A stretch of DNA of 64,000 bases from Styela clava (taxonomy: Eukaryota): the NCBI RefSeq assembly GCF_964204865.1, contig NC_135252.1:2728001-2792000 (forward strand). The letters are read 5' to 3'. The position numbers were made by a program, and so were the translations under genes. The first letter of the stretch is position 1. Every line of letters starts with the position of its first letter. Below, piece by piece: positions 1 through 64,000 of this stretch. Below the pieces are notes generated by a model. It saw only the letters and a list, made by a program, of their open reading frames with translations, made no database searches and was not told the DNA's origin.

Positions 1-341
1 AACAAGTTTGCAAGGCTAGTCTGTTCAGGCGGGAGTGCGCTTCGTTACTGACGCTGGTGGTTGATTGCACGAAACTTTTATTCCCGACAAGTGTGCTTAT
101 CAGGTGTCCTTTGATGAATTCGCTTGATTTTAACAAGAGTTTAAACGAAACTTGTTAACGGAAAGACTTCAATTCACAATATTAACGGAAGGAGCGCTTT
201 TTCGAGTATCTATGCTGTTTGAAATGAGTTTAAACGAAAGCTAGGGCACCTAACTAGTTAAAATCAGAAAAAGCACTTTCGCACTTTTTTTTTCGACTGC
301 GAAGCACTTTCGCACTCATAATTTCCTTAGAGTTAACACTG
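1..341 (-). mobile_element. Left end of a DNA transposon in a GPD2 intron; same family as 8525-14244
   Basis: Reverse complement of 1-341 matches 8525-8865, apparently without differences, and begins at the same terminus CAGTGTTAACTCTAAG. Confidence 0.93.
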
Positions 342-456
342 TTTCATTATATCGCTCATTATTACAATTCTACGTTAATATGTCATGTTCTTAAAAATGA
401 ATAAACATACTGATTACAACTAAACACAGCACTGATTATTATTCATAGACACTCAC

Positions 457-3225
457 CATCATAATACACTATGGAAGCTTTCAATTTCTCCTTTTTTAAC
501 ATTGGAAACCTTTCAAGAGATTTTTCTTTACTCAAAACATAACTTGATTGTAAACATTCTTTGCCAGCGACAATATCGTACATTTTGATACCAAGCCAGT
601 AATATGGAACTTGCCAATACCTGAAAATTGAGAATAACACTACGGTATAAATTGTTCTCGACATTTATAAAAATAAAAGATTAACAGAAAAAGATATTAA
701 ATGGAAAAATTCACTTTGCTCTTAAAATGTAGGCTACTCAGAAAACAAAATATTCATGTAACATGAACATAATCCAGATTTCGATTTGAATTGTATGGAT
801 TGTATATTGTGCCCTGGAAAAGAAATTTCAAATCTGTCTCATGTCAAATTGTTTCAATTTTTCATATTATGCGAATAAGACTCAACCAATAAGATTTTGG
901 ACAAAATTACATTGCGCTGATGAAAAGTAGGATATTATATAAACCAAAAGCATACTTGTACACAGGTAACATAATGGGTAAAGGTCCGGAAAGATGAGGT
1001 GCAATCTGAAGTAGATTTCCTCTTTCGTGCAATGCTTCCTTCACCAGCCTATATTGATCCATGTCAAGTCCCATGATTGCTTTCTGCAAGTACCTGAAAA
1101 GTATTGAAAATAATTCTGTTTATTCTCTCATCTCATAGCAAATATATGGAGTATAAGTCTTTGGCCAGAACTAGTTGAACACTTGCAATAAAATTTACTG
1201 AAGTTTTGTATTGCATCAACAAAACTAAGAAACTCCATTCATATGCTTATCTTAATTAATATTTATTACTTGAAAACTTACTTTTATTATGTCTGAATAG
1301 TATAATGATAAAGGGAGTAATGAAAAAAAATTATGCAATACAAAGAATCTAAAACACTTTGAACATTTCCAGAAAAAAAATTTGTATTGTAGAAGCTAAC
1401 AAACAGGTAACATTTATTAATGACGTTTGAAATGTCAACACAATATCAGAATACAACTGTAAATGTCGAAATATATTTGAAATACATTTTACCTGACACC
1501 ACCATGTAACAATTTTGTGCTTCTGCTGCTCGTTCCAGAACTGAAATCATATTTGTCGACAAGGGCAGTTGTCAATCCTAAAACATGAAATAGATATAAA
1601 GTGACTTTAAAAACGTTCAGATTACTGTAATTGGATATGGACATTGCATACCATACAATGAGAAAATTTTGTAATACATTTGATTTTATCAAGAGTTCAA
1701 TTTCAAGTTTTTTATTATCAGACTGCTTACATGCATTGATTATGAGTATTACCTCTGGAAACAGAGTCCAATGCAACACCACACCCAGTTGCACCACCTC
1801 CAATGACAAGAACATCAAATTCCTTGGTACATTCCAATGCTTTTAATTGAGCCGCTCTTGATGGTAGAGGATTAGTTGTCCATTCTGGTGCAATCTTGCT
1901 TTCAGCTTGAAAAAACTTGAAAAACAAAAATACCTTTGATATTGGGTGTATGAAAAAGTAAAAAAAATTCGCAATCTAGAACACAATCTATAATTCATTA
2001 GACATTTTGTCGCTGATGACAAATTGCATGCTATTGCAGTGTTATTTATGTAAATACAAAAACCGACTATTACAATGTATAAAATTTGTTTTCAGGTACA
2101 TTCACAAATACCAATAATACAACAATATAAGACCACATGAAACAAAGCAAGATCTCCGTCAAAGACTATTAGATCACACAGGCTTAAAAATATGTTCAAT
2201 ACATCCTGCATATTTTTATATGGACATTTTATATCTTAGATGAAGCATTCTGTAACACATCATCAGGCACTCAAATTTTTTCGAGCGATTTCAGATCAAG
2301 TAATGAGAAATATTCGACATAAATATTCTACATTGAATAGTATAATTATATTATAGTTTGCAAACTTTACATTTATATGTACAACACATATATTCAACCA
2401 AGCAACATAAATTAACAAATTGGTGAACTACCAAAATTTTCATTACAAACATACAACATACAAAAAGGAAGCAGACCTCAAAATAGACAGAGTTACAAAT
2501 ATAAATCAATGAACAATCAAAGACTAAAAGGACCATAAATAACATTTCACACCCACTTCTGCACATACTGACAACTTAAATTACAATACATCCATATCCA
2601 TGTTCAACTGATATATCAACATGGAAATTTGATATATACAATATGACAAAACAACATAAAGATGAGAGTGCTTTCAAATATTAAATTATCACCAAATAAT
2701 AAATTACCGAAATAACTTTTTCCCATAAGACATCACTACATTGGTATAAATTTTTTAAAATGTCATATTTTTTTAATCTCGCTGACTAACTATAAATGTA
2801 ATAAATTATAGATTCATTTTTACAATATTAGTAGACTACATGACTACGATAAAGATTTTAGTTTCTTCATTTTATAGTTGGATTAGATAAGAACAGATAA
2901 GTCAGTAAGTAGACAGACAGATAGTCTGAATAGTAGGATCACATACCAGAATATGATAGAACAGAAGATCTTTGAGAAGCATTCACCAATCCATAATTGA
3001 AGAGATATGTAAAATACACAGAAACATATACAAACACCAACAATCATAATAAGTAAAATTAATATAAGAATAATATGAGAAAATAAAAATGAGGTCTTCA
3101 TGCAGTTGGCCAAATACCTGCAATCCCACCTTTTTTCTTACCCTATGGGCATTCCAAGTATAATACTCATAAACAGCTACACCAAAGGCTCCAACCCCAA
3201 GTGCAACTTTTGTCCTACTTCCCAT
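457..3225 (-). CDS. GPD2: Mitochondrial FAD-dependent glycerol-3-phosphate dehydrogenase, 5' exons (gene continues past position 1)
   Basis: GT-AG exons 3225-3118, probable 22-nt exon 2574-2553, 1905-1753, 1577-1493, 1093-956, 620-457. Translation includes FDVLVIGGGATGCGVALD (FAD-binding GxGxxG), DFSSGTSSRSTKLLHGGVRYLQKA, ALHERGNLLQIAPHLS, YYDG. Confidence 0.96.
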
Positions 3226-4048
3226 GCTTGATCCAGATATTCTAGTTACTCAAAACACTTTGCAATTTCATTGACTTATTGTAATATATCACCAATCAGC
3301 TTGCTGTCATTTAGTCTGTGCTTAATTCTTTTTACGCTAACAAAATCACACTTGCAGTCTTAACAAATTATTTATTCCGGCCGATACCCCGCCGAATGCA
3401 AACAAACTGGAAAATGGATAGTATGCCGAAATAAATTGTAAAACCGGTACTAATAGGCCTATATGTTGAATCTAGTACTACAGTACTGTACTAGTACGGT
3501 ACCTTGAATTACATGTAAATTGTGTAATAATCTGATACCTGAACAGTGAGCGCGACCTACATACTGACATATATACTAATGCGCAACTGCAATGCAAAAC
3601 CCTAAAATCTAAAAATGGTGTCTTCATGTTTCCAAGGCCGAAGATTATAGTTCAAAACAAAACGAATTTACCGTACATTTAACTGCTTCAATACCGTGCC
3701 CTGTATACAGAAATATCCATGAAACATTCACACGATTCCCGAATGGCAAACTGACAAAAGGGATAAATAATATACCGGTAATGCACGAGTAAGAAACTCG
3801 TCGCTTTCATTCTAAAAACAGGGAAAATCTGAAACGAGTTATGGCTACATTGCGATCCCGTCTGCAGTCTGAGCCAAAGTGACTATCTGAGTAACCTCGC
3901 ATAAACAGCGCGCCCGACGGCTGTTTTTTATTTACTTGTATATACATGACTGGAGCGTAACACAGACAATTATCGGATCATTGCAGGCGGTTTTGTTGAA
4001 CTTCTGTTCTAAGGTTCAATTTGATGTAGACGTCAATAATTTTGCAGA
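3226..4048. promoter_or_regulatory. Putative bidirectional promoter / 5' region shared by GPD2 and HIRA
   Basis: Divergent start codons 823 bp apart; locally richer in CpG (e.g. cagcgcgcccgacggctg near 3906). Transcription starts not mapped. Confidence 0.6.
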
Positions 4049-7000
4049 ATGAAACTCTTAAAACCAACATGGGTGTCACATGATGGTATGTAACTTAGAC
4101 ATATACATTTGTTATCGAATTCACCGTTTATGCAGTTATAGAATTAATTTTTTCAACGCAGAAATGAAGTCTCACTTCTGCACATGTGAAACTCAAATGG
4201 AAATTAGTATACATGTGAAGCTGTAAAGGCTTTTTAAAATATAATAGGGTAATATGATTCACGAAAAGTAAGAACTGAAAATTCAGATGATAGAATTGCT
4301 TGATTATGGTATTAGCAACACAGCTACAAGACATTTTCATATGTATCCATAGGCCTGTAGGCATAGCTTGTATCACCAAAATGGAATCATCTCATTCTAA
4401 TTAAGGTGTTGTAGTTTCGTCAATTCAGTGGTCTCCGTCCGTATTGTCTATGATACGAACTTTTTTATATAACAATTTAAAGGTACCGTACTATACTCAC
4501 AAAAACCAGCTTTTCGATATATTGTTTTAATATGGCTTGCAATTTTTCATCCCTTGTAGTGTTTTGACCATCCACATGGGCTTACCTGTCTATTGACTTA
4601 TGTTATTAAAGTAATTCATTTTAGACTGCAGCAAATGTTGATTTCTAAGTTAGAGGTCACATCGGCAAATAAAAAATGATTGAGATACGAAAACGTTTTT
4701 GATAAAAAGTGTCATTGATGAATTTAAAACAGCCATCCCAATTTAAGTGCTGCTTGCGGCTCAAAAACTTAATCTGATGATTTCTAAATTGGCCATTTTG
4801 TCCTATAAAAACGATGAAAACAATAAAAATAAGTGGATAGGTTCCTGGAAGTAAAAGTTCATTTTTCGGAATCTTGTTCGTCTACTTTCTACCATTCTCC
4901 TTTCACCCTTCATCTGGCAAGTTTTTGAATACTAATAGAGCCCAGTATCTATGCATTGATCGGGTTAGCCTTTTTTTTTCTTTTTCAGTTTTTCTGAGAC
5001 TTTTTTTCTCCTATTGTCAGAGTTGTAAAAATTGTATAACCACTTACTGGTTTAACTAGTAGATTGATATTGGCTTTAATGTATTCATCAGGTCATGATG
5101 CTAAGAACCAAACCCCCTTTTTTTACACAACTTACACAATATTTCGTTTTGTTGTCCAGGAAACCCAATATTTTCGGTTGATTTGCATCCTGATGGATCT
5201 CGATTTGCGACAGGAGGACAGGGAGATGGAGGAAGCAGTGGAAAAATTATTGTTTGGAACACATCGCCTGTGGTAAATGCCAAAGATGAGCATGATGAAA
5301 ATGTTCCTAAAGTTTTATGTGTTATGGATAATCATTTAGGTAATTTGTTGCTTTTAACTTACATTTTTCATATGTTAATATTTCAACTAAAATTCAGTCG
5401 TACGGTTTAAATTTCTAATTATTAGCTGAAAGCTGGAACAAAAAGACTAATGATTTTATATAGGCTATTGATGCAGGGTTTCCCAAACTGGGATCTGCGG
5501 ACTACTGGGCCAATTTGGTGGGGGGGGGGGGGGTCTGATCGACCTTTATTAATGATTGATTTCAATCAAAAAGCCAATTGAATATTTTTGGTTCATCGTT
5601 GTGGACGAATTGCTGTCAGAAAAGGCAATTAAAGCTTTATGAATCAATATGATGACAAAATTCAGGTCAACCCTTGCTGGCGGTAGAGTCAGGCCTACGG
5701 GTTTTCTTGTCACAAATTGCTCAGACAATTAATAAATTGTGCAGTCATAAGCAACCTCATCCATCATAGTATTGTCGTTATGTTGTTGTGTTGTAAGGAT
5801 GAATTTCATTCTTTTTTCAGCATGTGTGAACTGTGTCCGATGGTCATGCAATGGAAGATATCTTGCATCAGGAGGAGATGATAGAATAATTATGATATGG
5901 CAATTTGCAGGTATCTCACTGTGTTTTTTTACTTTTGTTATTGTAAATGCATTCTTACCTTTATGCTAACTCTCCATCAAGTTTTTCCTAAAAGAATTAC
6001 TAAATCAGAAGCATTGACTGTGACATGCTGTAGTTATGTAGCCTACATATTTTAATTATTTATATATACTAGGTTATGGAGGACCTATCATGTTTGGGTC
6101 ATCAGAAAACCAATCTAGCGGATTAAAAGGAGAAAGATGGAGAGTTGTTCATACTTTAAAGAGACACACAGGAGGTACAGAAGCTCCATCAAGTATTGTC
6201 TTATTCAGCTCAGGCTGGTATATGGTAATTTGAAATCCAATAACCTGCCGATTTTGCAACACAATAAAAATATTAAGAGATATCAGAATAATTTAGAAAT
6301 ATTCTGTACATATATTTTAACAATAAAAATCCATTATCCAAATTCATTATTGAAAAGAACAATTCAAGAAAGCCCTATGCCAAAATAGGATACTTTTCAA
6401 GGTGACCGTACAGTTGAACCCACATACATTTTAATTTATATGTCCGCGGGTTCAATCTATATGAAGGTGCTAAAATCCTTGGGTTAGGGTTAGTATGGGT
6501 TCAAATATACATAAAAAAAAATTTCCATAGGTGCAATAGTATGTAGGTAGAATTGTTGTGGGTTCAAATTACGGGTTCAAATGTACGTGGGTTCAAATGT
6601 GATGTAACCATTTTTCAACTATATCAATATCTTCGACGAAAATTGCTTAATTCAATATTCGCTCCTAATACTATGATTTTTATTCGAAATCTCCATTTTT
6701 GGTAGCCCTAATCAAAGAAAATGTTGTGTCTAGTTTAACTTGAGTTTCAAACATTCAATGCCTGGTGCCATGGTGAGATTTAAATTGATTGATGTACCTG
6801 ATATTGTTTTGTTTCAGATATCCTGCATTTGGCTTGGTCACCCACTGATCAATGGTTAGCATCTTGCAGTATAGACAATACTGTAGTTGTATGGAATGCT
6901 TTGAAATTTCCTGAAATTACAACAGTCCTGAGAGGACACACCAGTTTGGTAAAGGTATGCAAGTTGGCGCAATCTAGGATATTGATATTCAATTCTTTTT

Positions 7001-10000
7001 TAGTTGATCATAGTTTTATATAATGGCACTGTGAAAATAGCTGCTTCCCTCATTTTACATTTGCTGTGTTTTTATATTCTTTCCAGACAATTAATCAAAC
7101 ATTGAGTTGCAAGCCATCTGCAGCCCTCACTTTGACTTGTATGCTTTTTTCTCAAGCATAACCTCCACAGGTACACATAACCAATCACATCATTCACAAA
7201 TCATAATATTTATTTGCCCCGTCAAAGTCCTGAAACTGCTGACTTGCTTTAATTCTTGGTATTTTTTTTATGTCAGGGTGTGACTTGGGATCCAGTAGGG
7301 ACATACCTTGCGTCTCAATCCGCTGATAAAAGTGTAAAGATTTGGAAAACTTTGGACTGGAAGCTTGAGCATACTGTTACAAAACCTTTTGTGGAGGTAA
7401 TTTTAGAGAGCAGTTATGAGAGTTATTCAAGATCCCTGCTGCACATTATCACAAATAAATTTATCTAACAAATGGTAACCACTGGAATCACTTAGAATAG
7501 GTGTCTTCATTGTTGCTCTTGCTACGGCATCCTTGTATCATATTCATACGAATCCATCAGTGGGTAGTTCGTCGCACAGAAAATTAATTGATAGCGCAAG
7601 TTTTATTTCAATTTTGGAGTACCCAATGAACAATTACTATTAAAAAAGGAGTGAATGAGTGAAGCACTCTCTCTTTCATCGCCTTATTCAGGGTCTAATA
7701 AATAGGATAGTTATGTCAAATTGGAATTCAATTTTTGAAATCTTTTCACTCTATATATCAGGGGACAGGGGTTATTCTGCTAGAGCCTATTTCAGATAAA
7801 AGATGCTCGGAGTCACAATAATTAATTGCAACAAATTTTTTTCCAGTGTGGCGAAACAACCCATGTTTTACGTTTGGATTGGTCTCCTGATGGTGGTTAC
7901 TTGGTATCAGCTCATGCAATGAATAATGCAGGACCAACTGCACAAATTATCGAAAGATCAGGATGGAAAACTAACATGGATTTTGTTGGTCATAGGAAAG
8001 CAATTACATGTACCAGGTAGGGAGCATTGTTTCATCATAATTCTTTACAGAATTGTAATGACAATAATAGATAAGAAGTGTTAAAAATTGTTATATAGCC
8101 TACTTATGAAGCAGGATAAAGCTAGGACAATTAGAAAAGTGAAATCTACAACATCATCTGATTTGAAATATGAATAATTCAGAATTCCATTATGATGAAT
8201 TGAAAAGGTTTTAATGATTTTTCATGGCCAGTATACTGAAAACAATTCATAGCCATGACTATATAAATTGACATTTTTATTTAGTATATTGCAGAGATTA
8301 GAAATTTTTCAAACTAATTTCTGCATTTTCTGCCTGCAATGCTGCAAATCACCGGAAATATTTTGATTTTATTAACATTTAATTATGACAGGGAGAAGTT
8401 AGTTAAATTATATGCACATTTGATTTGCAACGATACTTCATATTTGTTTTGCGCATATAAGTGATCATACCATGATCCCAAGGCTGAAGGTCTGGTGTAA
8501 CCAGCTCTACTCTGGTCTGGACACCAGTGTTAACTCTAAGGAAATTATGAGTGCGAAAGTGCTTCGCAGTCGAAAAAAAAAGTGCGAAAGTGCTTTTTCT
8601 GATTTTAACTAGTTAGGTGCCCTAGCTTTCGTTTAAACTCATTTCAAACAGCATAGATACTCGAAAAAGCGCTCCTTCCGTTAATATTGTGAATTGAAGT
8701 CTTTCCGTTAACAAGTTTCGTTTAAACTCTTGTTAAAATCAAGCGAATTCATCAAAGGACACCTGATAAGCACACTTGTCGGGAATAAAAGTTTCGTGCA
8801 ATCAACCACCAGCGTCAGTAACGAAGCGCACTCCCGCCTGAACAGACTAGCCTTGCAAACTTGTTTCTACCATCTAACAGACACCGATTGATACAAGCAG
8901 ATATTAGTTACTACCGGCCATAGCTAGGGAGGGGGATCATTTGTACAAAACCCGGGCAAAATGACATCCCCATCACCAATATCGCTTTAGTATAACACGC
9001 TTCCTCGTCCGAAAGAATATGCTTGAAAGTAGTCCGCCCTCTTCCCTTTTAAGAGATTGGTTAACGGGAGTTTTTCTTTGGGAAATAACGCAAGATCACC
9101 ATGAAAGTACCGCTGTTTTTATAGATAGAGTGACCTACTTTCTATCGAAGATTTTTTTTCCGAAATATTATGCAAGATCACTTTGAAATCCCATTCATGA
9201 GCTAGCTTGGCCTAATTTATATTATACTGTCTCACGGATTACCCTAAGACGTGTAATTTCCAAATATCGACTTGCATTGGTTTGCGTGCCAGTTAGTTCA
9301 AATCGGGTAGAAAACATTATATATTTGCAATTTTTTTTAGAAATGCCATGTACTTCCAGCATTTATAAATAACGCTGTCTCTAATGCTGCAGACCTAGTA
9401 TGAAATATTCGCATCTCAACGCCACTTTCAATTACACTAATAGTAATGATGACACCAAAGAGTTTTCCTTTGCGAAGGTACAGGAAATACAACAGGGTGA
9501 TTCTTGAAAAAAACATGAATGTAAAAAATAAACCCAAATAATTTTGAGTGTGACACGAAATACCAATCCTTTTGATAAATCTTTTTTAGTCGACCACGTG
9601 AACGCCGAAATCCTGGAAATTAAAGTTGAAAGAGAAGTACGCATTCTCACATAAATAATCGCGATATATAATCGTTCATGTGCACAAATCTCACATGTAG
9701 CATCGGTTAGTTGTGCATGAAATGTAAAACTCTTATGTGTGTGCGTTTCAATTTCAATAAAATCAAATTCGTTTTTCCATGCACCATTACTTGTAATTTT
9801 AATATTAATTGCGCTCCGAGTTTGTAAAGTTTAGAAACCTCTTGTATATACCATTACCACTATTTTGATTGGCTAACTAAAGATAACACGTAACCGCTTT
9901 TCGGCAACATGGTATTCGTTTTATATCTGCTTTGAACAGAGAAAAAAACATGTGCCCTCTCAGTCATCTGATCACAATCGAAAATCCGTATTCATTTTTT

Positions 10001-13000
10001 TCGCGATTTCGGCAATCGTTATTATTAAGGGTTTTCGTCGACTGAAAAATAAACATCGTTCTGTTAATTATATATTTCAGGCCATGTTCTTTATATCCTG
10101 CCATAATTAGCAAATCTTTATTAAGCAACCCATGATTATAAAATAGCTTTGCTTATCATTTGTTGCTGAATCTTGTGCTATCGCTTGTCAATTATAGCAG
10201 AGACGTAAGGAACATATTTAAAAAAAATTTTAAATTTAAACATATTAAAAATGTTTATAAAGAAATTAGCCACGTTATCAGCGCCAACTAACAGAAAATA
10301 ACTTATCATAAATCACAATTAAAATTCAGTCGGTAATAAATGGCGCTAAGGTGATGCCATACAGAACAAAAAGATCTGGTCGCGAGAGTTACCTTAGATG
10401 ACCGTATAACGATGTTGTTTTATAAGCGGAAGGTAGAACAATCAAATTTAATAAAAAAAAACGGGGGTTACGACACCCGTAAAACATCAAGTTCATTAGA
10501 CATCTCTAAAGACTTCTAAGTTGGTTACTCGATTACACTATACTATCAACACTTATTACACCTGTTCGAGTATTCCGGACAATTTCGAATTTGAAATAAA
10601 CGAAAACTCAACATATCATAATTAATACACAAAAGTAAAATAAACATTCATCGAAAAAGTTATTATTCAAGAACAACAACATAATCGTATAATTCCGCCC
10701 AAACCCCGATGTTCGCAAGTGAGATGATAAATAAATACTTTCCGTGTATTCGATAAATCAACTTCTGCAAACAGTCTTGGTGCAAAATATTTCCATTCAG
10801 TGATATGCTTACAAATATTCTCTGCCTTAATATCATAACCTCGCCTATAGGACTGGGCAAAATATTCGTATCGTTTCAATTTCATACTTTGCGCCAAAAA
10901 AGGCACCAACAAAGCTTCCTAATTTTAGAAGAGTCAAAATAAATAGACTATTCGAAATAAATATCCCAGATTTCAAACTCCGTATATTGGCAGCATGAAT
11001 TAGCCGTTTCATGTAGGAGCCGCACATACAATTGATTGTCGAAAATTAAAAGGTAAATTGACGTTCCGAGAGCCCACACATGGTATAACATGTACAGGCT
11101 ATAACCAGAAAAAAATGACAATTCATAATCCTTTTAATGTGCTTTCAATTAGCTCGTTAGTGATCCCTCCCATCCTTGGCCAAGTAATGTTTCGAAAATG
11201 TGAACCTCTCACTCAGCCATGCATGGCGGGTGGAGTGTTGAAATCGTGAACAAGAGTATAACGTAAAATCAATCGTGAATTTCGATGTAACAACGCACAC
11301 TGTCGCCGTCATGAATTGCGCCTAGGAACATCGGAAATGATTAAATTCGTGATATTTCGAGTATTTTTGCACCAATAATTAGGGCGTGATTATCAAAATG
11401 GTGAATTTGCAAATTCTGTAAATAAAATTGTAACATTTTAGCTAGAATTATCACCGGGCAGGGGCACAGCCAGATTTTTTTTTAACGGGAGATTAGGGGG
11501 AAGTTAAAACATTACACCAAAACTGCAATTCGCGACGACGTAATGCGTTTATAACTAAAATGTAAGGTCGTTCACGGCGAAATTTCGCAGTTACGTGTAG
11601 CCCGCCTTTCTTTGCCCAACGGTCCGAAGTCCTATTTTTAAACATCGACCATTTATCCGTAGTCAGCGGGCATCCGCATCTAGAAATGAAACATTAAAAA
11701 TCGCGAAAATTAAATTTGGAGAGATCTATAACTCGCAGATGTCAGTAGTGTCATCATGGTTTATATGTACAAAAACACGCTCGCATGTAGCGACGATCAA
11801 AATCATGAAAATGTGAAACTATTACTTGAAAATTATTGTTAATGAAGTTAAATTTTTATTGTCATTCAATGATTATTTCATAACTTTGTCATAATCGAAG
11901 GCTGCAGTAAATTTTTTGTCGCTGCGATCGTGTTGTTAAACTATATTAAAGCATGTTTTTATTCACTAGCAAATATTAATTCTCACGTAACGGCGGACAT
12001 CGTAGTTTGGTTTTTATATTTCGGATAGAATTGTGAATTCACATCGGCGAAGATTTTAAAGACAACTATTAATGAGCGCATTCACAACGAAAATTGATTT
12101 TGTTCTGATTTTTATCTTCTGTGTAGGATTTGTATCAGTTCGTAAATTACCGTCCCGAGTTTAAGCGAACAATAATATTATTACTGACCCCGGGATGCGA
12201 TATTTGTGAAGCAGATAGTTGACATTTCTATGCTTTTAATTTTAGATCGTGTCTGTGTTACTTTCGTATGAAATAATAATTGAAAAATTCCGCAAATTGG
12301 TTATCTCTTGAGTACTCAGTGTTAAGTATTTACGTAACTCAGCTTTGGGTTAAAACACTGATAGTAACTAAACACGTGAATAAATCGGCAATAATGGCAT
12401 TTCGACATGGTCAAAATAATATTTCTCACCAATATCTCATGAAAGTTCCATAAAATACATTATTTACTTGTCTTACTTATCGACGTTTCTAAATTTACAA
12501 AAACGATGTTGACACGCTTTATACAAAATCGTTTCAAATTTATTGTTTCTACATGTTAGCGATAGCCGTCTGGTTAATTCTTACCCGTGACTCATTGTAA
12601 AGTAATGTTAATAAATTGTGTTTTGCTTTCCAATGCGCGGTTAACCGAGGTTAAATTCGTTCGTTTTCCGGAATTGCAATCAACAATTACACATTTTTTA
12701 TTTATCATTATCAATACCGAATAAAAAAAGATAACATATCGTGAAGACGAAAAAAGTCGTTGAAACTTGAGTTGAATTAGTTGCAATTAGCGCCTGATTA
12801 GGCACCAGAGCACTCGAGCCCAATGTTTTTAGCATTAGTCGCATATGTAAAATATCCTTAAAGAAGTGCTGTTTATTAAAGTCATCTCGTCTTATGGCCA
12901 CGCAGAAATGCCTTTATTGCCGAATTATTTAATCTCAATTTTGAATCAACATTCAGGATTGGCACAATCTCAGATTTGCGAGGTTTATCTGTAAATTAAT

Positions 13001-16000
13001 ACAGACACCATAAAAAAATTATAAAAGTTAATTATCGTATTAAATATTTGCATTCCGGCATCGATAATAATAATACCATTCGCTTTAAATTGGGACAGTA
13101 AATTTACAAACGTTGATAGGTAATATCAAGTCTACGCAAATGTTTATTTTAGTTTTGAAATTTGTCGTTGATGCCCTTAACAGCTGTTGCCGATGTGAAC
13201 GCACGCGTAAGCCTGGATTGCCAAACCCAGGATATAGTCGCCAAAACGATTGCGGTGACAAAAACAATTAGCTATTATAACGAAATTAACCAGTAGAAAA
13301 GGCTTCCTTGCTAATTTTTCGACCGACGTTCCAGACTCCTGCTGTGCATAAAAAATATTCCTCATTCGTTAAAAATATTCAATTCGAAAAAATATTCGAT
13401 TTTGCCCACCCCTACTCGCATATTAATGAGGAAATAGTTAAGATTGATTTTTGACCCTGGTCTGAGTTTGATTTATCGTGAATGACTAGACTAGCTAATA
13501 CTGAATATCGCAAAATTCCGCGAAACGCCATTTTCTTTTAACATTCGTGGTTACAATAAAATGGATGTTAAATGTTAATACGACGTATGTATTTTGTCAA
13601 TTTGGCGATTTTGCAAATCTGTGAGATGCTGCTAAATGTTTCTTCTAATTTACCAAACAATGGCCCAAGTTTACATTCCATTACTAAACAATGTGGTGTC
13701 GAGTATCAGAAATTTCTGAATGGCAGTAAATTCACTAAGAAGAGAACACAGACCTGTCAAACCAGTACTAGAAAATCGTGTAATTTGGTCACAATTCATC
13801 GATGTCATTGATAGTCACATGACCACTCTCGTTTAGAGAAACGCACTGCCTTGCATTCGGACATCTGGTTTCAAAGACGCCGCCGAGCGTTTTCGCGGTC
13901 GAAGCGGAATCGGTGTGCTTGTATAATAATCATATTATAAACAAGAATTTTGCCATTAATGCAAAAGCTTTATCTTCCATGTCTTCACCACATAGGTTAG
14001 AATTCCGGTAAATATCGTTATGATATGCAGAATTGAGTTACGAAAGTACTAGTATGTTACTTAATTGTCAACTTAATACGCACACAAAAACATTTGTCAA
14101 CTTTGAATTTTTATTCCATTCAAAATCGAAAAAAAGTGCTATTTCTCTTCAAAATCGGAAAAAAGTGCTATTTCGCGGTCCCTAAAAAAAGTTGCGAAAG
14201 TGCTTCGCAATTTTCGCAAAAAAGTGCGCTAATAGTGAACACTGCTGGACACTATTCTTATGTCAAGTTCTAAACATGGGAAAATGAGGATTTTTTTAGG
14301 CAGTGCTTTGATATTCTGTAATGTTTTGAAATTATCTGAGACACAAATTAAATCAATGGTGCATTGCTTGAATTCGTTACTCGTCATTCTCCATCAACCT
14401 AGCTGTTATTTCTACAAATTTATTAGAGTACTTTATATTCTTACTTTGTTAAGATTTAATGGTTGTATGTTTCGACGCCATCCTGACAAAGCAGCGGGTG
14501 AACCAAGGCTACCATATACTTGCTGTGCAATAGGCAGCAGAGACAGATCATTATCTGTGTGGTTAACATCACTCCAACGACCATTAATTGTCGTCAATGA
14601 TCTATTCAATGATTCTGTTATGGATGTTACTTGGTGAGTTTATTTTGTATTTGTAGATTGTATTACTGTGGTATTTTATTTCAGTTATTTAAGGCGCTTT
14701 GCTTGTCAATTACAGTTTCAACCCCCATTTCAAGTCGATTGTCGAACAATCAACTAGTTGGAATAGTAATGTCTTATCAACATTCCTCGCACAAGGAACC
14801 ATAAAACTTTTCATTTCCATACTATTCTATTATTTTTACAAAAGCATTTATAAAAAAGCCATGTATCCATTTTGTCCAGGTCCTTTGATGGGAACAGTTT
14901 ACTTTGTTGTTCTTGGGATGGATCTGTTGCGTATTTGCAATTCAAACCACAAGAAATAGGTGAAGCTCTCACTAGGGAAGAGATGGTAAGTCTGTTGTTT
15001 TTAAGTGTTAAAGTTTTGCATCACCAAGATATTTTAATATTTGTTAGTTTGCCAAAAACCTTGCATGGTTTTGTACGCTGGTTGCAGCTCTGCTCTGAAT
15101 AAGGCAACAGACTAGAAACCATGATATTGATGAGCTAGTATATTTTTGGAAGTATGAAAATCCTATTTGTTTCCACATTCAGACAGCTTATCCAATTTAT
15201 TACACTCTGGAGTGAGAAGATGAGTAGAGTGTGATCCTGAGATATTTAATTTAGCATAAATGGGAATAACATGTTAGCCACTGGGCTATCCCATCCAAGT
15301 CTTAGAGCAGTGAGTCCCAACCTTTTATGGCTTGCAGCTTCCTTTCGGAGTAGTAGTTATAGTGTTATTTTGATTGGTGGATTCCAAATCCTATTATGTT
15401 CGTACAATTCTGCACAAAAAAGTGAAATAACCTTCTCAAACAATGAAACTTGGAAGAGGGGGGGTTCTTGTAAAGGGAAAAGTAAAATCAGTTTTGGGGC
15501 TAGCATGGTGCCTTTTCCCCCAACTACTCTGTGGCCCCTGGTTGGGAATCGCTGTTTTAGAGTCTTTGTGTAACAATTAATTTCGTTTTACAGAATAATT
15601 TGCACAAGAAAACGTATGGGAAATCGATGTCAATTATGTCACAACCTCTGGTTATTGAGAATCCAGCTATGCTTGCTCTTCAGCAGCAGAAGAAAGCAGA
15701 GGATGATGCCGCTTTCAAGAAACCTCAACAAGATCCAAAAACACCTACGAAGTATCCTGTGAGTTGACACTCCTATTGATTGTCCAAGTAGGAAAAGAAT
15801 GAAATCAAAATATTTTATACTGTACTGTGGTAGGTAAGTTATCATAGGGCTCCGCATTTAGCGCATTGTGCTAAGTGTTTGGAATACGCTTTCTATCGCA
15901 CCTCTGGTTACCCTGACTTGCGAGAGTATGTGTGTTCGACTCCTGTGAAGGCTAATTATGTGAGAGAATATCACCAGACTTCTCTTTGTTGTAGGGGGGA

Positions 16001-19000
16001 GGGTCATGTGACCGCTGGTGAGTTATGGCTTGCTACATCATCAAGTTCAGGCATCTGAAACAAATAACTGGTTAGTATTTCCATACCCAACCCAGACTGG
16101 TAACTGAACAAGAGGCATGGTTCGCCTTACGATTATCAGCTATCTTCTCTCCTGGAATAAATATGGAAATCCTATCCTATATGTATAAATACTAAATATG
16201 TAGGCCCAACAACATTTTCAAGCTGTGCAAAAATTATGCGTTCGCATTGAATACATATTTGAAGAAATTTTATTGGTAAGTGAAAATAATCTCCTAATAA
16301 TAATAGAGTTACTATCAAAATACCCTTTTTTCAATAACTGTTTAGACGAAGCAAGTTGAAGTTCGAACACAGGCAGGGAAAAGAAGAATCACGCCTGTAT
16401 TCGTTGCTCCCCAGGAAGATTTAGGGTAAGACTTTCCAGTCTGTAGCAGCTCGTTACCTAGCAGTGGCTTCTTGTGCAGAGCCTTGTTCAGAGCAAAAGG
16501 TGTTCAAATAAGTAGTATAAGTTTCTTTATTTTTCATTGCTTTGATCCATTACCTTCTATGATTGTTTACAAAATTTTACTACAGTGGGATTCCAAGACC
16601 ATTTGGCAGTGCATTTGGATCTTCAACAAACTTGTCTTCAAATTTAAGCAAATCACCACTGAAGCATAGTCGCACAACTACACCAGAGAAAAGAAGGGTA
16701 TTTTGTTACAGTTTTTCCATAATTTACTGAATTATATACCGGTACTCATAAATCATAATATTTGTTTAATCGTTTTTATTGGGTGTTTTACATCTTGTCC
16801 CAAGTAATACTTTTGTAAGCTGATATGATATATTATCTTTTTCGAAAGAGTTTTTTTTTATACCAGCATTTGTTTAATCGATTGATCACACCTTGGAAAA
16901 TGGGGTGGGCTTTGGGAGAACGTAATTTGGTGTGATGTCTACAACATGTTATTAATTTTTCATTCGCCTAGCTAGTTAGAATAGGTACCCATTTGAGTCA
17001 AGGGTATGCAACCTTTAATACTAGAGACATATACAAATAACTGGGTGAAATCGTGGGCCGCACCTTTATTTAACATACGCTTTCTAGTAGTTGCAGACAA
17101 AAATATTTTGTTTATTGATCTTATGACATGCGTTGTTTGCTTTGAACAAGGTAGCTGTTAGGACATTGTAATTGCCATAGATAATAAATTGGACCCTGGT
17201 ATAAGCTTTGCAACACAACAGGATTTAAATTACTCGCACGTACTAGATTAAACTAAATTAAAAACTCGTTCCGCGGACCGCACACCATTCAGAATTGGCA
17301 CTTCACCATTGGCTACATAAGTTCTCCTTGTGGGCCGTATTTGGCCCGCGGGCAGCAGTTTATACACCTGATTTAGGCCATCTTCGAGTCCATAGGATAT
17401 GTTTTCAAGATTTTTTACTTACTCAATAGAGCGATTCAGAAAAATCCAGTCCCGGTATGCAACAAACAACCCCAGGAAAATCATCATCTAGTCAGTCTGA
17501 TCATGTTATCAAAGTTGGTAGTGCAAGCAAAGAAAAACAAAAAGATAATGACAACACTCCATCACATGTAAATGGTGAAGTGAAGACATTGCCATTCAAG
17601 AAAGACAAGGAAATTCTTATAGATAAAAGCATCCAACTTGTTGAACAGGTAGTGCATTTAATTTTTTTTACTTATTTTCGGTTAATTCACAGAAATATTA
17701 TTCAATTACACTAGCCTACCATTACCAATAAGACAAATTATCTCAACAATTTCATCAAATATATAACTATTACAATTTGATGATGACATAATATCAAATA
17801 GTCAAAATTGTTCCAAAGCTTGTTTTGTTTATGTGCCAACTGTAATAATAAGTGCAATAAGTTCAATTGTGATGTAAATAATTATGTAATAATACTGAAT
17901 GTAAATTTTTTACAGACTGACTTTATACCGGTAAGTCCTTCAGTTTATATTAAATTTAAATTTTATTTTTTAACAGAAGAAAGTAGTATTGGATCACAGA
18001 ATTACTGAAAAGACCAAACCCAGCATACCACAATCTGCTGCTGAACCATCTGACAAGTAGGACTTCACTTTACTTTTACTAATTTTTGTCAATTTCTACC
18101 TCATTTACCTATGATTACGAAAAGATAGGAAATACTTATAAGTCGATTTAACAAATATATTGTTAATCATTCTACACTTTTGAAAAATAGTCATAATGGT
18201 GACTGTGAAGTAAAATCTAGCAAAAGCTTTTTAAAATTTAACATAGTTTTATAAATCATTTTTATTCTTTTCTCACTTGTTGTTTTTAGATTATCTGCTC
18301 AAAAAATTCCAGTGAAAAGCAAATCAGGTGCGTTTTTACTCTTTTTTAATTCCAGATTGAGGATTTATCACTATATTAACATTAGTACAACTAATTTTGT
18401 CAGACAAAAAATTGACCGAGAAGAATGCAACTACAAACAAGGATGTCAATGATTCTGTTACTTCTGTCATTGCAGCAGTTTCAACTCAACAAAAAAAGGT
18501 TGGAAGACCTCCAGGTTGGTGAAATATGTATTGAATAACAGGTTACATTCTGGCTGCACTCAATCGATCATATTCCAGCATTAGTTTTTGTAACACCTGT
18601 ATTATATGGAAGAAAAAGCTATTTTATTCAAAGTACCAATCCTAACATCTGTTTATATGATATACTATGAAGAACTTGGATCTCCTTTTTTAGGGCTTAA
18701 CATGAAGCGCAAGGCTAATGATTCAACACCTATTCCTCATGCTTCACCAAAACAACCAAAGAGAGTTAAAAAAGACAACATTGTTACTCCTTCACAATCA
18801 AGAAATCAAACACCTGCACAACAGGTGGGAGTTTTATTATCTAGTGTTGTAGAGCAGTGGTTTTTAAACTTTTTTTGGCACACTAGTGAGGTCTGAATTT
18901 TGCTCTGGCATGCATGATAATGTACATTCTGAAGGGTGCGAGAATTAAGTAAAATAAATGGACAATAAGCCACAATGGATTTAAAATATAAGTTCAAAAG

Positions 19001-22000
19001 CACAAAATGGCCACTGTTATGAATAGAGGGAAAGAATAGGAGTGTCATATTAATATGATATTTTCTGTTAAAAATGTATTTGTTTGCTGCAAAATTTTTT
19101 ATTCATAAATCTTATTTTCATTCAGTCGCTGATGAGTAGATTATTACCTCTACCACCTGTGCAAATGCCTGTCTCTGTGGATAAATTAACTCCAAAAAAA
19201 GTTGTCAAGACTCTGTCAATTAAGGTAAGAAACTAAGGTTAACTGATTGTTTATGAATATAGCTCATTTAATTGAATTTCATGTCCCCGGCTTGTATCAC
19301 TTGCCCCATTCTTGTGTGTCTCTCGTCCGCTTTGTATCGATTGTCCCATGTGCCCTGCTTGTCTGACCCCATACACATAAGTGTGGTACAAATAGGGCAA
19401 GTGGCACAAATGCGGGACAGGTGGGGTACAACATTTTTGAGACACTTTATATTGTCTTCGAAATATGTTACACAGAACTGACTGCTGAGAATTGCTGTTG
19501 TATTTGGTGCATTCTGTTATCTTCACTTATCCAAGTTTTTATCTTTAATTATCTGGACTCAGTTTCTAGTGCCTGTTTTTTAAAGATTGGTGACTGGAAT
19601 AGATTGATAGGATGTGATTTTCATACCCGAAAACCGAAAAATGAGAAAAATTTGCGTTTAATAAACATTTCTTGTCAGATTTCCAATGCTGATGAAACAT
19701 TTGAATTGAAGTTACACAATGATTCATTAGCAATGCAACAAAGTCAGAAGAACTCATTTGCAATGCATAAGATAGTATGTACCAAGGGTTCAACGGCAGA
19801 ATGGGAGTCTGTTATATCAGCACCTGGCGTTGTCATGGACGGAAATAGGTACTGATTAATATAAATTATATGATAATATTTTCTTCAATGCCTCCCAAAC
19901 AGCCAGCAATGGGTTTGCAGATTAGTATCAGGAATACCTTATCTATTTGAGTTCATAATTGGAGGACAGATTATTGTGTTTCTGTGGTCGAAATGAGAAC
20001 TCTTGTGGTAGAAATTAGGAGCATAATATTTAATAGAATGACATTTTCACACAAATATTACGAATTCTTGATCTTTCTCGATTTATACTCATACTTGTTT
20101 CACTGTATTTGGGAAAAATTTATTTGTTAGCATTGGTAATTTTCTTTGCTGCATTTATCTGCCTTCCACTTTGAACTAGGCTCTACACAAGTAGCCACCG
20201 CAAGGTATGAGGCTACTAGCTTTGGAAGATCAGGAATCTTTAGGGTTCGGGATTGCCTACCCAATTCATTACACACTGGGTGAAGTTTCGGGCATGGGTT
20301 TTGAACCCAAGATTTTAATATATGTCATAGTTTTGTCTATCCAATGCTTTCAAAACTAAGCCACCGCGCCCAAATTTATTCTCAGTTTTCTTATAATTGC
20401 TGGTATTGGTAGGATAGCATAGGGTTCACATATTTATTCGTGGGAGAGGAAAATCGACAAAACTTAATCATATGTCGAACCACTGCATCTCATCCGGTTA
20501 CCAGTTCATGTTGGGTATGAGATTAGTTACTCTGTTTTCAGATGATTGGACTTGATGGTGAAGGAAGCCGTAACCGACCAGTAGTTACGTGAACCACCCT
20601 ACGACGGTTGGGAGTCCAGCAATCCTCTTGCACACAAGTATCCGAACAGGATCATCCATAATTATGTTTTCAATTTTCTCAGGAATATTGTTTGCATTGC
20701 ATGCAAGGACCAAACAGTGAGGCTGCTTTCAATGTTATCAGGAAGACAACTTCTACCTACTGTTTGTGTTAAAGGAAAACCATACTCTGTTACATGCAAT
20801 GGATGGAATGTAATGATTGTATGCTGTGACGCCTCTGTTAGTGTTTGGTATGTAGCATAAAACAAATTTATGTTTAACAGTCAGACAGTAAATGATGGAA
20901 TAAGATTTTCGTAGGACGACTTATTGATATGGCATACAATGGAGTCACGTCCGGTTACCAGTCCATGTCAGGCCCCACGGTGGCAAGGAGTTCAACAATA
21001 CTCTCACACCTAATTATGCCCCGCAAGATTGGAACTTCACACAAGATCGAACCCACACAGGGTAATTAAAGGTGCCACGGCACAGGTACCTCCAAGCCTC
21101 AGTTCTATGACCAATTAGGACGAGATTTTTTCATGTATTGTATTATTGTATTGTGCTGATATAGTGGTTTTTCAGTGCTTATTTTAAAAAACTAGTCAGT
21201 ACAATACCAGAGATTTGATAGAATACCCCTAATCATATTCCATATCATGGTGATACCATGTGTAGTTAACCAAATTAGTTCAGGAACCGGATTAGCTTGG
21301 GAGTTGATAATTCCAAATGAATGGATGATGGAAGAATCATGATATCATCTGTCAATGTGACAGGTATTTTGTACCTATTGTATGTTTGTGCAGTTGAACT
21401 ATAGACTGGAAAGTTTCAAAAGTCAGTTATATGTAATAGTCTCAGCAGTCAGCAATATTATTCTTATTCTTTCAGGGATACAAAATGTGAATCGTGTCTT
21501 ATATCAAATCAATCATTTGCTCATTTACTGCCAAACACTGGTGACGCCGAAGAAACAAATACAGATTTGTTTGATGAAGTTGTTCATACGAATGACCAGC
21601 AGCGAAAAAAAGATGAGAAAAATCCATTGCACGAATGTGAATTAACAGATTCAGGACTGCCATTACTGACTTTCTCAAATAGAAAATCTTATACATTCTC
21701 CAGAAATATGTTATCATGGTAAGAAATATTGTATGTATTTTGATATCGTTCATAGGTCGCATATTGCGAACTTTAGATAGAATTCTAATATGGTTGCTAA
21801 AATTGGCCGCATGTTTTTTAACCCAAGTTTTAAACTAAGTTTTTATATGTTAGTTCGGCATTTGGTCATACAGAATCAAACATAACTTTTTTCTAGTTTC
21901 TCAGAGTTCTCTGGTTCCTTCTGATATAATACCACTGTAGTAGCTTATTTCTGATGATTCTTCATTGTAACTTCCAGTAAAATACTTCTTGTCAATTTTT

Positions 22001-25000
22001 TATACTGCAAAGGAATATAAAAGTCATTGTTTTTTCTGTGGTGTTTGTTATCAGTTTAGATTAGGGCCCGACCGATACTGCCTTTTTGAACCGATACCGA
22101 TACTGCTAGTTTTCCAAAACTAGGCCGATAAGCCGATAACGATGTTTCTTCACATATATTTGTGGCAGCATTTCTGTTCTGAAATACTTCTCAGTCTTTA
22201 GAGCGTAGCGAGGTTCAATGGTTTCTATTAGCCTGCGGAATCCATCATCTTGCACTATTGCAAATGGCCTGTTGTCAGTGGCTATCATCTCCATTATTAT
22301 TTTATCAAGTGATTTCGTTCTTGCGTCATTTCCATGCCATTTATTAAATTTATCCATTATGTGTTCCCATGAAGGTTGCCGATTAAACTGGGAAGCTTCA
22401 GCTGGCCTTTTTCGCGTTAACTGCGTCTGCGAAATCTCATCATACTTGCTCTTGTGTTTCGATCTGAGATGACTCCACAAATTACTGGTGTTTTTCTTTT
22501 TGGAATCGGCGGAACCTTGACTTAACAATGATGAGCATATTTTACAAAGTACACCATCACTGTGGCATACAAAGTATTCCCATACTTTGCTCTTACCGCT
22601 AGAACCAGCCATCTATAACATACCAATACAAGAAGTTAAATAATACCTTCAACGACTAAAGCGCAAGGGAAATCAAGCGCCGTGTAAACTACGCGAAAAT
22701 TCTCTATCTAGCGTATATTATTTGACACAAATAAGCCGTTCACGTGTTCTATTGCTTCGATTTGTAAGCCACCACGCTGCAAACTTGCTTGCAAAGTGTG
22801 AAATCCCGTGTCGCAATCGTCCGTGAAACCGCTCTTGATAAGAGAGAAATAGAAATAGTGAAGAAAAAGAGTTTCACGCAGAACCGCTCTCGAATTAAAC
22901 AAGCGATAAAACTGCTTTCCCGGCAACCTTCAACAACTAAAGCGCAAGGGAAATCAAGCGCCGTGTAAACTACGCGAAAATTCTCTATTTAATCTAGCGT
23001 ATATTATTTGACACAAACAAGCCGTTCACGTGTTCTATCGCTTCGATTTGTAAGCCACCACGCTGCAAACTTGCTTGCAAAGTGTGAAATCCCGTGTCGC
23101 AATCGTCCGTGAAACCGCTCTTGATAAGAGAGAAATAGAAATAGTGAAGAAAAAGAGTTTCACGCAGAACCGCTCTCGAATTAAACAAGCGATAAAACTG
23201 CTTTCCCGGCAACCTTCAACAACTAAAGCGCAAGGGAAATCAAGCGCCGTGTAAACTACGCGAAAATTCTCTATTTAATCTAGCGTATATTATTTGACAC
23301 AAATAAGCCGTTCACGTGTTCTATCGCTTCGATTTGTAAGCCACCACGCTGCAAACTTGCTTGCAAAGTGTGAAATCCCGTGTCCCAATCGTCCGTGAAA
23401 CCGCTTTTGATAAGAGAGAAATAGAAATAGTGAAGAAAAAGAGTTTCACGCAGAACCGCTCTCGAATTAAACAAGCGATAAAACTGCTTTCCCGGCGCAA
23501 TTTTGACACTTTGGCAGTCACGTGATTAGCCGATAACTATCGGTAAAATTAGCCGATACCGATAGTTCAAAATTTGTGAAAAACAAGGCCGATATATCGG
23601 CCGGCCGATATATCGGTCGGGCCCTAGTTTAGATATTGTACGTTTTAATCTGCTTGTCTGACGGCTTAGTATAATTATTCTAAATCATTCCTAAATTCAA
23701 GAATTTCTCATATCAAATGTAATGCAATTCGAATATCCGATTCGTTTTGGACATTCCCGCAGACAACTGTGATTTTAGCCAAAAAAATTGCTTTGACAAT
23801 ACTGTTTTATTGGCAGTAAATAACACATCCAATCAATCTTTTTATTTTCAATCCAGGATTTTGGTTAATTCCATAGATGAATCAATTGAACACTGTGCTG
23901 ATTATAAATCAGATACATCAAGTTTGAAAGGCGGAATACTGGATTCACTCCAAAAGAAAGCTACTGGGTAATATTACAGGGTTGCTGGTGGTCACTTTGG
24001 CTTAGTGGTAAATGCGTTGAACTTAACTTAATGCGTTGAACTACGATGGCATCGCAAGTTAAAATCTTAGGTTTAAACCCCATGCCCACCACCTCACTCA
24101 GGGTGTATTTAATTGGGTAGCAGATGATGAACCAGATACATTTCGGCCCTTTCAAACTTTGGTAGTTTCTTACCTAGAAGTGGCTGCCTCTCTAGAGCCT
24201 TATTCGGAACAAAAAGTATTTAAATACGTTGTATAAAACTACTAATACATCAATTATTGTTTTTCCATAAAATCATTGGTGAATAGAAAATTGTTGAATA
24301 TAAATAAGTTATCATAAAGTCAAAATTATTATCAAAGCTATTTGTTTCTGCAAGTCATTTCAACTTTATAATTTTCATTTTTCCATTTTATTTTTTCTTC
24401 AGTGTTGGTGCCTGTGCCTTGAGGATGTTTCATTCAAACACAAATTTACAACGGTGTGCAACTGCAGTCTTTTTGGAAAGTAGAGTAGAAACATGCATCG
24501 CTCTCAACTCAGTGGAGGAGTACAGTCATTGGATGCTATCTTATATAAGGTGGTAACATTGTGTAAAAAGTTTTTTGTAATTGCCTAATGTTTAAGCAAT
24601 ATTGTCTTGTTTTTAGAGATTCATTGAAGAATAATTTAAAAGGTGTAGTTATCCGTAGTTTCTGATTTAGTTATCCCAGATAGAATACTTATGATAGCAT
24701 AACACAATTTTTGTGGCTTTCAAGCCTTGGAAGAATCCTGTATAATTTTTAGTTCTGTTTTTTTTTTTTTCAGATATTTAGTTAATGAAGGCCTGGATGT
24801 GAGATTGCGAGAGATTTGTGATGATATGTTAGGTCCTACTCATCTGAAATCCAATGAAATCATGGAGTCACCTACAACATCGTCATCAACATGGAAACCC
24901 TTTGTATTGGTATAATAGAATTTTACTGCTTTAAAGAATCAACTCTGAACTCAAATTGAATATTAGTTAAGGTGTTACGAGATGTACAATTTAGCTATAA

Positions 25001-25411
25001 ATCCTTGTCATATGCTTACGGCCATTTGCCCAAGTTTTATATATAGGCCTATATATATTTAACTTAGCTCAGAGTGTACCATCTAAACTTGTAATCAACA
25101 GCCTCGATTTTTTTTCTCATTTTGGTTTGTTCATAGCTCTTGTAATACAATTTACGATAATTCGTAGTCCAAGTGTTCAACAACTGATTGAATAGCATTA
25201 CTTATCGTCAACTATATTTCATTGCCATTATGGCTATTAGCTTGAACTCATTCATTGTATGTGATTTTTTCAGGGATTGTTCAAGAGAACATTGCTACGA
25301 GATGAGATTCTGCCAATCATCGGTTCTAATTTAAACTTTCAGAGACTTTATACAGAATATCAAGACCAATTAGATGTTTGTAATGCACCTGGAAGCATTT
25401 TGCTTGGATAA
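4049..25411 (+). CDS. HIRA: Histone H3.3 chaperone HIRA (WD40 repeats, B-domain, C-terminal Hira domain), multi-exon
   Basis: Starts [25 protein letters not shown]. Exons include 4049-4085, 5160-5339, 5821-5910, 6073-6174, 6818-6954, 7277-7396, 7847-8016, 14454-14633, 14880-14985, 15594-15758, 16346-16425 (B-domain [16 protein letters not shown]), and last exon 25274-25411 ([22 protein letters not shown]...TAA). Middle exons not all delimited. Confidence 0.97.
6401..6609. mobile_element. Short palindromic MITE with internal GGGTTAGGGTTAG
   Basis: Imperfect terminal inverted repeats ggtgaccgtacagttgaaccc ... gggttcaaatgtgatgtaacc; a related copy lies at ~35710-35912. Confidence 0.75.
8525..14244 (+). 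mobile_element. 5.7-kb non-autonomous cut-and-paste transposon (hAT- or P-like) in HIRA intron 7
   Basis: Exact 8-bp TSD CTGGACAC (8517-8524 and 14245-14252); imperfect TIR CAGTGTTAACTCTAAG / CTAATAGTGAACACTG; repeated subterminal AAAGTGC motifs at both ends; no long ORF. Confidence 0.92.
15857..16180 (+). mobile_element. tRNA-derived SINE (family A), diverged copy
   Basis: A-box-like tagcgcattgtgctaag, B-box gttcgactcc, body shared with 26704-26905, (atcct)n-type tail. Confidence 0.75.
20170..20372 (-). mobile_element. tRNA-derived SINE (family B), diverged
   Basis: Reverse strand reads gggcgcggtggcttagt...ggttcaaaaccc (A/B boxes); similar to the forward copy at ~23990-24200. Confidence 0.6.
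20408..20636 (-). mobile_element. SINE family A, 3' part, reverse orientation (another decayed piece at ~20910-21075)
   Basis: gccgtaaccgaccagtagttacgtgaaccaccct is the reverse complement of the family A core at ~26820-26853. Confidence 0.7.
22106..22612 (-). CDS. Truncated hAT transposase N-terminus (BED zinc finger, ZBED-like), 168 aa
   Basis: SKVWEYF...CKIC...[16 protein letters not shown] finger, then [28 protein letters not shown]; runs into the subterminal repeat and has no DDE domain. Confidence 0.85.
   Translation of the reverse strand: MAGSSGKSKVWEYFVCHSDGVLCKICSSLLSQGSADSKKKNTSNLWSHLRSKHKSKYDEISQTQLTRKRPAEASQFNRQPSWEHIMDKFNKWHGNDARTKSLDKIIMEMIATDNRPFAIVQDDGFRRLIETIEPRYALKTEKYFRTEMLPQIYVKKHRYRLIGLVLEN
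22645..23496. repeat. Three tandem ~286-bp units inside the hAT element
   Basis: Units start at about 22645, 22926 and 23212 (281, 286, ~285 bp) and are nearly identical. Confidence 0.93.
23990..24200 (+). mobile_element. tRNA-derived SINE (family B), diverged
   Basis: tggcttagtggtaaatgcg A box, ggtttaaaccc degenerate B box; similar to 20170-20372. Confidence 0.55.
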
Positions 25412-25976
25412 TGTTGTTCTATTTTTTTAATATTTGATATTCAATCATAGTTGCCAAAAATCATACAAATATGAGACCGTGACTTTTTTATGGGATCACA
25501 GCTTGCTAGACTGCGAAAAAATCGTTACGATCGATCGTCATGCTTTCTCCTTGCTCCTCCATTGACTAGTGTTCGATTCGATCTTTTTTGGTAAACTTCA
25601 CCACTGTAGTTGAGGCAGGTCATTGGTCTTTCATAGCTTCATGAGTTATGTTCGAGTCAGCGTATTTTTGGTATGGTCCCTTAGGGATAGTGAAAAATGA
25701 AGAAACACTTCATTAGAAAGTGTCTCGTTGTGCAAGATGAGATCTATGGGCAGGACACTGGGTGTCAACGAGAGGTTTGTCTGAACTATTATATAGCAGA
25801 AACTGGATATATCTTCTGAATCCGTAATGATTTCTGCAGTTTTTTTTTGTTGGCACATTTAATACATATAAATAATATTTCAGTTTTTTTTATAATGGTA
25901 ACCCTAGGGCAGAGGTGGGCAATCTTTTTCGGTTTGTGTGCCAAAATCTACTGAATTCAATATCGATACTCTATGG

Positions 25977-26293
25977 CAGGGCTACTCAACTATTTTTATC
26001 GAAGGTCCGCAAACAAAACTTCAAAATTATTTGGGTCCGGTCTTTCCAGAAATGATATTTCGGCGTCCTCAAACGAGCACTTCCTTGACCGACTAATGAT
26101 TAGTAGCAAATTAAAATTGTTCATTATGGTGTTATAGTTCTTTTCGTATATATTCAAAACTATGAAAGTCATTTTATAATAGGAAATTCAAAAAGTGGGG
26201 CTAATGATCCAAAAAATAATAATTAGGTGCGGTCCAAATCCAATACTCGAAAGGTCCGGATTCGGACCGCGGTCCGCCAGTTGAGTAGCGCTG
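25977..26293. mobile_element. hAT MITE nested in an older hAT MITE that starts near 25910
   Basis: TIR cagggctactcaact ... agttgagtagcgctg; near-TSD ctctatgg / ctcttatgg. Confidence 0.75.
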
Positions 26294-26703
26294 CTCTTAT
26301 GGCGTGCCAACCGAAATTTTTGACAACATACTACTGACGTTTTTTTAAAGCTATATTAGAAGATCCTTGAAGAAATGATTAAAACTGAAAACACAGTAAA
26401 ACAAACTTGGACTTATCTACTTTATTTAAGCAATATGAATAATATTAAACTTTTCAAACCAGTATCAAGTTACTTTCAAAAAAATATCAGTCCGACTAAA
26501 TTTTTGTTTACTTTCCATATGCCATGTAAGTGAAACTTCCGCTGCTGCATAACCGTTGACAGAAATTTTACATCTAGTTTATATTTAGTAAACTTCAGTG
26601 AAATACACGAGCTACTGGTTTCATCAGTCAAGCTGCCAGCTTATCTCTAACTGGCATGCGTTCTTCGTTAATCTGCCAGAAATTAAAAAAATATGGGGAA
26701 GAC

Positions 26704-26905
26704 GCGGCGGTTGGGCTCATTGTGCTAAGCGTTAGGAATACGCTCGCCACCGCACCTCTGCGTGGGTTCGAATCCCATGCAGGGATGGTTATGTGAGAGA
26801 GGATTGCTGGAATCGTCGCAGGGTGGTTCACGTAACCGCTGGTCGGTTACGGTTTCATGCTTCCGAAAACAAATAACTGACTAACTAATCCCATACCCGA
26901 CATAG
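26704..26905 (+). mobile_element. tRNA-derived SINE (family A)
   Basis: A-box-like tgggctcattgtgctaagcg and canonical B box GGTTCGAATCC at ~26765; body repeated elsewhere in the window. Confidence 0.8.
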
Positions 26906-28935
26906 ATAAAACAATTTAAAAGATTCGAGGAATGATTGGGGTGATTGATATATGGACTCCTGGCGCACACTAGTCTCCAGGATATGGAAGGGAAAATTTG
27001 TGCTGGCCGGGAAGAAGTGAATGCGATAGAGTGATAGTGTTACCAGCGTCTATGATAATTCCCTGTTTATAGTTGTTTTGAGAATTTTACTGTACATTCA
27101 CGCTAATCAGCTTGACTTTTTATCAATTGTACCGTCTGTTTTGCTGATTGTGGAGTAGGAATAAACTTGAGATTGGTCTTGATCTGACAACCTACCTTCC
27201 ATGAGTAGCTTACCTGCAAGCCAAACCCCATACTTTTCGATTTTCATGTCAGATGAGATTTGAGAAAAGATTCTACGAGTTAGATTGCATTTAGGATGCG
27301 TGCTGGCCGTGCAATAACGAGCGACAAGTGACCTAATAAACTTACTAATATGGATCTTATGCACCAGAAAAGTAGCGAATGTGGTATGTAACTATGGATC
27401 TTTTATGGTTTGTGAGTCAAATCGAATCAGAAAATACGCTCTTGAGCAGGTCAACCTGCCTCAGAGAAATTCAAGATTACCAGGACAACTTCAGATTTTC
27501 ACCGGATTTCGGAATGTGTTTACCGATAGGGATTTGTTCAAAAAGAATTGTTTTAAAACAAATCAAGTTTTTTTGCCTGTTTTGTTCAAAATGGCTGTAC
27601 TATTTGATTTTTTTGTATTAAATAGGTTGAAGAAAAATGGATGTAAAAACTTGCCAAGCTTATTATTTGCAATAAATCCTTCAAAACGCCACAAATCTCG
27701 ATAATGGCTCATGCACACCTTCTCAAGCTGTAGTTCAGTGGTTGGCGCAGTAAGACGCAACCGATGAGCCATTACGTGAACGACCCTGCTGCGATAAAAA
27801 CATCTTGCGAAAATTGAAATGCGATCGAATGAATGAGTTTGGAGGACCTTGAAAAACTCACTTCAACCGTAAAAAACAAAGTATGCTAAGCATAAATTAC
27901 CCGAACAGTATTAACCGTAACAATGACTTCATTTTGTGAGAAAAATGTCAATACATGACCTCGAAATCCATATTATGGCTTCATAGCAGATTAGTTGTGG
28001 CGTCTATGCATCAGAGGACTATTACAATTGTCAATTAACGTAGGCTAGGTTAGGGTGTCTCATCGTTCATATTAGTAGATTACCGCCAATATAAGCATAT
28101 TCTGCATTATCGCAACCCACTCGTTTTGCCGAAGGGCTGCACTTGATCGAATTGCTTTTGTAGTAGGCTCGTGAGCTAATTTTCCTGATTTTTCTTACTC
28201 AAAACGTCTTTCTGATATCTCGGCTAAACATTCCGGGTAAAATCTTATGACTTTGGTGGAGATATAAAGTGGCGATAAATGTACGCAATAGCGGTAAAAG
28301 TCAAAATAAAAAATGTTACTTACATTTTCGAAATTATAATTCCGGCTGCGTGTGCAGCTGCCAGAATGCAACGTTTTGGTGTAGTTTCGCGGCGATGCAA
28401 GGGATATTTCAATAAAAAATACAGAAAAAATTTGATTTAAAACAAGCCCTTGTTTTAAAACACGATGTTTTTTTGAGAATTGATAAAAAACAAAACCCTA
28501 CTTACCGACAATATTGTTACAATTTCTCTGACTAAGATAAAACCGGTGTGTAGCGAATGTGGAATTTAACTATGCATTTTAGTGTTATTTTAACACCTTT
28601 GTATTAATAGCATATTGAATTCAGTTGAAATACGTCATTTTATCAATCTCCCTGATGGTGATTTATCGTAGCAAGGCTTTGCTCCTCATGCTTCTTTGTA
28701 TCGAGCGTTCTTCGTATCGACCAATCTGTGACGCGTTGCGACCTCCATTCGAGAGTTGAGAATAACGTGTTTTTCATGTTTTGCGCAATATTACTGATTT
28801 GGATTTCAACCTTGTAACTGATAAGACTCAAGCGTATATTTCAATATATATGTTTGAATTCAATTCGATCTTGAAACTTCACAATATACGAACATTGGCA
28901 TAACAATCTATTGTGTGCTTATTGACCTCTGAAGC

Positions 28936-29104
28936 AGTTGTGTGGTTCAAATTTTTTTGTCAGCCGGTTCCATCACAAAAGACGAATTTTTCAGCCGGTT
29001 CTGTTACAAACATAACATTGACGATAATCATTGAAGCTAACCGGTTCGCTGATCTCATAAAATTCCTTGAGTCGGTTCTATAGATCGGCTGAATCCCACC
29101 ACTG
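28936..29104. mobile_element. hAT-type MITE rich in AACCGG motifs; related copies at 42398-42550 and 52201-52369
   Basis: Ends cagttgtgtggttc ... gaatcccaccactg; internal ccggttcgctgatctcataaa shared (inverted) with the other copies. Confidence 0.7.
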
Positions 29105-30685
29105 CTCTGCTGAAGGAGTCAGTTGGGGCTTACTCCGCTAACGTACGTCTATTAGTAGTACGGGGGTAAGGGCACGTAGATAGGGGCATTCTCCCCTATA
29201 ATTCAGGGGAAATAATACAACAGTATTCGAACATATATATTAGATAATTCTACCACCAAGATCAATTGGACCTGCATATTTTGGGACCTCCAGAAGTATG
29301 TGCACCAAGATGCCGCACAACCTGAACATGATATGTGTACCAGGTTGGGGTTCAGGTTGTGCGCCAACTTGGTGCGCGTACCTCGGGAGCGTCTACTTTT
29401 GCCCCCATGAACAATTGCATCCGTGTACATTTGCACCCATGTACATCTGCACCCACAGATATTTGACGTGGGTGCAAATGTACAGGGTTGCAAATGTCTG
29501 TTTCTATTTTTTTCTATCTCCCAAATTTATTTTGTCTGCGTGATTGTATGTGTGTGTGTGCGTGTTTTAATTAACTTGATACTTTCGGGTAACACTTCTT
29601 TTGACAACACCTTTCAATCTGAAAACTGTACGTTTTAAACCTTACTTAGAGTTTTGTTCGCGTTCTTGAATCTGTAATCAGTTCTATTCATTTTGTTTTT
29701 ATTAATTATTTTATAGTCTTTTATGGAGTCAAAATATACTTATATAATTAAATTCACCCACAATGTGCCCTTTTATCCATTGTCGATTTCATACGAGCCC
29801 TATTAAAATTATTGCCACGAATTTATTCGGGATCGTGATGACATAAACTAATGCATGCTCAATCAATTATCTATTCTAAGTTATAAATTAACGGTATTCG
29901 CGAGTTTATGTTGAATCATTTGGGCGAGTTCATTACAGGATACATATTTTTCGCCAAAAAAAAAACTGCCCGTTTTGGATGGTTCGTCTGGAATACCGTT
30001 TCTAATTTTTCATTTCAACATTCTCGCATGTACAGCAGGTATGTTCAGCGCAGTGAGAAATTAAACTACTGATAGATCTTGAATTTGATGACACTGCGTT
30101 CGATTATGCCACGGGGAACTTTCAGTTTTTACTTCACCCGTCTTTTTATTTGCGATTCAAACCACATCGGGAAAAACAATATTAACATTCCTCATTGACA
30201 ATTTGAAACACGGGCCACGTGATTGCTGGACGCCATTGGTAATATTCATTTTATGCAAGCGTGTCGAGTTTTCCACATGTATGAAGTGATAAATATTTCC
30301 TGTTGCGACTGCTAACAAACAATTGTGAAGCTCGCATATATTGTATTCTCACGATTCCCCATTGCTTAAAAAACTTTTAATATACGCAGAAACAGTTGAT
30401 TTATTTTAAATATTCCTCTAAAATGCAAAAATCATGCCAAAACCTTTCCAAGAATGAACATTTCCATTCGTCACCAAAAGCCATATTAAAGCAGTTCGCT
30501 CCATTGCAATTTCAGATTCTATGTGAAATCTCTTCTTACATTACAATGATGTGATAGGTAGCAAAATGAAAAGTCAAACAACTTCTACACCGGCAAAGGT
30601 AGGTACGTGTAATGAATTTGTATAAAAAACAGGGTAATATACTACAATATCCTTTGGCAGTGCTTTTGTGTATACCTTTGGTACA

Positions 30686-33600
30686 TCACCTATCCGCATC
30701 AGCTTTATCCGTGGCTTCTCGCTTCTTTTCTTCCATAATCTCAATAAGCTTATCAGCATCTTCACTTGTTTTTACTCGAATCAGGAAAGCCACAACCTAC
30801 AATGAAGCAGAATACTTTATAATCTCCTGGTCACAGATATCGCTGTACTAAAAAAAGAGCAAACTACAGGGTAGGTACAGGGAATCCATAAATTCCTTAA
30901 GTACTCCTACAAAAATGCAGGAAATTCATTCAAACTTGAACTTCTGTTTGTGTATGATTGTGCTCAAAAATTTCAGTAATCTAGCTTAGCAAAAAAGTTG
31001 TATCCTCTCTGAAATATATACCCTTGACAAATATTCAGTGTCTGTCTGAAATACTCTTATCTGGTTCATGCATAGCAATTGGTGTAAGATGATCTAACCA
31101 AGGGGATGGCATGGTCATTTCGAGAGAAATATATTATATTCGAAGCAAGATCATGAATGTTTGCAATACTCTTTCAGTCTTTTGAAAAATACTGTTCGAG
31201 TTTATCAGCTTATTAACCAATTATTCAAACCATTTTTTCCAGTCAGTCATGGCATTTAGTTTACCGAAGATATTGCATTAGGAGATACCTGAAATGTAGT
31301 ACAAGACAGAATGCTCTAGGCAAAATTATTTTTTCTTATAAGAAAATTTAAAGCTCACCTTGTCCTTTTCTTTTTCATTAATTGGAGGATTAGGAATACA
31401 CATTATCAATACATTATTTTTTCCTTGCTTTTTAACTGGAATTGCAGGAATAAGGTGAATGTTAAGCAAGATCTGACTTATTGCAGTATCAGCTCTGATG
31501 ACTAATTGTGTTTTGTCTCCAGATGGCTTTAGATAAAGTTGTCCAACACCCTTGTCAGCATAAGCACCTTCCTTTTTATAGTAAAGTTTGCACCTGTAGG
31601 AATGAATTGGAATACTTCTTCATTTAACTCTATGATAGGCTGTTATCCCTATAAGGCCCCCCAACAACATTTCGAAAACTGCACCTGATAGAGTAGAAAG
31701 CTTCTGGATCCGCAACAACATTACTTTCGGGTTTTGGTGGAACATATTCCTCTTCGTCTTTACCCTGTAAAAACAATCAACATATCTCTCATCCATAAGA
31801 ACAATTTTATTCTAAAAACACTGACTAGATCTCAAACAGAATTTACCTGCCCGGACGCTTGCTTGGTTGAGCCTCCTGAACCGACCATGGATGAACTAAA
31901 TGAAAATCCCGGAAATGCAGTTGTTTTTGAAACATTAAATCCTTTGAAAGGTGAAGAAGTTGTTGTGGAAGTTTGAAATCCCGAGAATAATGGTTTACTG
32001 ACTGGAGCATCAGTTTTAGAGTTAATTTCAATTGGTTTTGGCTCTTCTGTTTTGCTACCAAACCCAGTCAGAGAAAACTTTGGTTTGTCAGAAACGCTTG
32101 AAGTTAGAGAAGAATTTTGAGAAGACTTTAGAGAAACTGTCTCTTGTGAATCTGATACTTGGAATGAATTTTGCCTGGAAGAAATATAGTTCAATCAATA
32201 ATTACTGCAGGGTATTTTTCGTACAAAAGACATAATCAATGTGATTGTATTAAATAAATGTGGAATAATAGTGCATTGAACTATTTTTTCAATCGATTAA
32301 GTCCATCTCCAAATAATGGCAAGAAATTTTATGAGATTTTAACTATTGAACAGACCGAGATCACAAAAACTTTTACCAATTTGTTTTTGCTGTAATTTAT
32401 AAACAATGTTCGAAATTTAATGTAACATACTTAAAACCGTAAAGCATTTCTTATTAATTCAGCAAAGAATAGCATAAGCCATAAAGGGTACATTACTTAC
32501 GATGAACCTTCATTGTCTGAATGTCCATACTTGTCATCTATTTCAGATAAATATTTTTTATAATCCAGAAAAATAGGAGTGAGATCGCACAATGGATTCT
32601 TTTCCACATGATTCTGAAATTAATAATAGGTTACCAAAAACTTCTCGAAACAAACTATTTTCACATTTATGAATCAATTGGAACTGAGTGGCTCATAATG
32701 GATCAGATCAACAAAATTTTATAAAATAGACATTGATTCGTTACTGACTAAATTGTACAACTAAATTTTCTATTCTAGCATTCAAATAAAAATTGCTCCT
32801 AACAAAATATATTTTGCGATTGATAGGATACCTTTATCCATTCACTAACACTTCGATTCAAAGCACTGAGCTGCCTGTTGTATTCTCTTGAGTTTTGTGT
32901 TGTATCATCATCACTCGACTTTATTTCAATAGTTTTTGAAGTTGTACTATCCGCGGCTAAAGTCAAAATTAAGCTCAGATAAAATGAAAACATTGTTATA
33001 ATACCACTGAAAAATATTAAAAAGGCATTAAACTTGGGACCTTTGAATAAGAATTAGTTTCAAATCGTGCTAGCCCAGATATGTTTGAAGTCACAGGCTG
33101 AAGATTTCGAGTTTAAACTCCAAGTGCACATCTAAAGTGTAATATATTAAGTAAAGTCAGACAGTATACCAAACTAAATATCATAATCCTCATGAAACAG
33201 TAGCTTCTACATGGTTGTGACTTGTGAATGCTGGTTTATAGCCTTGTTCACAGTTTGGGTGCTGAATATTCAGTAAAAAAAATATTTACTTTTGGATTCT
33301 AACGTCCTAGTAGATGATTTATCCCCTGATGAAGATTGAATAGTTGGCTGAGTTGCAGCTGATCCACTGGATCCAGTAGATTGAAACATTGAAAACGGTT
33401 TCATTTGAGAAACATTGCTTCCATTTCCAGAAGTTGGTAGATTGAAACCACCGAACGAAGGTTTGGTACTATTTGTTGGGGCTTTCAATCCACCAAAACC
33501 AGAAAATGCCGAGGCTGTCTGAAATAAATCCAATTTGACAAATCTTATTCAGACATAATAAGAATATAGTAAAATCTATGCTCTACCTGACTATAAAACA

Positions 33601-36600
33601 TATTAAAAAGAAATCGATAAAATAGAGAGAGATATAATAATTATGTATGCGTGAAATAATTAAACACTTTTAGGTGACCACGGACCACTTCCAAATTTAA
33701 ATACTGTATAAGACTATCAGTGTATGCTTTAAATCAGAGGAGTGCAATATCCAGCCCGTCGAACATGTTTGGCACGTTAAAGACTTTATTATCCATTATT
33801 ATTATTTTAGGAAGCTTTATTTATAGGAATTTGAAAAATTATCCATACAAAAAGTAATCTCGATGCCACTTTGATATATCATCTCACTTGCTTAATGTGA
33901 TCTCAATCGTATACCAAAGTGGCAATAATTGTGGTGGCACTTCGGCATGCGTTTTATCTCATTAAGATATTCTCATCGAATTCGATTTCTAACCCTAACT
34001 AAAATCACACTACTAAGATCGCATACCAAAGTAGCACGGAAATCTTTTTTTTGCTAATGTTAGCTCAACTTCAAGTTGCTAGAAACTAATAGGTTGTTCG
34101 ATGGTCTGGCCCTCAAGTGTCGCCAAATTTTTTTGTTTTGACCCATTGCGATAAACCTTACTTTAGTTTTTGTCAGTTTGCATGCTCACCTGTAATCAAT
34201 TTTTATTTATACAGTTAGAGACTAAGTTTTTATAAATTATTTTATTGTCTGATTATGAAGTCATCTTGCCGTCTTGATTATGAAGTCGAAATAAGCTTAA
34301 CAATACTTAGGGTGGAGATCAAAAAGGTAGTTTAACCTCGAATCAGAGTTTAACTTTGGATCGGCGGTTTAGGTCCGGATCAAAAAGGTGGTTTAACTTT
34401 CTGTGACGTAAATCTCGACTTAAAATCGGCGATTTTTTAAACCTGGTCTGGAGGTGGTTTAACTCGGTTTGTCCAGTGCATTTGGATTGCGGCGTTTGTC
34501 GTGTTGGATGTTATCGCTTACCGTACAATCTATATTGTATTCTGGGGCGACAAAAGGAGTAGCAGGGAGCTCTGTACAAGCGTCACGACGAATAAATAAT
34601 TGTATACCTGTACCACGAGGCTGCGATATGTAGCATTCGCGGTGGTACCTGTGCTGTACCTAGTACCTACCGTACTACGCCCGAACAAAATTATTTACAA
34701 CGTGGAATGGGGCTATACTATAATAAATCTAGTAAGGTAAATACATACCCAGCGTATTGATACATTTCTGTAGGCTATTTGCGTTTTTTAATTTTCTTAG
34801 CAGTTTTTGTGAAGATTTATTTTAACTTAGATTGTAGACTACAGTTATACCAGTAGCCTATTGCTATATGGGTTCTTGTCATAAACAGACATAGGGCCCA
34901 GTATTTTAGTACAGTTTCGTTGATAAGCAGTTGCGCAGTGGTACCGTCGAACAGATACTCCTAGTCCTAATACAGTAATATAAACTTCAAAATGTTTTAA
35001 CAAAAATGATATATTTTCAGATATTTAGATCTACCAGTGCCCAAAAGATTCCTTTTAATTATATTTTGTGTATGAGCAGAACTAAGATTTACCTACGATA
35101 TCCATGTATCACTACTGCACTGTGCCCCGGTGTATGTATCTTGTCATCGGCTAATTCACAAGTCTGCAAGTTCCCGAAGTAGATAGCAGAAGGTTGACTG
35201 GATATTTTGATGTACACCAATGTAAAATCATATTGCATGTTATTGGTATGCTGTTTGCACAGATGTACGATATTTATGGTATTAATGATTCTGACTCTTG
35301 CTATATAAAATGAAACTAGAATATTGAAGTACCGTGACCATGAATTTCACCAAATGCTAGATTGCAGAAATGAGTATATTGATAACTATATATTGCCAAT
35401 AACTTATCATGAATGCAAAGGTTCATGCTATCATAACATTTCTTTAATGTAACATTGTTTTCTGATTTTTCATTTATTTCTACAGCTGTTTCAAATCAAG
35501 TAAACTGTCTGAGTGCCATGATGATGATCAATTTCATCAGCTCTATTGGTAGAGCAAATTTGTGAGTTTGTCACTATTTAAATGTCATATTATTTGTATG
35601 TAAACTGTCCTAAATTCACGTTCGTATCAGCTTCTTTAGTATCAGCTGTTAAATGAAAATTATTTTTAGTTTGTGTGTATAATCTGTATTATTCGTATAA
35701 TGTGAGGATGGTGACCGTACATTTGAACCCATGTACATTTGAACCCATGCGTCTATCCACGGGTTCAATCTATATGCGGGTGCTAAAACCCATGGGTTAG
35801 GGTTAGTATGGGTTTAACTATCCGTGAAACAAAAAAAATTCCATAGGTGCAATAGCATACAGGTGCAATTGTCATGGGTTCAAATGTACGTGGGTTCAAA
35901 TGTAATGGAACCTGTGAGGATACTTTCATCAAGGTAAATTTCTTATTGGTATTGTCCCAGATATGTTCAAGTAACCGAGATGTGACAAACTTTTCAAAAT
36001 CATTCCCATTAGTCATTTCTTGTTACATGCAGGCAAAACTAGTGTCACATGATTTTAGAGTAGAGCAAAGTTGTTCGACATGCAATCACAATCGAAGACA
36101 AAAGAGCCTTCATTTAATATCTGAAAACTAAAAATACTCTACTGTTTTACTTTTCCAAATTCATATAATTAAATATACATTGGATTTTATGTAATTCAAA
36201 AATATCATTTCAGAATACAAAAAAATCTGTACAAATTCGAATACAAATTATTCGGTTTTAGTCATTGCCTAGGTCGAATTTGGTTCTTTAATATCTAGCG
36301 CACTTCATCAATATACTATCTTTAACCCTGTATTTTCATTTATACTGTTCAGGTCATGAAGACAAACAACTGTTATGGATAGGATTATAGTAAAAGTGTT
36401 GTCAAGTCAAGATTGCAGCAGTGCTTTATTTTACGACTTCGTGTCCAACAAATATGTGGAACCCGCCTTTGTGTCCAACAAATATGTGGAACCCGGTTAA
36501 CTTAAGCTTAACAAACAAATTATTCTTGCATGCTAAAACATTTGAAGCAAAAGTAATTATGTCGATTTTTCGTCACTTGGCGAGTCTTTCGCAGAAGAAA

Positions 36601-38265
36601 TAAATAAAACTTTTAAATAGCAACGAAAGCAACAACTATGATTGCACCTGTGTCTGTGTGCATCTGTCTCAAAGCTGTAGAGCCAGGATAAAATTTAGCA
36701 CCTCTTCCGAATTGATTCTATACTTTTTCCATTTCTTGAATGTCAGTACATTTTAGCAGTCATTTGAACAAATGAATATTAGTTATTTTTGCAATACAAA
36801 TTTTCAAAATAATATTATGTTAAATATGTAGAAGCCTGTGGCCCAGAACTTGCCAGGGATAGGTTTTCAGCTGAAGTGTGTTCATTTCGTCTGTTTTCAC
36901 TCTAAGTAGGATGTGGGTTCTATAATTGAAGTCTGTTTGTTGTTACGCTGAGGTTTAGGAGAAAATGTTAGATTCAATTGGTGTTGTAGACCAGGGTCGT
37001 CCAACTCGTGGCCATCGGGCCATATGTAGAAGCATTTCTAGGTGTTTGCAAAAATAGCCTGTCAAGACAGACCATAACTCGTCTTGTTGAAGAGCTTGGG
37101 AATTCTATCGCGAGAATTTTAATCGCAAAAGCGGGATATTTTTTATTGTATTCCTTGGCGCTTGAGGAAGCGCTGACATTAAGTTTACTGCTCAGTTGGT
37201 GACTTGCTATCTTTTTGCGGGTAGTTAATGATGATATAAAATTACCGTGGAGACCGCAGCCATTGCCCCTGTTAAGGGTTTGACTAGAAGCATTGATTTG
37301 TTCGACAGCTGTGATAAAAATGATTAAGCGTCTTGTCTTTGGCTAAACTTTCGGGAATAACCACTGATGATGACCCGTCAATGTTTGGAAAACAACAGTT
37401 TTATTGTTCTAATAATTGTGAAAAATCGATGTGAGGGTATTTTTTTATTATTAACCTGTAGTAGTGTAGCAAAACTAGATCATAACTAACATGTCAATTG
37501 GCCCGCGCAATTATTAATGAATTACATGTGGCCCTTAGACCAAAATGGTTAGCCGACCCTGTTGTAGTTGTAGACTGTACCAGTAGTGGGAAGAATTCTA
37601 TTTATGATAAAGTGTTATTATTTCGATATTTCGTGTGATGCGCGTCAGCTCTTCGTAGTTCTACCGCCCAGATTGTTTTGCTTCGGCAATATCAACGAAA
37701 TACATCAAAAACCGACTTTGCAAAGACAGCAAATTACAACAAAATTGGGTTCGCGTTGTCATCGCCATGGGAATACGGGGTCAAAGAGCAACATGCCACG
37801 ACGTTTTAATGAAATGCCTCGTGGCGTCGGACTTAAACCACGATTAGTTAAGTAACCGCTAAACTAGGTTTTTGATCACCGGTTAACTATCGAAGTTAAA
37901 CCGAGTTTAACTAACCCGAGATTAGTCTTAATCCAAGTTTAAGTTAAGTGAGGTTTTTGATCTCCACCCTTAAACTAGGCTATAATAGAGTAAAATGATA
38001 AAATTAGTCTACTGAATTATTATGTTATCCTGGTTTAGCATAACTATACAACACAACACCATTTAGTAATTATTCTGTTATTTGCAACACTCACCGATTG
38101 TTGACTGCTACCAACAATCCTACGCTTTGCTTTTCGAATAACACGGGTTTGCAAAACATCATTATCCGCTGTCTTGAATGTTCCAGAGTTATCGTCATCA
38201 TCAACCTCATCTTCCTTGTCCCAATTTTGGTCTGTTAAGTATTTATCAGCGACACGCTTCGACAT
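30686..38265 (-). CDS. NUP50: Nucleoporin NUP50 (importin-alpha-binding N-terminus, FG region, Ran-binding domain)
   Basis: Exons 38265-38095 (MSKRVADKYLTDQNWDKED...VIRKAKRR), 33518-33290, 32956-32832, 32613-32501, 32174-31847, 31764-31685, 31593-31359 (CKLYYKKEGAYADKGVGQLYLK), 30796-30686 (LIRVKTSEDADKL...TGA); all GT-AG. Confidence 0.95.
35710..35912. mobile_element. GGGTTAGGG-containing MITE nested in the Harbinger element
   Basis: Clear similarity to 6401-6609; inverted ACATTTGAACCC / GGGTTCAAATGT motifs. Confidence 0.75.
36992..37561 (+). mobile_element. Charlie/Buster-type hAT derivative with a decayed transposase fragment, nested in the Harbinger element
   Basis: Ends cagggtcgtccaac ... 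gttagccgaccctg; ttgtag on both flanks; translation SLSRQTITRLVEELG...YSLALEE resembles the Buster SLSRxTVxRRI...FSLALDES block. Confidence 0.75.
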
Positions 38266-39950
38266 CGTGGCGCTAGACCTAGTTCACTCATTCACGAATC
38301 GCAGAATTGAGCAAGTAACGTGCAAGTGACCAAAATAACCCTGCTGAGGAACGAAATACTGTATCTTCAATAAGGCACATATATGAGGCACATCTGGCTT
38401 CTAGTGGAGGCATATGCCACGAGAATATCGAGGCATCTAAAAAAGTTCGAAATCACTATCGGGACAATAAAAGAATAAATTCATTTTATATTTTGTAAGT
38501 CTTAGTTTCATATAACGTTAGGCCTATTTGTAAATATTAGAGTAGGATAAAGTAAATATATAGTTTAAATTAAAAGTAACACTACCTGTGAATGCGTGGT
38601 TGAGGAATGATTCTTCAAAATTCTTGCCACAAAATAACTTCGGGACGCGTTTATTGTAATAATAAATTTAAATATAAATAGAAAAAAATCGGCATTGATT
38701 GAAGAAAATTTGTATTGTGATAAATGAAAAATTTAATTTTTCAACAAAACTATATCTTTGTAATGTTAGCAATAAACTAAAGCCTTCAATTCGTATTTTT
38801 ACCGACTGTGGTTCTGTGCATTCACATGGCATTCGTTCTGCTTCCAAAGGAGCGTTTTTCAATCCTCGAATAAACTCAAATTTAGCTCAATATTTAATCA
38901 GAATCATTGGGCTCAAAATTTGAAATGATATTCCTGACATTTTCAAAACCTTCTCTTATAAAAAATTTAAATCTGAGTTCATGAAACAAATCATATCCAA
39001 ATATTAATTATGAAGGCAAATCTATTTTCAAATGGATACTGGTGTGGATATGTCATGTATAAGAGTGTATTTATACCTGGTTCTCCCCAGTTTGAAAATA
39101 TTTGTGCCATGTACATGTCCAACCGTATACTCTTTAATCTACCAATATTTTCATTTTTATCAAAATTTTAAAACCTACATCTCTAAATTGTGTAGAATAT
39201 CGTATTATAATATACAGTATTGTAAAAATATATTCACAGTTTTCTTCCTTGCCAAACCATGATTAGACATTTCATAATATTGCACGCTTAATTTTTACGC
39301 ATGGTACCGCTTACATTTACATGGTGGATGTTTTATCTATGACTTCCCTGGTGTGTAACGTTATCTATGACTTAACTGGGATGTGCGTATGATTGCAACC
39401 TAACAATTGTACTGCCCAAGTAAACACTAGTTTACTAAATTTTGCTTCAAATTTCAAAACAGATCCGGCCCGTGGAGTAATAATAATCCAGCCCTCGACG
39501 CTTCACTGAATTTAAGTAACAAAACGGCTGTTATGACGGTTATATTTTTTACGTAACAGAATTTATTGTGAGACACGTGTAGGCTAAACTAAATTATATT
39601 ATACCCTAACAAGTATATATTCCACAAAACCTCGTTTAATGAGCTTATAGACGAATGGCAACAAAACGCAAAGTTGATGCTAAGTGCAAAGGGTTCAATG
39701 GCGCTGAAAATATTCGAATGAAATTTTTTCGGATGCAATGCAATGATGAAATCAATCTATATTCAATTCGAGAAATGTATTCCTTCTTGATTTCATTTTT
39801 TATCGTGAAAAGTATCATTCGTTCGTTTTTTCAACTTTCTGAAAATAGCGAGCGCGCGACAAAAGGTTGCCGACCCCTGCCAGGGTGGTCGCTAGAAAAG
39901 CAGGAAATTTGAAGGTCAGATGAGATTACGAATAAAATGCGTGCTAACTC

Positions 39951-40252
39951 ATTACGTATCGATTTTAATAGGTAAGTATGTTGATAGGTATTTGTTTGTC
40001 TGTATGTCTGTCTGTTAGATGCACGCGATATCTCACAAAAGCGAGATTGAATCTGCACCAGATTTTGCATGTGCATTCATCATATGTCGTACCAGAAGCC
40101 TATTGATTTTGGATGAATTATGTCGTATAATTTGCGAGTTATTAATTAATTAGTGATGGGACGCAAGGCGTCACTATGAAGTAAGAGCGCTGTTTTGGGG
40201 GTACCCTAACTTTCGATCGATAAGTCTTCGGTCTCTGACCGATATTCTCGTT
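39951..40252 (+). mobile_element. HINE/DINE-1-like (Helentron-associated) element
   Basis: Same family as 45935-46322: (TGTC)n microsatellite, 3' gatcgataag, and tcggt...accga hairpin. Confidence 0.7.
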
Positions 40253-42918
40253 TCTTTTTCGATACGTTTTTATTTATTTCAGGTTGATGAATGTTACCCC
40301 GAGCATCATTTCTTGTTTATTTCCGTAACAATTACAAATCAGCAATAAGTTTGTTATGTTTGAATAGAAATGATAGATTTGAACATGTGAGCGAGTTTGT
40401 GAGCGCCAACTCTCCAAACCACTCGCAAAATCAGAGCTGAATATTTGGCAATAACAACGTGAATATAGGGAGAATCTTCCAGGGGTGAAGGAAACATCCA
40501 TACTGGTCAGGTTTTATTCGATTTCTATTTTGAAACCCATATTGTGGAGGAAGGCAGGAAAGAGCTTTCAGACTTTGAAAGGAAAGTGGTTATTCTTTTC
40601 AATAGTGAAAATCCGACTTTCATACATATTTCGAATGGTCATCGAAAACTTTTAATTCTCGTATTTTATTCTTATTTATTATGTGCTTTCTGGTTTGACG
40701 AAAAAATATTGACGAAATTATCTATAAATTAAAAATAAATTCTCTCTCCTCCTTTTCGCAACTATCACACGCAGAAAACACATTATGGAGGGTATTTGTC
40801 ATCATAAAAACAAGTGTACAGGACAGTGTCACGGCAAATAACATAATACAATATTCCGTCTTTCTGCGATGTTAACACGATATTTGCTACTTTATTGTTG
40901 TATGTATGTCAATATTATTGTATGTTATTAGTTTATCCGAAACTTCAATGAACAATTGTTAGCTGCTATAAAGCCCGTCTTATTCAACACTATAAGCATA
41001 AGGGATAAGATTAATATTCAATGCCATTCCGGCTTCAATAAAATGATGAAATTGACTCAGGTAAATAATAAGGGCGAACTCTCGAAAAGTATATCAGGTG
41101 ACGGCACATTTGCACCCATGTAAATTTATTTACTCACGTAAATCGCACCTGTATACTTTTGTACCCACCAAAATTTGCACTCATAGATATTTCCACCTTG
41201 AAAATTGGCACATACGCACATCTGATCCCATACTGCATACGGTTCTGTTGCCCGGGGAAAGTTTCTGATAACGATGCCACCTATTCGTATATTATCTGAT
41301 ATGCCTATATCTTCTGCTTTGGCTATTTCATGAGATAGTTGTGGTTTGGAATCGCAAAAATCTTGTCACCTGATCATCACAACGCTAACTTTAACTGGCC
41401 AAGCCTCCATGTATAGATTACACGGGTATAGATTACATGTATACAGGAGCAGAAGTAGTAAATGGAAGAATGTTCTAAAAATTGTAACCCGAATACGGTT
41501 AAGCACATTAAGTATATTACATGCGTGTCATGTATCGTATATAATATATCGTATCGAAATCGAACATTAAAGCTGGGCCTTTCGTTCTTACTCAGAAGTG
41601 AAGCAGACTCATCTCTTTCAGGCGACCACTGAAATGCTAACAGATACTGAAACTTTGATACCGTAGAATTATGGTGATAAAACAAAGTTTTACAGAAACA
41701 TTTTAGACGGTCCATGAGCTTTACGTGAAACACAAAATAGCAAATCGGAATTAGTCTAGAACTTGCTAAGACAACAGATCGAAGGTAGCCGCATACCAGA
41801 CTACATGGGAAGGCATGATGTTTTATATAAAAGCAAATATTATATTTCTTTTCCAATCGAGATCAATGGAACTTTACGCACACATGGCAAGTAAAATGCA
41901 GTCACCGAATGCTGCCTGAATCACACCAAATGTTTAAGATCTTGGAACATAAGGACTTAAAAAATATATATGTTACAATTCATTGGTATTGAACCAGTCC
42001 ACAAGTTGTATATTTCATTAATTTTGTATTTTACTTTCAACGTATTTTTCGCTATGGTGGACCAGTCGTACTAAAATTTCCAATGTTAATCCTTCTTATT
42101 TTGACAACGAACTTTTAGATTTTAACGCAATCTGGATTAAACACATGTTGGTGTAATTGATGCCTCAATTAGGAGAATTTAAGTTTGTGTCAGGTGAAGA
42201 AATTTGGAGATAGTATTGGTAAGTAAGCGATGCGGAAGGGCAAATAGATTTGAAAAAGTTGAAAAAAAAAACGATCGTCGCGGATTAGTTTGAAAAATTT
42301 AAGAGATAAGTGATTTATTTTCAATAATATATAATACTTTGATAACACTTATCTAACATCCACTCAAGTGATGCACACAATCAGTCAATGTCATATGCGG
42401 TGGTGGGATTCAACCGGTTCGCACCGGTTCTATAAAACCGTCTCAAAGAAGTTTATGAGATCAGCGAACCGGTTAGCATTATTAAAAAAAACATGTAAAT
42501 ATGACTTTTGCGATGGAACCGGCTGACAAAATATTTGAATTCCACCACTGGACATATGCATATATATACTATCAATTTAATATACATATGAAGACATTTA
42601 TATAATGTACAACCAATGTCATATGTCTTATATTCAACTCAATATACATATACAGTGACGTAAAAACACCGCCAATCCATTTCATATTCATTTACTTGCT
42701 GTATATTATGTACTGGTGCGCTTGCATCTACATGTCGCAAGCTTGGAAGTCATATTGATATAATGAGTGCGTTAAGATTAGGGTTTTAAACATAACTTTC
42801 AGGAACTCCAAAACGGCTTTTGATGGAAGTTACTTATAATAAGTGTAAAATAAATGTAATAAATTATTGTGATATCAGCATCATTTAGCTTTATATGCAT
42901 ATAACTTGGCAGTATATG

Positions 42919-45316
42919 TAGGCTTACCATAAATCTGAAACAAAAAACCGGGACGGTGCGATTTGGCAAACATTCGGTCGATTGCCAGTCTTTGTAATAT
43001 TGAAACGTCTACCATGTCATTAAGGGTATATACGGCTGTAAATCTCTACTGATCATTGAATTAGGAAAAACACAAAAAAATAGTTTGTACGAGTATTATT
43101 TATTTAGACCAAAAGTATTGTCCGCAGAGGGAACCCTTCTCAAAAATTCATGTTCTGATTTTTTCATAAAACTGATAACAAGAGACATCACCATTAAATT
43201 TGCATGTCACGAGTGCTTTTATATATTCTTCTGGCATTCTGAACCTGCTTTCGGATCAAAAAAATTTAACTATGGAGAAAATCCGTTCAACAGATGCCGA
43301 TGTTCCGGCAAACAAAATCTACGAGTTTCTGCAAATTCGAAATGCTAATATTTCTGTTAGAAAAAACGTTAAACATCTCTGTCCACTTAATTTCAACCGG
43401 CAAAGTAAGCCAAATTGCATTTGAACCATGCTCAGATAAATATCTCTTCATCGGTATTTGTCGAAAAGTGCATCGCTATTCAAAATCTGACTAGCCAACC
43501 AAACATATATATCATTTATCAATTTTGAAGACCAATCACTTCAGTCCAGTTTATTTCACCCTTCAAATTTGTCCATATGTTTGGCCTGACAGCATTGTAG
43601 GCTTCCTCATGCAGCTACGATAGACATTTCTCGTAAAAATCGCAAACATTACGTCGATTTCGCTAGAGCGTTCCAAGGATTTCAGAAGTACAAGCGATTG
43701 CGACGGAATTAACAGACTTTACCCTTTTTCTTTCAAATTTAGCTTCACCTTTGACATCTACGACAGGGATCGGCAACCTTTTGTCGATCGCGGGCCAAAA
43801 TTAAGGGTTGCGAGTCATTGGAGGGCCGCACATATTTTCAAAAGGCTCGAATAGAATATAGATTTTTTTCTTCATTGCATCTCAAAAAATTCCATTTGAA
43901 TATTTTCAGCGTCATTGAATTTGCACTTAGCATCAACTTTTCTGCGTTTTGTTGCCATTTGTCTAATTATAATTAAATTAAAGGCTCATTAAACGAGTAA
44001 TTGTGAATTATATACTTGTAAGGTAGTTCAAAAAATATAATCGTCAAAACGGCTGTTTTGTTACTATAATTCAGTGAAGCGTCACGAGCCGGATTATAAT
44101 ACTCTGCGGGCCGGATCCGGCCCGGGGGCCGTAGGTTGCCGACCCCTGATCTAAGGCATTACTATTATCTTTTTCCAAAATTAAAATAATTTTGCTGAAG
44201 TAGGTGAGCTTGCAAAGGACAAATTTCAAGTGAAGTTCGTACGTTGGAACATTTAAGCATAAGAGTAGGACATCCTTCTTGAGAATTTGAATAACTTATC
44301 AAGCTTTCAAACATTTCCGTAATCCTTTGCAAAGCAGGTAATAAAGGGAGAAACCGAGTGTTGCCATGCTGTAATAGCCGTTGATATTCAATATCAACAA
44401 AATCGCAGAATGGTTTCTGCTCTGTTACTCGGACAGTGTGAATGTAAAAATAATCATACATTCTGACAACAACACAAACAGGCAAAGTATCTACTGCATG
44501 TTGGAAAGGGCATCGCAGTGCAGTGTTGAACTACATGAGCCGCACAATCTATACCGGTTATATTTCTTTTAGTTTGAAAAAAAAGCATTATTTGTTTTTC
44601 GTCTTTTACGCCTCCAAAGTTGGTGCTGCAGTTATCCGCCCAGAATCCAACAACTTTTCCGAGAACAGAGAGCAAGTATTCAGTAAAAGTTTTGGCGGTT
44701 TCCCTGGGTAAAGATTTGAATTCTAATAGTTTTATCTTCACACCAACATCAGGTAAAAAATAACGAACCACAACTGGAACAAGCTTTAAATTTTTTCTGT
44801 TTGATGCATCGAAGGTTACTGATACGAAACTGGTTTAAAGTAAATCGTCATTAGGTTCAGAGGAGAACAGCGGAGCAATGCAATTAAAAATCACCGACTC
44901 TCATTTATTTCTGGCTAAGCGTGCAAAATCAGCGAATCCGCTTATCAGACAGCGGACATCAGAAATTCTAACTGTGTATATTTACAAGTTAACGCAAATT
45001 TAGGCTAAAGAAAAATTAATTTAGAGGTGCAGTCAAAACTTTGGCCATGAATAGCAGTGTGATAGTAAAACATATACCGATTGTGACATAATAATAGAGC
45101 AATTTCTCTCTCTCTCTGAACTAGCGAAGTGTGCCGCAAACAGTGGTAAATGGACTGCCACCGTTGAAAAAAAATAGTAATAATAATGAATATGAATTTT
45201 TTACCCACGACAGTCGTGCTGACAAACCGGGACATTTGAGTCAACTGGCCGGGACGCCGGGACAGCTCGTCAAAGCCGGGACTGTCCCGGCTAAACCGGG
45301 ACGTATGGTAAGCCTA
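42919..45316 (-). mobile_element. hAT (Blackjack-like) element with decayed transposase, present only in unit 1
   Basis: 13-bp TIR TAGGCTTACCATA; exact TSD AGTATATG (42911-42918, 45317-45324); empty site at 52732-52739; CCGGGAC subterminal repeats; fragments ADNCSTNFGG, GIDCAAHVV (CxxH), HGNTRFL. Confidence 0.93.
43764..44148. mobile_element. Charlie-type MITE nested in the Blackjack-like element
   Basis: TIR cagggatcggcaacct ... aggttgccgacccctg; near-TSD atctacga / atctaagg; related inverted copy at ~39460-39879. Confidence 0.8.
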
Positions 45317-45934
45317 AGTATATGTGTGGCACGTTACCAAGCCTATCGCCGATGGCCGTGGGACTAGTTCACCGAAGACAGATTTTCAATGGTGTTGTTA
45401 TGACCATTACGTCTACTCATATTTTCCTATTTTAGATATTGGCCGTTCCGGAATTTTCGCAAGCGTTTTTAACGAACTCGTCGTATGGGCTGTTTTGGAG
45501 TATTATGTTTTCCATATATCTGTCCATCCGCATAGGACTGCAGATTTTTCATGTATATATCGCAATGTGCATATGTATGTTCATTGTGGAGGCAACCGCA
45601 TCTGCAGCATACACATACAGTGCATGTTTATGAAATGAGTTGGCTTTGTTTGTACATTCACCCAAATGGCTGTATTTGTATATTGAATTGTATGCACATG
45701 CATATGACTTTGACAGTATATGTATGCTGTATTTGGTTGGCGGTATATATATGTATATTCTTATCTGTCTATGTATGTAAAGTTCCCGTGCATGAAAATG
45801 ATATTGAGGAGTGGAATGAGAGAAATCTACTAAGTTCATGAAAGCGCAAACTTGGAAAGGGTTCCAGGAAGTTCCGCGGAATACAAACACAAAATACAAT
45901 TATAATAAAGTAATGATGATTTATTGAATTATTA

Positions 45935-46322
45935 CTTATCGATCTTAAGATCGGTAAGTATATTGATAGGTATTTGTCTGTATGTCTGTCTGTCTGTGTG
46001 TGTGTCTGTTAGATGCATGCGATATCTCACGAAAGCGAGATTGAATCTGCTCCAGATTTTGCATGTGCATTCATCTTATCTTGGACCAGAAGCCTATTGA
46101 TTTTGGGCGAATTATGTCGTATAATTAGCGAGTTATCAATCAATTATTGATATAGTGATCTAGATTTTTGTAAAGCGAGAGAATTTTGAAACCCGCCGAG
46201 TGTGTGTGTGCGATGCGCAGTGCGCAAGTTACAAGAGCGGATGAATCGAAACTGCAGTTTCTGCTTTGGGGGAACCCCTAACTATCGATCGATAAGTCTT
46301 CGGTTTCCAACCGATATTCTCG
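45935..46322 (+). mobile_element. HINE/DINE-1-like element downstream of the intact homeobox gene
   Basis: 5' cttatcgatc and 3' gatcgataag subterminal inverted repeats, (TGTC)n/(TG)n microsatellites, 3' hairpin tcggtttccaaccga; absent at the paralogous site ~53339-53349. Confidence 0.8.
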
Positions 46323-46427
46323 TTGAATTATTATATATTGAAAACTTTTGACAAAAAATCTGTACAAAAATGGAATAAGAAACGGCGGAACTTTAATTTT
46401 ATGACGTATATATAAGTAATCTTATGA

Positions 46428-47408
46428 TTATCTTATTGCTTCACGTTTGAGAACATCTAGTTTGTTGTTTTCTTCTTTAAGTTGACGCTTGTTGTCATTT
46501 CTGTACTTGATTCTTCTGTTTTGGAACCAGATTTTTACTTGCGCGTCTGTGAGTCTGAGCTTATTGGCAAGCGCCCGTCTTTCAATACCAACTATGTATT
46601 GCTGGCTGTTGAACTCATTTTCCAAATGCTCCAGTTGTTTTTGAGTAAACACGGTCCTTGCTCGTTTTGACTTTAATTTCTGAGGTTTAGGATTTGATGA
46701 ATAAAAACACACATTTGGCTTAATATCTTTGCCGACTGAACGTTTTGTCTCAATAGGTACATACGAAATTGACGGTAGTTTATGATACATCCAATTTTGC
46801 TGCACAACTTTGCTTAATCCTGGATGGAAATAGTATGAATCATTGGTATACTTATACATATGACTGTAGCATTTTGTAGGTGGTATATATCCGTTGCTTC
46901 TTATTTTGGGTCGAGGTGATTGAGATAGAGCAGACTGACTGTGGCTCGATTCTGGTCGTGATTTATTGGGATCACTGCCATAAATTTCACTGCCATTTCC
47001 ATCCGTTCTAGTAATATTCAATTCGTCGACATCTTCAAATGACGAAAATCCCGAATCAAGTGAATCGTCTTCTCTTATTGTTGGCGGAGTATTTTGAAGT
47101 TTTCTTTTTTTGCTTGGGCTTTCGGTCGAATGTCCCAGTATTGCGTCAATTGTGAATAGGGTATGCTTCTTCTTGTTTCGGTGGTTGTTGAACTTTGCGA
47201 CTGGTTTGCAGTAAATTGATGAGTGGCAGATTTTGCTCTTCTGATTTACAACGGTAACTTTCATTGAATCTGAAACATCATCCGAAGAAAATTTTCTTTT
47301 TCTTGTGGTAATTTCTTCTAAATCTGAAACGCCTGCGTAATTGAAGCGAAGAAATGGCGTCCATTGAGCATTTGAGAGAGCTTGGTAAGGATGGCGATAA
47401 GAAATCAT
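46428..47408 (-). CDS. Not: Not-class (Noto-like) ANTP/NKL homeobox protein, intronless, 326 aa
   Basis: eh1 motif FTIDAILG; homeodomain KSKRARTVFTQKQLEHLENEFNSQQYIVGIERRALANKLRLTDAQVKIWFQNRRIKYRN. QQYxVG and RRIK favour Not over Emx/Vax. Confidence 0.85.
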   Translation of the reverse strand: MISYRHPYQALSNAQWTPFLRFNYAGVSDLEEITTRKRKFSSDDVSDSMKVTVVNQKSKICHSSIYCKPVAKFNNHRNKKKHTLFTIDAILGHSTESPSKKRKLQNTPPTIREDDSLDSGFSSFEDVDELNITRTDGNGSEIYGSDPNKSRPESSHSQSALSQSPRPKIRSNGYIPPTKCYSHMYKYTNDSYYFHPGLSKVVQQNWMYHKLPSISYVPIETKRSVGKDIKPNVCFYSSNPKPQKLKSKRARTVFTQKQLEHLENEFNSQQYIVGIERRALANKLRLTDAQVKIWFQNRRIKYRNDNKRQLKEENNKLDVLKREAIR

Positions 47409-47469
47409 TTCGTATAGTTCTTGATATTGTCTTGTTTTTCCAATGAATGACTTTCTATAGAATGATCGA

Positions 47470-47850
47470 TGTTTATATATTACATTTTGATACTGAATAA
47501 AATGACAATTATCATACGATTGATTAAACTTATCTGGAGCCGATCATTACTGAATTAGCCTCAAATCTATAAGTATCTGCTAGCACTTATCTAATATAAC
47601 AAATATAACAACTGATAAGGTTTATTAACGTTTGATCATCCTAACATATTAATTGTTCCTTATCTAATGTAAATCACCACAGCTCTAGCCTCTGAAGATA
47701 TTAGGTTAATTAGGGGACAAAAATATTTGATTACAAGTTATCATAAAAGATCAAAAGATTTTTAAGAAGAGTCGTATGACAACCAGTCGAATTCTAATCC
47801 TGCATCATCTGGAATCATATGTATTAAAAATTTCCCCCGAAAAGGGCTGG
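47470..47850 (-). promoter_or_regulatory. Not proximal promoter: TATA-like box and GATA-site cluster
   Basis: TATATAAA on the - strand near 47472-47479; WGATAA sites near 47508, 47530, 47587, 47614, 47659 and 47737; several retained in the diverged copy at 55826-56091. Confidence 0.5.
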
Positions 47851-47959
47851 TACATTTTTTTTCGTGCAATCTGTCATATAAACACATATGAAGAGATTTA
47901 CCACTGACAGGGTGCGAGCCTTCAGTATATATATTGTTTATTTTTGTGCACTTGTTTCA

Positions 47960-49540
47960 AAACTCCAAGACATTGAAGTGGAAAGACATTTATCTTCAGC
48001 AGCTTTTATGTTTTCTTGAGTTGGCTTACATAGCATTCCATCGTGTGGTAAATACATAGAAACTTTTAGTTTGTTACCACGCGCAAAACTTTTTTAAAGT
48101 CTTCGCGAGCGTTGGCAATTCTATCTGGTTTGGCTAAAATTATGTCCAGCTTACCGCCCTTTGGGACATTTCCAAGTAGATGTTTATCTATTTCGAAGAC
48201 GTCTTTTGACGAGTAGCCATGTAAAAGTTCCAAAAGCTTTTTTTCCCGTTATGTCCTTGTAATCGTTCTCCATTAAGCCATTTTTCTTTGAAAACTTCCG
48301 ATGCTCTGAATTCAATATTTCCACCCCTGTTCTAGTGTGTTTTCCAATGAATGGCGCCCATTCAAGCAAATTAGGAATAATTTGAAAACGTGGTATATCC
48401 CTCGGATAAAATCCAGGAATAAGCATATCAATCTCCACATTTTCCCAAAAACTTTGACAGTGACGGCCTTGTTTTCGTCGTAGTGATCGAGCACAGATAA
48501 AGACGTGACTGGACATTTAAAATTTACTTTTTTGTTAAGATCTATGATTACTAATTTTGGGATGATACCCACAAATACCACGGTGGAACAAAACAGGTGG
48601 GCACTATTCAGGCTATCGAAATTCAAAAAAGCATTCGCAATTTTCTGAGAATTTAGATCAGTTTTGATTCGCGAAGAAAGGGCGTTCACAAAATTTCCAA
48701 TGGGCAAATGCTGCATGAGAAAGTCTTTGATAAAATAGCAAATTTCCGAGTCACAAGAAATGATATTAAAATCATGTAATCCATCTGTAAATTCTTGGTA
48801 GCGGTAACATACTATGCATTTTGGACATTCTTTGTAATAAGTCGATATATCACAAAGAAGTTCAGTCATTTCAAATATTATTGCATGTTTAGTGATTAAA
48901 ATCGTGTTTTGTAAATCCAAATCACAATAAAAGCATTTTGTTTCGACTGGATATACTTTGTAAGATATATCTTTCTGGATGTACGATGTCTGACCAAATA
49001 TGATATATATACGTTTTTATTAATACTGGCACAGTTTTTTTAGAATTTGTGTATCGAAAGGTGGATAGTATTTTAAAAATTGTGATGGTGCAGAACACCA
49101 ACGGTTTTATGATTGTCTTCGATTAGGTTATCTAAAACCTTCAAAAAAAAAAGTGATTTTGAACTAAATACCACATACAAACACACGAGTGATTTTTTTG
49201 CATCATCTACAATCCAGGTTACCTTCGTGAATATTGGCCGTGAGGATAATTCTACCAAATTTGGAATAATAGGTATATTCACCATTATATAACGAAAACC
49301 TGACAAATCTTGTTGATTCGTGAATTGCATAAAACAATTTTGATTTGGTATTTAATGACATCTTTTTTTGAGATCTAGACATTGTTCCGATTTCGTGTGC
49401 TTGATAATTTTGTGTTTGCCGTCGATCGAGAGGGCGGATGAATAAGTGTCATTTAGTGTCTTTGCGTCTTGATACTTTGTATCAACACCCACAAGTCCTA
49501 AATGTCTGCATTCTGTACCAGTCATACCAATGCGCCATGC
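47960..49540 (-). pseudogene. Decayed HMGXB3-like / KDZ-type (CxC5-like) transposase-related sequence; partial second copy at ~54980-55800
   Basis: Frameshifted fragments ETKCFICD...YYKECPKCIVCYRYQEFTDGLHDFN and ICGYHP...DLNKKVNFK resemble the cysteine-cluster region of HMGXB3/KDZ proteins (recognised from memory, not by search). Confidence 0.55.
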
Positions 49541-49654
49541 CATTTACATTATGTATTATGACGTAATAGATTGGCGCCTATTGGGCTTTTATCAAGAACT
49601 ACGCGCCCCGGCAGTTTTATACTTTCTACCACCAAGCGTGAATTTGATTATTTT

Positions 49655-49705
49655 GTGCTCAAGTTGTTTTTGAGTGAACACGGTTCTTGCTCGTTTCGAC
49701 TTTAA
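49655..49705 (-). pseudogene. 51-bp relic of a third Not homeobox
   Basis: Reads LKSKRARTVFTQKQLEH; five nucleotide differences from the intact gene, all synonymous. Confidence 0.85.
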
Positions 49706-49979
49706 TTCACAGTACACACCATTTCAGATTGAAAAAGAGACATATCACATAATAAGAAATTGATGTTTGGGATCCATATGCAATAATTGATTCAGATGCA
49801 TTGTGCACTGACTCTAGTATTCTCGGTGTTCAATTAGAAAACTTATAGGCAGGGATCTCGAATTCGAATTTAATATTAATATAGCGACCTTCGAATATCG
49901 TTTTCGTGTTTAAAAGAATATAGAATGTCGCCCACATATTCTGGCGCCGCCACCCTACGTTTTAATTGAAAACACTCTT

Positions 49980-52900
49980 TGAATATTTGGCAATAACAAC
50001 GTGAATATAGGGAGAATCTTCCAGGGGTGAAGGAAACATCCATACTGGTCAGGTTTTATTCGATTTCTATTTTGAAACCCATATTGTGGAGGAAGGCAAG
50101 AAAGAGCTTTCAGACTTTGAAAGGAAAGTGGTTATTCTTTTCAATAGTGAAAATCCGACTTCCATACATATTTCGAATGGTCATCGAAAACTTTTAATTC
50201 TCGTATTTTATTCTTATTTATTTATTATGTGTTTTCTGGTTTGACGAAAAAATATTGACGAAATTATCTATATTGCAAGTTGCAACTATCACACAGAAGA
50301 CACATTATGCAAACAACGACTGAAGAAAAGCTGCACTACAAATATGATAACATGCAGATCATGCATATGGTTTGACGAAAAAATAAATTCTCTCTCCTCC
50401 TTTTCACAACTATCACACGCAGAAAATACATTATGGAGGGCATTTGTCATCATAAAAACAAGTGTACAGGACAGTGTCACGGCAAATAACATAATACAAT
50501 ATTCCGTCTTTCTGCGATGTTAACACGATATTTGCTACTTTATTGTTGTATGTATGTCAATATTAGTGTATGTTATTAGTTTATCCGAAACTTCAATGGA
50601 CAATTGTTAGCTGCTATATAGCCCGTCTTATTCAACACTATAAGCATAAGGAATAAGATTAATGTTCAATGCCATTCCGGCTACAATAAAATGATGAAAT
50701 TGACTCAGGTAAATAATAAGGGCGAACTCGCGAAAAGTTTATCAGGTGACGGCACATTTGCACCCATGTAAATTTATTTACTCACGTAAATCGCACCTGT
50801 ATACTTTTGCACCCACCAACATTTGCACTCATAGATATTTCCACCTTGAAAATTTGCACATACGCACATCTGATCCCATACTGCATACGTTTCTGTTGCC
50901 CGGGGAAAGTTTCTGATAACGATGCCACCTATTCGTATATTATCTGATATGCCTATATCTTCTGCTTTGGCTATTTCATGAGATAGTTGTGGTTTGGAAT
51001 CGCAAAAATCTTGTCACCTGATCATCACAACGCTAACTTTAACTGGCCAAGCCTCCATGTATAGATTACACGGGTATAGATTACATATATACAGGGGCAG
51101 AAGAAGTAGTAAATGGAAGAATGTTCTAAAAATTGTAACCCGAATACGGTTAAGCACATTAAGTATATTACATGCGTGTCATGTATCGTATATAATATAT
51201 CGTATCGAAATCGAATATTAAAGCTGGGCCTTTCGTTCTTACTCAGAAGTGAAGCAGACTCATCTCTTTCAGGCGACCACTGAAATGCTAACAGATACTG
51301 AAACTTTGATACCGTAGAATTATGGTGATAAAACAAAGTTTTACAGAAACATTTTAGACGGTCCATGAGCTTTACGTGAAACACAAAATAGCAAATCGGA
51401 ATTAGTCTAGAGCTTGCTAAGACGACAGATCGAAGGTAGCCGCATACCAGACTACATAGGAAGGCATGATGTTTGATATAAAAGCAAATATTATATTTCT
51501 TTTTCAATCGAGATCAATGGAACTTTACGCACACATGGCAAGTAAAATGCAGTCACCGAATGCTGCCTGAATCACACCAAATGTTTAAGATCTTGGAACA
51601 TAAGGACTTAAAAAATATATATGTTACAATTCATTGGTATTGAACCAGTCCACAAGTTGTATATTTCATTAATTTTGTATTTTACTTTCAACGTATTTTT
51701 CGCTATGGTGGACCAGTCGTACTAAAATTTCCAATGTTAATCCTTCTTATTTTGACAACGAACTTTTAGATTTTAACGCAATCTGGATTAAACACATGTT
51801 GGTGTAATTGATGCCTCAATTAGGAGAATTTAAGTTTGTGTCAGGTGGAGAAATTTGTAGATAGTATTGGTAAGTAAGCGATGCAGAAGGGCAAATAGAT
51901 TTGAGAAAGTTGAAAAAAAAAAACGATCGTCGCGGATTAGATGAAAAATTTAAGAGATAAGTGATTTATTTTCAATAATATATAATACTTTGATAACACT
52001 TATCTAATAGGCCTATAATCAAAAATATACATATAGCGCCAACTAAATATGCATATATATATATGCCTACAGCCAATTAATATACAAATACAGTCATTTT
52101 GGTGATGTACATATACAGCCAATGCAATATGCTCATATGGAGTACGCCATATACTTATACATCCACTCAAGTGATGCACACAATCAGCCAATGTCATATG
52201 CGGTGGTGGGATTCAACCGGTTCGCACCGGTTCTATAAAACCGTCTCAAAGAAGTTTATGAGATCAGCGAACCGGTTAGCATTATCAAAAAAAACATGTA
52301 ACAGAACCGGCCGAAAAATATGACTTTTGTGATGGAACCGGCTGACAAAATATTTGAATTCTACCACTGGACATATGCATATATATATACTATCAATTTA
52401 ATATACATATGAAGACATTTATATAATGTACAACCAATGTCATATGTCTTATATTCAACTCAATATACATATACAGTGATGTAAAAACACCGCCAATCCA
52501 TTTCATATTCATTTACTTGCTGTAAATTATGTACTGATGCGCTTGCATCTACAAGTCGCAAGCTTGGAAGTCATATTGATATAATGAGTGCGTTAAGATT
52601 AGGGTTTTAAACATAACTTTCAGGAACTCCAAAACGGCTTTTGATGGAAGTTACTTATAATAAGTGTAAAATAAATGTAATAAATTATTGTGATATCAGC
52701 ATCATTTAGCTCTATATGCATATAACTTGGCAGTATATGTGTGGCACGTTACCAAGCCTATCGCCGATGGCCGTGGGACTAGTTCACCGAAGACAGATTT
52801 TCAATGGTGTTGTTATGACCATTACGTCTACTCATATTTTCCTATTTTAGATATTGGCCGTTCCGGAATTTTCGCAAGCGTTTTTAACGAACTCGTCGTA

Positions 52901-55801
52901 TGGGCTGTTTTGGAGTATTATGTTTTCCATATATCTGTCCATCCGCATAGGACTGCAGATTTTTCATGTATATATCGCAATGTGCATATGTATGTTCATT
53001 GTGGAGGCAACCGCATCTGCAGCATACACATACAGTGCATGTTTATGAAATGAGTTGGCTTTGTTTGTACATCCACCCAAATGGCTGTATTTGTATATTG
53101 AATTGTATGCACATGCATATGACTTTGACAGTATATGTATGCTGTATTTGGTTGGCGGTATATATATGTATATTCTTATCAGTCTATGTATGTAAAGATC
53201 CCGTGCATGAAAATGATATTGAGGAGTGGAATGAGAGAAATCTACTAAGTTCATGAAAGCGCAAAATAGAAAAGGGTTCCATGAAGTTCCGCGGAATACA
53301 AACACAAAATACAATTATAATAAAGTAATGATGATTTATTGAATTATTATATATTGAAAACTTTTGACAAAAAATCTGTACATAAATGGAATAAGAAACG
53401 GCGGAACTTTAATTTTATGACGTATATATAAGTAATCTTATGATTATCTTATTGCTTCACGTTTGAGAACATCTAGTTTGTTGGTTTCTTCTTTAAGTTG
53501 ACGCTTGTTGTCATTTCTGTACTTGATTCTTCTGTTTTGGAACCAGATTTTTACTTGCGCGTCTGTGAGTCTGAGCTTATTGGCAAGCGCCCGTCTTTCA
53601 ATACCAACTATGTATTGCTGGCTGTTGAACTCATTTTCCAAATGCTCCAGTTGTTTTTGAGTAAACACGGTCCTTGCTCGTTTTGACTTTAATTTCTGAG
53701 GTTTAGGAGTTGATGAATAAAAACACACATTTGGCTTAATATCTTTGCCAACTGAACGTTTTGTCTCAATAGGTACATACGAAATTGACGGTAGTTTATG
53801 ATATATACATCTAATTTTGCTGCACAACTTTGCTTAATCCTGGATGGAAATAGTATGAATCATTGGTATACTTATACATATGACTGTAGCATTTTGTAGG
53901 TGGTATATATCCGTTGCTTCTTATTTTGGGTCGAGGTGATTGAGATAGAGCAGACTGACTGTGGCTCGATTCTGGTCGTGATTTATTGGGATCACTGCCA
54001 TAAATTTCACTGCCATTTTCATCCGTTCTAGTAATATTCAATTTGTCGACATCTTCAAATGACGAAAATCCCGAATCAAGTGAATCGTCTTCTCTTATTG
54101 TTGGCTGAGTATTTTGAAGTTTTCTTTTTTTGCTTGGGCTTTCGGTCGAATGTCCCAGTATTGCGTCAATTGTGAATAGGGTATGCTTCTTCTTGTTTCG
54201 GTGGTTGTTGAACTTTGCGACTGGTTTGCAGTAAATTGATGAGTGGCAGATTTTGCTCTTCTGATTTACAACGGTAACTTTCATTGAATCTGAAACATCA
54301 TCCGAGGAAAATTTTCTTTTTCTTGTTGTAATTTCTTCTAAATCTGAAACGCCTGCGTAATTGAAGCGAACAAATGGCGTCCATTGAGCATTTGAGAGAG
54401 CTTGGTAAGGATGGCGATAAGAAATCATTTCGTATAGTTCTTGATATTGTCTTGTTTTTCCAATGAATGACTTTCTATAGAATGATCGATGTTTATATAT
54501 TACATTTTGATACTGATTAAAATGACAATTATCATACGATTGATTAAACTTATCTGGAGCCGATCATTACTGAATTAGCCTCAAACCTATAAGTATCTGC
54601 TAGCACTTATCTAATATAACAAATATAACAACTGATAAGGTTTATTAACGTTTGATCATCCTAACATATTAATTGTTCCTTATCTAATGTAAATCACCAC
54701 AGCTCTAGCCTCTGAAGATATTAGGTTAATTAGGGGACAAAAATATTTGATTACAAGTTATCATAAAAGATCAAAAGATTTTTAAGAAGAGTCGTATGAC
54801 AACCAGCCGAATTCTAATCCTGCATCATCTGGAATCATATGTATTAAAAATTTCCCCCGAAAGGGGCTGTTACATTTTTTTCGTGCAATCTGTCATATAA
54901 ACACATATGAAGAGATTTACCACTGACAGGGTGCGTGCCTTCAGTATATATATTGTTTATTTTTGTGCACTTGTTTCAAAACTCCAAGACATTGAAATGG
55001 AAAGACATTTATCTTCGGCAGCTTTCATGTTTTCTTGAGTTGGCTTACATAGCATTCCATCGTGTGGTAAAAACATTGAAACTTTTAGTTTGTTACCACG
55101 CGCAACACTTTTTTAAAGTCTTCGCGAGCGTTGGCAATTCTATCTGGTATGGCTAAAATTATGTCCAGCTTACCGCCCTTTGGTACATTTCCAAGTAAAT
55201 GTTTATTTATTTCGAATACGTCTTTTGACGAGTAGCTATGTAAAAGTTCTAAAAGTTTCTTTTCCGTTATGTCCTTGTAATCGTTCTCCACTAAGCCATT
55301 TTTCTTTGAAAACTTTCGATACTCTCTGTATTCAATATTTCCACCCCTGTTCTAGTGTGTTTCCGCTGAATGGCGCCCATTTAGGCAAATTGGGAATGTT
55401 TAAAAACTTGATTTATCCTTCGCATAAAATCCAGGAATAAGCATATCAATCTCCACATTTTCCCAAAAACTTTGACAGTTGACAGTGACGTCCTTGTTTT
55501 CTTCGTAGTGATCGAGCACAGATAAAGACGTGGCTGGACATTTAAAATTTACTTTTTTGTTAAGATCTATGATTACTAATTGTGGGATGATACCCACAAA
55601 TACCACGGTGGAACAAATACAGGTGGACACAATTTAGGCTATTGAGATCCAAAAAAGCATTCGCAATTTTCTGAGAATTTAGATCAGTTTCGATTCGCGA
55701 AGAAAGGGCGTTAACAAAACTTCCAATGGGCAAATGCTGCATGAGAAAGTCTTTGTGATAAAATAGCAAGTTTCGAGTCACAGAAAATGGTATTAAAATC
55801 A
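49980..55801. repeat. Tandem segmental duplication, unit 2
   Basis: Collinear with unit 1; lacks the hAT and HINE insertions and retains ~150 bp (about 52008-52158) deleted from unit 1. Confidence 0.95.
53444..54428 (-). pseudogene. Disrupted Not duplicate
   Basis: Nearly identical to 46428-47408, but W206 TGG>TAG (53811-53813) and an adjacent 4-nt insertion split it into 205-aa and homeodomain-containing frames. Confidence 0.88.
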
Positions 55802-56193
55802 CCTTCGTATAATGATGAAGAGAATCTGACACTTATCTACTATAGCCTAACAACTGATAATGTGTAATAAGGTTTGATTATCCTAACATATTAACTGTTC
55901 CTTATCTAATATAAATAAAAGAGCTCCAGTCTTTGAGGATAATAGAGTTAATAAGCACACAAAAACATTTGATCATAAGTTACTAAGAAAGATTAAATGA
56001 TCTTTTGAGAAGAATCGTGTGACATCAAAGACATATTTATTGTGTGCGTCATCTGGAATGATATTTAGCGAAAATTACCCATGGGGAAGGGCAGACTACG
56101 AGTATGTCCCAAACATACTTTCTTTTCCATAATATAATCACGTTTATTACAAGACTATATTTGTACTTTCAACCAGGCCAAAAAAAGGCTAGA

Positions 56194-58024
56194 CAGTGGT
56201 TCTCAAACTTTTTGAGCCGCACCCCCTTCAAAAAAATTTACAGACTCTGCGCCCCCCTCCCCCTTTTTTGCTTTAAAAAAATGATTTTGTAATTGGCAGG
56301 TTGCTTTATAATAAGATGGCGCTGTGAGAGTGCTGGTATCATAGCGTCATTGCTCAGATTATTTAGACATAAAACGCATCGGAGTACAATTTGCTTGTAC
56401 TGTCGTATGTATAAAGTCATACTCAAATACTGGTCATAATACATTCTCCTTTTTCCGCTCAGTTTGCAATACCTGGTAAAGTCAACTGATGTTTTAAGTA
56501 AAACTAAACACGCAATAAACGTATTCTCTTTGCGCGTTAATTAATGTAAAATTTCAATCGTTTACTTTACTATTGAGCAATGCAAAAATTATTACAGACT
56601 TCTTGGCTTGCCTAACGTCTCTAAAATTCACTACCAATAACTTTGGACAACCACCAGGTCAAAAATATAGTCTACACAATGGAGAAGTGCAAATGAATTT
56701 GTATACATCTGCAGCATAAAAAAGCCGTTCAATTGTTATTAGTAATTATGCATGTGGACTTTTCTCTCGGCCGGCCCTTGAACGCTGAAAAATAAAGTTG
56801 CTGCTGATGTTTGCGATTTCTTTTGCCAGCGTGGTATGATATTTAAGCCGTAAAATCTTTATTTCGGTGTTTATCTGCCTAAATCAGAAATTTCCTCCAA
56901 CAAATATTTTGTGCCGCGAAGACGATGATAATTACTTTTTCTGTTTTCGCATGGAACCATGACACCTGTGAGGAAAACGAATTGGTTTTATTATTTAATC
57001 ATTCAAGGTAGAATAAAGAAGTGAATCCGCACCCAAAAATTTCTTGATGGAAAAAGCAGCAATATAAAATACCAGAACTATAACGGAAAATACCATGAGT
57101 TTTGTTTTGGAATGAACGGCAACAGATTAAAAGCACTTTCTTAGACATTGCAAATCCAATAAAGTCCTTGAGCCTGCGCCACACCTGTAGTTTTCTAAAA
57201 CTACCGACTTGAAACGAATTTTACTTTGTGGGATTTTCTCGAGGGGTGATCTTAAAATTAATCGAAATTCGCATTGCTATGGAGCGGAGTAAGAAATTCA
57301 GGGACAGCTCATATTAGTCTAATTTGCAAGAATACGAACAAAACAAAATGGAATGGGGCATATACACATTTTTATGTCCGCGGATAGCCATGGTATCTGT
57401 AATAGTAGTACTTTTATTTTATCGACGTAATCGCAGATTTAGTTTATCATAATTAAATAAATAAAGCAATCTTTTTGAATATGTATATCGATCATGGATT
57501 GCATATTTTATTCAACAGAAAAACCATTGAATATCCGTTGAAAAAGTCGGCTCTTGTTCAAAGAGTGGCGTAATCTTGACGACTGACTCTTTCCGGCGAT
57601 GAATATGTATTTTTGATTTTGTAATATACCCTATATTTATTTTCACAGTACTAAATTAAATATTCTTTCTAGGATTTTATATCAGATCTTTCTAGCGACG
57701 ATAACGAAGCGCGATATATATATATCAAAATCACGTATAATCGGCCAGTTGATCTCACATTATTATGTCCGCGGATTGGCCTGGTATTTTAGATCGGTAA
57801 TGAGTTTATTTTGCCATACGTCTCCGAGACTGCGACTTACCATAAACACAAATGAAGTATAATAGAGAGACATTTTGAATTCTTGTAGTTGTCATAGATA
57901 GAATGAATATTACGGGACAGAAAATTCTATTATCCCGTTTCAGGAGAAGCGTGAAATTTTCGATTTTAACTTGTGATGTGACCTCTCGCCCAGAGGGGCG
58001 CGCTCATCAGTTTAAGAACCACTG
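56194..58024. mobile_element. Charlie-type non-autonomous hAT element, 1.8 kb
   Basis: TIR cagtggttctcaaact ... agtttaagaaccactg; ggctaga on both flanks. Confidence 0.75.
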
Positions 58025-59048
58025 GGCTAGAATATAATTTCTTAAAAGGAAAAAGTTTGGGAAAAGCTTTTAGCATAAAAGGGAGACACGTTGGGGTTCC
58101 AGTCCATAACTGAGTACAAGCGTCTAATTTTCCAGTCGCTTGTTTGTTACCAAATCTACGTTTCAACGTTTCATTTAGGCATGACCAAATTAAATAAATT
58201 TTATATGAAACCTCAATATATATTCACAAGTTAAAATACCCGTGGTGCAAATTGTTATGAAATCGAATATCCGTTGGTGCAAATGTCCATGGGCACAAAT
58301 GTCTGTAAGTTGGTCACGTATACTTTGAGCGTGGTGGTTGCTTATTATTCGTGAGGATAAATGTTTTGTGTGTTACGTTTATGGTCCGACTGTAGGAATA
58401 ATTAATAGCTCGTTCCCACAGGCTTATGTTATTGCATCATTTAATTTTTTTAAGTTAGCAAGAAATATAAATTTGATTGATTGTCTAAAACTTAGTATAT
58501 ATACGTGACTCAGTTTGGACATTCAGTTTGGATTTTATTTTTGAGGTTTCAGGCTGCACTTTTCGCCCACTGTTCCTTAAATCAGTAATAAACTAACAGA
58601 AGTCTATGTAAAAGTCAGCAGTTGGGTGTGATCTCTGGTGTGCACATCATCAAACATTCAAATTCCTGATACAATTGGGTTTACGGACACTGAATCGGAA
58701 TTGGTCAAAATGCGCCGCTTAGGTACTTTAGTTCAAATTTATTATTCATACAAACCTCAGCATTTGGAGCGTTTCAAACGCAAACATGAATCTTGCGCCG
58801 AGATTTTCTGCTTTCACGTGCAACATTGTCAGGTTAATAACTGTTATCCCACAACCACCGAAAGCCGATGGTCGCAAAATTGGAACTTTTTCAGCACCCA
58901 CTTACAGAATGGGATTACTTATTCAAAAACCAATAGCAATAGCAGAAGTTAGTTCAATGGTAGAAATTTGCTGCACTGGTTGAAGTGATGCAAAATACCA
59001 TCACAAATCTCACCTTTAATTATTCTTCGATATGTTTTATGGGTTAAA

Positions 59049-60754
59049 GAGTTTTCGTCGAAATATTTCAAATTATTCAATTAGGTAACACGATAAATAT
59101 ATATAACTGCTGCATAACACTACACCAATAAAATTTGCACAGAAATATGAATGAGCTACTCATTAAATATTTGTATCCATCAAAATTGATTGTTAGCTTC
59201 ATAAAAATTCAGAAAATTCTTTCACTTTTCCGGTTCCGATTCGTCGCGAAAGCGCATTGTTAAATCTCCCAAGTGTCAGAAACCTAAAATCGACACGGGT
59301 GTTTTTTTGTTCTTCGTACTTTTTATGTTCAATGAATATTAATATTTTTCTGTTCATACCTGAAGCCGTAAGAAAACAGTCAATAACAGTATAATTTTCC
59401 AAGGCTTACTTTGGCATCCAGTGAGATATGAACTTGATGTGTGCCTGCAGGAGATCACGAGACACGCAACAAAAGCACGGGGTGCAGACACCTTTTCATT
59501 TATACACAGCGGAATTTTGTGCCTGGTTCCAAGGCGCCGGTGTTTTTAGTTAGTTCCTAAGTTCTCTCCAATGACGCCATAAAACCCTTGAACTTGCTGG
59601 ACACTTTCACTCAAAGCACAGCATTCATAGCAACCAAGTTGAATTTTCAAAACATCGACTAGACTCACTGCGGAGATATGTGTTGCAAAAACTTCTCTGA
59701 TGCCCCGTTTGCTTTTTATATTGAAAACAAAACAGAATCAAAATTCTCGCTAGTGTTAATTGTGGCTGTATAGGATTTGGCATGGACCTGATTTCTTCAT
59801 GTAAAATTTTTTCTGTATGCCTTTTAATCATAGACGCACAGTGAGTGTCCGGCATTGCATTTACTGTGCATATATTATTTTATGTTCAACTCATTAAATA
59901 TTTTGTTGGTCCGCAAGGGCATTTTATTCAACAAAAGGTTGGGAATAACTGTTCTACAGACAATTGATTTGAAAGGGCTTTTTGAAAAATTACGGTATGC
60001 TTTCCAGAAGGCAATCCTGTACATTAACCCTTCTACAGGTCAAACTTAACTCGTTGTTTGACAGTATGAAACAAATCATGATACAGTACAAATTTTTAGC
60101 ATAAGTAGATATCAGTTGTATAACATAGAAACATTCTCTGTATCAAATATTAACATGTCAGAGTATTCGTATGTCAAAGGATTGCCACTATTGCTTCACG
60201 TGACTCACGTAATTTCCATTGAAAATAAATGAAATGAAAACTATAATTTATTGTGCAATAAAATTTCAGATTAACTGCTACCAAACTCAATTTTTCATGG
60301 AAGATATTACTAATGAATTGAAGCGGAAATTAATATGAATCGCCAGTTTTATTCATATTAAGATATATTAGTGAATCTAATTGAAAACCCCAATATGGCG
60401 TTGCAAAATTTCTGAGCAAATTGGGGAATTTTTTTTTATATAAACTATATTTCTATAACAGACAGATGTTTTAACAGAAAACTAAGTCATATCATCCAGT
60501 TGTTTGGTCACAGTTAAATCACGAATGAGTTGTTTCAAACTCTAGTAAGTTTTATGAATAGACCAGGTGTTACCAATATATTATTGGCACGAGTTTTCGT
60601 CGAAATATTTCAAATTATTCAATTAGGTAAGACAATAAATACATCTGCTGCATATTAAAACATTGATAAAATTTGCACAGAAAAAGGAATAAGCTACTAA
60701 TTAAATCTTTGTATCCATTAAAAATGTTTGTTAGATTCATAAAAATTCTGAAAA
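59049..60754. repeat. Two ~165-bp diverged direct repeats (about 59049-59216 and 60590-60754)
   Basis: Both begin gagttttcgtcgaaatatttcaaattattcaattaggtaa and share aaaatttgcacagaaa and ttcataaaaattc. Confidence 0.75.
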
Positions 60755-61015
60755 CGTTTAGATTGCATTAGATTTGTTATGCCAATCAGAATAACTTATG
60801 TACGTTTGTTTAAATTATTTTTTGTTTATAAATTTTTTCTATTAGAATAATATAAATCGAATATCTTATCCCAGCTACAGCTGGATCCAATTCATGGTAA
60901 GTAGTAATAGGTATTCATTTATCCGGATGTCACCAGAAAAATGTTTCATGGAATAATAAAAACATCTGTAATCATCATCAACGAAACATCTGCTTACAGA
61001 CAGGAAAGAGAAATG

Positions 61016-61052
61016 TATAAAATGCGACGGGTGTGGACAGCCTACACAGTCG
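61016..61052 (+). promoter_or_regulatory. Core promoter of the repeat-peptide gene (TATA plus Inr-like)
   Basis: TATAAAA at 61016-61022, with CAGT about 30 nt downstream and the ATG at 61094. Confidence 0.55.
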
Positions 61053-61093
61053 ATTTCCATCTACCAAACAAGACAACTTCAAACTGAAGAAAA

Positions 61094-64000
61094 ATGGCGG
61101 CAAAGATTGCTGTATTTATCCTGGCCATGATGGTATGCAGTTTGGGATTGATCAGGTTAGTTGACATTGATTGCTTCATTGCTTCATTGCATCATCGAAT
61201 GTCGTCACTTTTTAAACATTCTGATTCATTTTAATTTTGAAATGAAATAAACCTTCAAATCCTACCAATGTCTTTCAACCGGATTTTTGTAACTAATAAC
61301 TAATGCAATAATCATTCATTTTCCGCAGCGCAAAGTCTGTCGAGAATCGTAAGTTGATGAATTTCTAGCTGTAAATAATTATGTCGAATAGGTTCTAAAC
61401 TTCAACAACAATTTCTTCATTTCCTGCAAAATGTTCAAAAATTCAGTTTAGTTTTCGTTACGAAACTCATTAAATTGTTGAAGTATAATTGAACATGTGA
61501 CTCACTTTGCCCGATACTTTCAATTTTGTAAAAATTTTTGGATTCATATTTCTCATATTTTACTGAAAAAGCATCGATCAAATTACAGTTTTTCGGTGTT
61601 CTCAGGCTCAAAAATTTGAAACATCGTAACTAACTAAGATATTTAGTTTTGTCTGATTACAGTCGAGTATTTTATGTAAAACTTATTTCTTCTTTATAAG
61701 TAAGTGGTAAAACTGGCAAAATGTTGAAATATCGGCTCTTTACGATATTTTTGTAATATTAACAGGTGACCAGTCCGAGAAGGCATTGCGTTCGGCCGAA
61801 GATAAAGAGAGAATATGGCCCGCCTTTTTTGCTTGGGGAACGTTGGGAGACAAGGACACAGGTAATTATAAACAGGATCTACTTCAGGTGACATCTCGGT
61901 CAAAATGTTGAAATATCGGCTTTTTACGATATTTTTGTAATATTAACAGGTGAGCAGTCTGAGAAGGCATTGCGTTCGGCCGAAGATAAAGAAAGACTAT
62001 GGCCCGCCTCTTTTGTTTGGGGAAGCTTGGGAGACAAGGACACAGGTATTATAAATAGGATCTACTTCAGGTGACATCTCGGTCAAAATGTTGAAATATC
62101 GGCTTATTACCATATTTTTGTAATATTAACAGGTGAGCAGTCTGAGAAGGCATTGCGTTCGGCCGAAGATAAAGAGAGACTATGGCCCGCCTCTTTTGTT
62201 TGGGGAAGCTTGGGAGACAAGGACACAGGTATTATAAATAGGATCTACTTCAGGTGACATCTCGGTCAAAATGTTGAAATATCGGCTTATTACCATATTT
62301 TTGTAATATTAACAGGTGAGCAGTCTGAGAAGGCATTGCGTTCGGCCGAAGATAAAGAGAGACTATGGCCCGCCTCTTTTGTTTGGGGAAGCTTGGGAGA
62401 CAAGGACACAGGTATTATAAATAGGATCTACTTCAGGTGACATCTCGGTCAAAATGTTGAAATATCGGCTTATTACCATATTTTTGTAATATTAACAGGT
62501 GAGCAGTCTGAGAAGGCATTGCGTTCGGCCGAAGATAAAGAGAGACTATGGCCCGCCTCTTTTGTTTGGGGAAGCTTGGGAGACAAGGACACAGGTATTA
62601 TAAATAGGATCTACTTCAGGTGACATCTCGGTCAAAATGTTGAAATATCGGCTTATTACCATATTTTTGTAATATTAACAGGTGAGCAGTCTGAGAAGGC
62701 ATTGCGTTCGGCCGAAGATAAAGAGAGACTATGGCCCGCCTCTTTTGTTTGGGGAAGCTTGGGAGACAAGGACACAGGTATTATAAATAGGATCTACTTC
62801 AGGTGACATCTCGGTCAAAATGTTGAAATATCGGCTTATTACCATATTTTTGTAATATTAACAGATGAGCAGTCTGAGAAGGCATTGCGTTCGGCCGAAG
62901 ATAAAGAGAGACTATGGCCCGCCTCTTTTGTTTGGGGAAGCTTGGGAGACAAGGACACAGGTATTATAAATAGGATCTACTTCAGGTGACATCTCGGTCA
63001 AAATGTTGAAATATCGGCCTATTACCATATTTTTGTAATATTAACAGGTGAGCAGTCTGAGAAGGCATTGCGTTCGGCCGAAGATAAAGAGAGACTATGG
63101 CCCGCCTCTTTTGTTTGGGGAAGCTTGGGAGACAAGGACACAGGTATTATAAATAGGATCTACTTCAGGTGACATCTCGGTCAAAATGTTGAAATATCGG
63201 CTTATTACCATATTTTTGTAATATTAACAGGTGAGCAGTCTGAGAAGGCATTGCGTTCGGCCGAAGATAAAGAGAGACTATGGCCCGCCTCTTTTGTTTG
63301 GGGAAGCTTGGGAGACAAGGACACAGGTATTATAAATAGGATCTACTTCAGGTGACATCTCGGTCAAAATGTTGAAATATCGGCTTTTTACGATATTTTT
63401 GTAATATTAACAGGTGAGCAGTCTGAGAAGGCATTGCGTTCGGCCGAAGATAAAGAGAAACTATGGCCCGCCTCTTTTGTTTGGGGAAGCTTGGGAGACA
63501 AGGACACAGGTATTATAAATAGGATCTACTTCAGGTGACATCTCGGTCAAAATGTTGAAATATCGGCTTATTACCATATTTTTGTAATATTGCTAGGTGA
63601 CCAGTCCGAGAAGGCATTGCGTTCGGCAGAAGATAAAGAGAGAATATGGCCCGCCTTTTTTGCTTGGGGAATGTTGGGAGACAAGGACACAGGTAATTAT
63701 AAACAGGATCTACTTCAGGTGACATCTCGGTCAAAATGTTGAAATATCGGCTTATTACGATATTTTTGTAATATTACTAGGTGACCAGTCCGAGAAGGCA
63801 TTGCGTTCGGCCGAAGATAAAGAGAGAATATGGCCCGCCTTTTTTGCTTGGGGAACGTTGGGAGACAAGGACACAGGTAATTATAAACAGGATCTACTTC
63901 AGGTGACATCTCGGTCAAAATGTTGAAATATCGGCTTATTACGATATTTTTGTAATATTGCTAGGTGACCAGTCCGAGAAGGCATTACGTTCGGCCGAAG
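61094..64000 (+). CDS. Secreted multi-repeat peptide precursor (3' end beyond the window)
   Basis: Exon 61094-61155 (MAAKIAVFILAMMVCSLGLI, signal peptide), exon 61329-61348 (SAKSVEN), then 96-nt phase-1 exons starting at 61766, 61950, 62133, 62316, 62499, 62682, 62865, 63048, 63231, 63414, 63597, 63781 and 63965 (partial). All are GT-AG, in frame and stop-free: G[D/E]QSEKALRSAEDKE[R/K]-[IWPAFFAW/LWPASFVW]-G[T/S/M]LGDKDT. Confidence 0.85.
61717..64000 (+). repeat. 183/184-bp tandem array (96-bp exon plus 87/88-bp intron), at least 12 full units
   Basis: Period read directly; type A units (1, 11, 12, 13) flank type B units (2-10). Confidence 0.97.

What the first reader, a model, noticed from the sequence alone, without database searches (positions are those of the whole stretch)
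61094..64000. Apparent satellite is a spliced multi-core secreted peptide precursor, one core per exon
Seen in sequence: TATA box, signal-peptide exon, 20-nt linker exon and at least 13 in-phase 96-nt exons join into one stop-free ORF: MAAKIAVFILAMMVCSLGLISA-KSVEN-R-(DQSEKALRSAEDKER-IWPAFFAW-GTLGDKDT-G)-(EQSEKALRSAEDKER-LWPASFVW-GSLGDKDT-G)n. The variation behaves like coding sequence. The only length difference between units is intronic (gtaatt/gtatt); acceptors vary (aacag/gctag/actag) but always keep AG; spacer changes are synonymous (TCC/TCT, GAG/GAA, GCC/GCA, TTG/TTA) or conservative (D/E, and R>K at the presumed cleavage residue in unit 10). Established knowledge: signal peptide plus repeated charged spacers plus short cores is the layout of neuropeptide precursors, amphibian skin-peptide precursors, fungal Kex2-processed/dikaritin precursors and cyanobactin cassettes. 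KALR and RSAEDKER both fit the convertase rule (K/R)-Xn-R with n=2 and n=6. Inference: a lineage-specific peptide factory releasing Trp-rich hydrophobic 8-12-mers. I do not recognise the family, and repeat masking would hide the gene from annotation.
Basis: partly seen in the sequence, partly recalled or inferred. Interest (0 to 1): 0.93.

Follow-up and report, generated by a model that had tools for sequence, protein, structure and literature searches.

The report
Sea-squirt 14-copy clavanin-related peptide gene
What looks like a 183-bp satellite in the sea squirt Styela clava is a real, spliced and apparently abundant gene whose 14 near-identical exons each encode one copy of a short tryptophan-rich peptide, built on the same front end as the animal's known clavanin antimicrobial-peptide genes; its products and function are still untested.

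Summary
The gene has a TATA box, a 62-nt signal-peptide exon, a 20-nt micro-exon and 14 in-phase 96-nt exons (12 complete and one cut off inside the window). A short terminal exon with a stop lies about 420 bp beyond the window end. Transcriptome-type contigs of three runs carry the predicted GT..AG junctions; a genome-type run carries none.

The organism is Styela clava. The gene belongs to a family of at least 11 loci. RefSeq calls the few modelled members "uncharacterized", and no paper I could search mentions them. Between paralogues the acidic spacer is 86% identical, the intron 73-79% and the peptide core 47%. That is a host-defence/toxin pattern, not a neuropeptide one.

The front end matches the clavanin genes of the same genome in exon layout, 20-nt micro-exon, phases and split Arg codon. 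The clavanin cut rule (after E-K/R; Gly-Asp after the peptide) predicts IWPAFFAWG(T/M)L-amide x5 and LWPASFVWGSL-amide x9. Processing, secretion and function are inferred.

The scan found this family before on other DNA: the sister cluster at C3:17.6 Mb, finding s1-817481.

The tandem peptide-exon layout has a published precedent in Xenopus magainin and caerulein genes. I rate it a new variant of a known kind.

The parts
61016..61022 (+). TATA box (TATAAAA)
   Evidence: Read. RNA-type contigs begin at about 61046-61063, 25-45 nt downstream. The promoter and 5' region are 84% identical to the C2 paralogue.
61094..61155 (+). Exon 1, 62 nt: start codon and signal peptide (MAAKIAVFILAMMVCSLGLI + 2 nt), ends in phase 2
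   Evidence: The junction 61155>61329 (GT..AG) is seen in X1 (depth 643) and X2 (depth 531) and is absent from DNA run X6. Ten related signal-peptide exons lie elsewhere in the genome.
61329..61348 (+). Exon 2, a 20-nt micro-exon encoding (S)AKSVEN plus the first base of a split Arg codon; homologous to the clavanin micro-exon
   Evidence: junctions on both sides. The pattern AGYGCAAARTCTNTNGAG occurs 8 times in 377 Mb and 0 times in the reversed control, at clavanin genes and family members. Alignment.
61717..64000 (+). 183/184-bp tandem array (96-nt exon plus 87/88-nt intron); 13.9 copies in all, ending at window-equivalent 64263
   Evidence: Tandem Repeats Finder: 97% matches, no indels beyond 1 nt in the intron.
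61766..61861 (+). Unit 1 exon (D-type): DQSEKALRSAEDKER-IWPAFFAWGTL-GDKDT(G)
   Evidence: Junctions 61348>61766 (X2) and 61861>61950 (X1). Exon depth is 34,000-41,000 against 0-21 in introns in X1.
61950..62045 (+). Unit 2 exon (E-type): EQSEKALRSAEDKER-LWPASFVWGSL-GDKDT(G)
62133..62228 (+). Unit 3 exon (E-type)
62316..62411 (+). Unit 4 exon (E-type)
62499..62594 (+). Unit 5 exon (E-type)
62682..62777 (+). Unit 6 exon (E-type)
62865..62960 (+). Unit 7 exon (E-type; its first base is A, so the junction codon gives Asp instead of Gly)
63048..63143 (+). Unit 8 exon (E-type)
63231..63326 (+). Unit 9 exon (E-type)
63414..63509 (+). Unit 10 exon (E-type; KEK instead of KER before the core)
63597..63692 (+). 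Unit 11 exon (D-type, core IWPAFFAWGML)
63781..63876 (+). Unit 12 exon (D-type)
   Evidence: D-type to D-type exon joins appear in X1 as 'goes back 96', depth 728.
63965..64000 (+). Unit 13 exon, cut by the window end (runs to window-equivalent 64060). Beyond the window lie unit 14 (64149-64244 = L006 3650-3745) and the terminal exon with its stop (64421-64470 = L006 3922-3971).
   Evidence: Loose ends behind 61863 in X1 and X3 read GACAAATCTGAAGAAGCATCTCAATCATTT, which is the start of the terminal exon joined to a repeat exon.

Best explanation
This is a transcribed, spliced protein-coding gene of the ascidian Styela clava. It encodes a secretory polyprotein of about 490 residues: a signal peptide, a short linker, 14 tandem units of 32 residues with one unit per 96-nt phase-1 exon, and an acidic tail.

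It belongs to a Styela-specific family of at least 11 loci. The family shares its front end with the clavanin antimicrobial-peptide genes: a signal-peptide exon, a 20-nt micro-exon encoding AKS[LV]E, and a split Arg codon.

Each unit is an acidic propiece (DQSEKALRSAEDKER) followed by a hydrophobic Trp-rich core. By analogy with clavanin maturation in the same animal, the precursor would be cut after E-K/R in front of each core, and between Gly and Asp behind it, with the Gly serving as amide donor. That would release about 14 uncharged 11-mers per translated molecule: IWPAFFAWG(T/M)L-NH2 five times and LWPASFVWGSL-NH2 nine times.

The array grew by unequal crossing-over of exon-intron units. 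Because every unit exon is symmetric, units can be gained, lost or skipped without breaking the frame. The most likely role is host defence or another secreted effector role in blood cells, as for clavanins.

Shown: the gene structure, the splicing, the family, the front-end homology and the conservation pattern. Inferred: secretion, the cleavage sites, amidation, the cell type and the function.
For: 1. Structure. Exons, phases and GT/AG boundaries were computed; the terminal exon and stop were read. Unspliced read-through hits a stop 4-16 codons into every intron.

2. Transcription and splicing. GT..AG joints 61155>61329 (X1, X2), 61348>61766 (X2), 61861>61950 (X1) and unit-to-unit 'goes back 96' (X1). 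Loose ends carry the end of the previous repeat exon in X1-X3 and the start of the terminal exon in X1 and X3. No joints appear in genome-type run X6. Contig depth is 10^4 on exons against 0-21 on introns.

3. Organism and family. The profile of 16 exon units hits only two clusters among 1.84 billion representatives, both Styela clava 'uncharacterized protein' entries. The word search finds only LOC120342297, LOC120342639 and LOC120336745 isoforms. There are 11 signal-peptide exons in the genome.

4. Cassette logic. In all paralogues the spacer and the E-[KR] before the core are kept, and a hydrophobic-Gly-[Asp/Asn] junction follows the core, while the cores are unrelated (FWGLFVPLVKKAIEEI, TWFLWVM, FPLQLIVNIVKAIEGL, FWWIPIVEEIVRAVQR and others). 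Between-gene identity is 0.86 for the spacer, 0.73-0.79 for the intron and 0.47 for the core, with 3n indels in the core.

5. Clavanin link. The clavanin C gene of this genome has a 47-nt signal exon ending in phase 2, a 20-nt micro-exon encoding AKSLEE, a split Arg codon, a propiece KSEEEK, a 23-residue peptide and then G-DDQQ. The micro-exon word occurs 8 times in the genome against 0 in the control, only at clavanin-type and family loci plus one unexplained site. The micro-exons share 13-15 of 20 bases although the flanking introns do not align. Clavanins are 23-residue, C-terminally amidated hemocyte peptides (PMC10608444; PMC9966394).

6. RefSeq isoforms of paralogues differ in unit number, which fits cassette exons.
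Against: - No peptide-level evidence exists, so cleavage, amidation and secretion are untested.
- The predicted cores of this gene carry no charge and are not amphipathic (hydrophobic moment 0.1-0.2). This is unlike clavanins and most antimicrobial peptides, so an antimicrobial role is less obvious here than for the 16-mer paralogues.
- Two Gly-Asp junctions follow each core (L-G-DKDT-G-DQS), so the C-terminal cut is ambiguous: an 11-mer or a 16-mer.
- Sequence searches did not link the family to clavanins (one search lists none at E up to 10). The link rests on gene structure, a 20-nt exon and short motifs.
- The signal peptides are only 33% identical.
- Contigs cannot show how many units a single mRNA carries, and their depth is a poor measure of expression.
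- The tissue of the RNA runs is unknown, and the runs are labelled RNA only by a guess, although the spliced joints support that guess.
Confidence: 0.62

Rival explanations
1. The product is not cleaved. It would be a secreted repetitive protein, for example a tunic, adhesive or granule-matrix component, in which charged and Trp-rich hydrophobic segments alternate.
For: No cleavage evidence exists. The units lack classical dibasic sites. Contig depth is very high, as for structural secretory products. The cores are uncharged and non-amphipathic.
Against: - The front end is shared with genes that are known to be processed into peptides.
- Across paralogues the positions flanking the core (E-[KR] before, hydrophobic-G-[DN] after) stay fixed while the cores are replaced outright. 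A structural repeat would not be expected to behave this way.
- Some paralogues carry only one to three units.
Confidence: 0.2
2. It is a neuropeptide or hormone precursor giving many copies of a W(X5-6)W-Gly peptide, resembling myoinhibitory peptide (allatostatin-B) with its W(X6)W-amide motif.
For: Many identical copies sit behind a signal peptide. The core is followed by Gly. WPAFFAW-G has W(X5)W and the paralogue core MWPAGMFSW-G has W(X6)W.
Against: - No mono- or dibasic site follows the Trp-Gly.
- Cores are the least conserved part between paralogues and spacers the most, the reverse of neuropeptide precursors.
- No orthologue turned up outside Styela clava.
- Other family members encode 16-residue amphipathic helices.
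- The MIP motif and its protostome distribution are from my own knowledge and were not tested here.
Confidence: 0.08
3. It is a non-coding satellite or a transcribed repeat whose open frame is accidental.
For: The open frame alone is weak: P about 0.1 per frame, the copies are not independent and two of three frames are open. Within the array, exons vary as much as introns.
Against: - Precise GT..AG splicing joins an ATG/signal-peptide exon, a micro-exon, the units and a terminal exon carrying a stop.
- Paralogues keep the frame through 3n indels, and their spacer is more conserved than the intron.
- RefSeq models paralogues as coding.
Confidence: 0.02
4. The units are substrates for heavy post-translational modification. 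They would be gene-encoded precursors of small modified aromatic peptides of ascidian blood cells, of the brominated-Trp, plicatamide or halocyamine type, rather than plain linear peptides.
For: - The cores are short and aromatic (W, F), flanked by invariant residues that could act as recognition sites.
- Styelins of S. clava carry 6-bromotryptophan and other modified residues (PMC10608444).
- Styela plicata hemocytes make the octapeptide plicatamide, and Halocynthia makes halocyamines (PMC9966394).
Against: Nothing in the sequence points to a modifying enzyme nearby. None of the known small peptides matches these cores, and no search supports the idea. It remains pure inference.
Confidence: 0.08

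Closest known systems
Clavanin / clavaspirin precursor genes of Styela clava (hemocyte antimicrobial peptides)
   Same: - Same species.
- Same front-end gene layout: a signal-peptide exon ending in phase 2, a 20-nt micro-exon encoding AKS[LV]E, and a split Arg codon into a phase-1 cargo exon.
- An acidic K/E-rich propiece ending in E-K/R directly before a hydrophobic N-terminal residue.
- The peptide is followed by Gly-Asp and an acidic extension.
   Different: - Clavanin genes carry one 23-residue His-rich cationic helix in a single cargo exon. This gene carries 14 cargo exons, each with a longer propiece and an uncharged Trp-rich 11-mer.
- The signal peptides are only 33% identical and five codons different in length.
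- No significant similarity appeared in the sequence search.
Sister loci of the same Styela clava family: RefSeq LOC120336745, LOC120342297 and LOC120342639, and the FWWIP cluster at C3:17.6 Mb already reported by this scan as s1-817481
   Same: The signal peptide, micro-exon, spacer, one-unit-per-exon layout and terminal acidic exon are shared. The 5' region is 84% identical to the C2 gene, introns included.
   Different: - This gene has the largest array I saw, 14 units against 1-6.
- With parts of the C2 genes it belongs to a subclass of short uncharged W-rich cores followed by a conserved G[DN]KDT tail. The other members carry 16-residue amphipathic cores.
Xenopus laevis magainin and caerulein genes
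   Same: [quoted passage not shown] The paper explains them by unequal crossing-over and as a way to boost peptide yield per transcript (PMC3731216).
   Different: They are unrelated in sequence, come from a vertebrate skin gland and use dibasic processing sites. Copy numbers there are small (my recollection is up to about four to six), against 14 here.
Complex precursors of spider venom linear peptides (cupiennins, latarcins) with PQM/iPQM processing motifs
   Same: One transcript carries many short linear peptides separated by anionic linkers. Cleavage follows an Arg preceded by Glu within four residues (PQM), and DKER and DNER here fit that form (papers PMC7889660 and PMC8290080, listed; the motif definition is from my own knowledge).
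   Different: There is no homology. The inverted motif at the linker start is not conserved here, since K or H replaces R in paralogues. The spider peptides are cationic and amphipathic.

Membership tests
Clavanin-type precursor genes (Styela clava) | Signal-peptide exon ending in phase 2, followed by a 20-nt micro-exon encoding AKS[LV]E and a split Arg codon into the cargo exon | tested here: met
   Exon 1 is 62 nt here and 47 nt in clavanin, both 2 mod 3. Both micro-exons are 20 nt and share 13-15 of 20 bases. The genome-wide pattern occurs 8 times against 0 in the control.
Clavanin-type precursor genes (Styela clava) | Acidic propiece ending E-K/R directly before the mature peptide, and the peptide followed by Gly (amide donor) plus an acidic extension starting with Asp | tested here: met
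   Clavanin C reads KSEEEK|23-mer|G-DDQQ. This gene reads EDKER|core|..L-G-DKDT-G-DQS. The pattern holds in all paralogues. It is met in sequence only; actual cleavage was not tested.
Clavanin-type precursor genes (Styela clava) | One His-rich, cationic, amphipathic mature peptide of 23 residues per precursor | tested here: not met
   There are 14 cores per precursor, 11 residues each as predicted, with no His, side-chain charge 0 and hydrophobic moment 0.1-0.2.
Clavanin-type precursor genes (Styela clava) | Statistically significant protein similarity to clavanin precursors | tested here: not met
   The word-indexed search with paralogue P0001 at E up to 10 lists only family members and no clavanin. 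The signal peptides are 33% identical. This test is insensitive for proteins so short.
Clavanin-type precursor genes (Styela clava) | Expression in hemocyte granules and antimicrobial activity | not testable with these tools
   The tissue of runs X1-X4 is not given.
Tandem peptide-exon defence genes (Xenopus magainin/caerulein type) | Multiple tandem-repeated exons, each encoding one peptide copy, with near-zero divergence between copies | tested here: met
   There are 14 exons of 96 nt, and units 2-9 have identical protein sequences. The definition is from PMC3731216. This is a resemblance in mechanism, not homology.
Spider linear-peptide complex precursors (PQM/iPQM) | Linkers bounded by an inverted motif (R followed by E within three residues) at their start and a PQM (E within three residues before R) at their end | tested here: inconclusive
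   A PQM-like E-x-R or E-K precedes every core. The inner R of KALR-SAE is replaced by K or H in paralogues. The motif definitions are from my own knowledge.
Classical neuropeptide precursors (including MIP, W(X6)W-amide) | Peptide copies flanked by mono- or dibasic convertase sites, with Gly-basic for amidation; cores conserved and spacers variable between paralogues and orthologues | tested here: not met
   No basic residue follows W-G or L-G. Core identity is 0.47 against 0.86 for the spacer between paralogues. No orthologues were found.
RiPP-type cassettes (cyanobactin; fungal Kex2-processed dikaritin precursors) | Bacterial or fungal gene with recognition sequences or KR sites around each core and dedicated modifying enzymes nearby | tested here: not met
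   This is a spliced animal gene with no KR sites. The neighbouring long ORFs with a Pfam match are a homeodomain and a zf-BED protein, not enzymes. The resemblance is in layout only.

The most novel reading that the evidence does not exclude
The gene is the factory for an undescribed class of ascidian blood-cell effectors: uncharged, Trp/Phe-rich, C-terminally amidated and possibly brominated 11-mers, made 14 at a time from a clavanin-derived gene. If the invariant flanks are recognition sites for modifying enzymes, the family could be the long-sought genetic source of small modified aromatic peptides of ascidian hemocytes. The family as a whole would be a chordate counterpart of the frog-skin and spider-venom peptide arsenals, with exon cassettes as the unit of diversification and dosage.
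Probability: 0.12. Interest if true: 0.8.

Novelty: new variant of a known kind. Interest (0 to 1): 0.62.

Why it matters
Styela clava gave the field clavanins and styelins, which are still used as antimicrobial leads, yet this related family is unnamed in RefSeq and absent from every paper I could search. The finding shows three things.

- The clavanin front end has been reused in the same genome for at least 11 further genes with unrelated cargo peptides.
- One of those genes grew into a 14-unit exon array that a repeat masker or a short-read assembly could easily collapse.
- The cargo evolves faster than the neighbouring introns while the propiece is constrained. This gives a clean chordate example of the conserved-leader, hypervariable-peptide mode known from frogs, cone snails and spiders.

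It also supplies concrete, synthesisable peptide predictions, and a shared processing rule (E-K/R before the peptide, Gly-Asp after it) that one peptidomics experiment can test.

Tried and rejected
- Pfam scan of all 16 exon units: no family at E up to 1.
- Profile against PDB chain sequences: only chance hits to catalase at E 0.14.
- Full-text search for the core motifs and for the RefSeq gene and protein ids: nothing.
- Search for Styela neuropeptide or peptidome papers: nothing relevant.
- Spider-type PQM/iPQM processing was my first idea, before the organism was known. I dropped it as a membership claim, because the genome is an ascidian's and the inner Arg is not conserved.
- I looked for clavanin genes beside the C3:17.6 Mb cluster and found none. 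They lie on C1.
- Within-array exon-against-intron variation as a test of coding constraint was uninformative, because the array is too young or too homogenised.
- The joined (spliced) protein was computed only inside a local script, to check phase and stops. All searches used single exons by reference or database proteins. For that reason no structure prediction, no signal-peptide predictor and no full-length homology search was run.
- For the same reason I could not test whether RefSeq holds a long model of this very gene. One search lists only representatives, and sees only proteins of 57-182 residues.
Full report
**1. Observation**

The region holds a 183/184-bp tandem array from 61717 to beyond the window end, with 97% matches. 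Reading on in the same assembly (window = G000:C3:2728001-2792000; L006) shows 13.9 copies ending 260 bp past the window.

- The ATG is at 61094.
- Exon 1 is 61094-61155 (62 nt, donor gttagt).
- Exon 2 is 61329-61348 (20 nt).
- The 96-nt repeat exons start at 61766, and every one is bounded by AG|G..CAG|GTA.
- There are 14 such exons: 12 complete in the window, the 13th cut at 64000 and the 14th beyond it.
- A terminal exon (window-equivalent 64421-64470) encodes G-DKSEEASQSFDDNDH-stop.

- The open frame is weak evidence by itself. P is about 0.1 for 32 open codons, the copies are not independent, and two of the three spliced frames are open.
- Within the array, exons vary as much as introns: 14 of 96 exon sites against 7 of the 49 upstream intron sites, plus a few more downstream.

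Splicing is nevertheless needed for any long product, because reading past each donor meets a stop within 4-16 codons.

**2. Transcription and splicing**

Four runs of one 2020 study have transcriptome-sized contig sets (51-62 Mb). They hold 0.19-0.44 of the sampled words of the gene, roughly its exonic share. Genome-sized runs of 2024 hold 0.51-0.60.

I laid X1-X3 and the genome-type run X6 on window:60900-62060. I kept the stretch to the 5' part because the tool turns away long repeats. The results were as follows.
- GT..AG joints 61155>61329 appear in X1 (depth 643) and X2 (531).
- The joint 61348>61766 appears in X2 (531).
- The joint 61861>61950 appears in X1.
- A 'goes back 96' joint appears in X1 (728). 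This is what a D-type exon spliced to the next D-type exon looks like on this short reference.
- Loose ends in front of both repeat exons read TTGGGAGACAAGGAC, the end of the preceding repeat exon, in X1, X2 and X3.
- Loose ends behind the first repeat exon read GACAAATCTGAAGAAGCATCTCAATCATTT, the start of the terminal exon found, in X1 and X3.
- X6 has even coverage and no joints.
- Contig depth in X1 is 34,000-41,000 on exons and 0-21 in introns. The tool warns that this cannot rank expression, but it fits an abundant mRNA with a trace of unspliced precursor.
- Contigs begin at about 61046-61063, 25-45 nt downstream of TATAAAA at 61016-61022.

The gene is therefore real and spliced as predicted.

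Two things remain open. X1 joins exon 2 to an E-type unit (61348>61950) while X2 joins it to unit 1, which could be exon skipping or an array difference between animals. Contigs also cannot show how many units one mRNA carries.

**3. Organism and family**

The genome is 377 Mb in 380 contigs. I aligned 16 different exon units by reference (A1) and searched the profile against 1.84 billion representative proteins. It found two proteins only, at E 2.8e-27 and 6.4e-16. Both are RefSeq 'uncharacterized protein' entries of Styela clava, LOC120342297 and LOC120336745. A word-indexed search with one of them found only further isoforms of these and of LOC120342639.

P0002 and P0006 correspond to the C2 paralogue that I read in L008.

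Pfam has no match, PDB sequences give only chance hits, and papers hold neither the motifs nor the gene ids.

Within the genome there are 11 related signal-peptide exons:
- this gene;
- three on C2 at 12.02-12.04 Mb;
- two on C3 at 10.64 Mb;
- five on C3 at 17.61-17.65 Mb.

Their cargo exons all start with a spacer of the form [DN]QSxxxxx[ST]xD[ND]xDxE[KR]. The core differs completely from gene to gene:
- FWGLFVPLVKKAIEEI
- MWPAGMFSWGVL
- IWPVGILWVL
- TWFLWVM
- IFELHRLTEVAKLI
- FPLQLIVNIVKAIEGL
- FWWIPLVAKIVNAVER
- FWWIPIVEEIVRAVQR

The scan has met this family before on other DNA. Finding s1-817481 is the C3:17.6 Mb cluster.

**4. Pattern of evolution**

I aligned whole units (intron plus exon) of three genes (A2) and partitioned the columns.

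| Partition | Between-gene identity |
|---|---|
| Spacer | 0.86 |
| Last 60 intron columns | 0.79 |
| Whole intron | 0.73 |
| G[DN]KDT tail | 0.76 |
| Core | 0.47 |

Most gaps fall in the core, and they come in multiples of three. The spacer is thus more conserved than the adjacent intron, and the core far less.

This conserved-leader, hypervariable-cargo pattern is the hallmark of host-defence and toxin precursors (established knowledge for frog skin peptides and conotoxins). It is the reverse of neuropeptide precursors.

Inside this array, D-type units (1, 11-14) and E-type units (2-10) differ at seven exon sites. One is synonymous, and four of the five residue changes lie in the core. Units 2-9 have identical protein sequences, which indicates recent expansion by unequal crossing-over.

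**5. Link to clavanins**

I tested this independently.

A degenerate pattern for the invariant middle of the clavanins, recalled from memory and therefore only a probe, hit two places on C1. The open frame there reads KSEEEK-VFHLLGKIIHHVGNFVYGFSHVF-G-DDQQDNGKFYDHYAEDNGKHWYDTGDQ-stop. This is a 23-residue His-rich peptite-length segment matching the published description of clavanins as 23-residue, amidated hemocyte peptides (PMC10608444; PMC9966394).

Upstream of it lie a 47-nt signal-peptide exon (MKTTILILLILGLGI plus 2 nt) and a 20-nt micro-exon, TGCAAAATCTCTGGAGGAAA. The comparison with my gene is as follows.

| Feature | This gene | Clavanin C gene |
|---|---|---|
| Exon 1 | 62 nt, ends in phase 2 | 47 nt, ends in phase 2 |
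| Micro-exon | 20 nt, encodes AKSVEN | 20 nt, encodes AKSLEE |
| Entry to cargo exon | split Arg codon, phase 1 | split Arg codon, phase 1 |
| Start of cargo exon | acidic propiece | acidic propiece |

Paralogues of my gene encode AKSLE in the micro-exon exactly. The micro-exons share 13-15 of 20 bases although the introns around them do not align.

The word AGYGCAAARTCTNTNGAG occurs 8 times in 377 Mb and 0 times in the reversed control. The eight hits are:
- two clavanin genes;
- two further clavanin-type front ends;
- three genes of this family, this one included;
- one unexplained site.

I take this as good evidence of common descent of the front end. It is not proof. The signal peptides are only 33% identical, and no sequence search links the proteins.

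**6. How it most likely works**

*Shown:* an abundant spliced mRNA encoding a hydrophobic N-terminal leader, 14 units and an acidic tail.

*Inferred from clavanin maturation in the same animal:*
- signal-peptide removal at ISA|K, analogous to INA|K in clavanin;
- cleavage after the E-K/R that precedes every core in every paralogue;
- cleavage between Gly and Asp/Asn after a hydrophobic residue, with the Gly used for C-terminal amidation (F-G-D in clavanin; L-G-D, I-G-D and L-G-N in this family).

For this gene that gives IWPAFFAWG(T/M)L-NH2 five times and LWPASFVWGSL-NH2 nine times. If the second Gly-Asp junction is used instead, the products are 16-mers ending ..GDKDT-NH2.

The predicted cores of this gene have no charged side chain and no amphipathic moment (0.1-0.2). 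The 16-residue cores of other members have moments of 0.4-0.6. This gene therefore belongs to a distinct subclass whose activity I cannot predict well.

Short, uncharged or weakly charged, amidated hydrophobic peptides do exist among frog temporins (my own knowledge). Short aromatic peptides such as plicatamide are made by Styela hemocytes. I put host defence or another secreted effector role at about even odds, within an overall 0.6 for the processed-polyprotein reading.

**7. Comparison and novelty**

The layout of one peptide per tandem exon is not new in kind. [quoted passage not shown] Multi-peptide precursors with anionic linkers are known from spider venoms (papers listed).

What is new is this:
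- the family itself;
- its derivation from the clavanin front end;
- the 14-unit size of this array;
- the uncharged Trp-rich cargo.

I rate it a new variant of a known kind. It remains well above ordinary because splicing is confirmed, the evolutionary signature is clear and the predictions can be tested directly.

**8. Limits**

- Run metadata are coded, so the tissue is unknown.
- The spliced protein was not submitted to any search or fold, by rule.
- I met nothing human-like and nothing viral in the stretch, and no step had to be referred.

Noticed in passing
window 46428-47408 (-): A 326-aa single-exon ORF with a C-terminal homeodomain (PF00046, E 3.8e-20) lies about 14 kb upstream of the peptide gene.
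   Followed up: partly
window 22106-22612 (-): A 168-aa ORF with a BED zinc finger (PF02892, E 2.5e-8). It could be a transposase remnant or a domesticated gene.
   Followed up: no
L023 (G000:C1:22043500-22049500, - strand) and L024 (G000:C3:16859500-16865500, + strand): Two further clavanin-type front ends: a 47-nt signal exon (MKTTILILLMLGLGI / MNTTILILLMLGLGI) plus the identical 20-nt micro-exon. My crude scan did not find their cargo exons. They may be clavaspirin or undescribed clavanin relatives.
   Followed up: partly
G000:C17:348524-348541 (L025): The micro-exon word occurs here with no signal-peptide exon upstream and a poor donor. It may be a pseudo-exon or a chance match.
   Followed up: partly
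window 61013-61093; proteins P0002 and P0006: RefSeq models of the C2 paralogue start at an upstream ATG that lies inside the TATA box (..EREMYKMRRVW..). In this gene that frame is closed by TGA three codons before the real ATG, and RNA contigs start only at about 61046. The RefSeq start is probably mis-called.
   Followed up: yes
L006 3922-3971 compared with L007 5061-5150: This gene's terminal exon stops at ..DDNDH*. Paralogue C2a reads on as ..DDNDHEK-GTYWTWWMR*, so a last, different core seems to have been lost here through a stop.
   Followed up: partly
window 61348>61950 (X1) against 61348>61766 (X2): Different animals or runs join the micro-exon to different first units. Some loose ends also show hybrid D/E unit starts (GACCAGTCTGAG). 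The array is probably polymorphic or its exons are skipped.
   Followed up: no
L008 (G000:C2:12031001-12041000, - strand) 5048-7398: The C2b paralogue's repeat period is 447 bp, because each unit has also duplicated a copy of the long intron that precedes the first unit in this gene (matches to window 61379-61560).
   Followed up: no
window 61766-64000, spliced exons, frame offset 0: A second reading frame of the spliced repeat exons is also free of stops. It is not the frame set by exons 1 and 2.
   Followed up: yes
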